Source: Escherichia coli (GTDB lineage Bacteria; Pseudomonadota; Gammaproteobacteria; Enterobacterales; Enterobacteriaceae). Taken from it: DNA of 64,000 bases. The notes beneath the pieces are model-generated. The model was not told the DNA's origin. It did not search any database and was given only the letters and a program-made list of their open reading frames with translations. How positions within the stretch are numbered: position 1 is the first letter of the stretch; each line of letters begins with the position of its first letter. Shown here piece after piece: positions 1-64,000 of this stretch. The DNA is taken from assembly GCF_030013595.1 (NCBI RefSeq), contig NZ_CP122768.1. One strand, given 5' to 3'. The position numbers were made by a program, and so were the translations under genes.

Positions 1-1694
1 ACAAAGTTCCCGCCGATCAACTGCGTAAAGGCGATATCGTACTGGTGGAAGCTGGCGATATTATCCCCTGCGATGGTGAAGTCATTGAAGGGGGCGCATC
101 GGTCGATGAAAGCGCCATTACCGGGGAATCGGCACCGGTGATCCGTGAATCCGGCGGCGATTTTGCCTCCGTCACTGGCGGCACGCGTATTCTTTCTGAC
201 TGGCTGGTGATTGAGTGCAGCGTTAACCCCGGCGAGACATTTCTGGATCGGATGATCGCGATGGTGGAAGGCGCGCAGCGACGCAAAACGCCGAACGAGA
301 TTGCCCTGACCATCCTGCTGATTGCCCTGACTATCGTCTTTTTACTGGCAACCGCCACGCTGTGGCCGTTTTCCGCGTGGGGCGGTAATGCAGTCAGCGT
401 AACGGTACTGGTGGCGCTGCTGGTCTGTCTGATCCCAACGACCATTGGCGGTCTGTTGTCAGCGATCGGCGTCGCCGGGATGAGTCGGATGCTGGGCGCG
501 AATGTGATTGCCACCAGCGGACGTGCAGTTGAAGCGGCGGGTGACGTTGACGTCCTGCTGCTGGATAAAACCGGCACAATCACGCTAGGTAACCGTCAGG
601 CATCGGAGTTTATCCCTGCACAGGGCGTAGAGGAAAAAACGCTGGCCGACGCCGCACAACTGGCTTCGCTGGCTGATGAAACGCCGGAAGGTCGCAGTAT
701 TGTGATCCTCGCCAAGCAGCGTTTTAACCTGCGCGAGCGCGATGTGCAGTCGCTCCACGCAACCTTTGTACCGTTTACTGCGCAAAGCCGGATGAGCGGG
801 ATCAACATCGACAACCGCATGATCCGTAAAGGTTCTGTCGATGCCATTCGCCGCCATGTTGAGGCTAATGGTGGTCACTTCCCTGCCGATGTCGATCAAA
901 AAGTCGATCAGGTTGCGCGTCAGGGGGCCACGCCGCTGGTGGTGGTGGAAGGTTCCCGTGTGCTGGGCGTTATTGCGCTGAAAGATATCGTCAAAGGCGG
1001 TATTAAAGAGCGCTTCGCCCAGCTGCGCAAAATGGGCATTAAAACGGTGATGATTACCGGCGATAACCGTCTGACTGCCGCCGCCATTGCTGCGGAAGCG
1101 GGCGTCGATGATTTTCTCGCCGAAGCAACACCGGAGGCCAAGCTGGCATTGATTCGTCAGTATCAGGCAGAAGGCCGTTTAGTGGCGATGACCGGCGACG
1201 GCACCAACGATGCTCCGGCGCTGGCGCAGGCAGATGTCGCGGTGGCGATGAACTCCGGTACTCAGGCGGCGAAAGAAGCGGGCAATATGGTGGATCTCGA
1301 CTCTAACCCGACCAAGTTGATCGAGGTGGTGCATATTGGCAAACAGATGCTGATGACCCGTGGCTCGCTCACTACCTTCAGCATTGCCAACGATGTAGCG
1401 AAATACTTCGCCATTATTCCGGCGGCGTTCGCGGCAACATATCCGCAGTTAAATGCGCTGAACATCATGCGCCTGCATTCGCCCGACTCCGCAATCCTCA
1501 GTGCGGTCATTTTCAACGCCTTGATTATCGTCTTTTTGATTCCCCTGGCGTTAAAAGGCGTGAGTTATAAACCGCTTACCGCTTCTGCCATGTTGCGCCG
1601 TAACTTATGGATTTACGGTCTGGGTGGGCTGCTGGTGCCATTTATTGGTATCAAAGTCATTGATTTACTGCTGACCGTTTGCGGTCTGGTGTGA
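1..1694 (+). CDS. kdpB: K+-transporting P-type ATPase subunit B, 5'-truncated by window edge (C-terminal ~560 aa)
   Basis: ORF in frame from window start to stop at 1692-1694; P-type ATPase motifs DKTGTIT and [12 protein letters not shown] in translation; followed by kdpC-kdpD-kdpE. Confidence 0.95.
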
Positions 1695-1702
1695 GGTTTA
1701 CC

Positions 1703-2275
1703 ATGCGTGGATTACGTCCGGCATTATCGACATTTATCTTTCTGTTATTGATTACTGGCGGCGTTTACCCCCTGCTAACCACCGCGCTGGGGCAATGGTG
1801 GTTTCCCTGGCAGGCCAACGGTTCGTTGATTCGTGAAGGTGATACGGTGCGCGGTTCGGCATTAATTGGGCAGAATTTTACCGGCAACGGCTATTTTCAT
1901 GGTCGCCCGTCGGCAACGGCAGAAATGCCCTATAATCCACAGGCTTCTGGCGGGAGCAATTTGGCGGTCAGTAACCCTGAGCTGGATAAACTAATAGCCG
2001 CACGCGTTGCTGCATTACGGGCCGCTAACCCGGATGCCAGCGCGAGCGTTCCGGTTGAACTGGTGACGGCATCGGCAAGCGGGCTGGACAATAACATCAC
2101 CCCGCAAGCGGCAGCCTGGCAGATCCCACGCGTGGCGAAAGCGCGTAATCTCAGCGTTGAACAGCTCACGCAACTGATCGCAAAATACAGCCAACAACCG
2201 CTGGTGAAATATATCGGCCAGCCGGTCGTCAACATTGTCGAACTCAATCTGGCGCTGGATAAGCTTGATGAATAA
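1703..2275 (+). CDS. kdpC: K+-transporting ATPase subunit C (190 aa)
   Basis: ORF track 1679..2275; start placed at internal ATG 1703 ([15 protein letters not shown]...) by match to KdpC N-terminus; overlaps kdpB stop. Confidence 0.9.
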
Positions 2276-4952
2276 CGAACCCTTACGTCCCGACCCCGAT
2301 CGTCTGCTGGAACAAACTGCCGCGCCGCATCGGGGGAAGCTGAAAGTTTTCTTCGGTGCCTGCGCAGGCGTCGGGAAGACCTGGGCGATGCTGGCAGAAG
2401 CCCAGCGACTGCGGGCGCAAGGGCTGGATATTGTGGTTGGCGTGGTAGAAACCCACGGGCGGAAAGATACCGCCGCAATGCTGGAAGGGCTGGCTGTTCT
2501 GCCGTTAAAACGCCAGGCGTACCGTGGGCGGCACATCAGCGAGTTTGATCTCGATGCCGCCCTCGCCCGCCGTCCGGCACTGATCTTAATGGACGAACTG
2601 GCGCACAGTAATGCGCCAGGTTCTCGTCATCCTAAACGCTGGCAGGACATCGAAGAGCTGCTGGAAGCTGGCATTGATGTTTTCACAACCGTCAACGTTC
2701 AGCATCTGGAAAGTCTGAATGATGTGGTCAGCGGCGTCACCGGAATTCAGGTACGGGAAACCGTGCCCGATCCTTTTTTCGATGCCGCCGACGACGTGGT
2801 GCTGGTGGACTTGCCCCCGGACGATCTGCGTCAACGGCTGAAAGAAGGTAAAGTCTATATTGCCGGGCAGGCGGAACGCGCCATTGAACATTTTTTTCGC
2901 AAAGGCAATCTGATCGCCCTGCGCGAACTGGCACTGCGCCGTACTGCCGATCGCGTAGATGAGCAAATGCGCGCCTGGCGGGGGCATCCTGGCGAAGAGA
3001 AAGTCTGGCACACGCGCGACGCGATCCTTTTATGCATCGGGCATAACACCGGCAGCGAAAAACTGGTCCGCGCGGCGGCGCGGCTGGCGTCACGGCTGGG
3101 TAGCGTCTGGCACGCGGTGTATGTTGAAACCCCTGCCCTGCATCGCTTACCAGAGAAAAAACGTCGGGCAATTCTCAGCGCCTTACGTCTGGCGCAGGAG
3201 CTGGGCGCAGAGACGGCAACACTTTCTGATCCAGCGGAAGAGAAAGCGATAGTGCGTTATGCCCGTGAACATAATCTCGGCAAGATTATTCTCGGTCGCC
3301 CAGCCTCGCGCCGCCGGTGGCGTCGGGAAACGTTTGCTGACCGACTGGCGCGCATCGCCCCCGATCTCGATCAGGTGCTGGTCGCGCTTGATGAACCACC
3401 CGCCCGCACGATAAACAACGCGCCGGATAGCCGCTCTTTTAAAGACAAGTGGCGGGTACAGATTCAGGGATGCGTGGTTGCCGCCGCGTTATGCGCCGTT
3501 ATCACCTTAATTGCCATGCAGTGGCTGATGGCGTTTGATGCCGCCAACCTGGTGATGCTGTACCTACTTGGCGTGGTGGTGGTGGCGCTATTTTATGGAC
3601 GCTGGCCTTCGGTGGTTGCTACCGTCATTAATGTGGTGAGTTTCGATCTCTTTTTTATCGCCCCACGCGGCACGCTCGCCGTCTCTGATGTGCAATATCT
3701 GCTGACCTTCGCGGTGATGTTAACCGTCGGGCTGGTGATCGGGAACCTTACTGCTGGCGTTCGTTATCAGGCGCGGGTAGCCCGTTACCGCGAGCAACGC
3801 ACACGGCACTTATATGAAATGTCGAAAGCTCTGGCGGTGGGCCGCAGTCCGCAGGACATCGCCGCCACCAGCGAACAATTTATTGCCTCCACGTTTCATG
3901 CCCGCAGTCAGGTGTTGTTGCCCGATGACAACGGTAAATTGCAGCCGTTAACACATCCGCAAGGAATGACGCCGTGGGACGATGCCATCGCGCAGTGGAG
4001 TTTTGATAAAGGCCTGCCTGCGGGCGCGGGCACCGACACGTTACCCGGTGTACCGTACCAGATTTTGCCGCTAAAAAGCGGCGAGAAAACCTACGGGCTG
4101 GTGGTGGTGGAACCGGGGAATCTGCGCCAGTTGATGATCCCGGAACAGCAACGCCTGCTGGAGACGTTTACGCTGTTAGTCGCCAATGCCCTTGAGCGGC
4201 TGACACTGACCGCCAGCGAAGAACAGGCGCGGATGGCAAGCGAACGAGAACAGATCCGCAACGCCCTGCTGGCGGCGCTTTCGCATGATTTACGCACGCC
4301 GCTTACGGTGCTGTTCGGTCAGGCAGAAATCTTAACGCTCGATCTGGCGAGCGAAGGATCGCCCCACGCCCGCCAGGCCAGCGAGATTCGTCAGCATGTG
4401 CTGAACACGACCCGACTGGTGAATAATCTACTGGATATGGCGCGAATTCAGTCCGGCGGCTTTAATTTGAAGAAAGAGTGGTTAACGCTGGAAGAAGTGG
4501 TCGGCAGCGCGCTGCAAATGCTGGAACCGGGTTTATCGTCGCCCATCAATCTTTCTCTGCCAGAACCGCTGACCTTAATCCACGTTGACGGGCCACTCTT
4601 TGAACGGGTGCTGATTAATCTGCTGGAGAACGCGGTGAAATACGCGGGGGCGCAGGCCGAAATTGGTATCGATGCCCACGTTGAGGGCGAGAAGCTACAA
4701 CTGGATGTCTGGGATAACGGCCCCGGTCTTCCGCCAGGCCAGGAGCAGACGATATTTGATAAGTTTGCTCGCGGGAATAAAGAGTCGGCGATACCGGGTG
4801 TCGGGCTTGGGCTGGCAATTTGTCGGGCGATTGTGGATGTACACGGCGGCACCATTACCGCGTTCAACCGACCGGAAGGTGGTGCCTGTTTTCGTGTTAC
4901 ACTTCCCCAGCAAACTGCCCCTGAACTTGAAGAATTTCATGAGGATATGTGA
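2268..4952 (+). CDS. kdpD: Sensor histidine kinase KdpD (894 aa)
   Basis: Start at ATG 2268 ([12 protein letters not shown]...) overlapping kdpC stop; Walker-A-like GACAGVGKT, four TM helices, H-box LSHDLRTPL, ATPase G-box [11 protein letters not shown]. Confidence 0.95.
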
Positions 4953-5626
4953 CAAACGTTCTGATTGTTGAAGATGAACAGGCTATTCGTCGCTTTCTGC
5001 GCACGGCGCTGGAGGGCGACGGTATGCGCGTCTTTGAGGCCGAAACGCTGCAACGCGGCTTGCTGGAAGCGGCAACCCGTAAGCCAGATTTGATTATTCT
5101 CGATCTCGGCCTGCCCGATGGTGATGGGATTGAGTTTATCCGCGACCTGCGCCAGTGGAGCGCGGTGCCGGTGATTGTGCTTTCCGCACGTAGCGAAGAG
5201 AGCGACAAAATCGCCGCGCTGGATGCCGGAGCGGATGATTATCTGAGTAAGCCGTTTGGCATTGGCGAATTGCAGGCCCGTCTGCGCGTCGCATTACGCC
5301 GCCACTCTGCCACCACCACGCCCGATCCGCTGGTGAAATTTTCCAATGTTACCGTCGATTTAGCGGCTCGAGTGATCCATCGCGGTGAGGAAGAGGTGCA
5401 TCTCACCCCGATTGAGTTCCGCCTGCTGGCGGTGTTGCTTAATAATGCGGGAAAAGTGCTCACCCAGCGCCAGCTCCTTAACCAGGTGTGGGGGCCAAAC
5501 GCGGTCGAACACAGTCATTATTTGCGTATTTATATGGGGCATCTGCGACAAAAACTGGAACAGGATCCCGCCCGCCCACGCCATTTCATTACTGAAACCG
5601 GTATTGGGTATCGGTTTATGCTTTGA
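4949..5626 (+). CDS. kdpE: OmpR-family response regulator KdpE (225 aa), GTG start
   Basis: ORF 4949..5626 overlapping kdpD stop (ATGTGA); receiver domain with IILDLGLPDGDG; winged-helix C-terminus. Confidence 0.95.
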   Translation: MTNVLIVEDEQAIRRFLRTALEGDGMRVFEAETLQRGLLEAATRKPDLIILDLGLPDGDGIEFIRDLRQWSAVPVIVLSARSEESDKIAALDAGADDYLSKPFGIGELQARLRVALRRHSATTTPDPLVKFSNVTVDLAARVIHRGEEEVHLTPIEFRLLAVLLNNAGKVLTQRQLLNQVWGPNAVEHSHYLRIYMGHLRQKLEQDPARPRHFITETGIGYRFML

Positions 5627-5670
5627 ATTGTTATTCAATAAATTCGCTTTAATAGTGATTAATTTATTAT

Positions 5671-5706
5671 TAAACCTGCTCCAAATATTATTATTTGGCA
5701 GGTTTA
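5671..5706 (+). terminator. Hairpin downstream of kdpE (candidate terminator)
   Basis: Inverted repeat TAAACCTGC...GCAGGTTTA followed by ATTTCTT. Confidence 0.45.
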
Positions 5707-5900
5707 ATTTCTTAACGCAAATATAAAACACGAAATTACAACATTTAAGTAACAAAACAGCATCTAATATGGCAATATTCATAATTAATGATTTATTATC
5801 TGGGGTATGATCGTTTTTTGTTGATCTTCTTCACAGATTATAGCCATTTCATGGATAGAATAACTCTACCTTCAACTGACACAGCAAGAGGTAAAGGTAA

Positions 5901-6005
5901 ATGGAAAATAATAACCGCTTAATGCCTCATATAAGGCGGACAACCCATATCATGAAGTTTGCCCATCGTAATAGTTTTGACTTTCATTTCTTTAATGCCC
6001 GCTAG
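5901..6005 (+). CDS. speFL: speF leader arrest peptide SpeFL (34 codons)
   Basis: ATG at 5901 preceded by AAGAGG/AAAGG; hand translation MENNNRLMPHIRRTTHIMKFAHRNSFDFHFFNAR then TAG at 6003-6005; about 300 nt upstream of speF; too short for the ORF track. Confidence 0.8.
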   Translation: MENNNRLMPHIRRTTHIMKFAHRNSFDFHFFNAR

Positions 6006-6315
6006 TCTTCTGACTAAAGGGCACCCCAACGTACAGGTCTCCCTGACTTTAAGCATTACAGGTTAATACCTGTATCCCTCGGTGCTCATATACTGCTAAC
6101 CCTTTTAAACTCTAAATAATTCGAGTCGCAGCACTTGCAACTTGAGGTATGACGAGTATAGCCAGTTACCGGGCTGGTCTGGGTTATTGCATCTACAAAA
6201 AGCAAACTACTGATTTATTTATCAGCGGTGGGGTTTTGCTTTTTTTCCGGCGTGATCGATTTCTCCTTTGAGAAATTGAGGACCTGCTATTACCTGAAAT
6301 AAAGAGATGAACAAA

Positions 6316-8514
6316 ATGTCAGAATTAAAAATTGCCGTTAGTCGTTCTTGCCCGGATTGTTTTTCAACTCATCGCACATGCGTGAATATTGACGAAAGTA
6401 ATTATATTGACGTTGCCGCCATTATTTTATCGGTCAATGATGTGGAACGTGGAAAACTCGATGAAATAGACGCTACTGGCTATGGCATTCCTGTTTTTAT
6501 TGCAACGGAAAATGAAGAACGTGTACCCGCAGAATATCTGCCACGTATTTCTGGTGTCTTCGAACATTGCGAATCACGTAAAGAGTTTTATGGACGTCAG
6601 TTAGAAACCGCTGCAAGCCATTATGAAACGCAACTGCGCCCGCCCTTCTTCCGCGCACTGGTCGATTATGTTAATCAGGGCAATAGTGCTTTTGACTGCC
6701 CTGGTCATCAGGGGGGTGAGTTTTTCCGTCGCCATCCGGCAGGCAATCAGTTCGTGGAATACTTTGGTGAGGCGCTGTTCCGTGCTGACTTGTGCAACGC
6801 CGACGTAGCGATGGGCGATCTGCTGATTCACGAAGGCGCGCCATGCATTGCACAGCAACATGCGGCTAAAGTCTTTAATGCCGATAAAACCTATTTCGTT
6901 TTAAACGGTACTTCATCTTCTAATAAAGTGGTCTTAAACGCATTGCTGACGCCGGGCGATCTGGTGTTGTTTGACCGCAATAACCATAAATCTAACCACC
7001 ACGGTGCGTTGCTACAGGCTGGCGCGACACCGGTTTATCTGGAAACCGCACGTAACCCGTATGGTTTTATCGGTGGTATTGACGCTCACTGTTTTGAAGA
7101 AAGTTACCTGCGTGAGCTGATTATAGAAGTTGCACCGCAGCGGGCAAAAGAGGCTCGTCCTTTCCGCCTCGCCGTTATTCAGCTAGGCACTTACGACGGT
7201 ACGATTTATAACGCCCGTCAGGTGGTGGATAAAATTGGTCATCTGTGTGACTACATCCTCTTTGACTCCGCATGGGTCGGCTATGAGCAGTTTATCCCGA
7301 TGATGGCGGACTGTTCACCACTGTTGCTGGATCTTAATGAGAACGATCCGGGTATTCTGGTTACGCAATCCGTACATAAACAGCAGGCTGGTTTTTCTCA
7401 AACTTCACAAATCCATAAAAAAGACAACCACATCAAAGGGCAACAGCGTTATGTACCGCACAAACGCATGAACAACGCCTTTATGATGCACGCCTCCACC
7501 AGCCCGTTCTATCCGCTGTTTGCCGCACTGGATATCAACGCCAAAATGCATGAAGGTGTCAGCGGTCGTAATATGTGGATGGATTGTGTGGTAAATGGCA
7601 TTAATGCCCGCAAACTGATCCTCGATAACTGTCAGCATATTCGTCCGTTCGTACCTGAACTGGTGGATGGTAAACCCTGGCAGTCGTATGAAACAGCGCA
7701 AATTGCGGTTGATCTGCGCTTCTTCCAGTTTGTACCAGGGGAACACTGGCATTCTTTTGAAGGCTATGCAGAGAATCAATACTTTGTTGATCCGTGCAAA
7801 CTGTTGCTGACAACCCCAGGTATTGATGCACGTAACGGCGAATATGAAGCGTTCGGTGTACCCGCGACGATTCTTGCTAATTTCCTGCGCGAAAATGGCG
7901 TAGTGCCGGAAAAATGCGATCTTAACTCCATCCTCTTCCTGCTGACTCCAGCAGAAGATATGGCCAAACTTCAGCAACTTGTTGCCCTGCTGGTACGCTT
8001 CGAAAAACTGCTGGAATCTGATGCGCCGCTGGCGGAAGTGCTACCTTCCATCTACAAACAGCATGAAGAGCGCTACGCCGGTTATACGCTTCGTCAGTTG
8101 TGCCAGGAAATGCATGATTTGTATGCCCGCCACAACGTGAAACAACTGCAAAAAGAGATGTTCCGTAAGGAACACTTCCCACGCGTCAGCATGAATCCGC
8201 AAGAAGCTAACTACGCCTATTTACGCGGTGAAGTGGAGCTGGTTCGTCTGCCGGATGCAGAAGGCCGTATCGCTGCCGAAGGTGCGCTTCCTTATCCTCC
8301 GGGTGTGCTGTGTGTTGTTCCGGGTGAAATCTGGGGTGGTGCTGTTTTGCGTTACTTCAGCGCTCTGGAAGAAGGGATCAACCTGCTGCCAGGTTTTGCA
8401 CCGGAGCTGCAGGGTGTCTATATCGAAGAACATGATGGTCGTAAGCAAGTTTGGTGCTATGTCATCAAGCCTCGTGATGCGCAAAGCACCCTGTTGAAAG
8501 GGGAAAAATTATGA
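6316..8514 (+). CDS. speF: Inducible ornithine decarboxylase SpeF (PLP-dependent)
   Basis: ORF track 6307..8514; start placed at ATG 6316 (MSELKIAV...) with AAGAG 10 nt upstream; ATG 6307 is the alternative; full-length match to SpeF. Confidence 0.92.
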   Translation: MSELKIAVSRSCPDCFSTHRTCVNIDESNYIDVAAIILSVNDVERGKLDEIDATGYGIPVFIATENEERVPAEYLPRISGVFEHCESRKEFYGRQLETAASHYETQLRPPFFRALVDYVNQGNSAFDCPGHQGGEFFRRHPAGNQFVEYFGEALFRADLCNADVAMGDLLIHEGAPCIAQQHAAKVFNADKTYFVLNGTSSSNKVVLNALLTPGDLVLFDRNNHKSNHHGALLQAGATPVYLETARNPYGFIGGIDAHCFEESYLRELIIEVAPQRAKEARPFRLAVIQLGTYDGTIYNARQVVDKIGHLCDYILFDSAWVGYEQFIPMMADCSPLLLDLNENDPGILVTQSVHKQQAGFSQTSQIHKKDNHIKGQQRYVPHKRMNNAFMMHASTSPFYPLFAALDINAKMHEGVSGRNMWMDCVVNGINARKLILDNCQHIRPFVPELVDGKPWQSYETAQIAVDLRFFQFVPGEHWHSFEGYAENQYFVDPCKLLLTTPGIDARNGEYEAFGVPATILANFLRENGVVPEKCDLNSILFLLTPAEDMAKLQQLVALLVRFEKLLESDAPLAEVLPSIYKQHEERYAGYTLRQLCQEMHDLYARHNVKQLQKEMFRKEHFPRVSMNPQEANYAYLRGEVELVRLPDAEGRIAAEGALPYPPGVLCVVPGEIWGGAVLRYFSALEEGINLLPGFAPELQGVYIEEHDGRKQVWCYVIKPRDAQSTLLKGEKL

Positions 8515-9830
8515 GTCAGGCTAAATCGAACAAAATGGGCGTCGTTCAGTTAACCATACTGACGATGGTCAACATGATGGGCTCCGGTATCATCATGCTG
8601 CCGACAAAGCTTGCCGAAGTTGGGACAATTTCAATTATCTCCTGGCTGGTGACAGCCGTAGGCTCAATGGCACTGGCATGGGCATTCGCAAAATGCGGTA
8701 TGTTCAGCCGTAAATCAGGCGGTATGGGCGGTTATGCGGAGTATGCTTTCGGTAAATCCGGGAACTTTATGGCGAACTATACCTACGGCGTCTCACTGCT
8801 AATTGCTAACGTCGCGATTGCTATTTCGGCGGTTGGTTACGGCACCGAACTGCTCGGCGCGAGTTTGTCGCCAGTGCAGATTGGTCTTGCGACCATCGGG
8901 GTGCTGTGGATTTGTACCGTGGCTAACTTTGGTGGTGCGCGCATTACCGGGCAAATCAGTAGCATTACCGTGTGGGGGGTCATTATTCCGGTGGTAGGCC
9001 TGTGCGTTATCGGCTGGTTCTGGTTTAGCCCGACGCTTTACGTTGATTCCTGGAATCCGCATCATGCACCGTTCTTCAGTGCGGTAGGTTCTTCCATCGC
9101 TATGACGCTGTGGGCTTTTCTTGGTCTGGAGTCTGCGTGTGCGAATACTGATGTAGTGGAAAACCCGGAACGTAATGTGCCAATCGCGGTACTCGGCGGT
9201 ACGTTAGGTGCGGCGGTGATTTATATCGTCTCCACCAACGTGATTGCAGGGATTGTGCCTAATATGGAGCTGGCAAATTCAACGGCACCATTTGGCCTGG
9301 CCTTCGCACAGATGTTCACGCCAGAAGTGGGTAAAGTCATTATGGCGCTGATGGTGATGTCCTGCTGCGGTTCGCTGCTTGGCTGGCAGTTCACCATTGC
9401 CCAGGTGTTTAAATCTTCATCTGATGAAGGCTACTTCCCTAAAATTTTCTCCCGTGTAACCAAAGTGGATGCACCGGTGCAGGGAATGTTGACCATTGTG
9501 ATTATCCAGAGCGGGTTGGCGCTGATGACGATTAGCCCGTCGCTAAACAGTCAGTTCAACGTGCTGGTTAACCTGGCCGTGGTGACCAATATCATTCCGT
9601 ATATTCTGTCAATGGCGGCATTAGTCATTATTCAGAAGGTCGCTAATGTGCCCCCCTCAAAAGCGAAAGTTGCAAACTTTGTTGCTTTTGTTGGCGCGAT
9701 GTACAGCTTTTATGCGCTGTACTCATCCGGGGAAGAAGCCATGCTATACGGTTCCATCGTGACCTTCCTCGGTTGGACACTGTATGGTCTGGTCTCACCA
9801 CGCTTTGAACTGAAAAATAAACACGGTTAA
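8511..9830 (+). CDS. potE: Putrescine-ornithine antiporter PotE (439 aa)
   Basis: ORF overlaps speF stop (ATGA); polytopic APC-family transporter; speF-potE operon order. Confidence 0.95.
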   Translation: MSQAKSNKMGVVQLTILTMVNMMGSGIIMLPTKLAEVGTISIISWLVTAVGSMALAWAFAKCGMFSRKSGGMGGYAEYAFGKSGNFMANYTYGVSLLIANVAIAISAVGYGTELLGASLSPVQIGLATIGVLWICTVANFGGARITGQISSITVWGVIIPVVGLCVIGWFWFSPTLYVDSWNPHHAPFFSAVGSSIAMTLWAFLGLESACANTDVVENPERNVPIAVLGGTLGAAVIYIVSTNVIAGIVPNMELANSTAPFGLAFAQMFTPEVGKVIMALMVMSCCGSLLGWQFTIAQVFKSSSDEGYFPKIFSRVTKVDAPVQGMLTIVIIQSGLALMTISPSLNSQFNVLVNLAVVTNIIPYILSMAALVIIQKVANVPPSKAKVANFVAFVGAMYSFYALYSSGEEAMLYGSIVTFLGWTLYGLVSPRFELKNKHG

Positions 9831-9841
9831 TTAAGCAAAGC

Positions 9842-9875
9842 AAAAAAGGGCGATCTTCCGACCGCCCTTTTTCTT
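9842..9875. terminator. Bidirectional rho-independent terminator between potE and pgm
   Basis: AAAAAGGGCG-loop-CGCCCTTTTT hairpin with A-run and T-run on either side, between convergent genes. Confidence 0.7.
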
Positions 9876-9886
9876 ATTTAATGTGT

Positions 9887-11527
9887 TTACGCGTTTTTCA
9901 GAACTTCGCTAACAATCTCAACCGCTTCTTTCTCGATCTGCTTGCGATGCTCTTCACCGAGGAAGCTTTCGCAATAAATCTTGTACGCGTCTTCCGTGCC
10001 TGACGGACGCGCGGCGAACCAGCCGTTGTCAGTCATCACTTTCAGACCGCCAATAGAAGCACCGTTGCCCGGAGCAGCAGTCAGGCGTGCGGTGATCGGG
10101 TCACCTGCCAGGGTGCTGGCGCTCACCATTTCCGGAGACAGCTTAGACAGCGCCGCTTTTTGTGCGGAAGTCGCAGCTGCCTGCAAACGGTTGTAGCTCG
10201 GCGCACCAAAGCGTTTTGCCAGTTCGTTGTAGTGTTCCTGCGGGTTCTTACCGGTGACCGCGGTGATTTCTGCCGCCAGCAGACACATAATGATACCGTC
10301 TTTATCGGTTGACCACGGCGTGCCGTCGAAACGCAGGAAGGAAGCCCCTGCGCTCTCTTCGCCGCCAAAGCCGAAGCTGCCGTCGAACAGACCATCAACA
10401 AACCATTTGAAACCTACCGGGACTTCTACCAGCTTACGGCCCAAGTCATTGACCACACGGTCGATCATCGCAGATGAAACCAGCGTTTTACCGACAGCAA
10501 CATCTTTGCCCCACTGCGGACGATGCTGGAACAGGTAGTTGATCGCCACCGCCAGGTAGTGGTTCGGATTCATCAAACCTGCCGGAGTGACGATACCGTG
10601 ACGGTCATAATCCGGGTCGTTAGCAAACGCCAGATCGAACTTATCACGCAGTGCCAGCAGACCCGCCATCGCACACTCGGAGGAGCAGTCCATACGGATC
10701 GCACCGTCTTTATCGAGGTGCATAAAGCGGAAGGTTTGATCGACCTGATCGTTAACGATGGTCAGGTTGAGGTTGTAATACTCGCCAATGCGCTTCCAGT
10801 ATTCGATACCGGAACCACCCAGCGGATCAACGCCCAGCGTCAGGCCCGCTTTCTGAATCGCCGCCATATCAACGATATCGGCCAGCCCTTCCACAAACGG
10901 CTGCACCAGATCCTGCTCTTTCACATGACCGGATGCCATCGCTTCGTCGAGGGAGATACGCTTCACGCCTTTCAGGCCATCAGCCAGCAGTGCGTTGGCT
11001 CTGTCTTCCACCACTTTAGTGACGTTGGTATCAGCCGGGCCACCATTTGGCGGATTGTACTTGATACCACCATCTTCCGGCGGGTTATGGGACGGTGTAA
11101 TCACGATACCGTCTGCCAGCGGGCCACCTTTTTTATTGTGAACCAGGATGGCATTGGAAACGGCAGGCGTCGGAGTGAAGCCATTGTTTTCCTGCACAAT
11201 AACATCTACGCCGTTCGCTGCCAGCACTTCCAGTACGGAAATGAACGCAGGCTCGGACAGGGCGTGAGTATCTTTACCCACATAGCAAGGGCCAGTGATG
11301 CCGTTTTTCGCACGTTCTTCAGCAATTGCCTGAGCGATCGCCAGAATGTGCGGCTCGTTAAAGCTGTGGCGCGCTGCACTGCCACGGTGACCGGAAGTAC
11401 CGAATTTCACCGCGTGCTCCGCATTCCCTGCTTCTGGTTTCAGTACATAATATTGCGCCGTCAGTTGGGCGACGTTAATCAAATCACTCTGTTGTGCAGG
11501 TTGGCCTGCACGATTGTGGATTGCCAT
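9887..11527 (-). CDS. pgm: Phosphoglucomutase (546 aa)
   Basis: ORF track 9887..11578; start at internal Met (MAIHNRAGQ...); active-site motif TPSHNP. Confidence 0.95.
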
Positions 11528-11552
11528 TGCTTTGTCCTTTGTCTGCAACGTT

Positions 11553-12098
11553 TTAGATAGTTCCGCAAACCTTCTCAATCAATTCCGCCGGGAATTGCAT
11601 CGACTGCATGATGTGTTCGATCATGCTGCATTTACGGCCGGTGTTGGTGTTGGTGATCACCCAATACGGCGTGCCAGGCACATGTTTCGGCTTGGTCTGA
11701 TTACCATTTTTCAGCAGCGTTTGTTCATCTGCCGCAAAGTAAACGCGTGTACGACCGTGCAACGATTCCGTTGCTTCGGCAAACGCCTGGGCGTCAAGAG
11801 AATATAGTGTAGACAACAGCAGCATAAAGCGATTGACCGCTCGCTTTTGCTCTGCGTATTCATCCGAAAGCAGAAGTTCACGCATTGCGCGAACCTTGTC
11901 TTTAATCGTTTTGACCGGCTTCGCTTCGACGATAGCAGGTGACGCAACGCGAACCTCTTTCGTCACCGGAGCAGCAGGCTGTGATGCGGCGGAAAATTTC
12001 AACATACGCCGTAAAATGTCGGATGCGCTCTCGCCGATATGCTTAGTGTGGCTGGCAATATAGCTGTAGAGTTCATCATCAACTTCAATCGTTTTCAT
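11553..12098 (-). CDS. seqA: Replication initiation negative regulator SeqA (181 aa)
   Basis: ORF track 11553..12233; start at internal Met ([13 protein letters not shown]...); upstream of pgm on the same strand. Confidence 0.95.
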
Positions 12099-12282
12099 CT
12101 TAATCCAGTGCAGTGTCTTAGCTGAATACAAGTCGCCAGGAGTATATGAATAAATCCCGGCAGCGGATAGCGTCAAGCCTGGCTTGCAGAAAAACTCGGA
12201 ATAAACCTTATTTGTTGCAGCCCTGTGGCACAATGGTCAACATAATACCCTAACCCGACAACGCGAAAAAAAGAACTTTGCC

Positions 12283-13047
12283 ATGAAATTGAATATCCGC
12301 GCGCAAACTGCACAAAACCAGCACAATAATTCTCCCATCGTTCTTGTCCATGGTCTGTTTGGTAGCCTCGACAACCTTGGCGTACTGGCTCGCGATCTGG
12401 TAAACGATCACAATATCATCCTGGTTGATATGCGTAACCACGGTCTTTCACCGAGAGATCCGGTGATGAATTACCCGGCGATGGCGCAGGATCTTGTTGA
12501 TACCCTGGATGCACTGCAGATCGACAAAGCAACATTTATCGGTCACTCCATGGGCGGTAAAGCGGTAATGGCACTTACTGCACTGGCCCCCGATCGCATC
12601 GATAAACTGGTGGCGATCGATATCGCACCGGTCGACTATCACGTACGCCGGCATGATGAGATTTTCGCGGCCATCAACGCAGTCAGTGAATCGGACGCAC
12701 AAACTCGCCAGCAAGCAGCAGCAATAATGCGCCAGCATCTTAATGAAGAAGGGGTGATTCAGTTTCTGCTGAAATCTTTTGTTGACGGGGAGTGGCGCTT
12801 TAACGTGCCGGTATTGTGGGATCAGTATCCGCATATTGTGGGTTGGGAGAAAATCCCGGCCTGGGATCACCCTGCCCTGTTTATCCCAGGCGGCAACTCT
12901 CCGTATGTTAGCGAGCAGTACCGTGATGATTTACTGGCACAATTTCCACAGGCACGGGCGCATGTGATTGCAGGCGCGGGTCACTGGGTCCATGCTGAAA
13001 AACCGGATGCGGTATTACGCGCTATCCGTCGCTATCTCAATGATTAA
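12283..13047 (+). CDS. ybfF: Alpha/beta-hydrolase fold esterase YbfF (254 aa)
   Basis: ORF 12283..13047; nucleophile elbow GHSMGG. Confidence 0.9.
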   Translation: MKLNIRAQTAQNQHNNSPIVLVHGLFGSLDNLGVLARDLVNDHNIILVDMRNHGLSPRDPVMNYPAMAQDLVDTLDALQIDKATFIGHSMGGKAVMALTALAPDRIDKLVAIDIAPVDYHVRRHDEIFAAINAVSESDAQTRQQAAAIMRQHLNEEGVIQFLLKSFVDGEWRFNVPVLWDQYPHIVGWEKIPAWDHPALFIPGGNSPYVSEQYRDDLLAQFPQARAHVIAGAGHWVHAEKPDAVLRAIRRYLND

Positions 13048-13186
13048 CGCAACTGATTAAAAACCCAGCGTCCGCGTCGCTTTCCGCGCGTGGGCGTTGG
13101 CGTGACTCATCGCGCTGATGTATTATGGCGCGCTATCCATCCGGGCAGAGGCCTGGCTGATTGTTTCCCCCGAAGTCACCAAGATC

Positions 13187-13480
13187 ATGGCCAAAGAACA
13201 AACGGACCGTACGACATTAGATCTGTTCGCGCACGAGCGTCGACCGGGACGACCGAAAACTAATCCGCTTTCGCGCGATGAACAGCTGCGTATTAATAAA
13301 CGCAACCAGCTAAAACGCGACAAAGTACGTGGCCTTAAGCGTGTCGAACTGAAGCTGAACGCGGAAGCTGTCGAGGCGCTGAACGAGCTGGCGGAATCGC
13401 GCAATATGAGCCGTAGCGAACTGATCGAAGAGATGTTAATGCAGCAACTGGCGGCGCTGCGTAGTCAGGGCATCGTTTAA
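13187..13480 (+). CDS. ybfE: Small protein YbfE (97 aa)
   Basis: ORF track 13118..13480; start at internal Met ([14 protein letters not shown]...). Confidence 0.8.
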
Positions 13481-13619
13481 ATTTCCACTTTCATGTAGCA
13501 CAGTGTGCAGTCCTGCTCGTTTGCTGATTCCGCAAGACTGCCTGTTCTGCTATGATTGCCTTTATCCGTGGGCAATTTTCCACCCCCATTTCAATAAGTT
13601 TCAAGAGGTTATTTCACTC

Positions 13620-14150
13620 ATGGCTATCACTGGCATCTTTTTCGGCAGCGACACCGGTAATACCGAAAATATCGCAAAAATGATTCAAAAACAGCTTGGT
13701 AAAGACGTTGCCGATGTCCATGACATTGCAAAAAGCAGCAAAGAAGATCTGGAAGCTTATGACATTCTGCTGCTGGGCATCCCAACCTGGTATTACGGCG
13801 AAGCGCAGTGTGACTGGGATGACTTCTTCCCGACTCTCGAAGAGATTGATTTCAACGGCAAACTGGTTGCGCTGTTTGGTTGTGGTGACCAGGAAGATTA
13901 CGCCGAATATTTCTGCGACGCATTGGGCACCATCCGCGACATCATTGAACCGCGCGGTGCAACCATCGTTGGTCACTGGCCAACTGCGGGCTACCATTTC
14001 GAAGCGTCAAAAGGTCTGGCTGATGACGACCACTTTGTCGGTCTGGCTATCGACGAAGACCGTCAGCCGGAACTGACCGCTGAACGTGTAGAAAAATGGG
14101 TTAAACAGATTTCTGAAGAGTTGCATCTCGACGAAATTCTCAATGCCTGA
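13620..14150 (+). CDS. fldA: Flavodoxin 1 (176 aa)
   Basis: ORF track 13503..14150; start at internal Met ([16 protein letters not shown]...); flavodoxin FMN-binding signature. Confidence 0.95.
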
Positions 14151-14158
14151 TGTGATGC

Positions 14159-14186
14159 GGCGTAGACTCATGTCTACGCCGTATTA
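14159..14186 (+). terminator. Hairpin downstream of fldA (weak or partial terminator)
   Basis: GGCGTAGAC-TCAT-GTCTACGCC stem-loop directly after fldA stop; weak T tract. Confidence 0.45.
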
Positions 14187-14355
14187 ATAGATAATGCCAA
14201 TCAAAATAATTGCTACAAATTTGTAACTTTTGCTGTTGTACCTGTACAATGTCCCGGTGTTCAAGTGGCCTTGCCGTTGTAAATGTAAGCTGTGCCACGT
14301 TTTTATTAACAATATTTGCCAGGGACTTGTGGTTTTCATTTAGGCGTGGCAATTC

Positions 14356-14374
14356 TATAATGATACGCATTATC
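14356..14374. promoter_or_regulatory. Fur-box-like operator (TATAATGATACGCATTATC) in the fur upstream region
   Basis: 16 of 19 match to Fur box consensus GATAATGATAATCATTATC; overlaps the uof start codon and a TATAAT hexamer. Confidence 0.55.
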
Positions 14375-14446
14375 TCAAGAGCAAATTCTGTCACTTCTCC
14401 TAATGAAGTGAACCGCTTAGTAACAGGACAGATTCCGCATGACTGA
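14360..14446 (+). CDS. uof: Upstream ORF of fur (28 codons), translationally coupled to fur
   Basis: ATG at 14360; MIRIISRANSVTSPNEVNRLVTGQIPHD; stop at 14444-14446 overlaps fur ATG at 14439. Confidence 0.65.
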   Translation: MIRIISRANSVTSPNEVNRLVTGQIPHD

Positions 14447-14885
14447 TAACAATACCGCCCTAAAGAAAGCTGGCCTGAAAGTAACGCTTCCTCGTTTAAA
14501 AATCCTGGAAGTTCTTCAGGAGCCGGACAACCATCACGTCAGTGCGGAAGATTTATACAAACGTCTGATCGATATGGGTGAAGAAATTGGTCTGGCTACG
14601 GTATATCGCGTACTGAACCAGTTTGACGATGCTGGTATCGTCACCCGCCACAATTTTGAAGGCGGTAAATCCGTATTTGAACTGACACAGCAACATCACC
14701 ACGATCACCTGATCTGCCTCGACTGCGGCAAGGTTATCGAATTTAGTGATGATTCCATCGAAGCGCGTCAGCGTGAAATTGCCGCAAAACATGGCATTCG
14801 CCTGACTAACCACAGTCTCTATCTTTACGGTCACTGTGCCGAAGGCGATTGCCGCGAAGATGAGCACGCGCACGAAGGCAAATAA
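14439..14885 (+). CDS. fur: Ferric uptake regulator Fur (148 aa)
   Basis: ORF 14439..14885; MTDNNTALKKAGLKVTLPRLKILEVL...; C-terminal HHHDHLICLDCG metal-binding region. Confidence 0.97.
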   Translation: MTDNNTALKKAGLKVTLPRLKILEVLQEPDNHHVSAEDLYKRLIDMGEEIGLATVYRVLNQFDDAGIVTRHNFEGGKSVFELTQQHHHDHLICLDCGKVIEFSDDSIEARQREIAAKHGIRLTNHSLYLYGHCAEGDCREDEHAHEGK

Positions 14886-14900
14886 GCCAGCCGGAACGAG

Positions 14901-14930
14901 AAAAGCCAACCTGCGGGTTGGCTTTTTTAT
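14901..14930. terminator. Rho-independent terminator after fur (convergent with chiQ)
   Basis: AGCCAACC-TGCG-GGTTGGCT hairpin followed by TTTTTT. Confidence 0.75.
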
Positions 14931-14968
14931 ACACGGGAAATAAGAAAAGCGAGAGTTACAGCTCTCAC

Positions 14969-15295
14969 TTATTTGTTATTACTGCGAATTTCCTGCCAGA
15001 CCTTATCACAATCGGCTTTTACCGCCTGGTCATTACCGATTTGCGTTGCGCGCAGACACTGCTGATAATCCAGTACGCGTACACTTTCCTGGTCGGCAAA
15101 CTGCTGATGTTGTTTCTCTTTCTTTAGCACGTTTAACACGCTCTGGCAGGCTTCAATTTTTTCCGGCGAACCTTGCGCGGTGTTGATACAGGCGCTGTAA
15201 GCCTCTTTCAGACGGCTGTCTTCCTGCGGTGCGGTTGATTGCGCACAAGCTACCAGCCCCGTTGCCATCATGGCGATGAGAATCAGTTTTTTCAT
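14969..15295 (-). CDS. chiQ: Lipoprotein ChiQ (108 aa)
   Basis: ORF 14969..15295; signal peptide with lipobox LVAC; immediately downstream of chiP on the same strand. Confidence 0.9.
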   Translation of the reverse strand: MKKLILIAMMATGLVACAQSTAPQEDSRLKEAYSACINTAQGSPEKIEACQSVLNVLKKEKQHQQFADQESVRVLDYQQCLRATQIGNDQAVKADCDKVWQEIRSNNK

Positions 15296-16200
15296 AGCAA
15301 ATTCCTCAAACGTGCGGCAGGCACAAAACCTGCCGCGTCGGGCATCAGAAGATGGTGAATGGTGCGATTACCATGAATTTCACGTCGCGCTCATCCTGGA
15401 AAATGTTGCCGTAACCACCGCCCCAGCTTGGGATGTCGGAGTGGTTGTCATATTCGGTGAAATGCAGTTTGAACATCGTGCCCTTGGCGCGACCGTCCTG
15501 AATGGTGTACACCGCATCCAGGCTATATGCAGACTCTTCAATAGTCCGGTTCTTGTCGTAGTACGCATCCGGATTGCTCTGCCAGGTAGCGGGTTTAGCA
15601 TCCCATGCGTAAACGTAGGAAGCGCCGATGGCGAAGCCTGGAAGATTCCAGTTTTTCAGGTCATACATCGCACCGAAGAAGACCGCTTTTTCGCCGTTGG
15701 CGTTGAAGTCAGAACGGTTATCCCACCAGATATCCAGGCGACCGTTCGAGGAAGCGTAGGTTGGAGTCATACGTTGCAGGAAGTATCCCTGCTGACCGTC
15801 GGCTTTAACCCAGGTGCCTTCCAGACGCAAATCCACTACATCAGCCGCCCGGTAACCAAAGGTCAACGCTTGCAGCCAGGCGGTGCCGTCATAAAGATCG
15901 TTGACGCTGCGATCGTCAACTTTATCGCGCGTACCATAGAACTGGTAGCTGGTGGTTAACGGGCTACCGGCGATATCAAATTTGTAGCTGGCTTTGGCAA
16001 AATATTGATCGATATCCCCTTCTGCCTGACCAAATGCCGCTTCCAGTACAAAGTTATTTTTGAAGTCGTACTTCGCACCGATGGAGTGCAGATAATCAAC
16101 TTTGGTGGTTTTATCGTTCTGATAAAACTCATCCATTTCCAGATGCCACGGTGCTTTGTATTCGTTGGTCCACATGTAGGAGAAACTCAAGGCACCAGCA

Positions 16201-16209
16201 TCGCCGTAA
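16201..16209. repeat. Target-site duplication, left copy (TCGCCGTAA)
   Basis: Identical 9-mer directly abuts both ends of the IS. Confidence 0.9.
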
Positions 16210-17266
16210 GGCTTTGTTGAATAAATCGAACTTTTGCTGAGTTGAAGGATCAGATCACGCATCCTCCCGACAACACAGACCATTCCGTGGCAAAGCAAAA
16301 GTTCAGAATCACCAACTGGTCCACCTACAACAAAGCTCTCATCAACCGTGGCTCCCTCACTTTCTGGCTGGATGATGAAGCGATTCAGGCCTGGTATGAG
16401 TCGGCAACGCCTTCATCACGAGGAAGGCCCCAGCGCTATTCTGATCTCGCCATCACCACCGTTCTGGTGATTAAACGCGTATTCCGGCTGACCCTGCGGG
16501 CTGCGCAGGGCTTTATTGATTCCATTTTTTCTCTGATGAACGTTCCGCTACGCTGCCCGGATTACAGCTGTGTCAGCAGGCGGGCAAAGTCGGTTAATGT
16601 CAGTTTCAAAACGCCCACCCGGGGTGAAATCGCACACCTGGTAATTGATTCCACCGGGCTGAAGGTCTTCGGTGAAGGCGAGTGGAAAGTCAAAAAGCAT
16701 GGCCAGGAACGCCGCCGTATCTGGCGTAAGCTGCATCTCGCCGTTGACAGTAAAACACATGAAATCATCTGCGCTGACCTGTCGCTGAACAACGTTACGG
16801 ACTCAGAGGCCTTCCCCGGGTTAATCCGGCAAACCCACCGGAAAATCAGGTCAGCCGCCGCCGATGGCGCTTACGATACCCGGCTATGTCACGATGAACT
16901 GCGGCGTAAGAAAATCAGCGCGCTTATCCCTCCCCGAAAAGGTGCGGGTTACTGGCCCGGTGAATATGCAGACCGTAACCGTGCAGTGGCTAATCAGCGA
17001 ATGACCGGGAGTAATGCGCGGTGGAAATGGACAACAGATTACAACCGTCGCTCGATAGCGGAAACGGCGATGTACCGGGTAAAACAGCTGTTCGGGGGTT
17101 CACTGACGCTGCGTGACTACGATGGTCAGGTTGCGGAGGCTATGGCCCTGGTACGAGCGCTGAACAAAATGACGAAAGCAGGTATGCCTGAAAGCGTGCG
17201 TATTGCCTGAAAACACAACCCGCTACGGGGGAGACTTACCCAAAATCTGATTTATTCAACAAAGCC
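16210..17266 (+). mobile_element. IS903-type insertion sequence (IS5 family), 1057 bp, complete
   Basis: Perfect 18-bp terminal inverted repeats GGCTTTGTTGAATAAATC (16210-16227 and 17249-17266, reverse complement); single transposase ORF; 9-bp flanking direct repeat; length and end sequence match my recollection of IS903. Confidence 0.9.
16287..17210 (+). CDS. IS903-type DDE transposase (about 307 aa from GTG 16287; ORF track gives 322 aa from ATG 16242)
   Basis: Translation ...[36 protein letters not shown]...AADGAYDT... matches the IS903/Tn903 transposase as I recall it; ORF lies wholly within the IRs. Confidence 0.85.
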
Positions 17267-17275
17267 TCGCCGTAA
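17267..17275. repeat. Target-site duplication, right copy (TCGCCGTAA)
   Basis: Identical to 16201-16209. Confidence 0.9.
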
Positions 17276-18171
17276 TCAAAATTCGCTCCGGCTTCCGCAC
17301 CCTGATAAGTACCTGGCATAAAGCTCCAGTGCGGCGCTAACAGCGTCTGACCGGTTGGCTGAATATAACCTGCCCTCGCCCAAACCGGACCGTATTTAAA
17401 TTTGGCCGCAGCTTTATACAGGCTTATACCGCTTTTGTCGCCGGACCAGTCTTCGTCATAGGCTTTATTACTTTTTGAAAACGCGATTTCGTTCGGGTGA
17501 GAGCTGTCGCCGTTTTCCGCCATTTCAATCGCCGTAAACGCGGCAATATCAAGGCCGAACATATCAGCAGCATAACCGGACTGAAAATCGAGGTTGGCGT
17601 TCCAGGTGGAGTGAGAAAGGTTGGTTTTGTATTTGTCGCCGTCGGTAACATCTTTACGGTCGCGTTCACGCTGCCAGTAATAGATACCGCCGGTTAAGGT
17701 TGAATCGTCGATGAATCCTTCGGCGCGAGCCTCCGGCATTGCCATAAAGCCCGACATTGCTGTAACACCGGCGATAGCCAGCGCCAGCGTACTACGTTTG
17801 CCACTAAACGTACGCATGGGTTAATCCTCTTTGACGTATAAATTGCTGCACCAAAGGTGAACAGCGAAAAAAATAAAAATTAAAAAAGTAGCGTTGAGAA
17901 AAGTCTCGCTGACTACAGGAACAGACTATTTTTCGCGACGCGAATTATCAATCTCTTTCTGTAACCAGAATGTAAGAACATGAGCAACCGCACATATTTT
18001 GATGATTTTTGTTACAAGGCTTAAGTTTGCGGTTGAAAGGCTTGCAGAAGAATAAAAACGTGAAATTCCAGCAAGATGAAAGCGTTTACATTTTATTTAA
18101 TTATGATTTGTGATTTTAAATTTATTTTATGAATAAATTGCGAAGCGGAATTAATTCGCGAAGAAAAGCAG

Positions 18172-18199
18172 AAAAAAACGCCGCAGAGCGCGGCATTTT
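18172..18199 (-). terminator. Rho-independent terminator of glnS
   Basis: GCCGC-AGAGC-GCGGC hairpin with A-run on plus strand (T-run on minus strand). Confidence 0.6.
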
Positions 18200-18218
18200 G
18201 AATTGTTTGCATGTTTCA

Positions 18219-18257
18219 TGCCGGATGCGGCGTAAACGCCTCACCCGGCCTGGTAGA
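18219..18257. repeat. REP (repetitive extragenic palindrome) element
   Basis: TGCCGGATGCGGCGTAAACGCCTCACCCGGCCTGGTAG matches the E. coli REP consensus family. Confidence 0.75.
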
Positions 18258-18265
18258 ACTTAAAA

Positions 18266-19930
18266 TTACTCGCCTACTTTCGCCCAGGTATCACGCAGCC
18301 CAACGGTGCGGTTAAATACCGGTTTTTCCGCCGTAGAATGGCGGCTGTCGAGGCAGAAATAACCTTCACGCTCAAACTGGAATGCTTTACCCGCTACCGC
18401 GTCTTTCAGAGACGGTTCAGCAAAGCCCTGTTTGATCACCAGCGATTCCGGGTTAATCACCGACAGGAAATCATCCGCAGCACCTGGGTTCGGCACGCTG
18501 AACAGACGATCGTACAGGCGGATTTCAACCGGCAGCGCATGTGCCGAGCTCACCCAGTGAATAACGCCTTTCACTTTACGACCATCTGCCGGATCTTTGC
18601 TTAAGGTGTCGGCGTCATAAGTACAGAAGATGGTGGTGATATTGCCTTCGGCATCTTTCTCCACGCGTTCTGCCTTAATGACGTAAGCATTACGCAGACG
18701 CACTTCTTTACCCAGCACCAGACGCTTGTACTGCTTGTTAGCTTCTTCGCGGAAATCGGCGCGATCGATCCAAATCTCACCGCTAAACGGCACCTGACGG
18801 CTCCCCATTTCCGGTTTGTTCGGATGGTTCGGCATGGTAACCATTTCACCTTCGCCCTGATAGTTTTCGATAACCAGTTTCACCGGATCGATAACCGCCA
18901 TTGCGCGCGGGGCGTTTTCGTTGAGATCTTCACGGATGCAGGATTCCAGCGACGCCATTTCAATGGTGTTGTCCTGCTTGGTCACGCCGATGCGTTTGCA
19001 GAACTCACGAATAGAAGCCGCAGTGTAACCACGACGACGCAGACCGGAAATGGTCGGCATACGCGGGTCATCCCAGCCTTCAACGTGCTTGTCGGTCACC
19101 AGCAGGTTCAGCTTACGCTTGGACATCACAGTGTATTCCAGATTCAGGCGCGAGAATTCGTACTGGCGCGGGTGAACAGGAATGGTGATGTTGTCCAGCA
19201 CCCAGTCGTACAGGCGACGGTTGTCCTGGAACTCAAGCGTACACAGAGAGTGCGTAATACCTTCCAGCGCATCGCTGATGCAATGGGTGAAGTCGTACAT
19301 CGGGTAGATGCACCACTTGTTGCCAGTCTGGTGGTGTTCAGCAAATTTAATGCGGTACAGCACCGGATCGCGCATTACGATAAATGGCGACGCCATGTCG
19401 ATTTTCGCACGCAGGCAGGCTTTACCTTCTTCAAAACCGCCGGTACGCATTTTCTCGAACAGCGCCAGGTTCTCTTCAACGCTGCGGTCGCGGTACGGGC
19501 TGTTTTTACCCGGCTGCGTCAGGGTGCCGCGGTATTCGCGGATCTGTTCCGGTGTCAGTTCATCAACGTACGCCAGGCCTTTATTGATCAGTTCGATCGC
19601 ATAGGCGTGGAGCTGATCAAAATAATCGGAGGAGTAACGGACGTTACCAGACCAGTGAAAACCTAACCACTCAACGTCGTTTTTGATCGACTCAACATAC
19701 TCGATATCTTCTTTTACCGGGTTAGTGTCGTCGAAACGCAGGTTGCACTGGCCTTTATAGTCCTGGGCGATCCCGAAGTTCAGGCAGATAGATTTCGCAT
19801 GGCCAATATGCAGATAGCCATTCGGCTCCGGCGGGAAACGGGTGTGTACTGTGGTGTGCTTACCACTGGCCAGATCTTCATCGATGATCTGACGAATAAA
19901 GTTAGTCGGGCGGGCTTCTGCCTCACTCAT
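18266..19930 (-). CDS. glnS: Glutaminyl-tRNA synthetase (554 aa)
   Basis: ORF 18266..19930; class I aaRS HIGH motif (HIGHAKS) and KMSKS-type VMSKR. Confidence 0.97.
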
Positions 19931-20049
19931 CGTGGATTCCTCAAAGCGTAAACAACGTATAACGGCGTATGATCTTATAAGCGGGACAGGCTGACAACTG
20001 TTAGTTAGTGAAAATCGAAAATCTCACTGAGATTATGGGGATGATTGAT

Positions 20050-20083
20050 GAAAAAAAAGCGGCAGAGAAGATCTCCACCGCTT
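20050..20083 (-). terminator. Candidate terminator hairpin downstream of nagE
   Basis: AAGCGG...CCGCTT stem with A-run on plus strand (T-run on minus strand). Confidence 0.5.
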
Positions 20084-20093
20084 GTCATTGTTG

Positions 20094-20121
20094 GATGCGA
20101 CGCTCAAGCGTCGCATCAGGC
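20094..20121. repeat. REP-like palindrome
   Basis: GATGCGACGCTCAAGCGTCGCATCAGGC, typical REP-type imperfect palindrome. Confidence 0.65.
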
Positions 20122-20131
20122 ATAAAGCAGA

Positions 20132-22078
20132 TTACTTTTTGATTTCATACAGCGGTGTTTGACCCGCCATGACATGGCCCTGAGCTTTAATGATCAAGCC
20201 GCTGAAATCGTCGATATTGCTGCAAACCACCGGGCTAATCATCGAACGGGCGTTAGCGTTCAGGTAATCCAGATCCATTTCCAGAATCGGTTGCCCTGCG
20301 CTTACTTGCGCGCCCTCTTCCACCAGACGTTTAAAACCTTTACCTTCCAGCGCTACGGTGTCGATACCCATATGGACGACGATCTCCGCGCCTTTTTCGG
20401 TTTCCAGGCAGAACGCGTGGTTGGTATTGAAGATTTTCACGATTGTCCCTGCGGCTGGTGATACGACGATTTTATCTGTCGGTTTCACCGCCACACCGTC
20501 ACCCACCGCTTTGCTGGCGAATGCTTCGTCAGGAACCTGATCCAGTGCCACAACATCACCGGTAATCGGCGATACCAGCTCCGCGATAGACACCGCGTTT
20601 GGTACAGCCTGCGGTTTTGCTACAGGCGCGGCAGTTGCAGGCGCAGTTTCAGCTGACGCAGCGGCTACCGGACCACGGGCAACAACTTTCTTCATTGCAT
20701 CGCCAATGGATTCCGCTTTCGCGCCAACAATCACCTGAATAGTCTGTTTGTTCAGTTTCACTACCCCAGAAGCACCCAGCCGTTTACACATCGCATCGTT
20801 GACGCGAGCCGAGTCAACCACGGTCAGGCGCAGACGAGTAATACAGGCGTCAATTGCTTTCAGGTTGTCAGTGCCGCCAACCGCAGCAATATAGTTGGTC
20901 GCCAGTTGATTGAGGCCTTCTTCAGTGTTGCTGTTGGCTTCTTCAGTAACGATCTCATCTTCTTTATCTTCACGACCCGGCGTTTTCAGGTTGAACATGC
21001 GGATAACCAAACTGAACACCACGAAGTAGATAGCGAAGAAGACAACACCCATCACCAGCAGCATCCAGACGTTCTGGCTGGCGGCCGGCAGGTTATACAT
21101 CAACGCGTAGTCGATAGCCCCCGCAGAGAAGGAGAAGCCCGCGTGGATACCCAGCAGCGTTGCCACAAACAGGCTGATACCGGTCAGCAGTGCGTGCAGG
21201 AGGTACAGCAGCGGCGCAAGGAACATGAACAGGAATTCCAACGGCTCAGTCACACCGGTCAGGAACGCAGTAACAGCAACAGAAAGCAGCATACCGCCAA
21301 CCATCGGACGACGCTCTTTCGGTGCTGCAAAGTACATCGCCAGCGCCGCACCCGGCAGACCGAACATCATGATCGGGAAGAAGCCGGACATGAACATCCC
21401 CGCGGTGCCGTCACCAGCGTAGAAACGGTTGATGTCGCCGTGGAAAACCGTACCCGCCGCGTTGGTGAATTCACCAATCTGGAACCAGGCGATGGTGTTC
21501 AGCACCTGATGCAGACCGGTTGGGATCAGCAGACGGTTGATGAAACCAAAGATACCGGAACCCAGCGCGCCCGCAGAAACGATCCACTCGCCGCCTGCAT
21601 GGATAGCGTGCTGTACCGGCGGCCAGACGTAACCAAAAATGGCCGCCAGCACCAGGCAGAAGAAGCCGGTGGCAATCGGCACAAAGCGTTTGCCGCCGAA
21701 GAAGCTCAGGAAGTCAGGCAGTTTAATATCGGACCAACGGTTATAGGCTGCGCCACCAACCAGACCGGTAATGATACCCGCCAGTACACCCATGTTAATT
21801 TCTGGGTTGATGGTCACCATCGCTTTGGTTAACACAAAGTAACCTACCGCACCCGCCAGCGCCGCCGCACCTGCGCTGTCTTTCGACCAGCTGGATGCCA
21901 CACCGATGGCGAAGATTAATGCGAGGTTATCAAAAATCGCACCGCCCGCCTGGGCAATAAACGCAACGTTAAGTAAATCTGGCTGACCGAATCGCAGCAA
22001 CAGCGCCGCCACCGGCAGCACCGCGATAGGGAGCTGTAACGCCCTACCGAGTCGCTGGAAAAAACCTAAAATATTCAT
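20132..22078 (-). CDS. nagE: PTS N-acetylglucosamine-specific EIICBA (648 aa)
   Basis: ORF 20132..22078; glucose-family EIIC membrane domain, EIIB cysteine motif (…IDACITRLR…), C-terminal EIIA domain. Confidence 0.95.
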   Translation of the reverse strand: MNILGFFQRLGRALQLPIAVLPVAALLLRFGQPDLLNVAFIAQAGGAIFDNLALIFAIGVASSWSKDSAGAAALAGAVGYFVLTKAMVTINPEINMGVLAGIITGLVGGAAYNRWSDIKLPDFLSFFGGKRFVPIATGFFCLVLAAIFGYVWPPVQHAIHAGGEWIVSAGALGSGIFGFINRLLIPTGLHQVLNTIAWFQIGEFTNAAGTVFHGDINRFYAGDGTAGMFMSGFFPIMMFGLPGAALAMYFAAPKERRPMVGGMLLSVAVTAFLTGVTEPLEFLFMFLAPLLYLLHALLTGISLFVATLLGIHAGFSFSAGAIDYALMYNLPAASQNVWMLLVMGVVFFAIYFVVFSLVIRMFNLKTPGREDKEDEIVTEEANSNTEEGLNQLATNYIAAVGGTDNLKAIDACITRLRLTVVDSARVNDAMCKRLGASGVVKLNKQTIQVIVGAKAESIGDAMKKVVARGPVAAASAETAPATAAPVAKPQAVPNAVSIAELVSPITGDVVALDQVPDEAFASKAVGDGVAVKPTDKIVVSPAAGTIVKIFNTNHAFCLETEKGAEIVVHMGIDTVALEGKGFKRLVEEGAQVSAGQPILEMDLDYLNANARSMISPVVCSNIDDFSGLIIKAQGHVMAGQTPLYEIKK

Positions 22079-22202
22079 CTTATTCCCCCTACGAGAACCC
22101 TATTTGGCTCGTTTAAAGCCGTATTTTTATTTTGCTGCAAATTGTACTGCCGATGTTCTGTAATCAGATTGTTAGATCATCTGCTACAGAGTGTGTGAAA
22201 AT

Positions 22203-22224
22203 TTAATTCGTATCGCAAATTAAA
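22203..22224. promoter_or_regulatory. Candidate NagC operator in the nagE-nagB divergent region
   Basis: Quasi-palindrome TTAATTCGTATCGCAAATTAAA; a second AT-rich candidate lies about 90 bp away (around 22291-22316), fitting the two-operator looping arrangement known for this region. Confidence 0.5.
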
Positions 22225-22232
22225 CGCGTGTC

Positions 22233-22254
22233 TTTTGTGAGTTTTGTCACCAAA
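22233..22254. promoter_or_regulatory. CRP binding site (TGTGA-N6-TCACC)
   Basis: TTTTGTGAGTTTTGTCACCAAA between the divergent nagE and nagB starts. Confidence 0.7.
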
Positions 22255-22410
22255 TATCGTTATCATCACTCCCTTTTACTGGCTAAACCAGAAAACTTAT
22301 TTTATCATTCAAAAAATCAGGTCGGATTGACGCCTGTCTGCGCAAATCCAGGTTACGCTTAAAGATGCCTAATCCGCCAACGGCTTACATTTTACTTATT
22401 GAGGTGAATA

Positions 22411-24419
<2,009 letters not shown>

Positions 24420-24427
24420 GAGAAAGT

Positions 24428-25648
24428 ATGACACCAGGCGGACAAGCTCAGATAGGTAATGTTGATCTCGTAAAACAGCTTAACAGCGCGGCGGTTTATC
24501 GCCTGATTGACCAGTATGGGCCAATCTCGCGGATTCAGATTGCCGAGCAAAGCCAGCTTGCCCCCGCCAGCGTAACCAAAATTACGCGTCAGCTTATCGA
24601 ACGCGGGCTGATTAAAGAAGTTGATCAGCAGGCCTCCACCGGGGGCCGCCGCGCTATCTCTATCGTCACCGAAACCCGCAATTTCCACGCAATCGGCGTA
24701 CGGCTTGGTCGTCACGACGCCACCATCACCCTGTTTGATCTCAGCAGCAAAGTGCTGGCAGAAGAACATTACCCGTTGCCGGAACGTACCCAGCAGACGC
24801 TGGAACATGCCCTGCTGAATGCCATTGCTCAGTTTATTGATAGCTACCAGCGCAAGCTGCGCGAGCTGATCGCCATTTCCGTGATCCTGCCGGGGCTTGT
24901 TGACCCGGACAGCGGCAAAATTCATTACATGCCGCATATTCAGGTGGAAAACTGGGGGCTTGTAGAAGCACTGGAAGAGCGTTTTAAAGTGACCTGTTTT
25001 GTCGGCCACGATATCCGCAGTCTGGCGCTGGCGGAGCACTACTTCGGTGCAAGTCAGGATTGCGAAGACTCCATTTTAGTGCGTGTCCATCGCGGAACCG
25101 GGGCCGGGATTATCTCTAACGGGCGCATTTTTATTGGCCGCAACGGCAACGTCGGTGAAATTGGCCATATCCAGGTCGAACCTCTGGGTGAACGCTGCCA
25201 CTGTGGCAACTTTGGCTGCCTGGAAACTATCGCCGCCAACGCTGCCATTGAACAACGGGTGTTGAATCTGTTAAAGCAGGGCTACCAGAGCCGTGTGCCA
25301 CTGGACGACTGCACCATCAAAACTATCTGCAAAGCCGCGAACAAAGGCGATAGCCTGGCGTCGGAAGTGATTGAGTATGTCGGTCGTCATCTGGGCAAAA
25401 CCATCGCCATTGCTATCAACTTATTTAATCCGCAAAAAATTGTTATTGCCGGTGAGATCACCGAAGCCGATAAAGTGCTGCTCCCTGCTATTGAAAGCTG
25501 CATTAATACCCAGGCGCTGAAGGCGTTTCGTACTAATCTGCCGGTGGTACGTTCTGAGCTGGATCACCGCTCGGCAATCGGCGCTTTTGCGCTGGTAAAA
25601 CGCGCCATGCTCAACGGTATTTTGCTCCAGCATTTGCTGGAAAATTAA
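24428..25648 (+). CDS. nagC: ROK-family transcriptional regulator NagC (406 aa)
   Basis: ORF 24428..25648; N-terminal HTH and ROK zinc motif CHCGNFGCLE. Confidence 0.95.
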   Translation: MTPGGQAQIGNVDLVKQLNSAAVYRLIDQYGPISRIQIAEQSQLAPASVTKITRQLIERGLIKEVDQQASTGGRRAISIVTETRNFHAIGVRLGRHDATITLFDLSSKVLAEEHYPLPERTQQTLEHALLNAIAQFIDSYQRKLRELIAISVILPGLVDPDSGKIHYMPHIQVENWGLVEALEERFKVTCFVGHDIRSLALAEHYFGASQDCEDSILVRVHRGTGAGIISNGRIFIGRNGNVGEIGHIQVEPLGERCHCGNFGCLETIAANAAIEQRVLNLLKQGYQSRVPLDDCTIKTICKAANKGDSLASEVIEYVGRHLGKTIAIAINLFNPQKIVIAGEITEADKVLLPAIESCINTQALKAFRTNLPVVRSELDHRSAIGAFALVKRAMLNGILLQHLLEN

Positions 25649-25695
25649 TGTGCTTTTATAGTGGCGCTTATTGTTGTCAATATTCTGGGTAGTCC

Positions 25696-26448
25696 ATGAC
25701 CATTAAAAATGTAATTTGCGATATCGACGGCGTGCTGATGCACGATAACGTCGCCGTACCGGGTGCAGCGGAATTTTTGCACGGGATTATGGATAAAGGC
25801 CTGCCGCTGGTGTTGCTGACCAACTATCCTTCGCAGACCGGGCAAGATCTGGCGAACCGCTTTGCCACTGCCGGTGTCGATGTACCTGACAGCGTGTTTT
25901 ATACCTCTGCGATGGCGACCGCCGATTTCCTGCGTCGCCAGGAAGGCAAGAAAGCATATGTGGTGGGCGAAGGCGCACTGATTCATGAACTGTACAAAGC
26001 CGGTTTCACTATTACCGATGTGAACCCTGATTTTGTGATTGTTGGCGAAACGCGTTCCTACAACTGGGACATGATGCATAAAGCAGCCTATTTCGTCGCT
26101 AACGGTGCACGCTTTATCGCCACCAACCCGGACACCCACGGGCGCGGTTTTTATCCGGCCTGTGGCGCGCTATGCGCGGGGATCGAAAAAATCTCCGGAC
26201 GTAAACCGTTCTATGTTGGTAAGCCGAGTCCGTGGATCATCCGCGCAGCATTAAACAAAATGCAGGCGCATTCGGAAGAAACGGTGATTGTCGGCGATAA
26301 CCTGCGTACCGATATTCTGGCGGGCTTCCAGGCCGGTCTGGAGACGATTCTGGTACTCTCCGGTGTTTCGTCGCTCGACGATATCGACAGTATGCCATTC
26401 CGCCCCAGCTGGATTTACCCATCGGTCGCCGAAATCGACGTTATCTGA
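25696..26448 (+). CDS. nagD: HAD-family ribonucleotide monophosphatase NagD (250 aa)
   Basis: ORF 25696..26448; HAD motif I DIDGVL. Confidence 0.93.
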   Translation: MTIKNVICDIDGVLMHDNVAVPGAAEFLHGIMDKGLPLVLLTNYPSQTGQDLANRFATAGVDVPDSVFYTSAMATADFLRRQEGKKAYVVGEGALIHELYKAGFTITDVNPDFVIVGETRSYNWDMMHKAAYFVANGARFIATNPDTHGRGFYPACGALCAGIEKISGRKPFYVGKPSPWIIRAALNKMQAHSEETVIVGDNLRTDILAGFQAGLETILVLSGVSSLDDIDSMPFRPSWIYPSVAEIDVI

Positions 26449-26704
26449 ATAGCAACCACGCCTCAGGGCGTGGTTTCTTATTTTTACCCATCATTAAAAT
26501 TCACCCATTCAATAAAACCCGCCAAAAATTATCGATTCATCAATAAATACACCTCCACACCCTACCCTTTTTCATTAATCAGCAATCACCATTACGTTTT
26601 TTATTTTCACCCTGCCAAATCGCTTGCGCACAGTGCTGCTTTGCGGCATTTTTTTAAACAAGCAAACACAACAAGCAACAAATACCAGGTTAACGGAGAA
26701 GGTT

Positions 26705-28369
26705 ATGTGTTCAATTTTTGGCGTATTCGATATCAAAACAGACGCAGTTGAGCTGCGTAAGAAAGCACTCGAGCTGTCACGCCTGATGCGTCATCGTGGC
26801 CCGGACTGGTCCGGTATTTATGCCAGCGATAACGCCATTCTCGCCCACGAACGTCTGTCCATTGTTGACGTTAACGCGGGGGCGCAACCTCTCTACAACC
26901 AACAAAAAACCCACGTGCTGGCAGTAAACGGTGAAATCTACAACCACCAGGCATTGCGCGCTGAATATGGCGATCGTTACCAGTTCCAGACCGGGTCTGA
27001 CTGTGAAGTGATCCTCGCGCTGTATCAAGAAAAAGGGCCGGAATTTCTCGACGACTTGCAGGGCATGTTTGCTTTTGCCCTGTACGACAGCGAAAAAGAT
27101 GCATACCTGATTGGCCGCGACCATCTGGGGATCATCCCACTGTATATGGGCTATGACGAACATGGTCAGCTGTATGTGGCCTCAGAAATGAAAGCCCTGG
27201 TGCCGGTATGCCGCACGATTAAAGAGTTCCCGGCGGGGAGCTATTTGTGGAGCCAGGACGGCGAAATCCGTTCTTATTATCATCGCAACTGGTTCGACTA
27301 CGATGCGGTGAAAGATAACGTAACCGACAAAAACGAGCTGCGTCAGGCACTGGAAGATTCCGTTAAAAGCCATCTGATGTCTGACGTTCCTTACGGTGTG
27401 CTGCTTTCCGGTGGTCTGGATTCCTCAATTATTTCCGCGATCACCAAGAAATACGCCGCCCGTCGCGTGGAAGATCAGGAACGTTCTGAAGCCTGGTGGC
27501 CGCAATTACACTCCTTTGCTGTAGGTCTGCCGGGTTCACCGGATCTGAAAGCAGCCCAGGAAGTGGCAAACCATCTGGGCACGGTGCATCACGAAATTCA
27601 CTTCACTGTACAGGAAGGTCTGGATGCCATCCGCGACGTGATTTACCACATCGAAACTTATGATGTGACCACTATTCGCGCTTCAACACCGATGTATTTA
27701 ATGTCGCGTAAGATCAAGGCGATGGGCATTAAAATGGTGCTGTCCGGTGAAGGTTCTGATGAAGTGTTTGGCGGTTATCTTTACTTCCACAAAGCACCGA
27801 ATGCCAAAGAACTGCATGAAGAGACGGTGCGTAAACTGCTGGCCCTGCATATGTATGACTGCGCGCGTGCCAACAAAGCGATGTCAGCCTGGGGCGTGGA
27901 AGCACGCGTTCCGTTCCTCGACAAAAAATTCCTTGATGTAGCGATGCGTATTAACCCACAGGATAAAATGTGCGGTAACGGCAAAATGGAAAAACACATC
28001 CTGCGTGAATGTTTTGAAGCGTATCTGCCCGCAAGTGTGGCCTGGCGGCAGAAAGAGCAGTTCTCCGATGGCGTCGGTTACAGTTGGATCGACACCCTGA
28101 AAGAAGTAGCGGCACAGCAGGTTTCTGATCAACAGCTGGAAACTGCCCGCTTCCGCTTCCCGTACAACACGCCGACGTCCAAAGAAGCGTATCTGTACCG
28201 GGAGATCTTTGAAGAACTGTTCCCGCTTCCGAGCGCCGCTGAGTGCGTGCCGGGCGGCCCTTCCGTCGCGTGTTCTTCCGCTAAAGCGATCGAGTGGGAT
28301 GAGGCGTTCAAGAAAATGGACGATCCGTCTGGTCGTGCGGTTGGCGTTCACCAGTCGGCGTATAAATAA
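26705..28369 (+). CDS. asnB: Asparagine synthetase B, glutamine-hydrolysing (554 aa)
   Basis: ORF track 26624..28369; start at MCSIFGV (N-terminal nucleophile Cys2); PP-loop SGGLDSS. Confidence 0.95.
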   Translation: MCSIFGVFDIKTDAVELRKKALELSRLMRHRGPDWSGIYASDNAILAHERLSIVDVNAGAQPLYNQQKTHVLAVNGEIYNHQALRAEYGDRYQFQTGSDCEVILALYQEKGPEFLDDLQGMFAFALYDSEKDAYLIGRDHLGIIPLYMGYDEHGQLYVASEMKALVPVCRTIKEFPAGSYLWSQDGEIRSYYHRNWFDYDAVKDNVTDKNELRQALEDSVKSHLMSDVPYGVLLSGGLDSSIISAITKKYAARRVEDQERSEAWWPQLHSFAVGLPGSPDLKAAQEVANHLGTVHHEIHFTVQEGLDAIRDVIYHIETYDVTTIRASTPMYLMSRKIKAMGIKMVLSGEGSDEVFGGYLYFHKAPNAKELHEETVRKLLALHMYDCARANKAMSAWGVEARVPFLDKKFLDVAMRINPQDKMCGNGKMEKHILRECFEAYLPASVAWRQKEQFSDGVGYSWIDTLKEVAAQQVSDQQLETARFRFPYNTPTSKEAYLYREIFEELFPLPSAAECVPGGPSVACSSAKAIEWDEAFKKMDDPSGRAVGVHQSAYK

Positions 28370-28380
28370 GACGTATAATA

Positions 28381-28408
28381 TTGCCCCGGAGAAATCCGGG
28401 GCAATTTC
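28381..28408 (+). terminator. Terminator hairpin after asnB
   Basis: TTGCCCCGGA-GAAA-TCCGGGGCAA hairpin followed by TTT. Confidence 0.6.
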
Positions 28409-28680
28409 AGTTACTGGGGCGCTTGTTGATTCTGATATGCAGTAAGGAAATGTTCCGGGTTTGCCACATCACTGTTTGACAACTCATCACTGTAGGCCAG
28501 TATTTCATTGATTAATTTCCCACCACTATTGTTGAATTCCGAATTTCATCCTGTATGACAAAAGAATGGCTGTAGGGTGGGGAAAAAACACAAAGTAAAC
28601 AATAATTGACGAATATAGCGCCACGCTGTTCGCAACCTAACCAAACAGTCACTTTCGAGCAATTTTCCTTGAAAAAGAGG

Positions 28681-28709
28681 TTGACGCTGCAAGGCTCTAT
28701 ACGCATAAT
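28681..28709 (+). promoter_or_regulatory. Candidate sigma70 promoter of the tRNA operon
   Basis: TTGACG, 17-nt spacer, CATAAT, then GC-rich discriminator GCGCCCCGC (stringent-type); AT-rich upstream tract. Confidence 0.6.
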
Positions 28710-28749
28710 GCGCCCCGCAACGCCGATAAGGTATCGCGAAAAAAAAGAT

Positions 28750-28826
28750 GGCTACGTAGCTCAGTTGGTTAGAGCACATCACTCATAATGATGGGGTCAC
28801 AGGTTCGAATCCCGTCGTAGCCACCA
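28750..28826 (+). tRNA. metT: tRNA-Met (elongator, anticodon CAU)
   Basis: 77-nt cloverleaf GGCTACGTAGCTCAGTTGG...CTCATAA...GGTTCGAATCC...GCCACCA with encoded CCA. Confidence 0.95.
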
Positions 28827-28835
28827 TCTTTTTTT

Positions 28836-28920
28836 GCGGGAGTGGCGAAATTGGTAGACGCACCAGATTTAGGTTCTGGCGCCGCAAGGTGTGCGAGTTC
28901 AAGTCTCGCCTCCCGCACCA
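28836..28920 (+). tRNA. leuW: tRNA-Leu (anticodon UAG)
   Basis: 85-nt long-variable-arm tRNA GCGGGAGTGGCGAAATTGGTAGACG...TTTAGG...CGCACCA. Confidence 0.93.
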
Positions 28921-28943
28921 TTCACCAGAAAGCGTTGTACGGA

Positions 28944-29018
28944 TGGGGTATCGCCAAGCGGTAAGGCACCGGTTTTTGATACCGGCATTCCCTGGTTCGA
29001 ATCCAGGTACCCCAGCCA
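28944..29018 (+). tRNA. glnU: tRNA-Gln (anticodon UUG)
   Basis: 75-nt TGGGGTATCGCCAAGCGGTAAGGCACCGGTTTTTGATACCGG...CCAGCCA. Confidence 0.93.
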
Positions 29019-29052
29019 TCTTCTTCGAGTAAGCGGTTCACCGCCCGGTTAT

Positions 29053-29127
29053 TGGGGTATCGCCAAGCGGTAAGGCACCGGTTTTTGATACCGGCATTCC
29101 CTGGTTCGAATCCAGGTACCCCAGCCA
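29053..29127 (+). tRNA. glnW: tRNA-Gln (anticodon UUG)
   Basis: Identical copy of the preceding Gln tRNA. Confidence 0.93.
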
Positions 29128-29142
29128 TCGAAGAAACAATCT

Positions 29143-29219
29143 GGCTACGTAGCTCAGTTGGTTAGAGCACATCACTCATAATGATGGGGTCACAGGTTCG
29201 AATCCCGTCGTAGCCACCA
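29143..29219 (+). tRNA. metU: tRNA-Met (elongator, anticodon CAU)
   Basis: Second copy of the metT sequence. Confidence 0.93.
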
Positions 29220-29267
29220 AATTCTGAATGTGTCGAATAAGTTCGGCAAATTCACAAACCAATTTGT

Positions 29268-29342
29268 TGGGGTATCGCCAAGCGGTAAGGCACCGGATTC
29301 TGATTCCGGCATTCCGAGGTTCGAATCCTCGTACCCCAGCCA
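29268..29342 (+). tRNA. glnV: tRNA-Gln (anticodon CUG)
   Basis: 75-nt Gln tRNA with anticodon loop GGATTCTGATTCC. Confidence 0.93.
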
Positions 29343-29379
29343 ATTTATTCAAGACGCTTACCTTGTAAGTGCACCCAGT

Positions 29380-29454
29380 TGGGGTATCGCCAAGCGGTAA
29401 GGCACCGGATTCTAATTCCGGCATTCCGAGGTTCGAATCCTCGTACCCCAGCCA
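29380..29454 (+). tRNA. glnX: tRNA-Gln with anticodon CUA: amber (UAG) suppressor allele, supE44-type
   Basis: Same sequence as the preceding Gln(CUG) gene except anticodon loop GGATTCTAATTCC; anticodon CTA at 29412-29414. Confidence 0.9.
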
Positions 29455-29461
29455 CATTAAA

Positions 29462-29490
29462 AAAGCTCGCTTCGGCGAGCTTTTTGCTTT
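29462..29490 (+). terminator. Rho-independent terminator of the tRNA operon
   Basis: AGCTCGC-TTCG-GCGAGCT hairpin followed by TTTTT. Confidence 0.8.
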
Positions 29491-29496
29491 TCTGCG

Positions 29497-29607
29497 TTCA
29501 TTCAATGTCGAATGCGATGTTGACACGTCTTATCCTTCAATGTCGGATGCGACGCTGCCGCGTCTTATCCGACCTACGGTTGGCACGCATCCGGCAATGT
29601 TGTAAGG
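29497..29607. repeat. Cluster of REP-like palindromes (BIME-like)
   Basis: Repeated units of the AATGTCGGATGCGACGCTGCCGCGTCTTATCCGACCTAC type, one near-complete and two degenerate. Confidence 0.65.
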
Positions 29608-30783
29608 CTACAACCCTAACGCATATTTCAGCGCCTGACGTTTCAACACGCCAGCACGCTCCGCCGCCATCAAACCAAGATTACGCACAAAACGCAGCGG
29701 CGGCAGATTATTACTGAATCCGGCATAAAACAGATCCATACCGCTCTGCATAATGAAGTTATCCGCCATGCGCCGCATCTGGTAACGCTTGAGGACAGGA
29801 TAACTGGCCCACGCTTCGCCGTAGCTGCGGGCATTCACCAGAACATCAATCAGGGCATCGACATCACGATAACCAAGATTCACCCCCTGCCCCGCCAGCG
29901 GATGGATGGTATGCGCGGCATCGCCCACCAGCGCAAGCCCCGGCTGCACATACTGCAACGCATGGCGACGCGTCAGCGGAAACGCACCAGCGGCAAGCGG
30001 TGTCACGTAACCCAGACGCGACGGGAAATGCTTCGCGATTTCCGCCTGGAGCTGTGCCATATTCATATTCTGCAACTGGCGAATGCGCGCCGGAGAGTCA
30101 TACCACACCAGCGATGCCCAGTTATCAAACAACGGCAGAAACGCACGCGGTCCGTCCGGGGTAAATTGCTGCCAGGTGCTGTCGCCGGGATCGTTCTCAC
30201 ACTGTACGCTAATCAACATACACGACTGTGCATACTGCCAGGCATGAACGCCAATTCCCGCCATCTGCCGCACCTGCGAATTTGCGCCGTCGGCACCAAT
30301 CACCAGCTTCGCGCGGATCGTTTCACCGCCCTTCAGTTCCAGCTCCTGAAGATCATTATGGCGATGCAGCGCAATCAGCGAGCCTGGCACACGTAACGTT
30401 ACTTTCGGATGCGCTTCCAGCGCCTGCCACAGCGCCTGTTGCAGGACAGTGTTTTCCACCATGTAGCCAAGCAACGGTAGCTTAAGTTCAGCGGCGTCAA
30501 ACACCACATGCGCCGTTTCCCACTCCCACGTTTCCAGTCTGCGGTAAGGATGGCAACGCATAGCCTGTACTGCATCCCAGACCCCTAACCCTTTAAGCAA
30601 TGATACCGAAGCCGCACTAATCGCCGAGATCCGCACGTCCGGCTGGCTGTCAGCGACAAACGGTGCAGGTTGGGCATGTTCGATAACCATTACCGAAAAT
30701 CCGTGCTGAGCCAGTCCCAGCGCCAGTGCGCCGCCGACCATTCCTCCGCCGACAATGGCAATTTCCGTTGGTTGATTTGTCAT
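29608..30783 (-). CDS. ubiF: Ubiquinone biosynthesis flavin monooxygenase UbiF (391 aa)
   Basis: ORF track 29608..30789; N-terminal FAD-binding GGGMVGG. Confidence 0.93.
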   Translation of the reverse strand: MTNQPTEIAIVGGGMVGGALALGLAQHGFSVMVIEHAQPAPFVADSQPDVRISAISAASVSLLKGLGVWDAVQAMRCHPYRRLETWEWETAHVVFDAAELKLPLLGYMVENTVLQQALWQALEAHPKVTLRVPGSLIALHRHNDLQELELKGGETIRAKLVIGADGANSQVRQMAGIGVHAWQYAQSCMLISVQCENDPGDSTWQQFTPDGPRAFLPLFDNWASLVWYDSPARIRQLQNMNMAQLQAEIAKHFPSRLGYVTPLAAGAFPLTRRHALQYVQPGLALVGDAAHTIHPLAGQGVNLGYRDVDALIDVLVNARSYGEAWASYPVLKRYQMRRMADNFIMQSGMDLFYAGFSNNLPPLRFVRNLGLMAAERAGVLKRQALKYALGL

Positions 30784-30928
30784 GGTCAATCATCCTGTTA
30801 GCAATATGCTTTAAGTTTACAGGATTTTTACCCCCAAGGGCTGATAACGCTCATACTGGTCACAACGGCAGCAAAGCATTACACTATGCGCCCTGCATTC
30901 CTAGCTACTATTTCGCAAGAGCAAGTCG

Positions 30929-32353
30929 ATGACCAAAAAACTCCATATTAAAACCTGGGGCTGTCAGATGAACGAGTACGATTCATCGAAGATGGCCGAT
31001 CTGCTGGATGCCACCCACGGCTATCAACTGACCGACGTGGCGGAAGAAGCGGATGTGCTGCTGCTGAACACCTGCTCAATCCGCGAGAAGGCTCAGGAAA
31101 AAGTCTTCCATCAGTTGGGTCGCTGGAAACTGTTAAAAGAGAAGAATCCAGACCTGATTATCGGCGTCGGCGGCTGCGTGGCATCGCAAGAAGGCGAGCA
31201 CATTCGCCAGCGCGCCCACTATGTCGATATTATTTTTGGGCCGCAAACGCTGCACCGTCTGCCGGAGATGATCAACTCCGTGCGCGGCGACCGCAGCCCG
31301 GTTGTAGATATCAGCTTCCCGGAAATCGAGAAGTTTGACCGTCTGCCGGAACCGCGTGCCGAAGGGCCGACCGCGTTTGTCTCCATCATGGAAGGCTGCA
31401 ATAAATATTGCACCTACTGCGTAGTGCCTTACACCCGTGGTGAAGAGGTAAGCCGTCCGTCCGACGATATTCTGTTTGAGATCGCCCAGCTTGCGGCTCA
31501 GGGCGTGCGTGAAGTTAACCTGCTCGGTCAGAACGTGAACGCTTGGCGTGGTGAAAACTACGACGGCACCACCGGATCGTTTGCCGATCTGCTGCGTCTG
31601 GTTGCTGCGATCGACGGGATCGATCGTATTCGCTTTACCACCAGCCATCCGATCGAATTCACCGACGATATTATCGAAGTGTACCGCGACACGCCGGAGC
31701 TGGTGAGCTTCCTGCATCTGCCGGTACAGAGCGGTTCCGATCGCATTCTGAACCTGATGGGACGTACCCATACAGCGCTGGAGTACAAAGCGATCATCCG
31801 TAAACTGCGTGCGGCGCGTCCGGATATTCAGATCAGTTCTGACTTCATCGTTGGCTTCCCTGGCGAAACCACCGAAGACTTCGAGAAAACGATGAAGCTG
31901 ATTGCCGACGTCAATTTCGACATGAGCTACAGCTTTATCTTCTCTGCACGTCCGGGTACGCCAGCCGCCGATATGGTTGATGATGTTCCGGAAGAAGAGA
32001 AGAAGCAGCGTCTGTATATTCTGCAAGAACGCATTAATCAGCAAGCGATGGCATGGAGCCGCCGAATGCTCGGCACCACCCAGCGTATTCTGGTAGAAGG
32101 TACATCGCGTAAGAGCATCATGGAGCTTTCCGGTCGCACTGAAAATAACCGCGTGGTTAACTTCGAAGGTACACCGGATATGATCGGTAAATTCGTCGAT
32201 GTAGAAATTACCGACGTCTACCCGAACTCTCTGCGCGGTAAAGTGGTGCGAACTGAAGATGAAATGGGTCTGCGCGTGGCAGAAACACCGGAATCGGTGA
32301 TTGCCCGTACCCGCAAAGAAAACGACCTTGGCGTGGGTTATTATCAGCCGTAA
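30929..32353 (+). CDS. miaB: tRNA-i6A37 methylthiotransferase MiaB (474 aa)
   Basis: ORF 30929..32353; radical-SAM CxxxCxxC motif (CNKYCTYC). Confidence 0.95.
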
Positions 32354-32357
32354 TTCT

Positions 32358-32390
32358 CAGGCCCGCCGTTCCGGTGGGCCTTGTTTTTTC
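32358..32390 (+). terminator. Candidate terminator after miaB
   Basis: GGCCCGCCG-TTCC-GGTGGGCC hairpin followed by TTGTTTTTTCT. Confidence 0.6.
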
Positions 32391-32505
32391 TCTCTTTATC
32401 CCCATCTTTATCGCAATGCTTGCGCCTTTTTCCTGTGGCGTGAATAATTTCCTTATAGGCCGGTGAATGTTCAGCTTCCGGCGGCATACAGATAAGAGGA
32501 ACGGT

Positions 32506-33546
32506 TTGAACATAGACACTCGCGAAATCACCCTGGAGCCAGCAGACAATGCGCGTCTGTTGAGCCTGTGCGGCCCGTTTGATGACAACATCAAACAACT
32601 CGAACGCCGTCTCGGCATCGAGATCAATCGCCGCGATAACCACTTTAAACTGACCGGCCGTCCGATTTGCGTCACCGCTGCGGCAGACATTCTGCGTAGC
32701 CTGTATGTCGATACAGCCCCGATGCGCGGTCAGATTCAGGATATCGAACCGGAACAGATCCACCTTGCGATTAAAGAAGCGCGGGTACTGGAGCAAAGCG
32801 CGGAGAGCGTGCCGGAGTACGGCAAAGCGGTCAATATCAAAACCAAACGCGGCGTAATCAAGCCGCGCACGCCAAACCAGGCGCAGTACATTGCCAATAT
32901 TCTCGACCATGACATCACCTTCGGCGTTGGCCCGGCGGGTACGGGTAAAACCTACCTGGCAGTGGCTGCGGCAGTTGATGCCCTGGAGCGTCAGGAAATT
33001 CGCCGTATTCTGCTGACTCGTCCGGCGGTAGAAGCCGGTGAGAAACTGGGCTTCCTGCCTGGCGATTTAAGCCAGAAAGTAGACCCGTATTTGCGCCCGC
33101 TGTACGACGCGCTGTTTGAAATGCTGGGCTTTGAGAAAGTCGAGAAACTGATTGAGCGCAACGTTATTGAAGTCGCGCCGCTGGCCTATATGCGTGGCCG
33201 TACGCTGAACGACGCGTTTATCATTCTCGATGAAAGCCAGAACACCACCATCGAACAGATGAAGATGTTCCTGACCCGTATCGGTTTTAACTCAAAAGCG
33301 GTTATCACCGGCGACGTCACACAGATCGACCTGCCGCGTAATACCAAGTCAGGCTTACGTCATGCCATCGAAGTGCTGGCTGACGTCGAAGAGATCAGCT
33401 TTAACTTCTTCCACAGCGAAGACGTGGTTCGTCACCCTGTGGTGGCGCGTATCGTTAACGCTTATGAAGCCTGGGAAGAAGCAGAACAAAAACGTAAAGC
33501 GGCGCTGGCAGCAGAACGCAAGCGCGAAGAACAGGAACAAAAATGA
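32506..33546 (+). CDS. ybeZ: PhoH-like ATPase YbeZ (346 aa), TTG start
   Basis: ORF track 32467..33546; start placed at TTG 32506 with AAGAGGA 5 nt upstream; Walker A GPAGTGKT. Confidence 0.88.
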
Positions 33547-34010
33547 GTCAGGTGATCCTCGATTTACAACTGGCATGTGAAGATAATTCCGGGTTACCGG
33601 AAGAGAGCCAGTTTCAAACATGGCTGAATGCGGTGATCCCGCAGTTTCAGGAAGAGTCGGAAGTGACTATTCGCGTGGTCGATACCGCCGAAAGCCACAG
33701 TCTGAATCTGACCTATCGCGGTAAGGATAAGCCGACCAACGTGCTCTCCTTCCCGTTTGAAGTGCCGCCTGGCATGGAAATGTCGCTACTGGGCGATCTG
33801 GTTATCTGCCGTCAGGTGGTTGAGAAGGAAGCTCAGGAGCAAGGCAAACCACTGGAGGCGCACTGGGCGCATATGGTGGTGCACGGCAGTCTGCATTTGT
33901 TAGGTTACGATCACATCGAAGATGACGAAGCAGAAGAAATGGAAGCCCTCGAAACAGAGATTATGCTTGCTCTGGGCTATGAGGATCCGTACATTGCCGA
34001 GAAAGAATAA
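33543..34010 (+). CDS. ybeY: Endoribonuclease YbeY (155 aa)
   Basis: ORF overlapping ybeZ stop; metal-binding motif [11 protein letters not shown]. Confidence 0.95.
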
Positions 34011-34099
34011 TTTGCCAGGCATTTGACTGGCAGATGTCCCCGCCGTTGGTGATTAACGACGGCGTTTTGATTAACTAACATGAGAACCCATACGACGCC

Positions 34100-34978
34100 A
34101 TGAGCGACGACAATTCACATAGTAGTGACACGATAAGCAACAAGAAGGGATTTTTCTCCCTGTTACTCAGCCAACTTTTCCACGGTGAACCGAAAAACCG
34201 TGACGAACTGCTGGCGCTGATCCGTGATTCCGGGCAGAACGACCTTATCGACGAAGATACGCGCGATATGCTCGAAGGGGTGATGGACATCGCAGACCAA
34301 CGCGTCCGCGACATCATGATCCCCCGCTCCCAGATGATTACCCTGAAACGCAACCAGACGCTGGACGAATGCCTTGATGTCATCATCGAGTCCGCCCACT
34401 CACGTTTCCCGGTGATTAGCGAAGACAAAGATCACATTGAAGGGATTCTGATGGCGAAAGACTTGCTGCCGTTTATGCGCAGCGATGCTGAAGCCTTCAG
34501 CATGGACAAAGTGTTACGTCAGGCAGTTGTCGTTCCTGAAAGTAAGCGCGTAGACCGGATGCTGAAAGAGTTTCGCTCTCAGCGTTACCACATGGCGATC
34601 GTCATTGACGAATTCGGTGGGGTTTCCGGTCTGGTGACCATTGAAGACATCCTGGAACTGATTGTTGGTGAGATTGAAGACGAGTATGACGAAGAAGATG
34701 ATATCGACTTTCGTCAGCTGAGTCGCCATACCTGGACCGTGCGCGCACTGGCTTCCATTGAAGACTTCAACGAAGCGTTCGGCACCCACTTTAGCGATGA
34801 AGAGGTCGACACCATCGGTGGTCTGGTGATGCAGGCATTTGGGCATCTTCCGGCGCGTGGCGAAACCATCGACATCGACGGTTACCAGTTCAAAGTGGCG
34901 ATGGCCGACAGTCGGCGTATTATTCAGGTTCATGTCAAAATTCCGGATGACTCACCCCAGCCAAAGCTGGATGAATAA
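34100..34978 (+). CDS. corC: Mg2+/Co2+ efflux-associated CBS-domain protein CorC (YbeX), 292 aa
   Basis: ORF 34100..34978; CBS pair plus CorC/HlyC C-terminal domain. Confidence 0.93.
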
Positions 34979-35002
34979 AACCGAAACTGGATAGATAACT
35001 AC

Positions 35003-36541
35003 ATGGCTTTTGCCTCATTAATTGAACGCCAGCGCATTCGCCTGCTGCTGGCGTTATTATTCGGTGCCTGCGGAACGCTGGCCTTCTCTCCTTACGACGT
35101 CTGGCCTGCGGCGATTATTTCGCTGATGGGGCTTCAGGCGCTGACCTTTAACCGCCGTCCACTCCAGTCTGCCGCTATTGGCTTTTGCTGGGGATTTGGC
35201 CTCTTTGGCAGCGGTATTAACTGGGTCTATGTCAGCATCGCGACCTTTGGCGGAATGCCTGGCCCGGTTAACATCTTCCTGGTGGTACTGCTGGCGGCGT
35301 ATTTGTCGCTGTATACCGGATTATTTGCTGGCGTGCTGTCGCGTCTGTGGCCGAAAACCACCTGGCTGCGCGTGGCGATTGCCGCCCCTGCTCTCTGGCA
35401 AGTGACCGAGTTTCTGCGCGGTTGGGTGCTGACTGGTTTCCCGTGGTTACAGTTCGGCTATAGCCAGATTGATGGCCCGTTAAAAGGGCTGGCACCGATA
35501 ATGGGCGTGGAAGCCATTAACTTCCTGCTAATGATGGTTAGCGGCCTGCTGGCACTGGCGTTGGTCAAACGCAACTGGCGTCCGATGGTGGTGGCCGTCG
35601 TGCTGTTCGCCCTTCCCTTCCCGCTGCGTTACATCCAGTGGTTTACCCCGCAACCGGAGAAAACCATTCAGGTTTCGATGGTTCAGGGCGATATTCCGCA
35701 ATCGCTGAAGTGGGACGAAAGCCAGCTTCTTAATACGCTGAAAATTTATTACAACGCAACGGCACCGCTGATGGGCAAATCATCGTTGATTATCTGGCCG
35801 GAGTCGGCGATAACCGATCTGGAAATTAATCAGCAACCGTTCCTCAAAGCACTGGACGGTGAGTTGCGTGATAAAGGTAGCTCGCTGGTCACCGGGATTG
35901 TCGACGCGCGTCTCAATAAGCAGAACCGCTACGATACCTACAACACCATCATCACGCTGGGTAAAGGTGCGCCGTACAGCTACGAATCAGCCGATCGCTA
36001 TAACAAAAACCATCTGGTGCCGTTTGGCGAGTTTGTCCCGCTGGAGTCGATTCTGCGTCCGTTAGCACCGTTCTTTGATCTGCCGATGTCGTCGTTCAGC
36101 CGTGGGCCATATATCCAGCCGCCGCTGTCGGTGAATGGTATTGAGCTTACTGCGGCCATTTGCTATGAGATCATTCTCGGCGAGCAAGTGCGCGATAACT
36201 TCCGCCCGGATACCGACTACCTGCTGACTATCTCCAACGATGCGTGGTTTGGTAAATCTATTGGTCCATGGCAACACTTCCAGATGGCGCGAATGCGTGC
36301 GCTGGAGCTGGCGCGCCCACTGTTGCGCAGCACCAACAACGGCATTACGGCGGTGATTGGCCCGCAGGGTGAGATTCAGGCGATGATCCCGCAGTTCACC
36401 CGCGAGGTGTTAACCACTAACGTGACGCCGACTACCGGACTTACACCGTACGCACGTACCGGCAACTGGCCGCTGTGGGTGCTGACGGCACTGTTTGGTT
36501 TTGCTGCTGTGCTGATGAGCCTGCGTCAACGACGTAAATAA
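35003..36541 (+). CDS. lnt: Apolipoprotein N-acyltransferase Lnt (512 aa)
   Basis: ORF 35003..36541; N-terminal polytopic domain plus C-N hydrolase domain. Confidence 0.95.
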
Positions 36542-36584
36542 TCCCTTCTTATCGTGCCGGAATACATCCCGTATTTCGGCACGC

Positions 36585-36620
36585 TCACCGGATGCGGCAT
36601 CAGTGCGTTATCCGGATAAC
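36585..36620. repeat. REP-like palindrome downstream of lnt (preceded by a hairpin at 36553-36583)
   Basis: CCGGATGCGGCATCAGTGCGTTATCCGG; upstream hairpin GTGCCGGAATAC...GTATTTCGGCAC. Confidence 0.6.
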
Positions 36621-36640
36621 AAAATTCCCCTTTCCAACTT

Positions 36641-36656
36641 TGGCACATCTATTGCT
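36641..36656 (+). promoter_or_regulatory. Candidate sigma54 (-24/-12) promoter element upstream of gltI
   Basis: TGGCACatctaTTGCT fits TGGCAC-N5-TTGCW with correct GG-to-GC spacing. Confidence 0.5.
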
Positions 36657-36937
36657 TTGTTATACAAGGCAAAGCTTGAACCAGCATCAGTACAACCCGG
36701 TTGCACCACAGCAATCCACGGGTAGCACCAAAAGAGTGCATTTTAAGAATTTTGCTTCGGAATGGTGCGGCGCATCTCGCAAAAACAAACAATAAAACAG
36801 CAATATCTTTACATTTAGCCAAACTAAATGTTACCTAACAGGCACAACACTGCACAATAAAGTTGCAGACGATAACAACACAAACACTCACAACGGGTAT
36901 CCATGCGTTCTTAACGCAGAAGATAAAGGAGTTGGAT

Positions 36938-37846
36938 ATGCAATTACGTAAACCTGCCACAGCAATCCTCGCCCTAGCGCTTTCCGCAGGACTGGCACAG
37001 GCAGATGACGCCGCCCCGGCAGCGGGCAGTACGCTGGACAAAATCGCCAAAAACGGTGTGATTGTCGTCGGTCACCGTGAATCTTCAGTACCTTTCTCTT
37101 ATTACGACAATCAGCAAAAAGTGGTGGGTTACTCGCAGGATTACTCCAACGCCATTGTTGAAGCAGTGAAAAAGAAACTCAACAAACCGGACTTGCAGGT
37201 AAAACTGATTCCGATTACCTCACAAAACCGTATTCCACTGCTGCAAAACGGCACTTTCGATTTTGAATGTGGTTCTACCACCAACAACGTCGAACGCCAA
37301 AAACAGGCGGCTTTCTCTGACACTATTTTCGTGGTCGGTACGCGCCTGTTGACCAAAAAGGGTGGCGATATCAAAGATTTCGCCGATCTGAAAGGCAAAG
37401 CCGTAGTCGTCACTTCCGGCACTACCTCTGAAGTTTTGCTCAACAAACTGAATGAAGAGCAAAAAATGAATATGCGAATTATCAGCGCCAAAGATCACGG
37501 TGACTCTTTCCGTACCCTGGAAAGCGGTCGTGCCGTTGCCTTTATGATGGATGATGCTCTGCTGGCTGGTGAACGTGCGAAAGCGAGGAAACCAGACAAC
37601 TGGGAAATCGTCGGCAAGCCGCAGTCTCAGGAAGCCTACGGTTGCATGTTGCGTAAAGACGATCCGCAGTTCAAAAAGCTGATGGATGACACCATCGCGC
37701 AGGTGCAGACCTCCGGTGAAGCGGAAAAATGGTTTGATAAATGGTTCAAAAACCCAATTCCGCCGAAAAACCTGAACATGAATTTCGAACTGTCAGACGA
37801 AATGAAAGCACTGTTCAAAGAACCGAATGACAAGGCACTGAACTAA
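36938..37846 (+). CDS. gltI: Glutamate/aspartate periplasmic binding protein GltI (302 aa)
   Basis: ORF track 36863..37846; start at internal Met (MQLRKPATAILALALSAGLAQA signal peptide). Confidence 0.93.
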   Translation: MQLRKPATAILALALSAGLAQADDAAPAAGSTLDKIAKNGVIVVGHRESSVPFSYYDNQQKVVGYSQDYSNAIVEAVKKKLNKPDLQVKLIPITSQNRIPLLQNGTFDFECGSTTNNVERQKQAAFSDTIFVVGTRLLTKKGGDIKDFADLKGKAVVVTSGTTSEVLLNKLNEEQKMNMRIISAKDHGDSFRTLESGRAVAFMMDDALLAGERAKARKPDNWEIVGKPQSQEAYGCMLRKDDPQFKKLMDDTIAQVQTSGEAEKWFDKWFKNPIPPKNLNMNFELSDEMKALFKEPNDKALN

Positions 37847-37849
37847 TTA

Positions 37850-38002
37850 CAAGAACCAGGGGCGGAAATTCCAGCCCTCTCGATTGTTACGTAGCACGGA
37901 CAGACTATACGCCTGATGGTCGTTCCCCATCGGGCCTGAAAACCGCAATACGCTGGGTAACAATCTTCGAGGGTAGCAGTTAACGCTGCTACCCTCTTTT
38001 TT
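37850..38002 (+). ncRNA. sroC: sRNA SroC (gltI 3'UTR / gltI-gltJ intergenic), approximate 5' end
   Basis: 169-bp intergenic region ending in a strong intrinsic terminator (GAGGGTAGCAG-TTAACG-CTGCTACCCTC + TTTTTT at 37969-38002); location matches where SroC lies in K-12. Confidence 0.6.
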
Positions 38003-38015
38003 CTGGAGTAGATTT

Positions 38016-38756
38016 ATGTCTATAGACTGGAACTGGGGTATTTTTTTACAACAAGCCCCGTTCGGCAACACCACCTATCTTGGTTGGATCTGGAGTGGTT
38101 TTCAGGTGACGATCGCTTTGTCGATCTGCGCCTGGATTATCGCTTTCCTCGTCGGTTCATTTTTCGGCATTTTACGTACCGTTCCAAACCGTTTTCTCTC
38201 CGGTCTGGGTACGTTGTATGTCGAACTGTTCCGCAACGTGCCGTTGATTGTGCAATTCTTTACCTGGTATCTGGTGATCCCGGAGCTGTTGCCGGAGAAA
38301 ATCGGCATGTGGTTTAAGGCCGAGCTGGATCCCAATATTCAGTTTTTCCTTTCATCCATGCTTTGCCTGGGGCTGTTTACCGCCGCCCGTGTTTGCGAAC
38401 AGGTACGCGCCGCGATTCAGTCGTTGCCGCGTGGGCAAAAGAATGCCGCGCTGGCAATGGGGCTGACGCTACCGCAGGCTTATCGCTACGTACTGCTGCC
38501 TAATGCTTATCGCGTTATCGTCCCGCCGATGACTTCCGAGATGATGAACCTGGTGAAAAACTCCGCCATCGCCTCGACTATCGGTCTGGTGGATATGGCA
38601 GCGCAGGCCGGTAAATTGCTTGATTACTCAGCCCACGCCTGGGAGTCGTTTACCGCCATCACGCTGGCGTATGTATTGATTAACGCTTTTATCATGCTGG
38701 TGATGACGCTGGTTGAACGTAAAGTTCGCCTGCCTGGCAACATGGGGGGCAAATAA
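38016..38756 (+). CDS. gltJ: Glutamate/aspartate ABC transporter permease GltJ (246 aa)
   Basis: ORF 38016..38756; polar amino acid ABC permease. Confidence 0.93.
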
Positions 38757-39430
38757 TGTACGAGTTTGACTGGAGTTCCATTGTCCCTTCCCTGCCATAT
38801 CTGCTCGACGGGCTGGTGATCACGCTGAAAATCACCGTCACAGCAGTCGTGATTGGTATTTTGTGGGGCACCATGCTGGCGGTGATGCGCTTATCCAGCT
38901 TCGCGCCTGTTGCGTGGTTTGCCAAAGCCTACGTTAACGTGTTCCGCTCGATTCCTTTAGTTATGGTTTTGCTGTGGTTTTACCTGATTGTGCCGGGTTT
39001 TCTGCAAAACGTGCTGGGATTATCGCCAAAAAATGATATCCGTTTAATTTCGGCAATGGTGGCGTTTTCGATGTTTGAAGCGGCCTACTATTCAGAGATT
39101 ATCCGTGCCGGTATTCAAAGTATTTCCCGTGGTCAGTCGAGCGCCGCGCTGGCGTTGGGGATGACTCACTGGCAGTCGATGAAACTGATTATTCTGCCGC
39201 AGGCTTTCCGCGCGATGGTGCCGCTGCTGCTCACTCAGGGCATCGTACTGTTCCAGGATACCTCACTGGTGTATGTGTTATCTCTGGCCGATTTCTTCCG
39301 TACCGCTTCAACCATTGGTGAGCGTGATGGTACGCAGGTCGAGATGATCCTGTTTGCCGGATTTGTTTATTTCGTTATTAGCCTTAGCGCGTCGTTGTTG
39401 GTCAGCTACTTGAAAAGAAGGACAGCTTAA
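38756..39430 (+). CDS. gltK: Glutamate/aspartate ABC transporter permease GltK (224 aa)
   Basis: ORF overlapping gltJ stop; permease with EAA loop. Confidence 0.93.
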
Positions 39431-40155
39431 TGATTACCCTGAAAAATGTTTCAAAATGGTATGGTCACTTTCAGGTGCTGACCGACTGCTCAACCGAAGT
39501 GAAAAAAGGCGAAGTGGTGGTGGTTTGCGGCCCGTCTGGTTCCGGCAAATCAACGCTGATTAAAACCGTCAACGGCCTCGAACCGGTGCAGCAAGGTGAA
39601 ATTACCGTCGATGGCATCGTGGTTAACGATAAGAAAACCGATCTGGCAAAGCTGCGTTCCCGCGTCGGGATGGTATTCCAGCATTTCGAGCTGTTCCCTC
39701 ATCTGTCGATTATCGAAAACCTGACCCTGGCGCAGGTGAAAGTGCTTAAACGCGATAAAGCGCCGGCTCGTGAAAAAGCATTGAAATTGCTGGAGCGCGT
39801 GGGACTTTCCGCACATGCCAATAAATTTCCGGCGCAGCTTTCCGGCGGTCAGCAACAGCGTGTGGCGATCGCTCGCGCATTGTGTATGGATCCTATTGCC
39901 ATGCTGTTCGACGAACCGACATCGGCGCTGGATCCGGAGATGATCAACGAAGTGCTGGACGTAATGGTCGAACTGGCGAACGAAGGAATGACCATGATGG
40001 TGGTGACCCACGAAATGGGCTTTGCCCGTAAAGTGGCGAATCGGGTGATCTTTATGGACGAGGGTAAAATTGTCGAAGACTCGCCGAAAGACGCTTTCTT
40101 CGATGATCCGAAATCGGACCGCGCAAAAGACTTCCTCGCGAAAATCCTGCATTAA
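39430..40155 (+). CDS. gltL: Glutamate/aspartate ABC transporter ATPase GltL (241 aa)
   Basis: Walker [10 protein letters not shown], signature LSGGQQQR, Walker [12 protein letters not shown]. Confidence 0.95.
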
Positions 40156-40272
40156 TCACTCTGGCGCGCATACCCAAGTGCGCGCCATCTCACGCTTTAT
40201 CGTTTCGCCCCTCGTATCTGTTACATCCTGGCGTTACCCTTGTCGCAAAGAAGCACACAACAAGGAGCAACA

Positions 40273-41208
40273 ATGGCACTGCCAATTCTGTTAGATTGCG
40301 ACCCTGGTCATGATGACGCTATCGCAATAGTTCTCGCCCTCGCCTCACCAGAGCTTGATGTCAAAGCAATTACGTCTTCCGCCGGAAACCAGACACCAGA
40401 GAAAACCTTACGCAATGTTCTGCGTATGCTGACCTTGCTTAATCGCACCGATATTCCGGTGGCAGGCGGCGCGGTAAAACCGTTAATGCGTGAGTTGATT
40501 ATCGCGGACAATGTGCACGGCGAAAGCGGTCTCGACGGCCCGGCATTACCGGAACCGACGTTCGCACCGCAAAACTGTACGGCGGTGGAGCTGATGGCGA
40601 AAACGCTGCGCGAAAGTGCGGAACCTGTCACGATTGTGTCTACCGGACCGCAAACTAACGTTGCCTTGCTGCTCAATAGCCATCCGGAACTGCATAGCAA
40701 AATTGCTCGTATCGTGATTATGGGCGGCGCAATGGGGCTTGGTAACTGGACGCCTGCGGCTGAATTTAATATTTACGTTGACCCGGAAGCGGCAGAAATT
40801 GTCTTCCAGTCAGGGATCCCGGTGGTGATGGCCGGTCTGGATGTTACTCACAAAGCACAAATTCACGTTGAGGACACCGAGCGTTTCCGCGCGATTGGCA
40901 ACCCTGTTTCAACCATTGTTGCCGAACTGCTGGATTTCTTCCTCGAATATCATAAAGACGAAAAATGGGGCTTTGTCGGCGCACCGCTGCATGACCCATG
41001 CACCATCGCCTGGCTGTTAAAACCGGAGTTGTTTACCACTGTTGAGCGCTGGGTTGGCGTGGAAACACAAGGGAAATATACCCAGGGTATGACGGTTGTT
41101 GATTATTATTATCTGACCGGCAATAAACCGAATGCCTCTGTAATGGTCGATGTTGATCGTCAGGGCTTTGTTGATTTACTGGCTGATCGTCTGAAATTTT
41201 ACGCTTAA
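40273..41208 (+). CDS. rihA: Pyrimidine-specific ribonucleoside hydrolase RihA (311 aa)
   Basis: ORF track 40240..41208; start at internal Met ([18 protein letters not shown], nucleoside hydrolase DxDxxxDD motif). Confidence 0.93.
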
Positions 41209-41214
41209 TCACTC

Positions 41215-41239
41215 GCCGGATGACATCACGCCATCCGGC
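41215..41239. terminator. Hairpin between convergent rihA and ybeL
   Basis: GCCGGATG-loop-CATCCGGC; no strong T tract. Confidence 0.4.
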
Positions 41240-41252
41240 ACCACTCATTTCA

Positions 41253-41735
41253 TTAAGGCTCGAACGGGCGTCTCTGGAACTGGTCATGACCGCATTTCGG
41301 GCATAGCGTCAGCACTTCCGGTGTGTAGATCGGGAGATGGAAATGACATTTCTCGCAGACCAGATTCCCCAGCCCTACCACTTCTCCGCTGTGATAAACC
41401 CCGTGATGATTGAGGTCCTGGAAAACTTCGCGCCATTCAAGCTGTGTTTTATCGGTGATGTCTGCCAGTTCCTGCCACAAGCTTTCTTTAATCACCCGCA
41501 TAAAGACGCTGTCAGACTCTTCTTTCAGGCTCTCTTCATAGCTCATGGCGAACTCTTCCAGGTCACGTCTGACAGCTCGCGTCAGCTCATCGACTTCGGT
41601 TCGCGTTAACTCCCCTGTTTTTATTACGCGCTCGCGCGCCTGTTCCACCAGTGCGTCGATATCACGTTCGCCATTGCGCAGGCGTTCGCTCAGTGACGCG
41701 ACCAGTTCACGGTAATATTGAGCAACCTTGTTCAT
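41253..41735 (-). CDS. ybeL: Zinc-ribbon protein YbeL (DUF1451), 160 aa
   Basis: ORF 41253..41735; C-terminal CxxC...CxxC (CEKCHFH...CPKCGH). Confidence 0.88.
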   Translation of the reverse strand: MNKVAQYYRELVASLSERLRNGERDIDALVEQARERVIKTGELTRTEVDELTRAVRRDLEEFAMSYEESLKEESDSVFMRVIKESLWQELADITDKTQLEWREVFQDLNHHGVYHSGEVVGLGNLVCEKCHFHLPIYTPEVLTLCPKCGHDQFQRRPFEP

Positions 41736-41969
41736 CGTTTCATCTCCCGGGTCGTTAACTGACTATAATAATAGACGTTCTTTGTTCCTTGCTTTGCTAA
41801 TACGCCCACAAACTCTGTAAATTAATGTATGAATAATCCGGGCATCATTTCAACGTCGAATGCGCGAAAGGCTGTTTTGACGCGGACGTTTGGGCTATGC
41901 TATGCGGATCTGAAAAACCACCTCAACGCTACATTTGTAGCCGTATTGAAAACAGGACCACTGGCTGCC

Positions 41970-44552
41970 ATGCAAGAGCAATACCGCCCGGAAGAGATAG
42001 AATCCAAAGTACAGCTTCATTGGGATGAGAAGCGCACATTTGAAGTAACCGAAGACGAGAGCAAAGAGAAGTATTACTGCCTGTCTATGCTTCCCTATCC
42101 TTCTGGTCGACTACACATGGGCCACGTACGTAACTACACCATCGGTGACGTGATCGCCCGCTACCAGCGTATGCTGGGCAAAAACGTCCTGCAGCCGATC
42201 GGCTGGGACGCGTTTGGTCTGCCTGCGGAAGGCGCGGCGGTGAAAAACAACACCGCACCGGCACCGTGGACGTACGACAACATCGCGTACATGAAAAACC
42301 AGCTCAAAATGCTGGGCTTTGGTTATGACTGGAGCCGCGAGCTGGCAACCTGTACGCCGGAATACTACCGTTGGGAACAGAAATTCTTCACCGAGCTGTA
42401 TAAAAAAGGCCTGGTATATAAGAAGACTTCTGCGGTCAACTGGTGCCCGAACGACCAGACCGTACTGGCGAACGAACAAGTTATCGACGGCTGCTGCTGG
42501 CGCTGCGATACCAAAGTTGAGCGTAAAGAGATCCCGCAGTGGTTTATCAAAATCACTGCTTACGCTGACGAGCTGCTCAACGATCTGGATAAACTGGATC
42601 ACTGGCCAGACACCGTTAAAACAATGCAGCGTAACTGGATCGGTCGTTCCGAAGGCGTGGAAATCACCTTCAACGTTAACGACTATGACAACACGCTGAC
42701 CGTTTACACTACCCGCCCGGACACCTTTATGGGTTGTACCTACCTGGCGGTAGCGGCGGGTCATCCGCTGGCGCAGAAAGCGGCGGAAAATAATCCTGAA
42801 CTGGCGGCCTTTATTGACGAATGCCGTAACACCAAAGTTGCCGAAGCTGAAATGGCAACGATGGAGAAAAAAGGCGTCGATACTGGCTTTAAAGCGGTTC
42901 ACCCATTAACGGGCGAAGAAATTCCCGTTTGGGCAGCAAACTTCGTATTGATGGAGTACGGCACGGGCGCAGTTATGGCGGTTCCGGGTCACGACCAGCG
43001 CGACTACGAGTTTGCCTCTAAATACGGCCTGAACATCAAACCGGTTATCCTGGCAGATGACGGCTCTGAGCCAGATCTTTCTCAGCAAGCCCTGACTGAA
43101 AAAGGCGTTCTGTTCAACTCTGGCGAGTTCAACGGTCTTGACCATGAAGCGGCCTTCAACGCTCTCGCCGATAAACTGACTGCGATGGGCGTTGGCGAGC
43201 GTAAAGTGAACTACCGCCTGCGCGACTGGGGTGTTTCCCGTCAACGTTACTGGGGCGCGCCGATTCCGATGGTGACGCTGGAAGACGGTACCGTAATGCC
43301 GACCCCGGACGACCAGCTGCCGGTGATCCTGCCGGAAGATGTGGTGATGGACGGCATTACCAGCCCGATTAAAGCAGATCCGGAGTGGGCAAAAACTACC
43401 GTTAACGGTATGCCAGCGCTGCGTGAAACCGACACTTTCGACACCTTTATGGAGTCCTCCTGGTACTATGCGCGCTACACTTGCCCGGAGTACAAAGAAG
43501 GTATGCTGGATTCCGAAGCGGCTAACTACTGGCTGCCGGTGGATATCTACATTGGTGGTATCGAACACGCCATTATGCACCTGCTCTACTTCCGCTTCTT
43601 CCACAAACTGATGCGTGATGCAGGCATGGTGAACTCTGACGAACCAGCGAAACAGTTGCTGTGTCAGGGTATGGTGCTGGCAGATGCCTTCTACTATGTT
43701 GGCGAAAACGGCGAACGTAACTGGGTTTCCCCGGTTGATGCTATCGTTGAACGTGACGAGAAAGGCCGTATCGTGAAAGCGAAAGACGCGGCAGGTCATG
43801 AACTGGTTTATACCGGCATGAGCAAAATGTCCAAGTCGAAGAACAACGGTATCGACCCGCAGGTGATGGTTGAACGTTACGGCGCGGACACCGTTCGTCT
43901 GTTTATGATGTTTGCTTCTCCGGCTGATATGACTCTCGAATGGCAGGAATCCGGCGTGGAAGGGGCTAACCGCTTCCTGAAACGTGTCTGGAAACTGGTT
44001 TACGAGCACACAGCGAAAGGTGATGTTGCGGCACTGAACGTTGATGCGCTGACTGAAGATCAGAAAGCGCTGCGTCGCGATGTGCATAAAACGATCGCTA
44101 AAGTGACCGATGATATCGGCCGTCGTCAGACCTTCAACACCGCAATTGCGGCGATTATGGAGCTGATGAACAAACTGGCGAAAGCACCGACCGATGGCGA
44201 GCAGGACCGCGCCCTGATGCAGGAAGCGCTGCTGGCGGTAGTCCGTATGCTTAACCCGTTCACCCCGCACATCTGCTTCACGCTGTGGCAGGAACTGAAA
44301 GGCGAAGGCGATATCGACAACGCACCGTGGCCGGTTGCTGACGAAAAAGCGATGGTGGAAGACTCCACGCTGGTCGTGGTGCAGGTTAACGGTAAAGTCC
44401 GTGCAAAAATCACCGTTCCGGTGGACGCAACGGAAGAACAGGTTCGCGAACGTGCTGGCCAGGAACATCTGGTAGCAAAATATCTTGATGGCGTTACCGT
44501 GCGTAAAGTGATTTACGTACCCGGTAAACTCCTCAATCTGGTCGTTGGCTAA
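41970..44552 (+). CDS. leuS: Leucyl-tRNA synthetase (860 aa)
   Basis: ORF track 41829..44552; start at [15 protein letters not shown]; HIGH motif (HMGHVRNY) and KMSKS (MSKMSKSK). Confidence 0.96.
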
Positions 44553-44566
44553 GCGCGGGAGGAAGC

Positions 44567-45148
44567 GTGCGATATCTGGCAACATTGTTGTTATCTCTGG
44601 CGGTGTTAATCACCGCCGGGTGTGGCTGGCATCTGCGTGATACCACGCAGGTTCCTTCCACTATGAAGGTCATGATCCTGGACTCAGGCGATCCGAACGG
44701 GCCATTAAGCCGTGCGGTGCGTAACCAGTTACGTCTGAATGGTGTCGAGTTGCTTAATAAAGAAACCACGCGTAAGGACGTTCCATCCCTGCGTTTGGGT
44801 AAAGTGAGCATCGCGAAAGATACCGCATCGGTATTCCGTAACGGTCAAACAGCAGAGTATCAGATGATCATGACGGTCAATGCGACCGTGTTGATCCCCG
44901 GCCGTGACATCTACCCGATTAGCGCCAAAGTCTTCCGTTCGTTCTTCGATAACCCGCAAATGGCGTTAGCGAAAGATAACGAACAAGACATGATCGTAAA
45001 AGAGATGTACGACCGTGCTGCCGAACAGCTGATTCGTAAGCTGCCAAGCATCCGTGCTGCGGATATTCGTTCCGACGAAGAACAGACGTCGACCACAACG
45101 GATACTCCGGCAACGCCTGCACGCGTCTCTACCACGCTGGGTAACTGA
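44567..45148 (+). CDS. lptE: LPS assembly lipoprotein LptE (193 aa), GTG start
   Basis: ORF 44567..45148; lipobox ITAGC. Confidence 0.93.
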
Positions 45149-46179
45149 TGATTCGGTTGTACCCGGAACAACTCCGCGCGCAGCTCAATGAAGGGCTGCG
45201 CGCGGCGTATCTTTTACTTGGTAACGATCCTCTGTTATTGCAGGAAAGCCAGGACGCTATTCGTCAGGTAGCTGCGGTACAAGGATTCGAAGAACACCAC
45301 ACTTTTTCCATTGATCCCAACACTGACTGGAATGCGATCTTTTCGTTATGCCAGGCCATGAGTCTGTTTGCCAGTCGACAAACGCTATTGCTGTTGTTAC
45401 CAGAAAACGGACCGAATGCGGCGATCAATGAACAACTTCTCACACTCACCGGACTTCTGCATGACGACCTGCTGTTGATCGTCCGCGGTAATAAATTAAG
45501 CAAAGCGCAAGAAAATGCCGCCTGGTTTACTGCTCTTGCGAATCGCAGCGTGCAGGTGACCTGTCAGACACCGGAGCAGGCTCAGCTTCCCCGCTGGGTT
45601 GCTGCGCGCGCAAAACAGCTCAACTTAGAACTGGATGACGCGGCGAATCAGGTGCTCTGCTACTGTTATGAAGGTAACCTGCTGGCGCTGGCTCAGGCAC
45701 TGGAGCGTTTATCGCTACTCTGGCCAGACGGCAAACTGACATTACCTCGCGTTGAACAGGCGGTGAATGATGCCGCGCATTTCACCCCTTTTCATTGGGT
45801 TGATGCTTTGTTGATGGGAAAAAGTAAGCGCGCGTTGCATATTCTTCAGCAACTGCGTCTGGAAGGCAGCGAACCGGTTATTTTGTTGCGCACATTACAA
45901 CGTGAACTGTTGTTACTGGTTAACCTGAAACGCCAGTCTGCCCATACGCCACTGCGTGCGTTGTTTGATAAGCATCGGGTATGGCAGAACCGCCGGGGCA
46001 TGCTGGGCGAGGCGTTAAATCGCTTAAGCCAGCCGCAGTTACGTCAGGCCGTGCAACTCCTGACACGAACGGAACTCACCCTCAAACAAGATTACGGTCA
46101 GTCAGTGTGGGCAGAGCTGGAAGGGTTATCTCTTCTGTTGTGCCATAAACCCCTGGCGGACGTATTTATCGACGGTTGA
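45148..46179 (+). CDS. holA: DNA polymerase III delta subunit HolA (343 aa)
   Basis: ORF overlapping lptE stop; [30 protein letters not shown]. Confidence 0.95.
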
Positions 46180-46180
46180 T

Positions 46181-46822
46181 ATGAAATCTTTACAGGCTCT
46201 GTTTGGCGGCACCTTTGATCCGGTGCACTATGGTCATCTTAAACCCGTGGAAACGCTGGCGAATTTGATTGGTCTGACGCGGGTCACAATCATCCCTAAT
46301 AATGTTCCTCCGCATCGTCCCCAGCCGGAAGCGAACAGCGTGCAGCGTAAACACATGCTTGAACTGGCGATTGCCGACAAGCCATTATTTACTCTTGATG
46401 AACGCGAGCTAAAGCGCAATGCCCCCTCTTACACTGCGCAAACACTGAAAGAGTGGCGGCAGGAACAAGGGCCGGACGTGCCGCTGGCGTTTATTATAGG
46501 TCAGGATTCACTGCTGACCTTTCCGACCTGGTACGAATACGAAACGATACTCGACAATGCACATTTGATCGTCTGTCGGCGTCCAGGTTACCCACTTGAA
46601 ATGGCGCAACCGCAATACCAGCAATGGCTGGAAGATCATTTGACACATAACCCGGAAGATCTTCACCTTCAGCCTGCCGGTAAAATTTATCTGGCTGAAA
46701 CGCCGTGGTTTAACATCTCGGCGACCATCATCCGCGAACGTTTGCAAAACGGTGAATCGTGTGAGGATTTATTGCCGGAACCGGTACTGACTTACATTAA
46801 CCAACAAGGCTTGTATCGCTGA
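46181..46822 (+). CDS. nadD: Nicotinate-nucleotide adenylyltransferase NadD (213 aa)
   Basis: Nucleotidyltransferase motif [11 protein letters not shown]. Confidence 0.95.
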
Positions 46823-46845
46823 TACCTGTCGTTACGGAGGGCATG

Positions 46846-47457
46846 ATGCGACTGTGGTTAATTCGTCATGGTGAAACGCAAGCGAATATCGATGGTCTTT
46901 ACAGCGGTCATGCGCCCACACCTCTGACCGCGCGCGGTATTGAGCAAGCGCAAAATCTGCATACGCTGCTACATGGTGTTTCCTTTGACCTGGTTTTATG
47001 CAGTGAACTGGAACGGGCACAGCATACCGCGCGACGGGTTCTCAGTGACCGCCAGCTCCCCGTGCAAATCATCCCTGAACTCAACGAAATGTTTTTTGGC
47101 GACTGGGAGATGCGACATCATCGCGACCTCATGCAAGAAGATGCCGAAAACTATAGCGCGTGGTGCAATGACTGGCAGCATGCTATCCCCACGAACGGTG
47201 AAGGATTTCAGGCATTTTCACAACGTGTGGAACGCTTTATCGCAAGGCTTAGTGAATTTCAGCACTATCAGAATATTTTAGTCGTCAGCCATCAGGGTGT
47301 ACTGAGTCTGTTAATCGCCCGTTTAATTGGTATGCCTGCCGAAGCTATGTGGCATTTTCGCGTTGACCAGGGGTGTTGGAGCGCCATTGATATCAACCAA
47401 AAATTCGCGACGCTACGCGTCCTCAATAGCCGTGCCATCGGGGTCGAGAATGCATGA
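46846..47457 (+). CDS. cobC: Histidine-phosphatase family protein CobC/PhpB (203 aa)
   Basis: ORF track 46843..47457; phosphoglycerate-mutase-like RHG motif (LIRHGET). Confidence 0.9.
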   Translation: MRLWLIRHGETQANIDGLYSGHAPTPLTARGIEQAQNLHTLLHGVSFDLVLCSELERAQHTARRVLSDRQLPVQIIPELNEMFFGDWEMRHHRDLMQEDAENYSAWCNDWQHAIPTNGEGFQAFSQRVERFIARLSEFQHYQNILVVSHQGVLSLLIARLIGMPAEAMWHFRVDQGCWSAIDINQKFATLRVLNSRAIGVENA

Positions 47458-47698
47458 CTTTGCTGTTTTTTTACGGGTAAGCCACAACGACCATTGACAG
47501 CCCCGGGCAGGCTGATATTCTCCGCAGCCAGACTTTTTTCGCCAGACACGACTTTGTAGAAATTGTTTTACAAAAATGGCGATGCAATCTGCGGCGCGGG
47601 GTGGGATGATAGCCCACTTTCGAAAGCCGATTCGGCGACAATTGTCCCGAAATCGCCTCTGGTTCAGGTATACTGACAGACCATTTTTATCTATTTGA

Positions 47699-48034
<336 letters not shown>

Positions 48035-48037
48035 TGC

Positions 48038-48505
48038 GTGAAGCTGCAACTTGTCGCCGTGGGAACGAAAATGCCGGACTGGGTACAAACCGGTTTTACC
48101 GAGTACCTGCGTCGTTTTCCGAAAGATATGCCCTTCGAGCTGATTGAAATTCCGGCCGGAAAACGCGGCAAGAATGCGGACATCAAGCGCATACTCGACA
48201 AAGAGGGTGAGCAGATGTTGGCGGCCGCAGGCAAAAACCGCATTGTCACCCTCGATATTCCAGGCAAGCCCTGGGATACGCCGCAGTTAGCCGCTGAGCT
48301 GGAACGCTGGAAACTGGATGGTCGCGACGTCAGTCTGCTGATTGGCGGGCCTGAAGGGTTGTCGCCTGCCTGTAAAGCGGCGGCGGAGCAGAGCTGGTCG
48401 CTGTCGGCGCTTACCCTTCCCCATCCGCTGGTTCGCGTGCTGGTCGCAGAGAGTCTGTACCGGGCGTGGAGCATCACCACCAACCATCCTTATCACCGTG
48501 AGTGA
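48038..48505 (+). CDS. rlmH: 23S rRNA m3-pseudouridine1915 methyltransferase RlmH (155 aa), GTG start
   Basis: ORF 48038..48505; SPOUT-family fold. Confidence 0.93.
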
Positions 48506-48535
48506 TAAGGGAGCTTTGAGTAGAAAACGCAGCGG

Positions 48536-50437
48536 ATGAAACTACAGAACTCTTTTCGCGACTATACGGCAGAGTCCGCGCTGTTTGTGCGCCGGGCGCT
48601 GGTCGCCTTTTTGGGGATTTTGCTGCTGACCGGCGTGCTTATCGCCAACCTGTATAATCTGCAAATTGTTCGCTTTACCGACTACCAGACCCGCTCTAAT
48701 GAAAACCGCATTAAGCTGGTGCCTATCGCGCCCAGCCGCGGCATTATCTACGACCGTAACGGTATCCCTCTGGCACTCAACCGCACTATCTACCAGATAG
48801 AGATGATGCCGGAGAAAGTCGATAACGTGCAGCAAACGCTGGACGCTTTGCGCAGCGTGGTTGATCTGACCGATGACGATATTGCTGCATTCCGAAAAGA
48901 GCGAGCACGTTCACACCGTTTCACCTCCATTCCGGTGAAAACTAACCTGACCGAAGTACAAGTGGCGCGCTTTGCCGTCAATCAGTACCGTTTTCCGGGT
49001 GTCGAAGTTAAAGGCTATAAGCGTCGTTACTATCCTTACGGTTCGGCGTTGACCCACGTCATCGGCTATGTGTCGAAAATCAACGATAAAGACGTCGAAC
49101 GCCTGAATAATGACGGCAAACTGGCCAACTATGCGGCAACGCATGATATAGGTAAGTTGGGCATTGAGCGTTACTATGAAGACGTGCTGCACGGTCAGAC
49201 AGGTTATGAAGAGGTTGAAGTTAACAACCGTGGGCGTGTTATCCGCCAGTTAAAAGAAGTCCCACCGCAAGCCGGACACGATATTTACCTGACGCTGGAT
49301 CTCAAACTCCAGCAATATATTGAAACGCTGCTGGCGGGTAGCCGCGCAGCGGTGGTAGTCACCGATCCGCGTACAGGTGGGGTGCTGGCGCTGGTTTCCA
49401 CGCCTAGTTATGACCCAAACCTATTTGTTGACGGTATCTCCAGCAAAGATTATTCCGCCTTGCTGAACGACCCGAATACACCGCTGGTGAACCGCGCCAC
49501 ACAGGGGGTTTATCCTCCCGCGTCTACAGTTAAACCCTATGTGGCGGTTTCGGCATTGAGCGCCGGAGTGATCACGCGCAATACGACGCTGTTTGACCCA
49601 GGCTGGTGGCAACTGCCAGGTTCGGAAAAACGTTATCGTGACTGGAAAAAATGGGGCCACGGGCGTCTGAATGTCACAAGATCGCTGGAAGAATCTGCGG
49701 ATACCTTCTTCTATCAGGTGGCCTACGATATGGGAATCGATCGCCTCTCCGAATGGATGGGTAAATTCGGTTATGGTCATTACACCGGTATCGACCTGGC
49801 GGAAGAACGTTCCGGCAACATGCCTACCCGCGAATGGAAACAGAAACGCTTTAAAAAACCGTGGTATCAGGGTGACACCATTCCGGTTGGTATCGGTCAG
49901 GGTTACTGGACAGCGACCCCAATCCAGATGAGTAAGGCACTGATGATCCTGATTAATGACGGTATCGTGAAGGTTCCGCATTTGCTGATGAGCACCGCCG
50001 AAGACGGCAAACAGGTGCCATGGGTACAACCGCATGAACCGCCCGTCGGCGATATTCATTCCGGTTACTGGGAGCTGGCAAAAGACGGTATGTACGGTGT
50101 TGCTAACCGCCCTAACGGTACGGCGCATAAATACTTTGCCAGCGCACCGTACAAAATTGCGGCGAAATCTGGTACAGCTCAGGTCTTCGGTCTGAAAGCG
50201 AACGAAACCTATAATGCGCACAAAATTGCCGAGCGTTTACGTGACCACAAACTGATGACCGCCTTTGCGCCATACAACAATCCGCAAGTCGCTGTCGCCA
50301 TGATTCTGGAGAACGGCGGTGCGGGTCCGGCGGTTGGTACGCTGATGCGCCAGATCCTCGACCACATTATGCTGGGTGATAACAACACCGATCTGCCTGC
50401 GGAAAATCCAGCGGTTGCCGCAGCGGAGGACCATTAA
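48536..50437 (+). CDS. mrdA: Penicillin-binding protein 2 (633 aa)
   Basis: Transpeptidase motifs STVK, SGT (KSGTA). Confidence 0.96.
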
Positions 50438-50439
50438 TC

Positions 50440-51552
50440 ATGACGGATAATCCGAATAAAAAAACATTCTGGGATAAAGTCCATCTCGATCCCACAATGC
50501 TGCTGATCTTACTGGCATTGCTGGTTTACAGCGCCCTGGTTATCTGGAGCGCCAGCGGTCAGGATATTGGCATGATGGAGCGTAAAATCGGCCAAATCGC
50601 GATGGGTCTGGTCATCATGGTGGTGATGGCGCAAATTCCTCCACGCGTTTATGAAGGCTGGGCCCCCTATCTCTATATCATCTGTATTATTTTGCTGGTG
50701 GCGGTAGATGCTTTTGGTGCCATCTCTAAAGGCGCTCAACGCTGGCTGGACCTCGGTATCGTTCGCTTTCAGCCGTCGGAAATTGCCAAAATAGCCGTAC
50801 CACTGATGGTAGCGCGCTTTATCAACCGCGACGTTTGCCCGCCATCGTTGAAGAACACTGGCATCGCGCTGGTGCTGATATTTATGCCCACGCTGCTGGT
50901 GGCTGCACAGCCTGACCTGGGAACATCAATCCTCGTTGCGCTTTCCGGTCTGTTTGTACTGTTCCTCTCTGGCCTTAGCTGGCGTCTGATTGGCGTCGCA
51001 GTAGTGCTGGTAGCGGCGTTCATTCCGATTCTGTGGTTCTTCCTGATGCATGATTACCAGCGCCAGCGCGTAATGATGCTCCTGGACCCGGAATCAGACC
51101 CACTCGGCGCGGGCTATCACATTATTCAGTCTAAAATTGCTATTGGCTCCGGCGGATTACGCGGCAAAGGCTGGCTGCACGGCACTCAGTCACAACTTGA
51201 ATTTCTCCCCGAACGCCATACCGACTTTATCTTCGCGGTACTGGCGGAAGAGCTGGGATTAGTGGGCATTTTGATTCTGCTCGCTCTCTACATTCTGCTG
51301 ATCATGCGCGGGCTGTGGATAGCCGCCAGAGCGCAAACCACCTTTGGTCGCGTCATGGCTGGCGGCTTAATGCTGATATTATTCGTTTATGTCTTCGTAA
51401 ATATTGGTATGGTAAGCGGTATTCTGCCGGTTGTAGGGGTTCCGCTCCCACTGGTCAGTTATGGAGGATCAGCGCTAATTGTGCTGATGGCTGGGTTCGG
51501 GATTGTAATGTCAATCCACACCCACAGGAAAATGTTGTCGAAAAGCGTGTAA
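50440..51552 (+). CDS. mrdB: Peptidoglycan glycosyltransferase RodA (370 aa)
   Basis: SEDS-family polytopic membrane protein immediately after mrdA. Confidence 0.96.
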
Positions 51553-51562
51553 GAGGTGCGCA

Positions 51563-52651
51563 ATGCGTAAGCAGTGGCTCGGGATCTGCATCGCGGCAGG
51601 AATGCTCGCGGCATGTACAAGCGATGATGGTCAGCAACAGACGGTAAGTGTACCGCAGCCTGCGGTATGTAACGGCCCCATAGTTGAAATTAGCGGGGCG
51701 GACCCGCGTTTCGAACCACTGAACGCGACGGCAAATCAGGATTACCAGCGCGACGGTAAAAGCTACAAAATCGTGCAGGATCCGTCTCGATTTAGCCAGG
51801 CGGGACTGGCGGCAATCTATGATGCCGAACCCGGCAGTAACCTGACGGCCTCTGGCGAAGCTTTCGATCCGACACAGTTGACGGCGGCCCATCCAACGCT
51901 TCCGATCCCCAGCTACGCCAGAATCACTAACCTGGCTAACGGGCGAATGATCGTGGTGCGCATTAATGATCGCGGTCCTTACGGCAACGACCGCGTTATT
52001 TCGCTTTCTCGCGCGGCAGCTGACCGTCTTAACACGTCAAACAACACCAAAGTTCGTATCGATCCGATTATTGTCGCCCAGGATGGTTCGCTTTCTGGTC
52101 CTGGTATGGCTTGTACCACAGTTGCCAAACAGACTTACGCCCTGCCTGCACCTCCCGATTTAAGCGGTGGCGCGGGAACAAGTTCAGTGTCTGGCCCGCA
52201 GGGTGACATTCTTCCGGTCAGTAATTCGACGCTAAAAAGCGAAGATCCGACCGGCGCGCCGGTAATCAGCAGCGGTTTCCTCGGTGCACCAACGACGTTA
52301 GCGCCTGGTGTGCTGGAAGGCAGCGAACCAACACCTGCGCCACAGCCCGTTGTTACAGCCCCCTCGACAACGCCTGCAACCTCGCCTGCAATGGTGACAC
52401 CGCAAGCCGCCTCACAAAGCGCCAGCGGCAACTTTATGGTGCAAGTCGGGGCCGTTAGCGATCAGGCTCGTGCGCAACAGTACCAACAGCAACTGGGACA
52501 GAAGTTCGGCGTCCCCGGTCGCGTAACTCAAAATGGCGCAGTCTGGCGGATCCAGCTTGGCCCATTCGCCAGCAAAGCCGAAGCCAGTACCTTGCAGCAA
52601 CGTTTGCAAACCGAAGCCCAATTACAGTCATTTATTACCACCGCGCAGTAG
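51563..52651 (+). CDS. rlpA: Septal lytic transglycosylase / rare lipoprotein RlpA (362 aa)
   Basis: Lipobox LAAC; DPBB domain; C-terminal SPOR domain. Confidence 0.93.
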   Translation: MRKQWLGICIAAGMLAACTSDDGQQQTVSVPQPAVCNGPIVEISGADPRFEPLNATANQDYQRDGKSYKIVQDPSRFSQAGLAAIYDAEPGSNLTASGEAFDPTQLTAAHPTLPIPSYARITNLANGRMIVVRINDRGPYGNDRVISLSRAAADRLNTSNNTKVRIDPIIVAQDGSLSGPGMACTTVAKQTYALPAPPDLSGGAGTSSVSGPQGDILPVSNSTLKSEDPTGAPVISSGFLGAPTTLAPGVLEGSEPTPAPQPVVTAPSTTPATSPAMVTPQAASQSASGNFMVQVGAVSDQARAQQYQQQLGQKFGVPGRVTQNGAVWRIQLGPFASKAEASTLQQRLQTEAQLQSFITTAQ

Positions 52652-52790
52652 CGTAAAGCAGGCATCTGATGTGTCAATTTCTGTAAATGACGTTAACAAA
52701 GTCACGCGGAAAGTCAGATGCCTGCCGGTAGTGCATTTGCTATAGTAGGGCACTTTTTTTAATTCCATCACGGATGTCGTAGTTCAGACC

Positions 52791-54002
52791 ATGAATACCA
52801 TTTTTTCCGCTCGTATCATGAAGCGCCTGGCGCTCACCACGGCTCTTTGCACAGCCTTTATCTCTGCTGCACATGCCGATGACCTGAATATCAAAACTAT
52901 GATCCCGGGTGTACCGCAGATCGATGCGGAGTCCTACATCCTGATTGACTATAACTCCGGCAAAGTGCTCGCCGAACAGAACGCAGATGTCCGCCGCGAT
53001 CCTGCCAGCCTGACCAAAATGATGACCAGTTACGTTATCGGCCAGGCAATGAAAGCCGGTAAATTTAAAGAAACTGATTTAGTCACCATCGGTAACGACG
53101 CATGGGCTACCGGTAACCCGGTGTTTAAAGGCTCTTCGCTGATGTTCCTCAAACCGGGCATGCAGGTTCCGGTTTCTCAGCTGATCCGCGGTATTAACCT
53201 GCAATCGGGTAACGATGCTTGCGTCGCCATGGCCGATTTTGCCGCTGGTAGCCAGGACGCTTTTGTTGGCTTGATGAACAGCTACGTTAACGCACTGGGC
53301 CTGAAAAATACCCACTTCCAGACGGTACATGGTCTGGATGCTGATGGTCAGTACAGCTCCGCGCGAGATATGGCGCTGATCGGCCAGGCGTTGATCCGTG
53401 ACGTACCGAATGAATACTCGATCTATAAAGAAAAAGAATTTACGTTTAACGGTATTCGCCAGCTGAACCGTAACGGTCTGTTATGGGATAACAGCCTGAA
53501 TGTCGACGGCATCAAAACCGGACACACTGACAAAGCAGGTTACAACCTTGTTGCTTCTGCGACTGAAGGCCAGATGCGCTTGATCTCTGCGGTGATGGGC
53601 GGACGTACTTTTAAAGGCCGTGAAGCCGAAAGTAAAAAACTGCTGACCTGGGGCTTCCGTTTCTTCGAAACCGTTAACCCACTGAAAGTAGGTAAAGAGT
53701 TCGCCTCTGAACCGGTTTGGTTTGGTGATTCTGATCGCGCTTCGTTAGGTGTTGATAAAGACGTGTATCTGACCATTCCGCGTGGCCGCATGAAAGATCT
53801 GAAAGCCAGCTATGTGCTGAACAGCAGTGAATTGCATGCGCCGCTGCAAAAGAATCAGGTCGTCGGTACTATCAACTTCCAGCTTGATGGCAAAACGATC
53901 GAACAACGCCCGCTGGTTGTGCTGCAAGAAATCCCGGAAGGCAACTTCTTCGGCAAAATCATTGATTACATTAAATTAATGTTCCATCACTGGTTTGGTT
54001 AA
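52791..54002 (+). CDS. dacA: D-alanyl-D-alanine carboxypeptidase PBP5 (403 aa)
   Basis: Signal peptide; SxxK (SLTK), SGN, KTG motifs. Confidence 0.96.
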
Positions 54003-54054
54003 AAATCGAACACTTGAAAGTGTAATTTCCGTCCCCATATACTAAGCATCAGTA

Positions 54055-54088
54055 AAAAACTCCCGCCTTCTGGCGGGAGTTGCTATTT
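54055..54088 (+). terminator. Rho-independent terminator after dacA
   Basis: AACTCCCGCC-TTCT-GGCGGGAGTT hairpin followed by a T-rich tract. Confidence 0.7.
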
Positions 54089-54111
54089 AATTACGTTACG
54101 CCGGAGCTGAC

Positions 54112-54375
54112 ATGAAAACCAAACTTAACGAACTGCTTGAATTCCCTACTCCTTTTACTTACAAAGTTATGGGGCAGGCGTTACCTGAGCTGGTTGATCA
54201 GGTGGTTGAAGTGGTACAGCGCCATGCGCCAGGTGACTACACCCCAACGGTAAAACCAAGCAGCAAAGGCAACTACCACTCGGTATCTATCACTATCAAC
54301 GCTACTCATATCGAGCAGGTTGAAACACTGTATGAAGAACTGGGCAAAATCGATATTGTCCGCATGGTTCTGTAA
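54112..54375 (+). CDS. ybeD: UPF0250 protein YbeD (87 aa)
   Basis: ORF 54112..54375 in the conserved dacA-ybeD-lipB arrangement. Confidence 0.9.
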
Positions 54376-54475
54376 CTCGCTTCTCCGTTACCCGGCTCCT
54401 GGTCGGGTAACTCCCCTCTCCTCGCTGTGATATACTTTTCCCCCACTTTTACTCATTCTCCACGGAGATGCCGTT

Positions 54476-55117
54476 TTGTATCAGGATAAAATTCTTGTCC
54501 GCCAGCTCGGTCTTCAGCCTTACGAGCCAATTTCCCAGGCTATGCATGAATTCACCGATACCCGCGATGATAGTACCCTTGATGAAATCTGGCTGGTCGA
54601 GCACTATCCGGTATTCACCCAAGGGCAGGCAGGAAAAGCGGAGCACATTTTAATGCCGGGTGATATTCCGGTGATTCAGAGCGATCGCGGTGGGCAGGTG
54701 ACTTATCACGGGCCGGGGCAACAGGTGATGTATGTGTTGCTTAACCTGAAACGCCGTAAACTCGGTGTGCGTGAACTGGTGACCTTGCTTGAGCAAACAG
54801 TGGTGAATACCCTGGCTGAACTGGGTATAGAAGCGCATCCTCGGGCTGACGCGCCTGGTGTCTATGTCGGGGAAAAGAAAATTTGCTCACTGGGTTTACG
54901 TATTCGACGCGGTTGTTCATTCCACGGTCTGGCATTAAACGTCAATATGGATCTTTCACCATTTTTACGTATTAATCCTTGTGGGTATGCCGGAATGGAA
55001 ATGGCTAAAATATCACAATGGAAACCCGAAGCGACGACTAATAATATTGCACCACGTTTACTGGAAAATATTTTAGCGCTACTAAACAATCCTGACTTCG
55101 AATATATTACCGCTTAA
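54476..55117 (+). CDS. lipB: Octanoyltransferase LipB (213 aa), TTG start
   Basis: ORF 54476..55117 beginning TTG with ACGGAG upstream; active-site Cys in KKICSLGLR. Confidence 0.93.
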
Positions 55118-55376
55118 TTCCATACATCAATGGCCCAATTTACACTGGGTCATTACTCATAATACCTGCTAATGCTTTACATCTCCTTCGCGTTTGTATA
55201 TTTTCTTTATCACTTGCAGAAATGCGATGCTACGCCTTGCTCCGTAACTCACCCCATTGATTAACTTATTGAAATAGTTGATTATGGTGAGCAAAAGCGT
55301 TCCGTTCCAATTAGACATAAGATTATTGTAATTTTTTTAAATATTATTTTTCCATGAATAAAATTGGAGTAAGTGC

Positions 55377-56330
55377 GTGGATAGTAATAATCAAATTGAA
55401 ACCTGTTTAAGCAGAAAGTCGTCAGAAGGTAAACCACAAATATTTACAACCTTACGAAATATTGATCTTAACCTTCTGACTATTTTTGAAGCTGTATATG
55501 TACATAAAGGGATCGTTAATGCAGCGAAAGTGCTTAATCTGACACCCTCGGCAATCAGTCAGTCTATTCAGAAACTGCGCGTTATATTCCCTGACCCATT
55601 GTTTATTCGCAAAGGCCAGGGTGTCACTCCTACCGCATTTGCGATGCATCTACATGAGTATATCAGTCAGGGCCTTGAGTCCATTCTTGGCGCGCTGGAT
55701 ATCGAAGGAAGCTATGATAAGCAACGAACGATAACTATTGCGACCACCCCCTCGGTCGGAGCCCTGGTCCTTCCTGTCATCTATCGGGCGATTAAATCTC
55801 ACTATCCGCAGCTTTTACTGCGCAACCCGCCCATCAGCGACGCGGAAAACCAACTCAGTCAGTTTCAAACCGATCTCATCATCGATAACATGTTTTGCAC
55901 CAATCGTACGGTGCAACATCATGTTCTGTTCACCGACAATATGGTGTTAATTTGCCGTGAGGGAAATCCACTACTCTCTTTAGAAGATGACAGGGAGACT
56001 ATCGACAACGCTGCGCATATACTCCTGTTACCGGAAGGGCAAAATTTCAGCGGTCTGCGGCAGAGAGTTCAAGAGATGTTTCCGGACCGGCAAATCAGTT
56101 TCACCAGCTACAACATTTTGACAATCGCTGCACTGGTTGCCAACAGTGACATGTTAGCGATTATTCCCAGCCGTTTTTATAACCTGTTTAGCCGTTGCTG
56201 GCCGCTGGAAAAACTGCCTTTTCCGTCCTTAAATGAGGAGCAAATAGATTTCTCTATCCACTACAACAAATTCAGCCTGCGTGATCCCATCCTGCACGGG
56301 GTAATAGATGTTATCCGTAATGCATTTTGA
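55377..56330 (+). CDS. ybeF: LysR-family transcriptional regulator YbeF (317 aa), GTG start
   Basis: N-terminal LysR HTH (LNLLTIFEAVYVHKGIVNAAKVLNLTPSAISQSIQKLR). Confidence 0.88.
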   Translation: MDSNNQIETCLSRKSSEGKPQIFTTLRNIDLNLLTIFEAVYVHKGIVNAAKVLNLTPSAISQSIQKLRVIFPDPLFIRKGQGVTPTAFAMHLHEYISQGLESILGALDIEGSYDKQRTITIATTPSVGALVLPVIYRAIKSHYPQLLLRNPPISDAENQLSQFQTDLIIDNMFCTNRTVQHHVLFTDNMVLICREGNPLLSLEDDRETIDNAAHILLLPEGQNFSGLRQRVQEMFPDRQISFTSYNILTIAALVANSDMLAIIPSRFYNLFSRCWPLEKLPFPSLNEEQIDFSIHYNKFSLRDPILHGVIDVIRNAF

Positions 56331-56538
56331 AAAAGTATTGTTACAGCCAGATCACAGCGAAGAACGAAAAAATGGCACAATCCAACAACAATTTTACATT
56401 TTCGCGACCGCTTTGGCTGCTTTCAGGTCCGTTTCAATGATATACTGCCAGTCGTTAATTCAAAAATAGTTGATAATTACAACAATCTATTGAATTGAAA
56501 CGCTTTCCTTCGTAATTCGCAACTGGAACACGCACGCT

Positions 56539-57504
56539 ATGAGTAAACCCATTGTGATGGAACGCGGTGTTAAATACCGCGATGCCGATAAGATGGCCCT
56601 TATCCCGGTTAAAAACGTGGCAACAGAGCGCGAAGCCCTGCTGCGCAAGCCGGAATGGATGAAAATCAAGCTTCCAGCGGACTCTACACGTATCCAGGGC
56701 ATCAAAGCCGCAATGCGCAAAAATGGCCTGCATTCTGTCTGCGAGGAAGCCTCCTGCCCTAACCTGGCGGAATGCTTCAACCACGGCACAGCAACGTTTA
56801 TGATCCTCGGCGCTATTTGTACCCGCCGTTGTCCGTTCTGTGACGTTGCCCACGGTCGCCCGGTAGCTCCGGATGCCAATGAACCAGTGAAACTGGCGCA
56901 GACCATTGCCGATATGGCGCTGCGTTATGTGGTTATCACCTCCGTTGACCGTGATGACCTGCGCGATGGCGGTGCCCAACACTTTGCGGATTGCATTACT
57001 GCCATTCGGGAAAAAAGCCCGCAAATCAAAATTGAAACTCTGGTGCCGGATTTCCGCGGTCGTATGGATCGTGCTCTGGATATTCTGACCGCCACACCAC
57101 CAGATGTATTCAACCATAACCTGGAAAACGTACCGCGTATTTACCGTCAGGTACGGCCTGGTGCAGATTACAACTGGTCGCTGAAGCTGCTGGAACGCTT
57201 TAAAGAAGCGCATCCGGAAATCCCGACCAAGTCTGGTCTGATGGTGGGTCTGGGTGAAACCAATGAAGAAATTATTGAGGTAATGCGCGACCTGCGCCGT
57301 CATGGTGTGACGATGCTAACGCTGGGGCAATATTTGCAGCCAAGCCGCCATCACCTGCCGGTTCAACGTTACGTTAGCCCGGATGAGTTCGACGAAATGA
57401 AAGCCGAAGCGCTGGCGATGGGCTTTACCCATGCTGCATGCGGTCCGTTTGTCCGCTCGTCTTACCACGCCGATTTGCAGGCGAAAGGGATGGAAGTTAA
57501 GTAA
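56539..57504 (+). CDS. lipA: Lipoyl synthase LipA (321 aa)
   Basis: Radical-SAM CxxxCxxC (CTRRCPFC) plus N-terminal auxiliary cluster cysteines. Confidence 0.96.
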
Positions 57505-57533
57505 TCCTGTAATAATTACTTACATCTATCTGA

Positions 57534-57567
57534 TAAAAAACCCGCTTTTTGAAGCGGGTTTTTTTGT
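57534..57567. terminator. Bidirectional terminator between lipA and tatE
   Basis: AAAAACCCGCTT-TTTGA-AGCGGGTTTTTTT hairpin flanked by A-run and T-run. Confidence 0.8.
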
Positions 57568-57605
57568 ATCGAACAAGATATTGAGGGAGCGTCCTGCTCG
57601 CCACG

Positions 57606-57809
57606 TCACTCTTTATGAGAGAGCTTTTCAGCCTGAAGATCAACGTCTGCGCCTTTTTTCGCCGCAGCATCGTCATCATTCATCGCCTTCTTGAACCCTT
57701 TAATGGCCGCTCCAAGGTCTCCGCCCAGCGTACGTAACTTCTTAGTCCCAAACAGCAGAACGACCAGCGCCGCAACTACCAGCAGTTTGGTAATACTAAT
57801 CTCACCCAT
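57606..57809 (-). CDS. tatE: Twin-arginine translocase subunit TatE (67 aa)
   Basis: TatA/E family N-terminal TM helix plus amphipathic helix. Confidence 0.93.
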
Positions 57810-57937
57810 AGATACCTTCTTGACATATAACCGGCAACAGAACGCGCCTTAAAAACCAGAGAATATTAACGGTCATTCGACGCGCGCACACAATAGCAAT
57901 CTGTAACAAGGTGAATCAAGCGCCGAGTAAAAAAACA

Positions 57938-58732
57938 TCATAATAATTGCGGCGGCGCAAAGCGACGGTTGTTTAAAACGGGAAGTTGCGCGCGCACCTG
58001 ACGCACACGTTCGGGCGTCACTTCCGCCATAATGAGTGCAGGCATTTCTGACGCTGCCGCAATGGTGACGCCAAAGGGATCTATAATCCGGCTTTGCCCG
58101 ATATTTTTGTTCCCGCACTCCCCCGCCGCCACCATATAACAGGTGGTATCCAGCGCACGAGCGGCAAGCAACGTTGACCAGTGATGCTCTTTGAGCGGCC
58201 CACGAACCCAGGCGGCAGGAAGTACCAGGATTTCAGCTCCCTGTAATGCCTGTGCCAGCGCCAGCTCTGGAAAGCGTAAGTCATAACAGGTCATCAGACC
58301 GACCTTCATCCCTTCCACCTCCAGTAACGGAGCTATTTCATTACCAGCATCAACATGGCGTGATTCCTGAATGGCAAATGCATCATAGAGATGCAGTTTG
58401 GCATAACGGGCGACGATGTTTCCTGCCTGTAGCGCCACCAGCATATTCCATGCGCGCCCCGGCGTTGAAGGAACATGAATCGTCAGAATTGTCGTCATCA
58501 TGTTACGTTTACTTTCTCGCCGTAAACGTCCGAGGAATTCGCCTTCCAGCAGCTGTGCTGATTTAACCGATAGATCTGCATCATGATCATCGCGCGCCAG
58601 CAATGCTTCCGGCAGGACAAACAGCGATACGTCGTTTTCCGCCGCCTGCGCCATCAACGAGGCACAAATCTCAGCGTTCTTTTCCCACACAGATGTAACA
58701 GCAAACTGTCCTGCGGCAACCAGCATTGCCAC
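57938..58732 (-). CDS. ybeM: C-N hydrolase (nitrilase-superfamily) protein, uninterrupted 264-aa ORF
   Basis: ORF 57938..58732; catalytic triad candidates E42 (LPE), K112 (YAKLHL), C149 (MTCYD). Confidence 0.8.
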
Positions 58733-58821
58733 CTCCTCCTGTCAGAGTCGTAAAATTCGCCAACGGCGATTATTCGGCGTTACACTTATCACTCATACAA
58801 ATCAAATAGCAGGATTTTGCA

Positions 58822-59205
58822 GTGTTACAACTTCTTTTAGCAGTTTTTATTGGCGGTGGTACGGGAAGCGTGGCGAGATGGCTGTTAAGTATGCGATTTA
58901 ACCCGCTGCATCAAGCGATTCCGTTGGGGACGCTGGCTGCAAACCTGATTGGGGCATTCATCATAGGAATGGGATTCGCCTGGTTTAGCAGGATGACGAA
59001 CATTGATCCAGTGTGGAAAGTATTAATCACCACCGGATTTTGTGGCGGTCTAACAACCTTCTCAACATTTTCGGCAGAAGTGGTGTTTTTGTTACAAGAG
59101 GGCCGCTTTGGCTGGGCGTTACTGAACGTTTTCGTCAACCTTTTGGGGTCTTTTGCCATGACCGCACTGGCTTTCTGGCTGTTTTCCGCCTCAACCGCAC
59201 ACTAA
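58822..59205 (+). CDS. crcB: Fluoride channel CrcB/FluC (127 aa)
   Basis: Four-TM small membrane protein with GGxTTFSTF motif. Confidence 0.93.
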
Positions 59206-59211
59206 AGACCA

Positions 59212-59240
59212 AAAAAAACCCGCTGATTAAGCGGGTTTTG
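59212..59240. terminator. Bidirectional terminator between crcB and cspE
   Basis: AAAACCCGCT-GATTA-AGCGGGTTTT hairpin. Confidence 0.75.
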
Positions 59241-59258
59241 AATTCTTGCTGACGTATC

Positions 59259-59468
59259 TTACAGAGCGATTACGTTTGCAGCAGAAGGGCCTTTGGCACC
59301 GTTAGTGATTTCGAACTCTACGCGCTGACCTTCAGCAAGAGTTTTAAAACCATTAGTCTGGATTGCAGAGAAGTGTACGAACACGTCTTTGCTGCCGTCT
59401 TCCGGAGTAATGAAACCGAATCCTTTGGACTCATTAAACCACTTAACGTTACCTTTAATCTTAGACAT
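59259..59468 (-). CDS. cspE: Cold-shock-like protein CspE (69 aa)
   Basis: ORF track 59259..59552; start at [20 protein letters not shown] (RNP1 motif). Confidence 0.95.
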
Positions 59469-59642
59469 CAAAATTACCTTTACATGAAAAATAGACACAA
59501 ATGCTGTGTCGGTTACCAGTACACCAATTGTGGTACGCTTTGTCCAGTGCAACTTTACTAAAAAGTGATAAAAGTCGCGTTATTTTTGATGTTAATTATT
59601 TTACTCATTGATTTTAAAGAGTTTACTAAAATTTCATTTGTC

Positions 59643-60203
59643 TCAAAACTGAAAGCTCATCCAGGCAAAGTACACATTGCCATTGTTATAGGTACCCGGA
59701 ATGTAGGTCATCTGAAAAGTCACTGGACCATAACCCACAGAGGCCAATGGCAGTAGAACCGGGAGAGGGATGTAATTCCAGTTATCGCGTGCCGTTACGC
59801 CAGCGGTGAATCCCAGACCTAAATGAAAATTTTCATCCGCCAGCGGTCGCCAGGTACTTTCCCATCCGTATCCGGCAATCGGTTCCCATTTGTTCCACGA
59901 GTCCTTAAATGCCATGGCATACAGGCCATGCCAGTTTCCTTTTTCATCCCAACGCGACAGGCCAAAACCGCCACCCCACGGTCGCTCGTTATAGCGATCG
60001 GTTTTTTCTTTGTCGTAAGCGAAACGAGCATGCCAGGTGATGGCAGGAATATATAAATCATAATGTTCTGGCTGTTGCCAGGTTTGTGTAATATTTTCTC
60101 CAAACGTTGTCATCCACTCATCTGCGTTAGCAAAAACTTTACCAACGCTGATTAACTGAATAAAAACAAAGGAAAAGATAGCGACATATTTACTCACGTT
60201 CAT
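59643..60203 (-). CDS. pagP: Lipid A palmitoyltransferase PagP (186 aa)
   Basis: ORF track 59643..60227; start at [16 protein letters not shown]; outer-membrane beta-barrel. Confidence 0.93.
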
Positions 60204-60685
60204 TTGTGACCATAAAACATTTATCAAAAATCTACTACTAGCATAGCAAAGCTACAATTAACATAACCTTAATAGCCCCAACATAAAGAACAATCTGAAT
60301 AGCTGCTCTATTTATTTCCGCTTGTTTAAGTTAAATATTTCCGCGCATCGATTAAAGATGATGTATCGTTTTCTGCGATGGGAATAGTCATAAAAAAACC
60401 AAGTCTTTTTTGATGACAAAATACAACCAAGAAAAAATTACTTTATTTTTTAATAGGATACAAAAAACCTCTTAACGAAGAATATATTATATATCGTCAA
60501 CCTATGCTCATGTTAGATTATTTTTTGAGCGCACAGCCGCAGCTAACACCATTGCAATTAACAAATTTGCATCAATCCACCATCAATTTACACACATTAT
60601 TATGTGATAATTGCCAACCGCTAAATATGCGTTTTGTTATCTATGTATAAAAACAGCAAATTCAATGTCTTAATGGCAGTTTTTC

Positions 60686-60699
60686 TTGATTTTAATCAG
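60686..60699. promoter_or_regulatory. Candidate FNR site (TTGAT-TTTA-ATCAG) upstream of dcuC
   Basis: 9 of 10 match to TTGAT-N4-ATCAA, about 90 bp upstream of the dcuC ATG. Confidence 0.45.
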
Positions 60700-60788
60700 C
60701 ATTCATCGCCAATTTATTGGGCATATTTTTTCCTTAAGCTTTAGGAATTTTTTATTATTTACTTTGGGGCCTGGAGACAGGAAAAATT

Positions 60789-62174
60789 ATGCAGACATTC
60801 ATTGAACTCCTTATTGGGGTTGTGGTTATTGTGGGTGTAGCTCGCTACATCATTAAAGGGTATTCCGCCACTGGCGTGTTATTTGTCGGTGGCCTGTTAT
60901 TGCTGATTATCAGTGCCATTATGGGGCACAAAGTGTTACCGTCCAGCCAGGCTTCAACAGGCTACAGCGCCACGGATATCGTTGAATACGTTAAAATATT
61001 GCTAATGAGCCGCGGCGGCGACCTCGGCATGATGATTATGATGCTGTGTGGCTTTGCCGCTTACATGACCCATATCGGCGCTAATGATATGGTGGTCAAG
61101 CTGGCGTCAAAACCATTGCAGTATATTAACTCCCCTTACTTGCTGATGATTGCCGCCTATTTTGTCGCCTGTCTGATGTCTCTGGCCGTCTCTTCCGCGA
61201 CCGGTCTGGGTGTTTTGCTGATGGCAACCCTGTTTCCGGTGATGGTAAACGTTGGTATCAGCCGTGGTGCAGCTGCTGCTATTTGTGCCTCCCCGGCGGC
61301 GATTATTCTCGCACCGACTTCAGGGGATGTGGTGCTGGCGGCGCAGGCTTCCGAAATGTCGCTGATTGACTTCGCCTTCAAAACAACGCTGCCTATCTCA
61401 ATTGCTGCAATTATCGGCATGGCAATCGCCCACTTCTTCTGGCAACGTTATCTGGATAAAAAAGAACACATCTCTCATGAAATGTTAGATGTCAGTGAAA
61501 TCACCACCACTGCCCCTGCGTTTTATGCCATTTTGCCGTTCACGCCGATCATCGGAGTGCTGATTTTTGACGGCAAATGGGGTCCGCAATTACACATCAT
61601 CACTATTCTGGTGATTTGTATGCTGATTGCCTCCATTCTGGAGTTCATCCGCAGCTTTAATACCCAGAAAGTTTTCTCTGGTCTGGAAGTGGCTTATCGC
61701 GGGATGGCAGATGCATTTGCAAACGTGGTGATGCTGCTGGTTGCCGCTGGGGTATTCGCTCAGGGGCTTAGCACCATCGGCTTTATTCAAAGTCTGATTT
61801 CTATCGCTACCTCGTTTGGTTCGGCGAGCATCATCCTGATGCTGGTATTGGTGATCCTGACAATGCTGGCGGCAGTCACGACCGGTTCAGGCAATGCGCC
61901 GTTTTATGCGTTTGTTGAGATGATCCCGAAACTGGCGCACTCTTCCGGCATTAACCCGGCGTATTTGACTATCCCAATGCTGCAGGCGTCAAACCTCGGC
62001 CGTACCCTGTCACCCGTTTCTGGCGTAGTCGTTGCGGTTGCCGGGATGGCGAAAATCTCACCATTTGAAGTCGTAAAACGCACCTCGGTGCCGGTGCTTG
62101 TTGGGCTGGTGATTGTTATCGTTGCTACAGAGCTGATGGTGCCAGGAACGGCAGCCGCGGTCACAGGCAAGTAA
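60789..62174 (+). CDS. dcuC: Anaerobic C4-dicarboxylate transporter DcuC (461 aa)
   Basis: ORF 60789..62174; polytopic membrane protein. Confidence 0.93.
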   Translation: MQTFIELLIGVVVIVGVARYIIKGYSATGVLFVGGLLLLIISAIMGHKVLPSSQASTGYSATDIVEYVKILLMSRGGDLGMMIMMLCGFAAYMTHIGANDMVVKLASKPLQYINSPYLLMIAAYFVACLMSLAVSSATGLGVLLMATLFPVMVNVGISRGAAAAICASPAAIILAPTSGDVVLAAQASEMSLIDFAFKTTLPISIAAIIGMAIAHFFWQRYLDKKEHISHEMLDVSEITTTAPAFYAILPFTPIIGVLIFDGKWGPQLHIITILVICMLIASILEFIRSFNTQKVFSGLEVAYRGMADAFANVVMLLVAAGVFAQGLSTIGFIQSLISIATSFGSASIILMLVLVILTMLAAVTTGSGNAPFYAFVEMIPKLAHSSGINPAYLTIPMLQASNLGRTLSPVSGVVVAVAGMAKISPFEVVKRTSVPVLVGLVIVIVATELMVPGTAAAVTGK

Positions 62175-62214
62175 ATAGTCATGCCGGAGGCAAGTTTCCT
62201 CCGGCTTTATCATG

Positions 62215-62895
62215 TCACCCACTGTGGTATATGCGTTGCGGTCTGCCAACTTTGCCGTGAACAATTTCAGCAATAATCAGATGGCGGCTGGCGCAATATT
62301 CAAGATAACGTCTGGCAGTGGTGCGGCTGATAGTCAGTGCCTGCGCCACCGTTTCTGCCGTATGTTGCACACCAGGCTCTTTAAACAGTTTTCGCACTGC
62401 GTTTAGCGTCAAGGGGTCAATGCCGGTCGGCAGTTCGTCTTTGGGTTCACCGCGAGCATAGGCATTAAACATCTCATCAATTTGCTTCTGGCTGGCGCTA
62501 TCAATACTTTCCAGCATATGTTTACGCTGGCGGAAACGGGTTAGCGTTTGCCCCAGCCGTTCATAGGCAATTGGCTTAATGAGATAATCAAATACACCAC
62601 AACGTACGGCTTCAGACACCGTTTCCATATCACTGGCTGCAGTGGTAAACACCACGTCGCCGGGATAATGCGCCTGCACCAGTTCATGCAGTAAATTAAT
62701 CCCTCTACCGTCAGGAAGATAGTTATCAAGCAAGATTAGCCCCGGCTTAAAACGCTCGATCATCATTCGGGCCTGCGCCAGGTTTCCCGCCAGTAATATC
62801 TGACTGAATCCGGGAATGTGACGAATATATTCCGCATGCATCTCTGCCAGCGGCGTTTCGTCCTCAACGATCAATAGGGTTAATGGAGCTGTCAT
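62215..62895 (-). CDS. dpiA: Response regulator DpiA (CitB), 226 aa
   Basis: Receiver domain (LLIVEDE...ILLDNYLPDG) plus C-terminal HTH. Confidence 0.93.
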   Translation of the reverse strand: MTAPLTLLIVEDETPLAEMHAEYIRHIPGFSQILLAGNLAQARMMIERFKPGLILLDNYLPDGRGINLLHELVQAHYPGDVVFTTAASDMETVSEAVRCGVFDYLIKPIAYERLGQTLTRFRQRKHMLESIDSASQKQIDEMFNAYARGEPKDELPTGIDPLTLNAVRKLFKEPGVQHTAETVAQALTISRTTARRYLEYCASRHLIIAEIVHGKVGRPQRIYHSG

Positions 62896-64000
62896 TAGGT
62901 TTCACTTTCGGAATATAGATTGAAAATAAGGTACCGCAGGGATCATTATCTTCGAGAGTGATAACACCACCGCAGCGCGTTACGTAACTGGCAATCAAGT
63001 ACAACCCAATGCCATGTTCGCCGGGCTCGTCAGCACGCGTACTGACACCCTGCTCAAATATTTTGTCTCGTAGAGACTCTGGAACGCCGCAGCCCTGATC
63101 GGCGACTTCAATCACCACATCATCGCCTTCATCGCTGAGGAATAATTCAACGATCTTGTTTCCTTCATCGCTACGCAGGCTGGCTTCGAAGGCGTTATCA
63201 AGTAAATTGCCAACAATGGCTGCAAACTCGGTGCTGTCCAGTCCTGGCGGCAGTTGCGAAAGCTGACTTCCGGGGACGATGACCATTTTTAGCCCCAGTT
63301 CGCGGGCGCGCTGCACTTTACCAAAAAGCAGCCCCGCCACCTGGCGATCGGCAAACGCCTCGCGCAGGCTATCAATAAGCTGTTGCTGGGCCTGAGACTC
63401 CCCCTGCACCATCGCCAACACGCGATCATACTCTTTCATCTGCAACAGACCATTGAGCGTCGACATCCAATTGAGATGCTCGTGTCGCAATGTGCGCAGG
63501 CTCTCGACGTATTGTTTAATTTGCGTCAGTTGCGCATTGAGGGTGGATATTTCGTCTTTACTACGAAAGCTGATAATGGCCCCCAGCAAATCATCACCTG
63601 AACGAATAGCTTCCCGGTTGGCAATAACGCTCAGACCGTTAAAGTTCGCCACCACATCCTGACGTTTTTCATCAATCTGTTCGGTAAAGAAATCGGCGGG
63701 CCTGACCACTTCAGCAATGGGTTTACCCAACCATTGCCGTCCGGGGGAACTCAGACCCAGCATCTTTCTTGCGTTACGATTGATGGCGGTAATGTAACCA
63801 TGAGGATCCACCGCAATGAGCCCTTCATAAACCGAACTAAACAGCGCCTCTTGCTGACGGACCACGCGTGCGATTTGCTTTGGCTCCATGCCCATCATCT
63901 GCCGACGGATATGCGCGGCCAGGAACCACGATAGCAACATCAGAATCCCTAACAGCACGACAAACACGCCAGCCATCGGTAATAAAAACTCAGCCCGCCA
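62864..64000 (-). CDS. dpiB: Sensor histidine kinase DpiB (CitA), 5' end beyond the window
   Basis: Reading frame enters from the window edge; PAS region, H-box, HATPase_c motifs (DNAFEAS; GHGIGLYL); overlaps dpiA start. Confidence 0.9.
   Translation of the reverse strand, partial: WRAEFLLPMAGVFVVLLGILMLLSWFLAAHIRRQMMGMEPKQIARVVRQQEALFSSVYEGLIAVDPHGYITAINRNARKMLGLSSPGRQWLGKPIAEVVRPADFFTEQIDEKRQDVVANFNGLSVIANREAIRSGDDLLGAIISFRSKDEISTLNAQLTQIKQYVESLRTLRHEHLNWMSTLNGLLQMKEYDRVLAMVQGESQAQQQLIDSLREAFADRQVAGLLFGKVQRARELGLKMVIVPGSQLSQLPPGLDSTEFAAIVGNLLDNAFEASLRSDEGNKIVELFLSDEGDDVVIEVADQGCGVPESLRDKIFEQGVSTRADEPGEHGIGLYLIASYVTRCGGVITLEDNDPCGTLFSIYIPKVKPNDSSINPIDR

Follow-up and report, generated by a model that had tools for sequence, protein, structure and literature searches.

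In a 64,000-nt stretch of Escherichia coli DNA (RefSeq assembly GCF_030013595.1, contig NZ_CP122768.1; hereafter, the window), a very short open reading frame (ORF) precedes the ornithine decarboxylase gene speF. The question it raises is whether this frame is the gene for SpeFL, the leader peptide of the speF-potE operon, and whether this particular allele carries the elements through which the operon is controlled. SpeFL is a textbook example of a nascent peptide that, jointly with the ribosome, acts as a small-molecule sensor, and it controls the acid- and ornithine-induced synthesis of putrescine. A first-pass annotation made from the sequence had proposed that a 34-codon speFL lies upstream of speF and had pointed out that it falls below the size cutoff of the available ORF track.

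Identity of the short reading frame upstream of speF

A program listing of ORFs of at least 20 aa contains, at positions 5901..6005 of the + strand, an ATG-started frame of 34 codons that encodes MENNNRLMPHIRRTTHIMKFAHRNSFDFHFFNAR and ends at a TAG stop codon (6003-6005). The hand translation of the first-pass annotation is in exact agreement with this listing, and a functional small ORF below the track cutoff was, in this case, recovered from sequence alone. The local gene order is kdpDE, speFL, speF-potE and pgm, with kdpD at 2235-4952, kdpE at 4949-5626, and pgm on the opposite strand. speFL is located directly upstream of speF-potE, within the 5' leader of the operon, and shares the + strand with the regulated gene speF (inducible ornithine decarboxylase; 6316..8514, as mapped from the RefSeq start in an identical record) and with the cotranscribed potE (putrescine-ornithine antiporter; 8511..9830, ORF listing and RefSeq record), in the same order as in K-12.

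In a megablast search of 5,426 complete E. coli genomes, the segment 5627-6320 of the window was 100% identical to NZ_CP042899.1 and near-identical to thousands of other records, and the matched records carry the annotation "speFL: leader peptide SpeFL" beneath the alignment. The speFL coding sequence of the identical record (WP_001312672.1; 3275..3379 of the locus taken from it, equivalent to 5901..6005 of the window) has the same frame and the same ends, that is, the ORF, frame, start and stop that had been read from the sequence are those of an annotated gene. A phmmer search matched the peptide over its full length to the SpeFL chain of the cryo-EM structures 6TBV and 6TC3 in the PDB, with 32 of 34 residues identical (E=1.7e-18), and Pfam family PF10940 ("Leader peptide SpeFL"; DUF2618) matched it with E=2.2e-6. 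The speFL gene of K-12 MG1655 (b4803; YP_010051176.1; translation MENNSRTMPHIRRTTHIMKFAHRNSFDFHFFNAR) occupies the same place relative to kdpE and speF, shares 32 of 34 residues with the window peptide, and aligns with it codon for codon, which rules out a different frame or position for the K-12 leader. The RefSeq annotation, K-12 b4803, the PDB chain and the Pfam family all support the earlier proposal that the ORF encodes the ornithine-sensing arrest peptide of speF-potE. No NCBIfam HMM matched the peptide, which probably reflects the absence of a model for so short a sequence.

The length of the 34-aa ORF alone is not significant, given that as many as 93 ORFs of 20 aa or more overlap positions 4500-11000; its significance derives from homology and from the pattern of substitutions relative to the K-12 allele. 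The two speFL alleles differ at 15 of 105 nt (85.7% identity), and 12 of these 15 differences are at third codon positions, with 11 codons changed synonymously and two (codons 5 and 7) nonsynonymously. Read in either of the other two frames, both of which contain stops, the same nucleotide differences would change 12-13 residues. This substitution pattern, which is independent of the literature, indicates that the speFL frame is translated and that its amino acid sequence is conserved; as judged from these two alleles, the 11 synonymous versus two nonsynonymous codon changes show selection on the SpeFL peptide. The two replacements, S5N and T7L, account for the few N-terminal residues that the first-pass annotation had suspected of deviating from the K-12 peptide (MENNSRTMPH in K-12 vs. 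MENNNRLMPH in the window) and represent a genuine allele difference.

The same evidence bears on the possibility, which we consider extremely improbable, that the 34-codon frame is open merely by chance, or that the true gene is instead a 44-aa ORF at 5788..5922 (+ strand) that overlaps the speFL start. Short ORFs are plentiful in every frame, and many RefSeq records include the 44-aa ORF, as a "hypothetical protein" or as a "TonB-dependent receptor," depending on the genome. However, purifying selection is seen on the speFL frame only, and direct experiments back the speFL orthologs (10.1101/604074; PMC6386406), whereas the 44-aa ORF contains stops in the K-12 allele, has no NCBIfam match, bears two contradictory automatic names, and begins upstream of the putative transcription start of the operon. 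Given the match to the SpeFL chain in the PDB and the substitution pattern, both readings were rejected; the annotation of the 44-aa ORF as a gene is probably spurious.

The ORF at 5901..6005 is thus almost certainly speFL, the leader ORF of speF-potE that encodes a cis-acting, ornithine-sensing ribosome-arrest peptide. The gene is already known, with the same sequence present in RefSeq and the mechanism covered in a recent review of Rho-dependent termination; its annotation in thousands of genomes makes the finding a correct but ordinary one.

Sensor, rare codons and effector of the encoded peptide

In the K-12 peptide, the sensor domain is an N-terminal hairpin of residues 1-13, with Pro9 and the motif HIRRXXH (residues 10-16) as its characteristic features (10.1101/604074). 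The corresponding ornithine-sensor core of the window allele, Pro9 followed by H10-I11-R12-R13-T14-T15-H16, is encoded at 5925..5948 (+ strand), and codons 10-14 are identical to those of K-12. The motif HIRRxxH noticed in the first-pass annotation is indeed present, in the form HIRRTTH (codons 10-16, 5928-5948), as is the C-terminal FHFFNAR. Within the motif, the rare Arg codons 12 and 13 (AGG, 5934-5936; CGG, 5937-5939; + strand) are unchanged between the two alleles despite the 11 synonymous changes elsewhere in the gene. The functional importance of both the sensor residues and the rare codons has been reported (10.1101/604074; PMC6386406).

The effector domain (residues 14-34; 5940..6002, + strand), which includes Phe20, Phe26, Phe28, Phe30, Phe31, Asn32, Ala33 and Arg34, is identical to that of K-12 at the protein level, its coding stretch having accumulated nine synonymous changes and no amino acid change. 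Altogether, residues 8-34 are the same as in K-12, and the stop codon directly after residue 34 is, as in K-12, UAG, which is read by RF1. All residues that are required according to mutational analysis (H10, I11, R12, R13, H16, F26, F28, F30 and F31; 10.1101/604074) are present in the window peptide, together with P9, F20 and N32, and the residues that make contact with uL4 and 23S rRNA, E2 and N3, are retained as well. The identity of the ORF and the intactness of its sequence elements are demonstrated by these comparisons.

Ribosome occupancy of the K-12 and Salmonella orthologs has been shown by toeprinting, cryo-EM and lacZ fusions (10.1101/604074; PMC6386406), and for the K-12 peptide, an ornithine-dependent, puromycin-resistant arrest at codons 33/34 that induces speF has been measured (10.1101/604074). 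By analogy, given the identity of 32 of 34 residues and the presence of all mutationally defined ones, the N5/L7 variant encoded in the window would be expected to arrest in an ornithine-dependent manner as well. The two replaced residues are not among the listed contacts with the ribosome or ornithine (E2, N3, P9, H10, R12, R13, H16 and others; 10.1101/604074). The N-terminal hairpin is nevertheless not irrelevant, because deletion of residues 1-7 abolishes stalling (10.1101/604074).

Leader RNA and the published model of control

No sigma-70 site was called on the + strand by a consensus promoter scan, the best -35-like hexamer being TTCACA (5830-5835), with 20-nt spacing, and the assignment of a promoter for the speF operon therefore draws on conservation and on analogy with Salmonella. 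The candidate -10 hexamer is TAGAAT (5856..5861, + strand), and the window, K-12 and CFT073 alleles all share the block TGGATAGAATA without change, within a spacer that is otherwise only ~42-67% identical. In Salmonella, the mapped transcription start places the AUG of the orthologous leader ORF, orf34, at +32 (PMC6386406); the weakly supported candidate hexamer would imply a start near 5868-5870 in the window, which would likewise place the speFL AUG at ~+32. The ribosome-binding region of speFL (5886..5897, + strand), as read from the sequence, consists of AAGAGG (5886-5891, 9 nt before the ATG) and AAAGG (5893-5897, 3 nt before it), in line with the good ribosome-binding site that had been claimed for the ORF; the equivalent in the K-12 allele is AGGAAAGG.

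Around the speFL stop codon, the + strand RNA is predicted to fold into a hairpin (5996..6023) that corresponds to the one at which RNA polymerase pauses in the published model. Its predicted energy is -15.8 kcal/mol (z=-5.3; none of 200 shuffled sequences folded as well), compared with -15.2 kcal/mol for the K-12 equivalent, and nine of its 10 pairs are the same in K-12. A match to the consensus pause element G-11 G-10 Y-1 G+1, which is named in the K-12 study (10.1101/604074), can be read by eye at 6020..6031 on the + strand (G6020, G6021, C6030 and G6031) and is found in K-12 too; as a short pattern that is common by chance, it is only consistent with pausing. The 3' end of a Rho-terminated short transcript would be expected at ~6030, for a length of ~161 nt if transcription starts near 5870; in Salmonella, the short RNA was measured at 157 nt (PMC6386406).

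A candidate rut site, a C-rich and G-poor stretch with C/G ratios of 1.4-2.2 in 60-nt windows, extends over 5941..6140 (+ strand), running from the 3' half of speFL into the first part of the leader; the published models place a rut site across the 3' end of speFL (10.1101/604074). The scan for intrinsic terminators found none on the + strand of 5500-6500, and this result, together with the excess of C over G across 5941-6140, fits Rho-dependent termination, the mode of termination reported for the speFL orthologs (10.1101/604074; PMC6386406). An attenuator that responds to tRNA charging, of the trpL or hisL type, in which a series of regulatory codons is coupled to alternative terminator and antiterminator hairpins, was considered and rejected, there being no + strand intrinsic terminator in 5500-6500 and just two Arg codons.

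Two further hairpins are predicted on the + strand 3' of the stop-codon hairpin. The first (6031-6047) is unchanged in K-12. In the second (UACAGGU-UAAU-ACCUGUA; 6057..6074), six pairs are unchanged relative to K-12 and one shows a compensatory U-A to C-G swap (6063/6068); it is probably the counterpart of the "DS" hairpin to which a role has been ascribed in Salmonella (PMC6386406). Alignment gaps delimit a 51-nt leader segment (6105..6155, + strand) that the K-12 allele lacks and CFT073 shares; it is found a single time in the window and is predicted to form a hairpin of its own (6109-6157). An Rfam search over 5400-6700 returned no family above threshold; the sole subthreshold match, to isrH (6104-6160; 17.3 bits vs. 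a gathering score of 45), overlaps this segment and was treated as noise. Farther downstream, the leader contains an A/T-rich inverted repeat (6197-6244; AAAAAGCAAA ... TTTGCTTTTT; 10 nt, 100% complementary, 28-nt spacing) followed by a T run, which is kept in K-12 and was not called by the terminator scan.

The minimum free energy (MFE) fold of 5870-6345 contains a long-range helix between the 3' part of speFL and the start of speF. Its predicted 5' arm covers speFL codons 24-32 (5972..5994, + strand), and the 3' arm (6300..6327, + strand) covers the speF Shine-Dalgarno sequence (AAGAG, 6302-6306) and the start codon at 6316. The helix comprises 22 pairs, including an inverted repeat (I1) of 12 nt with 92% complementarity, and its duplex energy is predicted at -19.5 kcal/mol vs. 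-12.3 ± 3.0 kcal/mol for shuffled sequences; the homologous helix in Salmonella has been validated by compensatory mutations (PMC6386406). In K-12, synonymous U-to-C changes in speFL break four of the 22 pairs (four A-C mismatches), the duplex energy is -9.0 kcal/mol, as calculated for a shorter segment than the one used for the window, and the MFE fold pairs the speF Shine-Dalgarno region elsewhere. As to the start of speF itself, the program-called ORF begins at ATG 6307 (735 aa, MNKMSELK...), and RefSeq and K-12 use ATG 6316 (732 aa); ATG 6307 sits within the Shine-Dalgarno-like AAGAGATG and was created by a 2-nt insertion relative to K-12.

The same elements have been described for orf34 of Salmonella Typhimurium (Ben-Zvi et al. 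2019; PMC6386406), a 34-codon speF leader ORF with AGG-CGG at codons 12/13, the translation of which blocks Rho termination just past a stop-codon hairpin. The DS hairpin comes after this hairpin, and a long-range helix connects the 3' end of the ORF with the speF ribosome-binding site. By its published description, on which this comparison is based, orf34 differs from the window allele in having a UGA stop, an AGGA Shine-Dalgarno sequence and a longer leader, with the speF AUG at +516, ~379 nt after the ORF.

In the model published for K-12 and Salmonella, transcription begins ~30 nt upstream of speFL, and the hairpin around the speFL stop codon is where RNA polymerase pauses. When ornithine is low, the first ribosome terminates at the UAG and departs, exposing the C-rich rut across the 3' end of speFL, and Rho, loading on this exposed RNA, ends transcription ~25 nt past the stop; the ribosomes that follow are held back by the rare AGG-CGG codons 12/13. 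When ornithine is high, a single molecule of it is caught in the exit tunnel, where the sensor hairpin formed by Pro9 and HIRRxxH faces 23S rRNA. The Phe-rich effector domain becomes compacted, U2585 is displaced, and RF1 is unable to release the peptide. The stalled ribosomes mask the rut, allowing transcription to proceed into speF-potE, and translation of the 3' end of speFL opens the long-range helix in which the speF ribosome-binding site is otherwise hidden. Under this model, then, speF-potE is expressed because stalled ribosomes both hide the rut and open the RBS-sequestering helix. For the window allele, orthology suggests that the same mechanism operates, including ribosome stalling, dependence on Rho and induction of speF.

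The closest mechanistic analog is TnaC, the tryptophan-sensing leader peptide of tnaCAB, which follows the same logic, in that a free amino acid is trapped in the exit tunnel, release at the stop codon is blocked, and the stalled ribosome masks a rut and prevents Rho termination, as in the SpeFL model. Nevertheless, TnaC is not a member of the SpeFL family, given its unrelated sequence, a different ligand (tryptophan), a different tunnel pocket, and the involvement of RF2 at UGA rather than RF1 at UAG. In contrast, the ORF in the window qualifies as a SpeFL family member in all respects that could be tested.

A further possibility is that speFL serves mainly or additionally as a sensor of arginine supply. 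According to this proposal, scarce arginine would cause ribosomes to pause at the rare Arg codons 12/13, yielding an RNase G-resistant leader fold, and ample arginine would permit uninterrupted translation, yielding an unstable leader structure. The mechanism has been demonstrated for Salmonella orf34 (PMC6386406), and the window retains AGG-CGG while 11 other codons drifted synonymously and is predicted to form the stop-codon hairpin, the DS-like hairpin and the long-range helix. For E. coli, however, the proposal follows by analogy with Salmonella, and the central "ring-like" region of the leader differs greatly in length (intergenic distance of 379 nt in Salmonella, 310 nt in the window and 257 nt in K-12), and the RNase G-sensitive structure may accordingly not have been retained. 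The rare codons have also been accounted for differently, as a means of spacing ribosomes so that the rut is exposed (Herrero del Valle et al., 10.1101/604074). We regard an arginine-responsive role as a real possibility, if a somewhat less than even one, and as an extra layer acting on the same element, which may apply in addition to the ornithine response, rather than as an exclusive alternative to it.

Two alleles of the speF control region in E. coli

The K-12 gene resembles that of the window in locus, strand, number of codons (34), UAG stop, HIRRTTH with AGG-CGG, Phe-rich effector and hairpins. It differs in the two replaced residues (S5N and T7L), at 15 of 105 nt, and in its shorter leader (257 nt from speFL to speF vs. 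310 nt in the window), which lacks the 51-nt hairpin of 6105-6155 and in which the 3' end of speFL is predicted to pair less strongly with the speF ribosome-binding site. When the 5,426 complete E. coli genomes were searched by megablast with 131 nt around speFL, the window-type allele was found in ~3,346, including 2,275 with ≥99% identity, and a query derived from the K-12 allele found the K-12-type allele in a further ~1,703, with up to ~377 genomes matching neither query. With no exact 28-nt word in common between the two alleles, the window query misses that of K-12; absence of the gene from the genomes beyond the 3,346 was accordingly rejected once the K-12 query had recovered the further 1,703.

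For comparison across species, we used the 14 SpeFL-like sequences that phmmer retrieved when run exhaustively against 1.84 billion representative proteins. Most of these 14 representatives start with MENNNR, and position 7 is occupied by L, F, A or K. Together with the genome counts, this identifies the window allele as the majority form in E. coli and N5 as the family consensus. In these sequence sets, the S5/T7 peptide of K-12 is the minority form, and the window allele is nearer the cross-species consensus.

Compared with K-12, the window contains a mosaic segment of ~2 kb (5330-7400), centered on the speF control region, that is far more divergent than its flanks. Identity to K-12 is 99-100% in kdpE before ~5330, drops to 42% in the kdpE-speFL spacer, and amounts to 86% in speFL, 67% in the leader (gaps counted) and 84% in the first 485 nt of speF, before returning to ≥98% beyond ~7400. 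Most of the length difference between the two leaders, 310 nt vs. 257 nt, comes from the 51-nt segment at 6105-6155. Given the longer leader, the extra 51-nt hairpin and the low identity of the intergenic region (~67%, including gaps), the quantitative behavior of the window allele may differ from that of K-12.

One specific form of this difference would be a shift in the ornithine threshold or in the basal level of expression, caused by S5N, T7L, the 51-nt insertion and the stronger RBS-sequestering helix. In its favor, the two allele classes (~3,346 and ~1,703 of 5,426 genomes) are deeply diverged, divergence peaks over the control region within flanks that are 98-100% identical, the K-12 allele lacks four of the 22 helix pairs (duplex energy of -9.0 kcal/mol, for the shorter K-12 segment, vs. 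-19.5 kcal/mol), and residues 1-7 are required for arrest (10.1101/604074). However, residues 5 and 7 lie outside the listed contacts with the ribosome and ornithine, the key elements are kept in both alleles, and the energy differences are predictions made on two sequences. Such a shift, as far as it can be gauged from sequence, appears unlikely.

A third form of the locus is found in CFT073 (NC_004431.1), in which speFL (5996-6037 of the locus taken from this genome, equivalent to 5901-6005 of the window) carries a 63-nt in-frame deletion with AATA microhomology at its flanks. The deletion leaves a 13-codon ORF, MENSFDFHFFNAR, without the HIRRxxH sensor, and speFL is unannotated in this genome. 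A 42-nt query spanning the junction matched one of the 5,426 complete genomes, and the deletion is therefore a peculiarity of this strain or of its assembly; it could be an assembly error. If real, this model uropathogen should not induce speF with ornithine.

A full-text search of the literature for "speFL" returned no title or abstract on an allele dimorphism. The allele analyzed here adds no new biology to speFL itself, and its modest added value lies in the status of K-12: the sequence behind all structural and biochemical work represents the minority allele in E. coli, for both the peptide and the leader. It is conceivable, albeit still less likely than a simple shift in threshold or basal level, that two old, deeply diverged speF control modules are maintained in E. 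coli, perhaps with different thresholds of induction by ornithine or acid. Such modules would differ in the promoter region, in N5/L7 vs. S5/T7, in leader length and in the strength of the RBS helix, within a nearly identical backbone, and, if they exist, would constitute a naturally occurring regulatory polymorphism in a metabolite sensor that is based on the ribosome.

Follow-up and report, generated by a model that had tools for sequence, protein, structure and literature searches.

In the intergenic region between fldA and fur of Escherichia coli, a single 19-mer, TATAATGATACGCATTATC, combines a Fur operator, the −10 element of a fur promoter and the start codon of the leader ORF uof. The strongest mapped fur start lies within uof, 9 nt downstream of the uof ATG, so that the mRNA made from this proximal promoter lacks the uof AUG. 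We consider it highly probable that the 19-mer is an autoregulatory Fur operator placed on the core of the proximal promoter, and that uof is carried by longer mRNAs only. The site is a good example of information packing, although every part of it has already been published. In enteric bacteria, Fur acts as the master regulator of iron, and several loops buffer its level, i.e. autorepression by Fur, activation by OxyR and SoxS, and the action of RyhB on uof.

The window (the whole 64-kb stretch of DNA that was analysed) contains the E. coli fldA–uof–fur locus, with the gene order fldA, uof, fur of K-12 MG1655. The 321 bp around the Fur box matched many complete E. coli genomes at 100% identity, the region being present in 5424 of 5426, and the RefSeq annotation under the matches reads fldA, uof ('fur leader peptide') and fur. 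The genes and the elements that frame them are as follows:

13620..14150, + strand: fldA (flavodoxin 1) CDS, the upstream neighbour (NCBIfam NF006735, 403 bits; RefSeq)
14158..14181, + strand: GC-rich 10-bp hairpin directly 3′ of the fldA stop, without a T-run (read from sequence)
14360..14446, + strand: uof, the 28-codon fur leader ORF MIRIISRANSVTSPNEVNRLVTGQIPHD (ORF list; RefSeq; NCBIfam NF011344)
14425..14428, + strand: Shine-Dalgarno-like AGGA of fur, 10 nt 5′ of the ATG (read from sequence)
14439..14885, + strand: fur CDS, 148 aa (NCBIfam NF006999, 309 bits; RefSeq)

The fldA-to-fur intergenic region comprises 288 bp. With K-12 coordinates (NC_000913.2) converted as 724308 minus the window coordinate, the window and K-12 are identical from 14189 to 14398 and differ by a single base, C14399, over 14189–14446; the fur CDS shows three synonymous-looking base differences. 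The original prediction held that the ATG at 14360 opens a 28-codon uof whose stop overlaps the fur start, and this was confirmed: the start codon occupies 14360–14362, the TGA at 14444–14446 overlaps fur codons 2–3 (fur ATG at 14439), and the peptide matches the NCBIfam model NF011344, 'fur leader peptide', over its full length (residues 1–28) with 81.3 bits, the cut-off being 71. Its further claim, that uof is the RyhB-sensitive coupling ORF of fur in K-12, agrees with published work as secondary sources describe it. According to these, Vecerek, Moll and Blasi (2007) reported translational coupling of uof and fur and its control by RyhB, and the K-12 experiments found uof to be translated and coupled to fur, and RyhB G44C45 mutants to lose regulation.

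The evidence for a genuine Fur operator comes from both the sequence and published binding data, which concern the following two features:

14356..14374, both strands: Fur box TATAATGATACGCATTATC, a 16/19 match to consensus (consensus match; published EMSA)
14348..14377, both strands: region of the fur promoter that Fur protects from DNase I (K-12 709931–709960, converted)

Compared with the consensus GATAATGATAATCATTATC, the Fur box has three mismatches (positions 1, 11 and 12), and it is the sole site with three or fewer mismatches on either strand of the whole 64-kb window. Shuffled sequences gave a chance expectation of 0.01 such sites per window, any match being obtained in 1 of 100 shuffles. 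The hexamer TATAAT (14356–14361) forms the first six bases of the box, and 5295 of 5426 complete E. coli genomes carry the same 31-mer across the box. The 16/19 match with an internal TATAAT thus reads as originally described. ATG is itself part of the Fur-box consensus (GATA-ATG-AT…), so that a canonical Fur box brings a start codon with it. The footprint tabulated by Chen et al. (2007; PMC2189734, Table 3), who cite de Lorenzo et al. (1988), is centred on the 19-mer and lies in a region identical to K-12. Moreover, in gel shifts with a 110-bp fur-promoter fragment that carries the exact box, [2Fe-2S]-Fur/holo-Fur bound, while apo-Fur gave no shift (Fontenot et al., 2023; PMC10318462). The low chance expectation, the published EMSA and the published footprint together rule out a chance match, and footprint and EMSA likewise back the proposal of an autoregulatory operator. 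The strength of this autoregulation is a different matter: fur promoter activity in glucose minimal medium changed by < 30% upon fur knock-down (PMC10505187), and Fur autoregulation of fur in vivo is reported as moderate or weak.

The TATAAT within the box was predicted as a possible −10 element, and published 5′ ends establish it as a functional one. The proximal promoter comprises, in addition to this hexamer:

14333..14338, + strand: proximal −35 TTTTCA (promoter scan 10/12, 17-bp spacer to TATAAT)
14369, + strand: proximal TSS, an A (Kim et al., 2012, TSS 709939, 46 reads)

The promoter is of the σ70 type (TTTTCA, 17 bp, TATAAT; 10/12) and is followed by a start after 7 intervening bases. 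The promoter scan by itself, with three matches against 2.2 expected, is not significant. The start was mapped by Kim et al. (2012; PMC3415461, Table S1) to K-12 position 709939, which corresponds to A14369, leaves a 70-nt 5′ UTR to fur and is preceded by a sequence ending in …TATAATGATACGCA; the 46 reads make it the strongest of four listed 5′ ends, in a library enriched for triphosphate ends with TEX, an enrichment that falls short of proving a primary 5′ end, and for a single condition, K-12 in mid-exponential growth. A start at A14369 after TATAAT argues that this hexamer functions as a real −10. Relative to A14369, the Fur box spans −13 to +6 and so overlaps the core promoter elements. 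Consistent with two classes of transcript, Sinha et al. (2018) observed two bands on Northern blots and placed Pfur within the uof ORF and Puof upstream, and Jaworska et al. (2021), drawing on EcoCyc, put two starts, +1fura and +1furb, inside uof and one, +1uof, upstream of it, with the Fur box overlapping the −10 of Pfura. Another of the ends listed by Kim et al. (2012; PMC3415461), at K-12 709876 or 14432 of the window (28 reads), is situated 7 nt before the fur ATG and downstream of AGGA; it may represent the curated 'furpb', a processing site or a near-leaderless mRNA.

A second promoter lies upstream of uof, next to a possible OxyR site:

14221..14257, + strand: distal promoter (uofp, RegulonDB 'furp1') with −35 TTGTAA at 14221–14226, −10 TACAAT at 14245–14250 and TSS G14257 (promoter scan 9/12)
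14187..14223, + strand: OxyR-site-like sequence abutting the distal −35 (14/20 specified OxyR consensus positions by hand count)

Transcripts from the distal promoter have a 103-nt leader, followed by uof and then fur, which places 182 nt before the fur ATG. Kim et al. (2012; PMC3415461) list the corresponding 5′ end at K-12 710051 (G14257; 8 reads, 103 nt before the uof ATG, with TGTACAAT just upstream) and a minor start at 710082 (A14226; 5 reads). Independent 454 data place a fur TSS at about −179, with TGTACAAT as its −10 and flagged 'Known furp1', and this distal start alone is listed for fur (Mendoza-Vargas et al., 2009; PMC2760140). In addition, Conway et al. (2014) described a ybfE–fldA–uof–fur operon that is fed by three promoters, with read-through from ybfE/fldA. 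The hairpin 3′ of fldA (14158–14181), which was not called by the terminator scan, is probably a leaky terminator or an RNA stabiliser that allows fldA–uof–fur read-through; in the alignment, a hairpin is kept at this position in other genera with differing stem sequences. Collectively, the uof start codon is carried on long mRNAs only, i.e. those from G14257, from A14226, from about −179 and from fldA/ybfE read-through. How promoter, transcript start and uof start relate had been left open in the original prediction; the published maps provide the answer, with a short mRNA that lacks the uof AUG and long mRNAs that contain uof. When the published starts were compared with position 14360, fur mRNAs were found to begin on both sides of it, the most abundant start being downstream.

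OxyR control of fur is stated in the literature, and the OxyR-site-like block beside the distal promoter (ATAGATAA…TTGCTACAAATTTGTAAC) is strongly conserved in the alignment. A weaker second Fur-box-like 19-mer, GATAATGCCAATCAAAATA (14/19), is found inside this block at 14190–14208, beside the distal −35, and in several genera that lack a good proximal box the OxyR-site-like region is the best Fur-box match 5′ of fur. CRP, too, is reportedly involved at fur, to go by the title of de Lorenzo's 1988 paper. Our best candidate for a CRP site by eye, TGTAAGCTGTGCCACG (centre at 14291.5), was dropped, its distance from both starts being non-canonical.

Taken together, these data favour the following mechanism. 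The operator 19-mer would sit on a proximal σ70 core consisting of the −35 at 14333, the −10 at 14356 and the +1 at A14369. Judged by this geometry, iron-loaded Fur at 14348–14377 would cover −13 to +6 and block RNA polymerase, which would result in mild negative autoregulation. With its ATG inside the −10 hexamer and hence upstream of the proximal start, uof could not be expressed from this ATG on the mRNA with the 70-nt leader. It would instead be expressed from the long mRNAs, which may start at G14257 beside the OxyR-like site, at the minor A14226, or further upstream at fldA/ybfE, and on which fur translation would be coupled to translation of uof, the step that RyhB represses in the published mechanism. 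Because the uof AUG is present in long mRNAs only, the three overlapping signals would act on different molecules: operator and −10 would act on DNA to govern the short transcript, and the AUG on RNA, in transcripts that read through the operator.

Among the alternatives, the one that fares best assigns Fur a different main role, namely to shift the mix of isoforms rather than to occlude a promoter: the short mRNA would be turned off, leaving Fur synthesis to long mRNAs that are sensitive to RyhB and to decoding. This is quite possible, but we doubt it. The geometry of start sites and footprint would suit such a role, as would the overall weakness of transcriptional autoregulation and the observation that the two isoforms differ in their response to RyhB (Sinha et al., 2018); however, we found no measurement of short-mRNA translation in the sources consulted. 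A structural difference between the isoforms is also predicted, as in the fold of the long mRNA the proximal −35 and spacer (14331–14349) pair with fur codons 6–11 (14455–14471) at −20.2 kcal/mol, and the 5′ arm of this long-range helix is present in long mRNAs only. Yet approximately 3% of random 30-mers from the window equal this energy, which is only marginally above background, and the leader as a whole does not fold with unusual stability (z of −0.5 to −0.8). A 12-bp core of the helix is maintained in 57 unique sequences, in which compensatory changes are absent, both arms being almost invariant and otherwise constrained. Rather unlikely, in our estimate, is that promoter choice sets the mode of fur translation, with the operator as isoform switch, stress-driven long mRNAs that need uof to open the fur start, and uof as a lineage-specific add-on. 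If this were true, the proximal mRNA would be free of both the uof AUG and the 5′ arm of the helix, and RyhB and the efficiency of decoding would both affect the long mRNAs. The question of value is what share of Fur derives from uof-less short and from uof-containing long mRNAs, and whether Fur binding shifts this balance.

We took the RyhB sequence from K-12 and predicted pairing with RNAduplex, restricting the core to the single-stranded nt 30–62; duplexes obtained with full-length RyhB ran from end to end and were uninformative. Several leader sites paired with nt 30–62 at −11 to −14 kcal/mol, none of which beats background (mean −9.8, SD 3.7). One of them resembles known RyhB targets:

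14379..14392, + strand: candidate RyhB seed target GAGCAA(AUUC)UGUC (RNAduplex with RyhB 38–47, −12.1 kcal/mol, within background)

This candidate is the GCAAUGUC motif of sodB and cysE, split by four bases, and the RyhB residues that it would contact (nt 38–47) include G44 and C45, which were mutated by Sinha et al. (2018). From this complementarity we infer that GAGCAA(AUUC)UGUC may be the seed target. In the same study, the short fur mRNA was lowered in a RyhB-dependent manner, which implies a pairing site downstream of 14369. The candidate, being downstream of 14369, would be contained in both mRNA classes and fits the RyhB-dependent loss of the short mRNA. The published RyhB–uof model has been hard to predict for others as well.

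Within the leader itself, the centroid fold revealed a local hairpin:

14391..14411, + strand: leader-RNA hairpin TCACTTC / loop of 7 / GAAGTGA, uof codons 11–18 (centroid fold)

Hairpins recur at the same place in other genera with different stems (ACTTCC/GGAAGT, GCTCC/GGAGC, CGCTCA/TGAGCG and GCCC/GGGC), and the structure is kept across Enterobacterales, including species without a uof ORF. Folded separately, 64 unique leaders gave a mean z of −1.24 for this hairpin. The consensus that RNAalifold returned for 35 leaders was limited to an invariant helix of 3 bp, as stems of different genera are misaligned. A search of Rfam found no family at the leader; two sub-threshold matches on the minus strand sit at the fur terminator. 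The only base that distinguishes the leader of the window from that of K-12, C14399, falls into the hairpin loop. It changes uof codon 14 (14399–14401), which is CCT (Pro) in the window strain, TCT (Ser) in K-12 and TTT (Phe) in a further E. coli (L004); 393 of 5426 complete E. coli genomes share the exact 31-mer with C14399 and hence the Pro14 allele. The position of C14399 in the loop suggests that the peptide sequence of uof is under little constraint. The 3′ arm of the hairpin also contains an out-of-frame mini-ORF, ATGAAGTGA (14403–14411). Separately, an AU-rich RNA hairpin AUAAUG/CAUUAU (14357–14373) that encloses the uof AUG appears in the MFE fold of the 14257–14470 RNA, as the palindromic Fur box can fold into an RNA hairpin in long transcripts.

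To determine which parts of the arrangement are conserved, we compared 80 Enterobacterales fur loci, one genome per species, from Escherichia to Erwinia, Pantoea, Hafnia and Edwardsiella. The proximal core GTTTTCA-N17-TATAATGA-ACGCA was conserved in 73 of 81 sequences, with TATAATGA located 66–105 nt before fur. Among the 72 unique sequences that were aligned, TATAATGA shows no variation, conservation is ≥ 90% for both GTTTTCA (at 17 bp) and the start-site ACGCA, and the Shine-Dalgarno region of fur, ACAGGAC, is invariant or nearly so. The distal promoter is conserved equally, TGTACAAT being invariant or nearly so in 24 other genera, while the 3′ half of the Fur box, CATTATC, is held in Escherichia, Citrobacter, Salmonella and Enterobacter only. 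Conservation of GTTTTCATTTAG extends past the need of a −35 hexamer.

The uof frame behaves differently. Among the 73 box-bearing sequences, the ATG in the box opens a uof-type frame ending at a TGA at +5 in 37; in seven the ORF runs in a different frame and yet ends at the fur-start ATGA, and in four it is in frame with fur without a stop. In the remaining 25, including Salmonella enterica arizonae, Klebsiella oxytoca, Raoultella, Atlantibacter and Pantoea, it ends upstream, after no more than four codons in Pantoea (MRRK-stop). In Salmonella and Klebsiella, the ORF opened by this ATG has 14–16 codons and stops 30–39 nt short of fur. One-nucleotide indels break the frame in S. enterica arizonae, Citrobacter sedlakii, Citrobacter sp. 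Awk 4 and Enterobacter sp. Bisph1, several of these losses being caused by indels at one alignment column in the hairpin loop, and other frame-changing indels break it in K. oxytoca and Raoultella. Since promoter and operator are kept more widely than the uof frame, the conserved unit is promoter plus operator. On the alignments, uof is a clade-restricted feature that appears to be built on an ATG supplied by the −10/Fur-box sequence, which suggests that the coupling mechanism of K-12 may not be general for the family; frame breakage elsewhere does not contradict the K-12 coupling experiments. This repeated breakage of uof under a conserved promoter and operator bears on the balance between short and long mRNAs. 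The situation in Yersinia enterocolitica fits the wider conservation of promoter and operator, as it shares the fldA–fur synteny, a Fur box in the fur promoter and a regulatory region with 86% identity, whereas uof is reported absent (Jaworska et al., 2021).

These comparisons raise the possibility that the uof ATG is incidental to the −10/Fur box (TATAATG, GATAATGAT), without a selected coding or coupling function, and that the leader matters only as RNA. Such an account would draw on the restricted occurrence of the uof-type ORF (37/73), on the frames broken by indels and the four-codon ORF of Pantoea, on the variable middle of the peptide (with Ser, Pro or Phe at codon 14 within E. coli alone), on the report of its absence in Yersinia, and on the start codon itself, upstream of which we could read no good Shine-Dalgarno sequence. 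We nevertheless consider it improbable, as it is at odds with the translation of uof, its coupling to fur and the effect of RyhB G44C45 in the K-12 experiments reported in secondary sources. Furthermore, the ORF reaches the fur start in 48 of the 73 sequences, compared with ∼30% expected for a random open frame of ∼25 codons (our own estimate, uncorrected for phylogeny), and in Kluyvera, Pluralibacter and others the insertions are of 3 nt and leave the frame intact.

It is very improbable that the A14369 end is a processing product, with TATAAT being no −10, all fur mRNA containing uof and Fur acting as a roadblock ∼100 nt past the distal promoter. In favour of this reading, one genome-wide dataset lists the distal start (about −179) alone, TEX enrichment is imperfect, and the 14432 end, 7 nt from the fur ATG, looks processed, so that the leader may well be processed. 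Against it, no other 5′ end in the library enriched for triphosphates is as abundant as A14369, which follows a perfect TATAAT by 7 nt and has a −35 at the 17-bp spacing; conservation of the −35, spacing, −10 and start motif reaches far past the range of uof; and curated databases as well as Northern blots place a promoter within uof.

The arrangement of this locus is already known: footprinting of the operator dates from 1988 and the description of uof from 2007, databases list both promoters as curated entries, and the starts stand in public tables. The window shares the −35, −10, start, footprinted region and gene order with the K-12 fur promoter-operator (de Lorenzo et al., 1988, as cited by Chen et al., 2007) and differs in no base of the operator, in one base of uof (C14399, Ser14Pro) and in three of fur. 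As far as secondary sources describe the uof–fur system of Vecerek et al. (2007), the 28-codon ORF, the stop over the fur start and the TCA at codon 6 are the same; in contrast, the window carries the Pro14 allele, and our emphasis is on the strongest start inside uof, which is visible in public data. Like thrL and ivbL, which are targeted by GcvB, uof is a small upstream ORF that sets downstream expression and is the point of action of an sRNA. However, thrL and ivbL work by transcription attenuation in amino-acid operons, whereas uof works by translational coupling and has its start codon inside a promoter and operator.

A variation on this theme was observed in Enterobacter sp. R1, Buttiauxella izardii, B. 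agrestis and Dryocola, where the ATG in TATAATGA, ∼66–69 nt upstream, is in frame with fur. As no stop intervenes, long transcripts of these species could encode an N-terminally extended Fur of 172–173 aa.

Follow-up and report, generated by a model that had tools for sequence, protein, structure and literature searches.

What is left of a chitoporin operon once a mobile element has entered its first gene, and was the entry a natural event? The chiP locus of an Escherichia coli strain (contig NZ_CP122768.1) raises both questions. It was analysed within a stretch of 64,000 nucleotides, referred to here as the window. On the minus strand, chiP extends from an ATG at 17815–17817 to a TGA stop at 15345–15347 and is interrupted after nt 551 by an insertion sequence (IS). 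An earlier, sequence-only reading of the same DNA had described the interruption and predicted its consequences. Its core observation stands, with corrections to one start codon, to the residues counted beyond the signal peptide, and to the share of the porin assigned to the 3´ fragment. The insertion is an ordinary gene knockout event. In all likelihood it is genuine, evolutionarily recent, and private to the strain, an active copy of IS903B having transposed into codon 184 of chiP to give a null allele.

The element and its arrival in chiP

The element occupies 16210–17266 on the plus strand (1057 bp) and is a member of the IS903 group of the IS5 family, as seen from its length, inverted repeats, 9-bp duplication, single DDE open reading frame (ORF), and near-identity to known copies. 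The 18-bp terminal inverted repeats are perfect, with GGCTTTGTTGAATAAATC at 16210–16227 and its exact reverse complement at 17249–17266. A perfect 9-bp direct repeat, TCGCCGTAA, flanks the element as an unstranded target-site duplication, with the left copy at 16201–16209 and the right copy at 17267–17275; once the gene is restored, this target corresponds to nt 543–551 of native chiP. Over the full 1057 bp, the IS is 99.9% identical to copies annotated by RefSeq as “IS5-like element IS903B family transposase,” and the sole difference from these, at position 17242, lies outside the transposase gene. That gene (16242–17210, plus strand) is antisense to chiP and encodes an intact DDE transposase of 322 aa from a PGAP-style TTG start at 16242, or of 307 aa from an alternative GTG at 16287. 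The protein scores 358 bits against NCBIfam NF033579 (cut-off 140 bits) over profile positions 1–289 of 289, gives full-length matches to the Pfam families DDE_Tnp_1_5 (PF13737) and DDE_Tnp_1 (PF01609), and is identical to the copy in strain 201609. That the element is active in transposition is suggested only by its intact ends and transposase and by a target duplication that is still fresh.

IS903B copies occur in at least 1,536 of 5,426 complete E. coli genomes, and a single copy is found in the window. The nearest relative, strain HCP5S3_I2, is collinear with the window over 64 kb, from which it differs by 26 SNPs, two single-base indels, and, as the only structural difference, the IS insertion. 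When chiP::IS was used as a query against the 5,426 complete genomes, no genome covered 80% or more of it, and a 36-mer spanning the IS junction had no hit in either genome_contigs or metagenome_contigs. The absence of the allele from the searched collections and the lack of any other structural difference from the nearest relative argue that the insertion is recent and private to the strain. Before that, the gene appears to have been maintained: 37 of the 39 differences between this chiP and that of K-12 are synonymous, which points to purifying selection until recently. Besides the IS, chiP differs from the nearest relative only by T736G (16016, minus strand), a private substitution within the 3´ fragment that changes Y246 to D; the 71-mer surrounding this site has no exact match among 4,576 matching complete genomes.

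That the insertion is unique to the present sequence could also mean that it is not natural, but arose during laboratory passage, exists in a subpopulation only, or was created in assembly, by the misplacement of a repeated IS into chiP. The IS is multi-copy in many E. coli genomes, and such repeats are often misplaced by assemblers; in addition, the window holds a supE-type suppressor allele, otherwise known from laboratory K-12 lines, which hints at a laboratory history. However, complete IS ends set between two perfect 9-bp copies of chiP sequence are the signature of real transposition rather than of a chimeric join, and we consider a non-natural origin unlikely. A laboratory or subclonal state would in any case leave the effect of the allele the same.

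Two fragments of a chitoporin

Deletion in silico of the IS and one copy of the repeat gave an uninterrupted chiP of 1407 nt encoding 468 aa, and the reconstructed protein scored 847.4 bits against the ChiP equivalog model (cut-off 750 bits). The locus order glnS, chiP, chiQ, fur, together with a ChiX-complementary 5´ UTR, is the context of the enterobacterial chitoporin ChiP. In the interrupted gene, the 5´ fragment is an ORF at 17236–17817 (minus strand, 193 aa). It consists of 183 native residues (codons 1–183 at 17269–17817, followed by native nt 550–551 at 17267–17268) and 10 IS-coded residues, and it ends at a TAA at 17236–17238. This fragment matches profile positions 1–182 of the ChiP model with 304.7 bits (E = 1e-90), below the cut-off. 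The 3´ fragment is an ORF at 15345–16298 (minus strand, 317 aa) that starts in the left end of the IS and continues in frame into native ChiP residues 181–468 (PYG, then DAGAL...), with its native part at 15345–16209. It matches profile positions 177–460 with 534.9 bits (E = 2e-160), likewise below the cut-off. With such E-values, and with the two fragments tiling the ChiP model end to end, chance is an implausible source of the chiP pieces. Neither fragment contains further frameshifts or stops.

No single ORF passes the cut-off of the ChiP model, and the signal peptide and the contiguous 18-strand barrel are split over two ORFs. Judged by sequence, the locus is a disrupted chiP and not a functional chitoporin member. 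The prediction that full-length ChiP can no longer be made was thus well founded (305 and 535 bits for the fragments against a cut-off of 750, and 847 for the reconstructed protein). Other details of the earlier description need adjustment. The 5´ product does end in 10 IS-coded residues and a stop inside the IS, but it does not carry 183 residues beyond its signal peptide: solved E. coli ChiP chains in the PDB begin at E33, the signal peptide is residues 1–32, and the 183 native residues include it, leaving 151 mature residues. The 3´ ORF does start at 16298 and does enter ChiP in frame, but its start codon is TTG and not ATG; ATG first occurs in frame at 16283 and then at 16262. Its share of ChiP, given as the C-terminal two-thirds, is somewhat smaller, at 285 of 468 residues (61%).

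ChiP is a monomeric porin with a single barrel of 18 β-strands (PMC9582717). Neither fragment could form it, since the 5´ product has only 151 mature residues and the 3´ product has no signal peptide on its remaining 285 residues. Nor did we find, at any of the three candidate starts of the 3´ ORF, a Shine-Dalgarno sequence with workable spacing. At ATG 16283 and ATG 16262, Shine-Dalgarno-like purine runs abut the start codon directly, and TTG 16298 is preceded only by a weak GGTGA 10 nt upstream. Re-initiation as a source of functional C-terminal ChiP was rejected on the grounds of this poor spacing and the missing signal peptide.

For some IS elements, the formation of outward or hybrid promoters is known. 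It is conceivable that the IS rewires expression, with an outward promoter at its left end driving chiQ, an N-terminally truncated ChiP, or both, independently of ChiX. The 317-aa in-frame fusion ORF of IS and chiP is what such a reading would call for. We regard it as extremely improbable. A consensus scan of 14800–18300 returned a single promoter-like site, at 18119–18090 and far upstream of chiP. Within the left end of the IS and beside it, the minus strand had none; inspection by eye gave TTCAAC as the best -35-like hexamer there, without a -10 partner. A literature search on outward promoters of IS903 gave nothing relevant. The truncated product would, moreover, be poorly translated given the start sites described above and, without a signal peptide, could not get to the outer membrane. 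The outward promoter proposed earlier for chiQ thus finds no support, although a weak promoter missed by the consensus scan could drive some chiQ expression.

The suppressor allele in the window is a supE-type amber-suppressor tRNA-Gln at 29380–29454 in a non-K-12 background, and it is more unusual than the chiP insertion. Read-through of the premature stop by an amber suppressor was considered and rejected, the stop being TAA; chiP and the transposase gene end in TGA, and chiQ ends in TAA.

A retained leader and a probably silenced downstream gene

The part of the locus upstream of the chiP start codon is untouched. The promoter region is unchanged, and the 5´ UTR at 17818–17916 (minus strand) matches the K-12 annotation of chiZ (b4808; 708236–708333, directly upstream of the chiP ATG). 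This region is identical to that of the nearest relative, and to that of K-12 except for a run of seven T instead of six. ChiZ is an sRNA derived from the chiP 5´ UTR that sponges ChiX (Adams et al., 2021; PMC7815308). The ChiX pairing core, CGUCAAAGAGGA, at 17825–17836 (minus strand) overlaps the chiP Shine-Dalgarno sequence, 7 nt upstream of the ATG, and its 12 nt are exactly complementary to UCCUCUUUGACG of K-12 ChiX. A duplex prediction with full-length ChiX against the leader gave -38.7. Shuffled controls averaged -31 and went down to -45, so this energy lies within their range and is uninformative; the argument for the ChiX site rests on the exact complement and on the compensatory-mutation work cited in PMC7815308. 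An Rfam scan of the window returned no family between 14000 and 19000; elsewhere it found sroC, a cspA-type thermoregulator, and tRNAs. The claim that the chiP 5´ UTR with its ChiX site is retained is thus borne out, the leader being unchanged relative to the nearest relative. Two aspects of this regulation are additional to that account, namely the default silencing of chiPQ by ChiX and Rho, and the presence of the chiZ sRNA within the retained 5´ UTR.

The downstream gene, chiQ, is also intact. As described earlier, it lies downstream of chiP in the operon; it is an ORF on the same strand at 14969–15295, begins 49 nt past chiP, and encodes a lipoprotein with the lipobox LVAC. It is identical to that of the nearest relative, without a single SNP, and the protein differs from K-12 ChiQ at three residues. 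A predicted terminator-like hairpin at its end (14947–14970, minus strand) is common to chiQ and the convergent fur, in agreement with a terminator reported to serve both genes (PMC10687069).

Whether chiQ is still expressed depends on the RNA between the premature stop and its start. From the TAA to the chiQ start at 15295, 1,940 nt contain no ORF with a credible ribosome-binding site. A C-rich, G-poor stretch of the antisense-IS RNA at 16940–17198 (minus strand, about 260 nt) begins 38 nt past the stop and is a candidate Rho loading region, with C/G ratios of 1.25–1.87 in consecutive 78-nt windows; this is an unvalidated, uncontrolled composition heuristic. A native stretch of the same kind lies within chiP at 17537–17666 (minus strand, ORF nt ~152–281; C/G 1.35–2.08 in 78-nt windows), a short way 5´ of where the Rho termination region mapped in K-12 at 708624 (PMC7815308, supplement) would fall. 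That position corresponds to chiP ORF nt ~291, or ~17527 in the window, and is upstream of the IS. According to a review (PMC6582626), untranslated chiP RNA leads to Rho-dependent polarity on chiQ (Bossi, 2012), and chiPQ is silent by default in uninduced cells through ChiX and Rho. These regulatory results were obtained in K-12 and Salmonella rather than in the present lineage, whose chiP differs by 2.8% from that of K-12. With some 1.9 kb of untranslated RNA past the stop, C-rich and G-poor at its beginning, polarity of chiP::IS on chiQ is likely, as predicted from the C/G heuristic and the published polarity of chiPQ. Of the two effects on chiQ proposed earlier, polarity or an outward promoter, polarity is the better supported.

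We propose the following course of events. In uninduced cells, ChiX would block chiP translation, and Rho would end transcription before the IS is reached, at about ORF nt 291, such that the insertion would be phenotypically silent; because ChiX and Rho silence chiPQ upstream of the insertion site in K-12, effects are expected only upon induction by chitosugars. Chitosugars would titrate ChiX, and ribosomes would then read 183 native and 10 IS codons and halt at the TAA at 17236–17238. The signal-peptide-bearing product, with its 151 mature residues and no closure of the 18-strand barrel, would be broken down in the periplasm. Beyond the stop, the transcript would go on as ~1.9 kb of untranslated RNA comprising antisense IS and the 3´ part of chiP. 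Rho would load on the C-rich stretch right after the stop and terminate, and chiQ would be silenced by polarity. The IS-chiP ORF, lacking a usable ribosome-binding site and a signal peptide, would give no functional protein. In sum, ChiP-dependent uptake of chito-oligosaccharides and most ChiQ would be lost, while ChiZ would still be made. The predicted phenotype is an absence of ChiP-mediated uptake of chitotriose and larger chito-oligosaccharides, with little ChiQ produced.

Loss of the porin might itself have been selected, if it lowers permeability to antibiotics or other toxic agents or removes a surface receptor, such that cells with the IS were enriched. Aminoglycosides pass through ChiP about as fast as through OmpF and OmpC (bioRxiv 10.1101/2022.09.05.506620), IS903B is often behind selected knockouts such as those of mgrB in Klebsiella, and the closest relatives of the strain are livestock isolates. 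Against this, the default silence of chiP through ChiX and Rho means that there would normally be little ChiP to lose, and the insertion is not recurrent, with none of the 5,426 complete genomes having it. Searches of the literature turned up neither a chiP gene disrupted by an IS nor a phage that uses ChiP as its receptor, and one event cannot demonstrate selection. A selected knockout is thus quite unlikely.

A related idea is that the locus is now a pure regulatory-RNA gene, with an active promoter and chiZ but without porin and ChiQ, and that this state may have been selected. We consider this very unlikely. If true, chitosugars would still relieve the ChiX repression of other targets without opening a chitoporin channel, and selection could favour the resulting low permeability of the outer membrane, e.g. 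to aminoglycosides or other solutes. For a recent knockout by transposition, the reading that we prefer, the import beyond the annotation of the strain is small. There, chiP should be entered as a pseudogene, with neither of the two ORFs called as a protein.

Comparison with known systems

The closest parallel to the event is found in IS903B knockouts such as those of mgrB in Klebsiella pneumoniae. The element is the same (1057 bp, 18-bp repeats, 9-bp duplication, IS5-family DDE transposase), and so is the mechanism, simple insertion into a coding sequence to give a null allele. The present case differs in that the target is chiP and the allele was found in no other genome searched. In classical polar mutations, IS1, IS2, and other elements inserted in a promoter-proximal gene of operons such as gal or lac destroy that gene and cause a Rho-dependent drop in expression of the distal one. 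In principle, chiP::IS does not differ from these and is another instance.

The polarity predicted for chiQ resembles that induced by ChiX (Bossi et al., 2012; PMC6582626), where untranslated chiP RNA likewise lays C-rich sequence open to Rho, transcription ends, and chiQ is turned off. The window conserves both the C-rich stretch native to chiP and the position at which Rho terminates in K-12. In the ChiX/Rho system, however, an sRNA acting at the ribosome-binding site keeps chiP untranslated, and this block can be lifted, whereas the stop at codon 194 is predicted to act constitutively and to expose mainly antisense IS RNA. Finally, the region of ~98 nt that gives rise to ChiZ upstream of the ATG in K-12 (PMC7815308; b4808) is present and essentially identical, including the ChiX-complementary 12-mer. 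In contrast to K-12, chiZ precedes a dead gene in the present strain, and the locus would keep its RNA function only. By sparing ChiZ and the ChiX target, the insertion may have produced a natural separation-of-function allele in which the RNA is kept and the protein is lost.

chiP and the inserted IS903B

The interval 14439-19930 holds fur (+), chiQ (-), chiP (-) and glnS (-), the known E. coli arrangement, and within it chiP (start ATG 17817, stop TGA 15345-15347, minus strand) is split by an IS903B element of 1057 bp at 16210-17266. The element has perfect terminal inverted repeats of 18 bp (GGCTTTGTTGAATAAATC) and entered after chiP nt 551, within codon D184, where a perfect 9-bp direct repeat, TCGCCGTAA, marks the target duplication (16201-16209 and 17267-17275). 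This duplication argues against a chimeric assembly that placed the IS in chiP. A single intact transposase gene runs antisense to chiP, on the plus strand; its product matches the NCBIfam IS5-family model from end to end (358 bits in a profile search, cut-off 140), as well as both Pfam DDE domains. The IS DNA is 99.9% identical to copies annotated as IS903B in RefSeq, the sole nucleotide difference (17242) lying outside the transposase gene. Among the 5,426 complete E. coli genomes, at least 1,536 carry IS903B copies, on chromosomes and plasmids alike, and no second copy was detected within the 64-kb window.

With the IS and one copy of the repeat removed in silico, chiP is a continuous gene of 1407 nt. 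The encoded protein of 468 aa reaches 847 bits with the ChiP equivalog model (cut-off 750). From E33 on, it aligns with E. coli chitoporin chains of known structure (7VU1, 7VTZ and 7VU0) over their full length; the printed alignment to 7VU1 shows two substitutions. The two fragments, at 305 and 535 bits, together tile the model end to end, so the disruption proposed in the sequence-only reading is real. The 5´ fragment ORF (17236-17817, minus strand; 193 aa) comprises 183 native residues and 10 IS-coded residues before a TAA stop, as had been described; the 32-residue signal peptide is part of the 183 rather than additional to them, leaving only 151 mature residues. The 3´ fragment ORF (15345-16298, minus strand; 317 aa) has 29 IS-coded residues followed by native ChiP from about 181 to 468. 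It is in frame from 16298, as claimed, but opens with TTG and not ATG, the first in-frame ATGs being at 16283 and 16262. This ORF lacks a signal peptide, and none of its three candidate starts has a Shine-Dalgarno sequence at a usable spacing. As a monomer, ChiP folds into one 18-strand beta-barrel (PMC9582717), which neither fragment can form, in agreement with the prediction that full-length chitoporin is lost. The 5´ product would undergo export, presumably followed by degradation.

Age of the insertion and its surroundings

The window is collinear with the genome of its nearest relative, the pig isolate HCP5S3_I2; the two are separated by 26 SNPs and by two single-base indels, both intergenic, and the only structural difference over the 64 kb is the IS with its duplication. 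When the disrupted chiP was used as query, coverage was at most 69% in all 5,426 complete E. coli genomes, with the flanks present without this IS, and the left-junction 36-mer occurs neither in the species-representative genome collection nor in the metagenome collection. Compared with K-12, chiP has 39 differences. Since 37 of them are synonymous, purifying selection must have acted on the gene until shortly before the IS arrived. No frameshift or stop has appeared in either fragment. The insertion is, judging from these comparisons, a recent transposition private to the strain; it may also have arisen in culture or be subclonal. The 3´ fragment carries a private change, Y246D (window 16016, chiP nt 736, minus strand), and the 71-mer around it has no exact match among 4,576 complete genomes carrying the segment. 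This could be compatible with relaxed constraint after the knockout, of which it is no proof alone, or could be an unrelated SNP or sequencing error.

Other features of the region were recorded. Swine isolates K_EC180 and EC556 carry an IS200C-family element of ~710 bp somewhere in their fur-chiQ-chiP-glnS stretch, so IS903B is not the only mobile element to have inserted in this neighbourhood. A cluster of five of the 26 SNPs lies in kdpD (2955-4909), and four of these change the protein (L230V, M781V, V842I, P881Q); some may be the relative's own, because the protein accession of its KdpD is very recent. None of the SNPs in the window introduces a stop codon. Rfam matches to sroC in the gltI-gltJ region (37842-38004, plus strand, 174.8 bits) and to a cspA-type thermoregulator upstream of cspE (59211-59569, minus strand, 123 bits) are both expected in this part of the E. 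coli chromosome.

In the tRNA cluster metT-leuW-glnU-glnW-metU-glnV-glnX, the last tRNA-Gln (glnX position, 29380-29454, plus strand) has CTA in place of CTG as its anticodon, owing to one G-to-A substitution at 29414. ARAGORN labels it ‘tRNA-Pyl’; with this anticodon it is an amber suppressor of the supE44 type. The identical 75-nt allele is shared by 154 complete E. coli genomes; the 60 carriers listed all resemble K-12 laboratory lines (among them C600, DH5alpha, DH1, J53 and NCM3722). Here the flanks are non-K-12, with 13 differences over 1.3 kb, and the 64 kb around the gene match the pig isolate, so that the suppressor seems either to have arisen separately in another lineage or to point to a history in the laboratory. 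The suppressor and this haplotype do not occur together among the matches listed for a 491-nt query (29230-29720; best 99.4%). HCP5S3_I2 was expected at 99.8% (one mismatch) yet is missing from those matches, probably through the joining or ranking of repeated tRNA pieces, and the absence of an exact match is thus provisional. Rescue of chiP by the suppressor is ruled out because the premature stop is TAA.

Expected effects on chiQ and on the regulatory RNAs

The chiQ gene is intact, 49 nt downstream of chiP, and identical to that of the nearest relative. As summarised in PMC6582626, a block on chiP translation by the sRNA ChiX leads to Rho termination inside chiP and silencing of chiQ (Bossi et al. 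2012). In the disrupted allele, chiP translation would end at 17236, leaving ~1,940 nt of untranslated RNA between the premature stop and chiQ; from 38 nt past the stop, the antisense IS RNA contains a stretch with a C/G ratio of 1.25-1.87. Polarity was judged from this composition heuristic and from analogy. The promoter scan returned no promoter-like site in or beside the IS left end, which speaks against the suggestion that an outward-reading promoter drives chiQ. Taken together with the precedent in the same operon, the long untranslated RNA and the C-rich stretch, this makes strong Rho-dependent polarity on chiQ, already raised as a possibility from the sequence, likely.

The K-12 Rho termination region at 708624 corresponds to chiP nt 291 (approximately window 17527), 260 nt upstream of the IS, and the native C-rich stretch ahead of it is conserved here (17666-17537). 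ChiX is abundant in uninduced cells, and transcription there would rarely get as far as the insertion; the allele should be silent in such cells and have effects only when chitosugars titrate ChiX. Retention of the chiP 5´ UTR with its ChiX target was correctly noted in the sequence-only reading, which overlooked that this UTR is itself an sRNA gene, chiZ (b4808 in K-12): the ~98 nt upstream of the chiP ATG yield ChiZ, an Hfq-dependent sRNA that sponges ChiX (PMC7815308). The segment (17818-17916) is identical to K-12 except for one extra T in a T-run, and the 12-nt ChiX-complementary core lies at 17825-17836. Thus, the locus retains an RNA function and loses its protein functions.

Phenotype and likeness to known insertions

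Serratia chiP mutants show poor growth on (GlcNAc)2 and none on (GlcNAc)3 (PMC9582717). By analogy, growth on chitotriose and larger oligomers is expected to be lost, with a smaller effect on chitobiose. Conduction of aminoglycosides by ChiP in vitro (bioRxiv 10.1101/2022.09.05.506620) would allow the loss of chiP to be read as adaptive; such selection is unlikely because chiP is normally silent and the insertion does not recur.

In conclusion, chiP::IS903B is a textbook case of an IS insertion, probably polar, and the IS involved is very common; only the particular allele is new. IS903B is a well-known knockout agent in Enterobacteriaceae, and the same element is at work here.

Follow-up and report, generated by a model that had tools for sequence, protein, structure and literature searches.

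Introduction

The IS903 transposase binds the 18-bp ends of the element, whose 3' ends it transfers to phosphates of the target with a 9-bp stagger. The line between isoforms of an insertion sequence is generally set at 95% DNA identity, and to our knowledge IS903 is absent from Escherichia coli K-12. The IS903B reference, X02527, is 1,057 bp long and carries a 307-aa ORF at positions 78-1001 (PMC8796155). For IS903, PMC2577343 lists a duplication of 9 bp and gives, in a table, the preferred target WTTYA-N9-TRAAW. IS903B has been described as a gene disruptor, for example of mgrB in Klebsiella (PMC8796155, PMC10513040). In those insertions a chromosomal gene is inactivated by a simple IS903B insertion, as at the locus described here; however, the mgrB knock-out has a known selected phenotype (colistin resistance), whereas none is known for loss of the chitoporin gene chiP (ybfM). 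In the absence of chitosugars, expression of chiP is kept down by NagC and the small RNA ChiX (PMC4098024).

Here, we analysed a 64-kb stretch of E. coli DNA (64,000 nucleotides, referred to as the window) in which, as we conclude with very little doubt, a complete copy of an IS903B isoform has transposed into chiP of the chromosome and given rise to a null allele.

Results

Termini and target-site duplication of the element

A complete IS903B-type insertion sequence of 1,057 bp occupies positions 16210-17266 (+ strand) of the window. Its left terminal inverted repeat, GGCTTTGTTGAATAAATC (16210-16227, +), is matched at 18 of 18 positions by the right one (17249-17266, -), which is its exact reverse complement. 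Past base 18 the symmetry is only partial, a repeat search giving 34 nt at 82%. Two copies of TCGCCGTAA form the target-site duplication, the left one (16201-16209) abutting the left end of the element and the right one (17267-17275) abutting its right end. By our own arithmetic, the chance expectation for perfect 18-bp inverted repeats lying within 2 kb of each other is about 0.002 in 64 kb, and it falls to about 7e-9 when the inverted pair must also be abutted by a 9-bp direct repeat. The terminal 18-mer GGCTTTGTTGAATAAATC has no further copies elsewhere in the 64-kb window, which holds a single pair of ends. The sequence-only reading had described a 1057-bp element with perfect 18-bp inverted repeats and one DDE-transposase ORF, flanked by a perfect 9-bp direct repeat, and every one of its coordinates and sequences for these features was reproduced in our analysis.

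One base of the element is private to this copy. At element position 1033 (17242, +) an A is found in place of the G present in all four copies with which the element was compared. This position lies 25 nt from the right terminus, between the transposase stop codon and the right repeat, and belongs to neither the ORF nor the 18-bp repeat. A search with the 32-nt right end containing the private A gave no exact match in 100,044 species-representative genomes.

Scanned against Rfam over its full length, the window gave no match inside or adjoining the IS element. Elsewhere in the window, we noted a cluster of seven tRNA genes at 28750-29451 (Met-Leu-Gln-Gln-Met-Gln-Gln, as annotated in a relative), the sRNA sroC at 37842-38004, and a match to a cspA-type thermoregulator at 59211-59569, upstream of cspE.

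The transposase

The sole long ORF of the element runs from 16242 to 17210 (+) and encodes 322 aa from a TTG in the ORF list; NCBI PGAP picks the same upstream TTG at 16242 for this frame. The transposase gene of 307 aa starts from a GTG and spans 16287-17210 (+), or element positions 78-1001. The ORF scored 358 bits against NCBIfam NF033579 (IS5 family transposase), for which the cut-off is 140, and both PF13737 and PF01609 of Pfam match it. The catalytic residues D136, D208 and E274 (322-aa numbering) are present, as is the motif Y-x2-R-x3-E-x6-K, and the amino acid sequence is identical to that of RefSeq WP_077249883.1, 'IS5-like element IS903B family transposase'. Judged from its sequence, this IS copy is complete, and nothing in it points to inactivity.

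Assignment to IS903B and mosaic structure

As proxies for the curated ISfinder reference, we took the PGAP-labelled copy of E. coli SMS-3-5, IS102 of pSC101 and WP_077249883.1 for the identity comparisons. Length (1,057 bp), 18-bp ends, 9-bp duplication and the single 307-aa ORF are all as in IS903B (X02527). The copy closest in sequence among those compared, that of strain HZ13 ('IS903B family'), differs at only 1 of 1,057 positions, namely position 1033, and encodes an identical protein; a DNA identity of 99.9%, one base off, was found in nine E. coli records and one plasmid. The SMS-3-5 copy, labelled IS903B, shows 25 differences in 1,057 bp (97.6% identity), and 24 of these fall within positions 51-276. 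Over the remainder, from position 277 to the right end, the two agree at every base but the private one at 1033, and the 7 amino acid differences of the SMS-3-5 protein all lie within residues 1-39 of the 322-aa frame.

A different distribution was found in the other copies. The copy on Klebsiella pneumoniae plasmid pINF061.3 ('IS903 family') differs at 28 of 1,057 positions, clustered between 563 and 677, with 3 protein differences, and IS102 of pSC101 (NC_002056.1, 6916-7972) differs at 54 of 1,057, mostly between 302 and 719, with 11 protein differences. Although IS102 has the same length and identical 18-bp ends, its 94.9% identity places it slightly under the 95% isoform line. The 18-bp ends are in fact identical in IS102 and in three other copies labelled IS903 or IS903B. 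Architecture and ends as here are likewise shared by the pINF061.3 copy and by IS903 of Tn903; the latter, which we set beside the element by description, differs in that its kanamycin-resistance passenger and second arm are both absent here.

Element positions 51-276 (window 16260-16485) match IS102 and the IS903-labelled copy, unlike the IS903B of SMS-3-5. Because the DNA differences cluster by segment in each compared copy, the element is, on sequence comparison, a mosaic isoform with a left part (280 bp) of IS903/IS102 type and a remainder of IS903B type, a pattern that suggests recombination between members of the IS903 group. On these proxies, we assign the element with high confidence to IS903B as an isoform (IS5 family, IS903 group). 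The earlier label 'IS903-type' was right, and it can be refined to IS903B by the identity of the protein with WP_077249883.1, the position of the ORF at 78-1001 and the matches to NF033579, PF13737 and PF01609.

Disruption of chiP

The element lies between nt 551 and 552 of the 1,407 nt of chiP, which is read from the - strand. The 5' fragment (17267-17817, -) comprises nt 1-551, that is, codons 1-183 and two bases of codon 184, and it runs on for 10 codons into the IS element as far as a stop at 17236-17238, creating a chimeric ORF of 193 aa. The 3' fragment (15345-16209, -) extends from the duplicated TTACGGCGA to the stop codon and has no promoter, start codon or signal peptide. Downstream of it in the chiPQ operon, the lipoprotein gene chiQ (ybfN) is located at 14969-15295 (-) according to the ORF list and the annotation of a relative. 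The gene neighbourhood glnS - chiP - chiQ - fur is conserved, and its ORFs match the annotation of the collinear relative.

In silico deletion of 16210-17275 produced an ORF of 468 codons plus stop on the - strand. The restored protein is 1 residue apart from WP_001258828.1 (found in strains HCP5S3_I2 and Z1323HEC0422) and 2 residues apart from ChiP of K-12; the protein is nearly invariant (1-2 residues) despite a DNA divergence of about 2.7%. The claim that excision restores a continuous 468-codon chiP is borne out by this 468-aa ORF and by a near-identical genome with an empty site; alignment of the flanks to a reference chiP, which had been proposed as a check, gave a contiguous gene and the exact insertion point.

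A private non-synonymous change, Y246D, is found at 16016 in the 3' fragment, where K-12, HCP5S3_I2 and Z1323HEC0422 all have Y. It is compatible with relaxed constraint after inactivation, and equally with the background of about 0.4 differences per kb, the density measured against the closest genome. The view that the insertion has not decayed since it occurred was essentially right, the exceptions being this substitution and the private base at 17242.

The sequences flanking the target were also compared with the IS903 preference. The left flank, CAGCA, agrees at 2 of 5 positions and the right flank, TCAAA, at 4 of 5, a partial match compatible with a preference that is no requirement.

The empty site in related genomes

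The closest complete E. coli genome, that of strain HCP5S3_I2, is 99.95% identical to the window over 63 kb, with 27 mismatches and 2 small indels. Window positions 1-16209 and 17263-64000 are both collinear with it, without rearrangement, at 99.94-99.96% identity. At the junction, this genome has a single TCGCCGTAA and an intact gene, annotated as 'chitoporin ChiP', for a 468-aa protein. HCP5S3_I2 is one of two E. coli strains from pig faeces whose genomes match the right flank at essentially 100%. In the glnS-nagE region, comparison with the closest genome showed a small indel at about 20059 (between glnS and nagE) and one substitution at 19606.

Among 5,426 complete E. coli genomes, none had a place at which a query spanning both junctions was covered to at least 80%, and a large gene-position index contained no exact entry for the 193-aa chimeric ORF. 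By contrast, intact chiP as query was covered to at least 80% in 5,423 of the 5,426 genomes, and chiP was in a single piece and full-length in 59 of 60 rows of an evenly spread sample. Absent from the 5,426 genomes, of which 5,423 have chiP covered to at least 80%, the insertion is a derived state specific to its lineage. Its gain in the source lineage, as opposed to its loss elsewhere, is the parsimonious direction of the event, and the insertion is probably recent.

The only split chiP among the 60 sampled genomes was that of E. coli O157:H7 strain 493/89 (NZ_CP038412.1, 3924585-3925583), where the gene is covered to 71% in 2 places and annotated as 'OprD family outer membrane porin'; this chiP was disrupted independently. 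As for the lineage itself, the segment at 15345-30000 belongs to an uncommon E. coli lineage, in that only 2 of the 5,426 complete genomes reach at least 99% identity to it. Both are pig-faeces isolates from Winchester, UK, and the next best matches after them reach 98.8% across 12.7 kb and, for chiP, 97.9%.

Distribution of the isoform

Full-length relatives of the element (at least 80% coverage) were found in 1,536 of the 5,426 complete E. coli genomes, in up to 47 places per genome, and 3,434 genomes had no match to it at all. Relatives were also found in at least 5,000 plasmids, mostly of Klebsiella, Escherichia, Enterobacter and Salmonella. The nine copies that are one base off are located in different genes and hosts, the genes including espL1, ompN and glcA; such copies sit on a single plasmid and on chromosomes, where as many as 21 places were counted. 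The spread of these nine copies over different genes and hosts is indirect evidence that the isoform moves. The two genomes closest to the window were, among the matches listed, not in the nine records with a near-identical isoform.

Discussion

From the biochemistry of IS903, a route to this allele can be proposed. The transposase would have bound the ends of a donor copy, carried by a plasmid or by another part of the chromosome, and either cut that copy out or copied it. The 3' ends of the element would then have been joined to phosphates of the chiP target staggered by 9 bp, and gap repair would have left the duplication of TCGCCGTAA. Because ChiP is cut after residue 183 of 468 and ends in a 10-residue IS-encoded tail, no beta-barrel can be built, and the chiP allele is null. 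Polarity has probably silenced chiQ as well. In a simple promoter/terminator scan of 15900-18300, no outward promoter-like site was found in the IS element toward the chiP 3' fragment or chiQ, which is a weak negative; the sole promoter-like match in that interval, at 18119-18090 (-), lies upstream of chiP.

An insertion of this kind might have been selected, for example through reduced entry of an antibiotic, a bacteriocin or a phage via ChiP. Passage of aminoglycosides through ChiP is reported in a preprint (10.1101/2022.09.05.506620). Moreover, chiP is a nearly universal and strongly conserved core gene (covered to at least 80% in 5,423 of 5,426 genomes), and because it is nearly universal and its protein varies by only 1-2 residues, a null allele stands out. 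Yet the event is a single occurrence, since the insertion is in no other genome of those searched and the gene-position index lacks the chimeric ORF, and beyond one split gene no recurrent disruption of chiP is seen in the 60 sampled rows. Because ChiX and NagC repress chiP without chitosugars, its loss in the gut is in all likelihood neutral or close to neutral, and little benefit is to be expected from losing a gene that is normally repressed. We therefore regard selection of the knock-out as improbable, and we hold equally little expectation that the mosaic isoform is actively spreading in animal, human and environmental E. coli jointly with selection for loss of chiP.

Two further readings would change the event itself. 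An error in repeat resolution could have placed the IS element in a chiP gene that is really intact; misjoins in short-read assemblies are most often due to insertion sequences, and the set of complete genomes that was searched does not include the source genome. A misjoin, however, would not yield an exact 9-bp duplication at both junctions, of a length typical of this IS group, and the flanks are collinear for 16 kb and 47 kb, leaving such an artefact highly unlikely. Less credible still is that the insertion is ancestral and has been precisely excised in the relatives, or that the IS element forms an arm of a Tn903-like composite transposon, even if both events are possible in principle for elements of the IS903 group. 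The junctions are missing from essentially all of the 5,424 other chiP-containing E. coli genomes, across all lineages, so one insertion accounts for the pattern far more parsimoniously than repeated precise excision would. As to a composite transposon, it was ruled out by the single pair of ends in the 64-kb window and by the duplication, which brackets a single IS element directly; a passenger gene is absent. The insertion of an IS903B isoform into chiP is best read as a recent chance event rather than as an adaptation.

This is a textbook insertion by one of the commonest insertion sequences of enterobacteria and is known in kind. It is of use in annotation and strain typing, and it raises no new biological question. 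For 15345-17817, the fitting annotation is a chiP pseudogene interrupted by IS903B in place of two hypothetical ORFs, and uptake of chitooligosaccharides through ChiP is predicted to be lost in the strain. Missing from all 5,426 complete E. coli genomes searched, the two near-identical pig isolates included, the insertion is a handy marker of its lineage, and it indicates that the IS903B isoform has moved recently in the source lineage.

Follow-up and report, generated by a model that had tools for sequence, protein, structure and literature searches.

NagC and its paralogue Mlc bind 23-bp quasi-palindromes in which the sole invariant positions are TT at -6,-5 and AA at +5,+6 (PMC4288165). NagC sites of high affinity carry C or G at +/-11, those with A/T there being of low affinity; the nagE operator is of the latter type and needs a loop to the strong nagB operator, from which it is filled cooperatively, with CAP lying between the two (PMC4288165). 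At the LEE1 NagC site, one change at position 18 abolished the footprint (PMC5401889).

The chiP (ybfM) gene is repressed by NagC (PMC4098024), and a 2026 bioRxiv paper reports the same for Salmonella. A RegPrecise-based supplement also has ybfM/chiP as a NagC target, giving no site coordinates. The operator GATAATTCGCGTCGCGAAAAATA is included as 'ybfM proximal' in the FITBAR table of experimentally known NagC operators, which came from J. Plumbridge (PMC3098098); this 2010 label suggests that a further site was already known to the Plumbridge laboratory. Pairing of ChiX with chiP has been proven by compensatory mutations, as cited in PMC7815308, where the function of ChiZ and the ChiX sponge model are also described. 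In the K-12 annotation, chiZ (b4808) is an ncRNA of 98 nt that immediately precedes the chiP ATG.

The glnS-chiP intergenic region is the documented chiP control region

We analysed a 64,000-nt stretch of E. coli DNA (hereafter the window), in which chiP lies on the minus strand and is separated from glnS by an intergenic region of 448 bp (17818-18265). The elements that frame this region were located as follows:

17817, minus strand: chiP start codon ATG
17923-17951, minus strand: putative chiP promoter, with -35 TTGATA (17951-17946), a 17-bp spacer and -10 TAGTCT (17928-17923)
17927-17949, minus strand: NagC operator 'ybfM/chiP proximal', GATAATTCGCGTCGCGAAAAATA
18175-18199, minus strand: glnS intrinsic terminator
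18266-19930, minus strand: glnS (TIGR00440, 1067 bits), with its stop at 18266
20132-22078, minus strand: nagE
24428-25648: nagC, in the nagBACD genes that follow the nagE and nagB operators, intact (NF047937, 719 bits)

A sequence-only reading of this DNA had described 17818-18170 as the AT-rich promoter and leader of chiP, under the control of NagC and ChiX. The GC content of the interval is indeed 33.7%, compared with 51.4% across the 64-kb window, and gene positions, the published operator and homology to K-12 chiZ agree on the assignment; control by NagC and ChiX is documented (PMC4098024, PMC7815308). The region is the already documented chiP (ybfM) control region. The transcription start, expected inside the interval, was placed at 17916 by homology to K-12 chiZ (b4808). 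The glnS terminator was found with a terminator scan, and its hairpin ACGCCGC...GCGGCG(T)n is kept in the alignment. When the whole window was searched with Rfam at the gathering threshold, no match was obtained in 17818-18265; matches elsewhere (28750-29451, 37842-38004 and 59211-59569) were a seven-tRNA cluster, sroC and a cspA-type thermoregulator leader.

A search of 5,426 complete E. coli genomes found the intergenic region in 5,424; two pig isolates carry it in a form 100% identical to the window. For comparison across genera, 81 intact chiP loci were used, comprising 2 E. coli references and 79 related loci. Synteny of glnS and chiP was seen in 72 of the 81 (70 of the 79), drawn from over 20 Enterobacteriaceae genera; the other loci had no glnS anchor in the flank examined. 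The intergenic length was approximately 400-570 bp in syntenic loci, bar one outlier of 1,266 bp (L040, Enterobacter sp. JUb54). In this locus about 800 bp are inserted between glnS and the distal operator described below, and the operator pair is kept with a spacing of 225 bp.

We trained a NagC PWM on the 10 sites of PMC3098098 Table 1 and used leave-one-out scoring. The proximal operator, an exact match to the sequence in Tables 1 and 2 of that paper, ranked first of 127,956 window positions, and it was still first when it and the two nag operators were dropped from the training set. The nagE and nagB operators served as internal controls and were recovered at 22202-22224 and 22296-22318. 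At 21-23 bits the proximal operator stands at the top of the known-site range; it follows the NagC rule (TT at -6,-5 and AA at +5,+6) and has G at -11 and A at +11. The motif scan and the comparison with the published promoter thus both lead to 17927-17949, about 220 bp downstream of a palindrome that the earlier reading had flagged as a possible NagC-type operator; the proximal operator was not singled out there.

The proximal operator covers the promoter spacer (-33 to -11), between the hexamers, and the operator/promoter block has an identity of 0.98 across 24 genera. The -35/-10 assignment is our reading of the sequence relative to the transcription start, and the putative hexamers are nearly invariant in the 24-genus alignment. 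A consensus promoter scan did not call TTGATA/TAGTCT; its sole match was an AT-rich segment (18119-18090), at chance frequency. Because nagC in the window is intact, regulators should still be able to bind the region, as had been suggested. In three Citrobacter loci (L020, L021, L022) the proximal operator was found at -245 from the chiP ATG, compared with the usual position of about -121, which implies that ~125 bp have been inserted into the chiP leader in these lineages.

The flagged palindrome is a chance feature

The palindrome had been placed at 18146-18161. The 16-mer in question, GCGGAATTAATTCGCG, is found one base away, at 18145-18160, and is no palindrome, its reverse complement being CGCGAATTAATTCCGC. 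Only its core is self-complementary:

18148-18157, unstranded: self-complementary 10-bp core GAATTAATTC, the only palindromic part of the 16-mer

Outward of this core, the next 8 positions on each side all mismatch. When the intergenic region was shuffled 2000 times with dinucleotides preserved, 58% of the shuffles held at least one perfect 10-bp palindrome, and the 64-kb window has 53 such palindromes, with ~62 expected. Of 73 Enterobacteriaceae loci, 13 have GAATTAATTC and 62 have GCGAA[AT]TAAT; the TC that completes the palindrome (18148-18149) has an identity of only 0.35 across 24 genera. The palindrome is an incidental feature, produced where the AATTAAT of a NagC right half-site runs by chance into TC.

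As a NagC operator the palindrome was not borne out, since the 23-mers centred on it (18141-18163 and 18142-18164) lack TT/AA at +/-5,6 and scored -24 to -39 bits. The idea of a NagC-type operator at the flagged bases nevertheless survives in part, because these overlap the conserved right half of a distal 23-mer; the dyad centre of the latter is at 18161, compared with 18152/18153 for the palindrome. For annotation, this means that the palindrome should not be marked as an operator, the real operator being 17927-17949.

Other arrangements around the palindrome were rejected. 'Site B' (18133-18155, ATTAATTCCGCTTCGCAATTTAT) has TT/AA on both strands but scored -3 to -16 bits, and was discarded because of this low score and its lack of conservation beyond E. 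coli and Salmonella. A GCGAA/TTCGC hairpin and a GCGAAG direct repeat were judged to be chance features.

A candidate distal NagC operator is conserved at stepped spacings

The conserved sequence beneath the palindrome belongs to a longer element:

18150-18172, minus strand: distal NagC-type 23-mer ('site A'), TCTGCTTTTCTTCGCGAATTAAT, dyad centre 18161
18150-18160, minus strand: conserved right half-site CGCGAATTAAT, overlapped by the flagged palindrome

The distal 23-mer follows the TT/AA rule, is centred 223 bp upstream of the centre of the proximal operator and adjoins the T-run of the glnS terminator. Its +/-11 positions are T/T, and the C or G of high-affinity NagC sites is not present. 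An asymmetric PWM gave it 10-12 bits, on a par with the weakest known sites (9-12). A symmetric PWM gave 5-7 bits, less than any known site reached in leave-one-out scoring (9-22). The Escherichia version has a degenerate left half. The TT-N9-AA pattern is frequent in the local AT-rich DNA (22 of 852 positions), where other weak AT-rich matches were seen at 18116-18138 and 18102-18124. The distal 23-mer has TCTTCGCGAATTA in common with the chbB distal NagC operator, CTTAATTATCTTCGCGAATTATT, and their right halves are identical; the left halves differ, that of chbB being a good CTTAATT with C at -11 and that of the window TCTGCTT with T at -11. It is absent from the 24 sites of the FITBAR K-12 scan table (Table 2), which has the proximal chiP operator, and literature searches for a distal chiP NagC site, which did not reach the primary chiP papers, found none.

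A TT-N9-AA 23-mer ending in GCGAA(T/A)TAAT was found in 65 of 73 Enterobacteriaceae loci, from more than 20 genera. It follows closely on the glnS terminator, and the proximal operator lies 200-245 bp downstream of it (162 bp in one locus). In most genera the distal site is a full operator by sequence, scoring up to 20-23 bits; examples in the range of 20-23 bits are TTATTTTCGCGATGCGAATTAAT in Klebsiella/Raoultella, ATATATTCGCGACGCGAATTAAT in Superficieibacter and TTTAATTCGCGACGAGAATTAAT in Kosakonia arachidis. In the 24-genus alignment CGCGAATTAAT forms a conservation island, with an identity of 0.87 compared with 0.35-0.46 in its otherwise unalignable flanks. The alignment also suggests that in Escherichia the DNA between the glnS terminator and the distal operator centre has been lost. 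Judged from the alignment, what has been conserved is the predicted distal NagC-type operator (dyad at 18161), of which the palindrome is a by-product.

The centre-to-centre spacings of the two sites fell into clusters of 200-203, 210-214, 221-226 (223 in the window), 232-238 and 245 bp, lying ~11 bp apart with empty gaps of 5-6 bp between them. Jumps of 10-11 bp were also seen within genera, in Citrobacter and Buttiauxella (two cases). A Rayleigh scan gave P ~0.013 on distinct spacings, uncorrected for shared ancestry, with a best period of 11.8 bp, which is longer than expected. The clustered spacings and the A/T at +/-11 fit a low-affinity auxiliary operator looped to the promoter operator. 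Since the left half has decayed in Escherichia, the contribution of the distal site there would be weak, if any.

Among the 73 loci, the canonical distal site was absent in the Enterobacter cloacae complex and Lelliottia. In these (L039, L045, L047, L050, L052, L079) the proximal operator is preceded, at 191-195 bp, by a CTTATTTT...-type AT-rich NagC-like match, which may stand in as the auxiliary site at a distance shortened by one helical step.

CRP-like sites lie upstream of the promoter

Class I CRP sites have a TGTGA-N6-TCACA core centred near positions such as -61.5 or -71.5. Three candidate CRP sites were scored by matches to this core, each with 7 of 10:

17979-17994, minus strand: CRP-like site TGTGC-N6-TCATG, centred at -70.5
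18001-18016: CRP-like site, centred at -92.5
18075-18090, minus strand: CRP-like site TGTAA-N6-TCATC, centred at -166.5

The block at -70.5 is conserved across genera (0.78). The site at -166.5, which lies between both NagC-type sites, is partly conserved (0.64), and its Buttiauxella version is closer to TGTGA-N6-TCA. A TGTAACA block at 18010-18016 is strongly conserved across genera.

The leader and its ChiX pairing site are intact

The leader of chiP contains:

17818-17916, minus strand: chiP 5' UTR, the ChiZ equivalent, 99 nt (98 nt in K-12), transcription start G17916
17825-17836, minus strand: ChiX pairing site CGUCAAAGAGGA, 7 nt upstream of the ATG and in overlap with the Shine-Dalgarno sequence

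Save for one extra T at 17873, the leader has the sequence of K-12 chiZ. Using the K-12 ChiX sequence (locus L083) in an exact-complement search, we found that the pairing site is a 12-nt perfect complement to ChiX nt 45-56 (UCCUCUUUGACG). The comparison with the ChiX pairing site that the sequence-only reading had called for shows the site to be intact, with the same complementarity as in K-12; its identity across genera is 0.87. Full-length RNAduplex pairing of ChiX with the leader gave -38.7, compared with a shuffle mean of -29.1 and a shuffle minimum of -43.7; the duplex was diffuse and not clearly better than the shuffles.

IS903B interrupts chiP in the window

chiP had been described as broken by an insertion sequence, and this is confirmed by the following arrangement:

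14969-15295: chiQ, after the chiP 3' fragment
15345-16209, minus strand: chiP 3' fragment
16210-17266, plus strand: IS903B, 1057 bp, with an IS5-family transposase (NF033579, 358 bits) and terminal inverted repeats
17267-17817, minus strand: chiP 5' fragment, codons 1 to ~184, after which the frame enters the IS

The insertion lies in codon ~184 and is flanked by a 9-bp target duplication, TCGCCGTAA, at 16201-16209 and 17267-17275. The insert is 99.9% identical to annotated IS903B copies (query positions 111-1167). The chiP 5' fragment is collinear with the intact chiP of a reference locus (L001); it covers only positions 1-182 of 460 of the ChiP profile NF047822 and scored 305 bits, below the cut-off of 750. 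In none of 5,426 complete E. coli genomes was this insertion seen (best coverage 83%), and it therefore looks strain-specific and recent. Expression of chiQ is probably abolished through IS903B polarity.

The earlier reading took the control region to be driving a dead gene. This holds for the protein, as no ChiP porin can be made, but not for the RNA, since the 99-nt ChiZ leader with its ChiX site is intact. The control region is thus not simply driving nothing, because the ChiZ leader, a ChiX sponge, is unaffected. By its sequence, the region can no longer yield porin and should still be able to make ChiZ.

Discussion

We consider the most probable reading of this locus, at a probability of roughly 0.6, to be a known control region with an incidental palindrome, a distal low-affinity auxiliary NagC operator and a leader that is intact despite IS903B. 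Taken as a whole, the sequence-only reading had the region, the regulators and the IS right; the operator was misidentified, though the flagged bases touched half of the distal NagC-type site.

The control of chiP could then proceed as follows. Transcription would run from TTGATA-17 bp-TAGTCT with its start at 17916, NagC would repress by occupying 17927-17949 between both hexamers, and GlcNAc-6-P would lift this repression. The distal site at 18150-18172 would most likely act as a low-affinity auxiliary operator, filled cooperatively by NagC via DNA looping as at nagE-nagB, in a loop of 223 bp (~20-21 helical turns) with the CRP-like sites inside it. A dual role of CRP, in activation and in bending of the loop, is possible by analogy with nag and chb. 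The 99-nt leader carries the ChiX site and would give ChiZ, and IS903B abolishes ChiP but spares the promoter, the two operators, the pairing site for ChiX and ChiZ itself. The sequence identities, the conservation and the spacing pattern are observed, whereas NagC binding at the distal site, looping and a role for CRP are what we infer.

It is possible, though we doubt it, that the distal element in Escherichia is a non-functional relic, the strong promoter operator repressing alone and the flagged bases being inert. E. coli and E. albertii both have a degenerate left half, the alignment suggests loss of the sequence that joined the glnS terminator to the operator centre, and the symmetric PWM gives 5-7 bits. 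One strong NagC operator can repress alone, as at nagEso and galP (PMC4288165), and the proximal operator was the strongest-scoring NagC site tested. However, the right half and the TT at -6,-5 are kept in E. coli, E. albertii, Salmonella and Citrobacter, and over 18148-18172 the window is identical to K-12 while the neighbouring AT-rich DNA differs at several positions. The 223-bp spacing also falls in the 221-226 cluster, and the asymmetric score (10-12 bits) is at the level of the weakest known sites. Use of the distal motif for another purpose, as an Mlc site, a roadblock to glnS read-through or a site for another regulator, is improbable. Such a use would suit a site immediately past the glnS terminator, and the logos of Mlc and NagC cannot be told apart, with A/T at +/-11 as the Mlc signature; yet the documented repressor of chiP is NagC (PMC4098024; 2026 bioRxiv paper on Salmonella) and Mlc control is unreported, the Citrobacter distal versions have C at -11, and a roadblock hardly explains phased spacing to a NagC operator.

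We regard it as very unlikely that the auxiliary NagC site of E. coli is not 18150-18172 but one of the AT-rich matches at 18116-18138 (spacing 189 bp) or 18102-18124. These have TT/AA, a symmetric PWM on a uniform background gives them 13.3 and 11.9 bits, and the Enterobacter cloacae complex, which is without the canonical distal site, has its CTTATTTT... matches at a spacing of 191-195 bp. Under the local AT-rich background, however, the matches drop to 6.8 bits; their region is poorly conserved (0.37), and the window and K-12 differ at 18132, 18112 and 18106. That the GAATTAATTC-centred palindrome is itself the operator, with a dyad at 18152/18153, can scarcely be credited: NagC operators are of odd length with a central base and the palindrome is even, its occurrence is at chance level (P=0.58) with retention in 13 of 73 loci, and the 23-mers centred on it fail as described above. 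Its resemblance to a NagC site, being AT-rich with CG-containing flanks, is superficial; CGCGAATTA of the palindrome is common to the chbB distal operator.

On the preferred reading, with a distal auxiliary operator and an intact leader, little changes for the field, as the chiP promoter, NagC operator, ChiX site and ChiZ are already documented. The distal NagC-type site, conserved and to all appearances phased, makes a modest point for comparative genomics; if it has so far been uncharacterised, it offers a clean natural test of long-range NagC looping. An IS-disrupted chiP would leave an intact regulated leader able to serve as a ChiX sponge. We put forward only tentatively the wider idea of a family-wide phased auxiliary NagC operator, looping over ~200-245 bp and decaying in Escherichia, together with an IS-killed chiP that persists as a NagC-regulated 'RNA-only' gene. 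If this were true, ChiZ/leader transcripts would still titrate ChiX and tune chb expression without porin.

Compared with the chiP promoter systems of K-12 and Salmonella, the operator and the 12-nt ChiX complementarity are identical in the window, and chiP is split by IS903B only in the window. The K-12 locus has the same glnS-chiP-chiQ-fur synteny. Between 18200 and 17818 the window and K-12 differ at 10 positions, and the alignment puts every one of these outside the promoter, the two operators, the ChiX site and the palindrome. The K-12 intergenic region is longer (576 bp, compared with 448 bp here), with extra REP-containing DNA after glnS. This amounts to ~130 bp between glnS and the terminator (L002 2759-2905); the window has a REP-like palindromic element, GCCGGATGCGGCGTAAACGCCTCACCCGGCC, at 18205-18260, between the glnS stop and the glnS terminator. 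Like nagE-nagB, the chiP region would combine one strong operator with one weak operator that has A/T at +/-11, with CRP-like sites between them and the same repressor. The nagE and nagB operators in the window have their centres 94 bp apart, compared with ~223 bp at chiP. Unlike at nagE-nagB, the weak site at chiP lies far from the promoter and has no gene of its own, and looping at chiP is a prediction.

What the first reader, a model, noticed from the sequence alone, without database searches (positions are those of the whole stretch)
22195..22325. nagE-nagB divergent control region: CRP site flanked by two candidate NagC operators
TGTGA-N6-TCACC (22236-22251) lies between a quasi-palindrome TTAATTCGTATCGCAAATTAAA (22203-22224) and a second AT-rich candidate about 90 bp away (around 22291-22316). 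This matches the known looping architecture for NagC repression of the divergent nag promoters and indicates the regulatory region is intact.
Basis: partly seen in the sequence, partly recalled or inferred. Interest (0 to 1): 0.25.

Follow-up and report, generated by a model that had tools for sequence, protein, structure and literature searches.

The report
Known nagE–nagB NagC/CRP control region
This is the textbook switch between the two divergent E. coli genes for using the amino sugar N-acetylglucosamine: two repressor (NagC) sites 94 bp apart with a CRP activator site between them, intact here and unchanged in layout across many related bacteria, so it is real but ordinary.

Summary
All three strings are at the stated coordinates. 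The left quasi-palindrome is 22 of the 23 bp of the published NagC operator of nagE (full site 22202-22224). The right candidate overlaps the published NagC operator of nagB (exact site 22296-22318, not 22291-22316). Operator centres are 94 bp apart, about 9 helical turns. The CRP core TGTGA-N6-TCACC (22236-22251) lies between them, 30.5 bp from the nagE operator centre.

A NagC matrix built only from eight non-nag operators ranks these two sites first and second in the 332-bp spacer, and 2nd and 4th of 63,978 positions in the window. The spacer is identical to many E. coli genomes; its two differences from K-12 lie outside all three sites. NagC is identical to the K-12 protein.

In 58 of 76 nagB loci from Escherichia to Aeromonas and some Vibrionaceae, the two best NagC hits are 93-94 bp apart, with the CRP site at the same offset, while the flanks have diverged completely.

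This is the loop-repression and CAP-activation region described by Plumbridge and Kolb. It is already known and of low interest. Promoter positions are inferred, not mapped.

The parts
20132..22078 (-). nagE coding sequence (GlcNAc-specific PTS transporter EIICBA, 648 aa), transcribed leftwards from the control region
   Evidence: ORF; K-12 annotation of the matching stretch; annotation of the nearest genome
22190..22195 (-). Inferred nagE -10 hexamer (CACACT on the minus strand). It implies a start near 22182, which would put the CRP centre at about -61.5.
   Evidence: Read from the sequence. The block 22189-22196 is conserved across genera. The consensus promoter scan does not find it. No transcription start was mapped here: inference.
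22202..22224 (-). NagC operator of nagE (BoxE): TTTAATTTGCGATACGAATTAAA on the minus strand. It has the TT/AA core at +/-5,6 and A/T at +/-11, making it the weak, loop-dependent operator. It contains the inferred nagE -35 hexamer (TTGCGA, 22218-22213).
   Evidence: Identical to the nagE site in PMC3098098 Table 1. Scores 19.4 bits, rank 2 of 63,978 in the window, with a matrix built from non-nag sites. Conserved in the orthologous loci. Weak and loop-dependent according to PMC4288165.
22233..22254 (.). CRP (CAP) site TTTTGTGAGTTTTGTCACCAAA. Core 22236-22251, centre 22243.5. It lies 30.5 bp from the BoxE centre and 63.5 bp from the BoxB centre, inside the loop.
   Evidence: 9 of 10 core matches. 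Half-sites are conserved while the N6 spacer varies, and the offset is 30.5 bp in 44 of the 46 orthologous loci. nagB and nagE are listed as known CRP targets found by Genomic SELEX.
22280..22285 (+). Inferred nagB -35-like hexamer TGGCTA, inside the conserved block cTgGCta
   Evidence: Conserved block at 22279-22285; lies 18 bp upstream of TATCAT. Inference.
22296..22318 (+). NagC operator of nagB (BoxB): CTTATTTTATCATTCAAAAAATC. It has the TT/AA core at +/-5,6 and C at -11 and +11, the mark of high-affinity NagC sites. It contains the inferred nagB -10 hexamer TATCAT (22304-22309), which implies a start near 22315-22316.
   Evidence: Identical to the nagB site in PMC3098098 Table 1. Scores 14.4 bits, rank 4 in the window and rank 2 in the spacer. 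Conserved across genera. Called the 'strong nagB operator' in PMC4288165.
22411..23211 (+). nagB coding sequence (glucosamine-6-phosphate deaminase, 266 aa), first gene of nagBACD
24428..25648 (+). nagC coding sequence (ROK-family repressor, 406 aa), the protein that binds both operators. Identical to K-12 NagC.
   Evidence: ORF. The same protein accession, WP_000187594.1, is annotated in K-12 and in the nearest genome, and the window has no difference from that genome in this range.

Best explanation
Window 22190-22318 is the shared control region of the divergent nagE and nagBACD operons of E. coli.

Without amino sugar, the repressor NagC binds two 23-bp quasi-palindromic operators. BoxE (22202-22224) overlaps the nagE -35 region. 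BoxB (22296-22318) overlaps the nagB -10 region. The centres are 94 bp apart, about nine helical turns, so both sites face the same side of the helix. NagC bound at the strong BoxB helps occupy the weak BoxE by closing a small DNA loop, and both promoters are shut together.

A cAMP-CRP site (core 22236-22251) lies inside the loop. Once GlcNAc-6-phosphate releases NagC, CRP activates both promoters from positions of about -61.5 (nagE) and -71.5 or -72.5 (nagB), typical of upstream (class I) CRP activation.

Shown here: site identity, positions, spacing, conservation, and an intact nagC gene. Taken from the literature on K-12: NagC and CRP binding, looping, and the inducer. Inferred: the promoter hexamers and transcription start points.
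For: - Gene order nagE <- -> nagBACD.
- Both operators are identical to the curated NagC sites for nagE and nagB (PMC3098098 Table 1).
- A matrix built from eight other NagC operators ranks them 1st and 2nd in the spacer, and 2nd and 4th in the 64-kb window; rank 1 is the chiP operator, a training site.
- Both have the invariant TT-N9-AA core. BoxB has C at +/-11 and BoxE has A/T, matching the description of a strong nagB operator and a weak nagE operator that needs looping (PMC4288165).
- The CRP core matches 9 of 10 positions. nagB and nagE are listed among the known cAMP-CRP targets recovered by Genomic SELEX. CRP stimulates nagE more than nagB according to a review.
- The spacer is 100% identical to many E. 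coli genomes and present in 5,424 of 5,426. The two differences from K-12 are outside the sites.
- In 45 of 46 loci with a divergent nagE-like gene the operators are 93-94 bp apart, and in 44 of them the CRP centre is 30.5 bp from the nagE-side operator centre. Leader lengths, by contrast, vary from 61 to 270 bp.
- Without requiring a nagE neighbour, 58 of 76 loci show the 93-94 bp spacing.
- The conservation profile shows exactly five blocks (nagE -10, BoxE, CRP, nagB -35, BoxB), with flanks at zero information.
Against: - Nothing here contradicts the explanation.
- No binding, looping or transcript data exist for this strain.
- The primary footprinting papers (Plumbridge and Kolb 1991, 1993, 1998) are not held in the library. 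Site identity therefore rests on a secondary table and on later papers from the same laboratory.
- The consensus promoter scan does not detect the two promoters, so the hexamers and the -61.5 and -71.5 figures are my inference plus recollection.
- The matrix scores BoxE higher than BoxB (19.4 against 14.4 bits), although the literature calls BoxB the stronger site, so matrix score does not track affinity here.
- PMC3105977 says multiple CRP sites exist in this spacer. I find only one good core; the next best matches 7 of 10 positions and overlaps BoxE.
Confidence: 0.95

Rival explanations
1. The two AT-rich palindromes are chance features of an AT-rich promoter spacer and are not protein-binding sites. 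Only the CRP site is functional.
For: The spacer is AT-rich (62% A+T). BoxB alone reaches its score in 1,230 of 20,000 Markov simulations. A third, non-conserved matrix hit of similar strength lies over the nagB start codon, which shows that such hits do arise by chance.
Against: Both sites are identical to the curated NagC operators. Both are conserved base for base, with invariant 94-bp spacing, from Escherichia to Aeromonas and Photobacterium, while neighbouring sequence has randomised. The BoxE score is reached in only 21 of 20,000 simulations.
Confidence: 0.01
2. The operators, BoxE especially, are mainly targets of Mlc, the paralogous glucose-PTS repressor, rather than NagC. The region would then respond to glucose transport state.
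For: Mlc and NagC logos are nearly indistinguishable. [quoted passage not shown]
Against: The same paper states there is no cross-regulation at physiological protein levels, and that nagE is preferentially regulated by NagC when the nagB operator is present. BoxB has C at both +/-11 positions, the NagC signature. nagC is encoded in the regulated operon itself.
Confidence: 0.02
3. Each operator represses its own promoter independently by simple occlusion. The 94-bp spacing and the enclosed CRP site have no architectural role, and there is no loop.
For: Each operator overlaps a core promoter element (BoxE the -35, BoxB the -10), which could in principle suffice for repression.
Against: [quoted passage not shown] The titles of Plumbridge and Kolb 1993 and 1998 say the same. 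Spacing is invariant at 93-94 bp in 58 of 76 loci, with the CRP offset fixed at 30.5 bp, while every other distance drifts. Independent sites would not be expected to keep that spacing.
Confidence: 0.02

Closest known systems
E. coli K-12 nagE-nagBACD regulatory region (NagC BoxE and BoxB plus a CAP site; Plumbridge and Kolb 1991, 1993, 1998)
   Same: Same genes, a 332-bp spacer of the same length, identical BoxE, BoxB and CRP sequences, the same 94-bp spacing and an identical NagC protein.
   Different: Two single-base differences in the spacer (22115 A for C, in the nagE leader; 22264 C for T, between the CRP site and the nagB -35), neither in a site. The surrounding chromosome is 94.7-98.7% identical to K-12, block by block.
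Other two-operator NagC targets (glmUS, chbBCARFG, fimB, manXYZ) and the single-operator targets galP and chiP
   Same: The same 23-bp quasi-palindrome with the TT-N9-AA core. Most of these targets need two sites and looping (PMC5401889). The chiP operator in this window (17927-17949) scores highest with the same matrix, but it was one of the matrix's training sites.
   Different: In nagE-B the two operators each overlap one of two divergent promoters and enclose a CRP site within a very short 94-bp loop. [quoted passage not shown]
Classical short-loop repression systems (gal operon GalR OE/OI, ara AraC O2/I1, deo, lac)
   Same: Two operators in helical phase, cooperative occupancy, and an activator (CRP) site in the regulatory region. 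This comparison rests on my own knowledge of these systems, not on a test here.
   Different: The repressor belongs to a different family (ROK). The loop is shorter, and here it silences two divergent promoters at once.

Membership tests
NagC/Mlc (ROK-family) operator | 23-bp quasi-palindrome with invariant TT at -6,-5 and AA at +5,+6 around the centre of symmetry (PMC4288165) | tested here: met
   BoxE at 22202-22224 and BoxB at 22296-22318 both have the core. Other TT-N9-AA positions in the spacer score below 2 bits.
NagC/Mlc (ROK-family) operator | C or G at positions +/-11, the mark of high-affinity, NagC-specific sites | tested here: met
   Met by BoxB (C at 22296 and at 22318). BoxE has T and A, the published exception. 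It is therefore a weak, hybrid NagC/Mlc site rather than a non-member.
NagC/Mlc (ROK-family) operator | Sequence identity to experimentally defined K-12 operators | tested here: met
   Exact matches to the nagE and nagB entries of PMC3098098 Table 1.
NagC/Mlc (ROK-family) operator | Physical binding of NagC, released by GlcNAc-6-phosphate | not testable with these tools
   Published for K-12 only. A control NagC footprint on the nagE-nagB region is mentioned in PMC5401889.
cAMP-CRP binding site | Match to TGTGA-N6-TCACA | tested here: met
   9 of 10 positions at 22236-22251. The half-sites are conserved and the N6 spacer is free across the orthologous loci.
cAMP-CRP binding site | Centre at an activating position (-61.5, -71.5 and so on) relative to a mapped transcription start | tested here: inconclusive
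   The centre at 22243.5 gives -61.5 and about -71.5 or -72.5 only relative to starts inferred from weak hexamers. No start-site data were available.
cAMP-CRP binding site | Documented CRP control of the adjacent genes | tested here: met
   nagB and nagE are listed among known cAMP-CRP targets and were recovered by Genomic SELEX (PMC3105977). A review states that CRP stimulates nagE more than nagB.
Loop-mediated repression of divergent promoters | Two operators separated by an integral number of helical turns | tested here: met
   Centres at 22213 and 22307 are 94 bp apart, or 8.95 turns at 10.5 bp per turn.
Loop-mediated repression of divergent promoters | Spacing under selection (conserved while the flanks drift) | tested here: met
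   93-94 bp in 45 of 46 loci and in 58 of 76 loci. There are no indels between the operators, and the flanks carry zero information.
Loop-mediated repression of divergent promoters | Loop formation and helical-phase dependence shown experimentally | not testable with these tools
   Known for K-12 from Plumbridge and Kolb 1993 (title) and restated in PMC4288165.
Loop-mediated repression of divergent promoters | Cognate repressor gene present and intact | tested here: met
   nagC at 24428-25648, 406 aa, identical to the K-12 protein.

The most novel reading that the evidence does not exclude
The nag control region behaves as a rigid evolutionary cassette.

- Its geometry (operators 94 bp apart, CRP centre 30.5 bp from BoxE) is invariant from Escherichia to Aeromonas and parts of Vibrionaceae.
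- Its deliberately imperfect features are also kept: A/T at +/-11 of BoxE, and a CRP right half of TCAC followed by C or T, never A, in every locus with an 8-9/10 core.
- This holds even where the adjacent transporter gene belongs to a different nagE type, only about 38% identical over the first 120 residues. One genome labelled E. coli carries that type.

This would mean selection acts on loop geometry and on weak-site cooperativity rather than on site strength. The cassette would also have survived a change of the gene it controls. Such conservation may already be catalogued in comparative regulon resources that I could not consult.
Probability: 0.5. Interest if true: 0.25.

Novelty: already known. 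Interest (0 to 1): 0.08.

Why it matters
It confirms that in this pig-derived E. coli the GlcNAc catabolic switch (two NagC operators, a CRP site and nagC) is unaltered, so nag regulation should behave as in K-12. The finding is useful as annotation and as a positive control for motif reading, but not as a discovery. The cross-species result, invariant 94-bp and 30.5-bp geometry, is a clean illustration that loop phasing is under selection rather than merely the presence of the sites.

Tried and rejected
- Primary papers could not be read: Plumbridge 1990 and 2001, El Qaidi and Plumbridge 2008, and Plumbridge and Kolb 1998 are not held. Site sequences were taken from PMC3098098 instead.
- A full-text search for the CRP site string returned only unrelated papers, mostly antibody studies.
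- The sigma-70 consensus scan found neither nag promoter, only a hit over the nagB start codon. This fits weak, CRP-dependent promoters, so the hexamers were assigned by eye and by conservation.
- The CRP core alone is not significant in 64 kb, so I did not use it as stand-alone evidence.
- A third NagC-like hit at 22391-22413, over the nagB ribosome-binding site and ATG, was rejected as chance: only 2 of 76 orthologous loci score at least 10 bits there.
- The NagC matrix rank-3 hit at 14922-14944 lies between the convergent ends of fur and chiQ and was rejected as a regulatory site.
- A second CRP site, suggested by PMC3105977, was looked for. The only other candidate matches 7 of 10 positions and overlaps BoxE.
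- Rfam found no RNA family in the spacer.
- I first took the window for a K-12 supE44 laboratory strain because of the glnX match. I rejected this once the whole window proved only about 97-98% identical to K-12.

Full report
**Location and context.** The finding lies in the 332-bp spacer (22079-22410) between nagE (20132-22078, minus strand) and nagB (22411-23211, plus strand). nagB is followed by nagA, nagC (24428-25648) and nagD; glnS lies downstream of nagE. The K-12 annotation of the matching stretch names these genes. The spacer is present in 5,424 of 5,426 complete E. coli genomes and is 100% identical to many of them. It differs from K-12 at two positions, 22115 and 22264.

**The window is not K-12.** Block by block it is 94.7-98.7% identical to K-12. 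It is nearly identical to two pig isolates, HCP5S3_I2 and LCP30S3_I5. There is no difference from HCP5S3_I2 anywhere in the spacer.

**Observation check.**
- TTAATTCGTATCGCAAATTAAA (22203-22224) is 22 of the 23 bases of TTTAATTCGTATCGCAAATTAAA (22202-22224).
- TGTGA-N6-TCACC is at 22236-22251.
- The vaguely placed right-hand candidate (22291-22316) overlaps CTTATTTTATCATTCAAAAAATC at 22296-22318.

**Identity of the operators.** The benchmarking table of known NagC operators in PMC3098098 was compiled from El Qaidi and Plumbridge 2008 and from J. Plumbridge. It lists CTTATTTTATCATTCAAAAAATC for nagB and TTTAATTTGCGATACGAATTAAA for nagE. Both occur exactly once in the window. The nagB site is at 22296-22318 on the plus strand and the nagE site at 22202-22224 on the minus strand. 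Their centres (22213 and 22307) are 94 bp apart, about nine helical turns.

I built a symmetrised matrix from the eight NagC operators in that table that are not from the nag spacer.
- The nagE operator scores 19.4 bits and the nagB operator 14.4 bits.
- They are the two best positions in the spacer; the next best scores 6.9 bits.
- They rank 2nd and 4th of 63,978 positions in the window. Rank 1 is the chiP (ybfM) operator at 17927-17949, which was a training site.
- The scan does not place the operators elsewhere, so the refutation criterion fails.

**Chance.** Scored against the AT-rich composition of the spacer, a score as high as the nagE operator arises in 21 of 20,000 Markov simulations. 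Two separate sites at least as good as the nagB operator arise in 37 of 20,000. The nagB operator alone would not be convincing, at 1,230 of 20,000. The CRP core at <=1 mismatch occurs twice in the window against 1.9 expected, so its weight comes from its position.

**Fit to the published description.** PMC4288165 states that TT/AA at +/-5,6 are the only invariant operator positions. It says high-affinity NagC sites have C or G at +/-11. [quoted passage not shown] The window matches this. Both sites have the TT-N9-AA core, the nagB operator has C at both +/-11 positions, and the nagE operator has T and A. The matrix score is higher for the site the literature calls weaker, so score is not a proxy for affinity here.

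**CRP.** nagB and nagE are among the known cAMP-CRP targets recovered by Genomic SELEX (PMC3105977). A review citing Plumbridge states that CRP stimulates nagE more than nagB. PMC3105977 also says several CRP sites exist in this spacer. I find one good core; the next best matches 7 of 10 positions and overlaps the nagE operator.

**Cross-species evidence.** One scan with NagB returned 80 loci from Escherichia, Citrobacter, Enterobacter, Pantoea, Erwinia, Yersinia, Serratia, Hafnia, Edwardsiella, Aeromonas, Photobacterium, Vibrio and others.
- In 45 of 46 loci with a divergent nagE-like gene, the two best NagC hits in the spacer are 93-94 bp apart.
- In 44 of those 46, the best CRP core is centred 30.5 bp from the nagE-side operator.
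- Over the same loci, the distance from the nagB-side operator to the nagB ATG ranges from 61 to 270 bp. The distance from the nagE-side operator to nagE ranges from 94 to 186 bp.
- Without requiring a nagE neighbour, 58 of 76 full-length loci show the 93-94 bp spacing. The exceptions are mostly Vibrio.
- An ungapped conservation profile of 52 distinct sequences shows five conserved blocks: 22189-22196, 22202-22224, 22233-22254, 22279-22285 and 22292-22318. Information is near zero elsewhere, and the N6 of the CRP site is free.
- That profile used loci selected for containing GCAAATTAA, so it is biased at those nine columns. The spacing counts carry no such bias.

**Promoters (inferred).**
- nagE, minus strand: TTGCGA (22218-22213), 17 bp, CACACT (22195-22190). 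This predicts a start near 22182 and puts the CRP centre at -61.5, with the nagE operator over the -35.
- nagB, plus strand: TGGCTA (22280-22285), 18 bp, TATCAT (22304-22309). This predicts a start near 22315-22316 and puts the CRP centre at about -71.5 or -72.5, with the nagB operator over the -10.
- These hexamers fall in the conserved blocks and agree with my recollection of the published positions. The consensus scan does not detect them, and I could not read the primary papers. They are inference.

**Mechanism.** NagC is identical to the K-12 protein. It binds both operators cooperatively, loops out the 94-bp segment carrying the CRP site and blocks both promoters. GlcNAc-6-phosphate releases it, and cAMP-CRP then activates both promoters. 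Binding, looping and induction come from the K-12 literature. Site identity, geometry, conservation and the integrity of the parts are shown here.

**Rivals.**
- Chance AT-rich palindromes: excluded by exact identity to the curated sites and by conservation.
- Mlc as the main regulator: contradicted by the C/C signature of the nagB operator and by the published lack of cross-regulation.
- Independent, loop-free repression: contradicted by the published behaviour of the single nagE operator and by the invariant spacing.

**Verdict.** The feature is a well-characterised textbook system: already known, low interest.

**Side observations.**
- The last tRNA-Gln gene (the glnX position) has anticodon CTA, an amber-suppressor form. 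The nearest genome has CTG. The 40 listed 100% matches to this stretch are almost all K-12 or K-12-derived strains such as C600, DH1 and DH5alpha.
- A 1,057-bp IS5-family element of IS903 type, with a 9-bp target duplication, interrupts chiP, another NagC-regulated gene. The nearest genome lacks it.
- E. coli strain C9 carries an IS4-like insertion inside the nagE-nagB spacer.
- Two nagE types, only about 38% identical over the first 120 residues, occupy the position upstream of nagB in different Enterobacterales, with the control region conserved in both.

Noticed in passing
window 29380-29454 (+), anticodon at 29412-29414: The last gene of the metT-leuW-glnU-glnW-metU-glnV-glnX tRNA cluster has anticodon CTA instead of CTG; ARAGORN labels it tRNA-Pyl. 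This is the amber-suppressor (supE44-type) form of tRNA-Gln. The nearest genome, pig isolate HCP5S3_I2, has G at 29414. The 40 listed 100% matches to this stretch are almost all K-12 or K-12-derived strains (C600, DH1, DH5alpha, RR1). The window itself is only about 97-98% identical to K-12, so this is either a natural suppressor allele, a sequencing error, or an altered base.
   Followed up: partly
window 16210-17266, inside chiP (remnants at about 15345-16209 and 17267-17817, minus strand): A 1,057-bp IS5-family insertion sequence interrupts the chitoporin gene chiP, a member of the NagC regulon. It has IS903-type ends (GGCTTTGTTGAATAAATC...), a 322-aa transposase ORF at 16242-17210 (NF033579, E=4e-107) and a 9-bp target duplication (TCGCCGTAA). 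K-12 and the nearest genome have an intact chiP.
   Followed up: partly
window 17927-17949: The NagC operator of chiP (ybfM), TATTTTTCGCGACGCGAATTATC, is present and identical to the K-12 site. It is the top NagC matrix hit in the window, but it was one of the training sites. It now controls a chiP gene disrupted by an insertion sequence.
   Followed up: partly
L002 (E. coli strain C9, NZ_CP010129.1), locus about 1779-2987; equivalent to window about 22185: In one of 5,426 complete E. coli genomes, an IS4-like ISVsa5-family element sits inside the nagE-nagB spacer. It lies between the nagE coding side and the nagE operator, separating nagE from its control region.
   Followed up: partly
L004, L009, L011-L013 and many others, locus about 740-1190 (minus strand), compared with L003, L005-L008: Two nagE types occupy the divergent position upstream of nagB in Enterobacterales, only about 38% identical over the first 120 residues. 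One is the E. coli type (MNILGFFQRLGRAL...) and the other a second type (VSILGYLQKVGRAL...). L004, labelled E. coli SCPM-O-B-8794, has an E. coli-identical NagB but the second nagE type. The two operators, the CRP site and the 94-bp spacing are conserved in both.
   Followed up: partly
whole window compared with K-12 and with NZ_CM149870.1: The window is 94.7-98.7% identical to K-12, block by block. It lacks K-12's IS5 between gltI and lnt, the roughly 8-kb ybeQ-hscC block, and about 1.7 kb between pgm and potE. Against the nearest genome (HCP5S3_I2) it shows 19 scattered single-base differences and a 1-bp deletion at 20050 in the glnS-nagE spacer, in addition to the chiP insertion.
   Followed up: partly
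window 14922-14944: CTTTTTTATACACGGGAAATAAG is the third-best NagC matrix hit in the window (14.6 bits). It lies between the convergent 3' ends of fur and chiQ, so it is probably chance or part of a terminator.
   Followed up: no
window 22391-22413: A NagC-like hit (12.4 bits, with the TT-N9-AA core) overlaps the nagB ribosome-binding site and ATG. It is not conserved: only 2 of 76 orthologous loci score at least 10 bits there. It is most likely chance.
   Followed up: yes
window 37842-38004 (+) and 59211-59569 (-): Rfam matches the sroC sRNA (174.8 bits), which by comparison with the nearest genome's annotation falls in the gltI-gltJ region. It also matches the cspA thermoregulator family (123 bits); the adjacent gene was not identified.
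   Followed up: no
literature versus window 22202 and 22224: PMC4288165 describes the wild-type nagE operator as '-11A,+11T'. The operator as listed in PMC3098098, and as found in the window, reads T at -11 and A at +11 on either strand. Both are A/T, so the conclusion is unaffected. In the orthologous loci position -11 varies between T and A.
   Followed up: no
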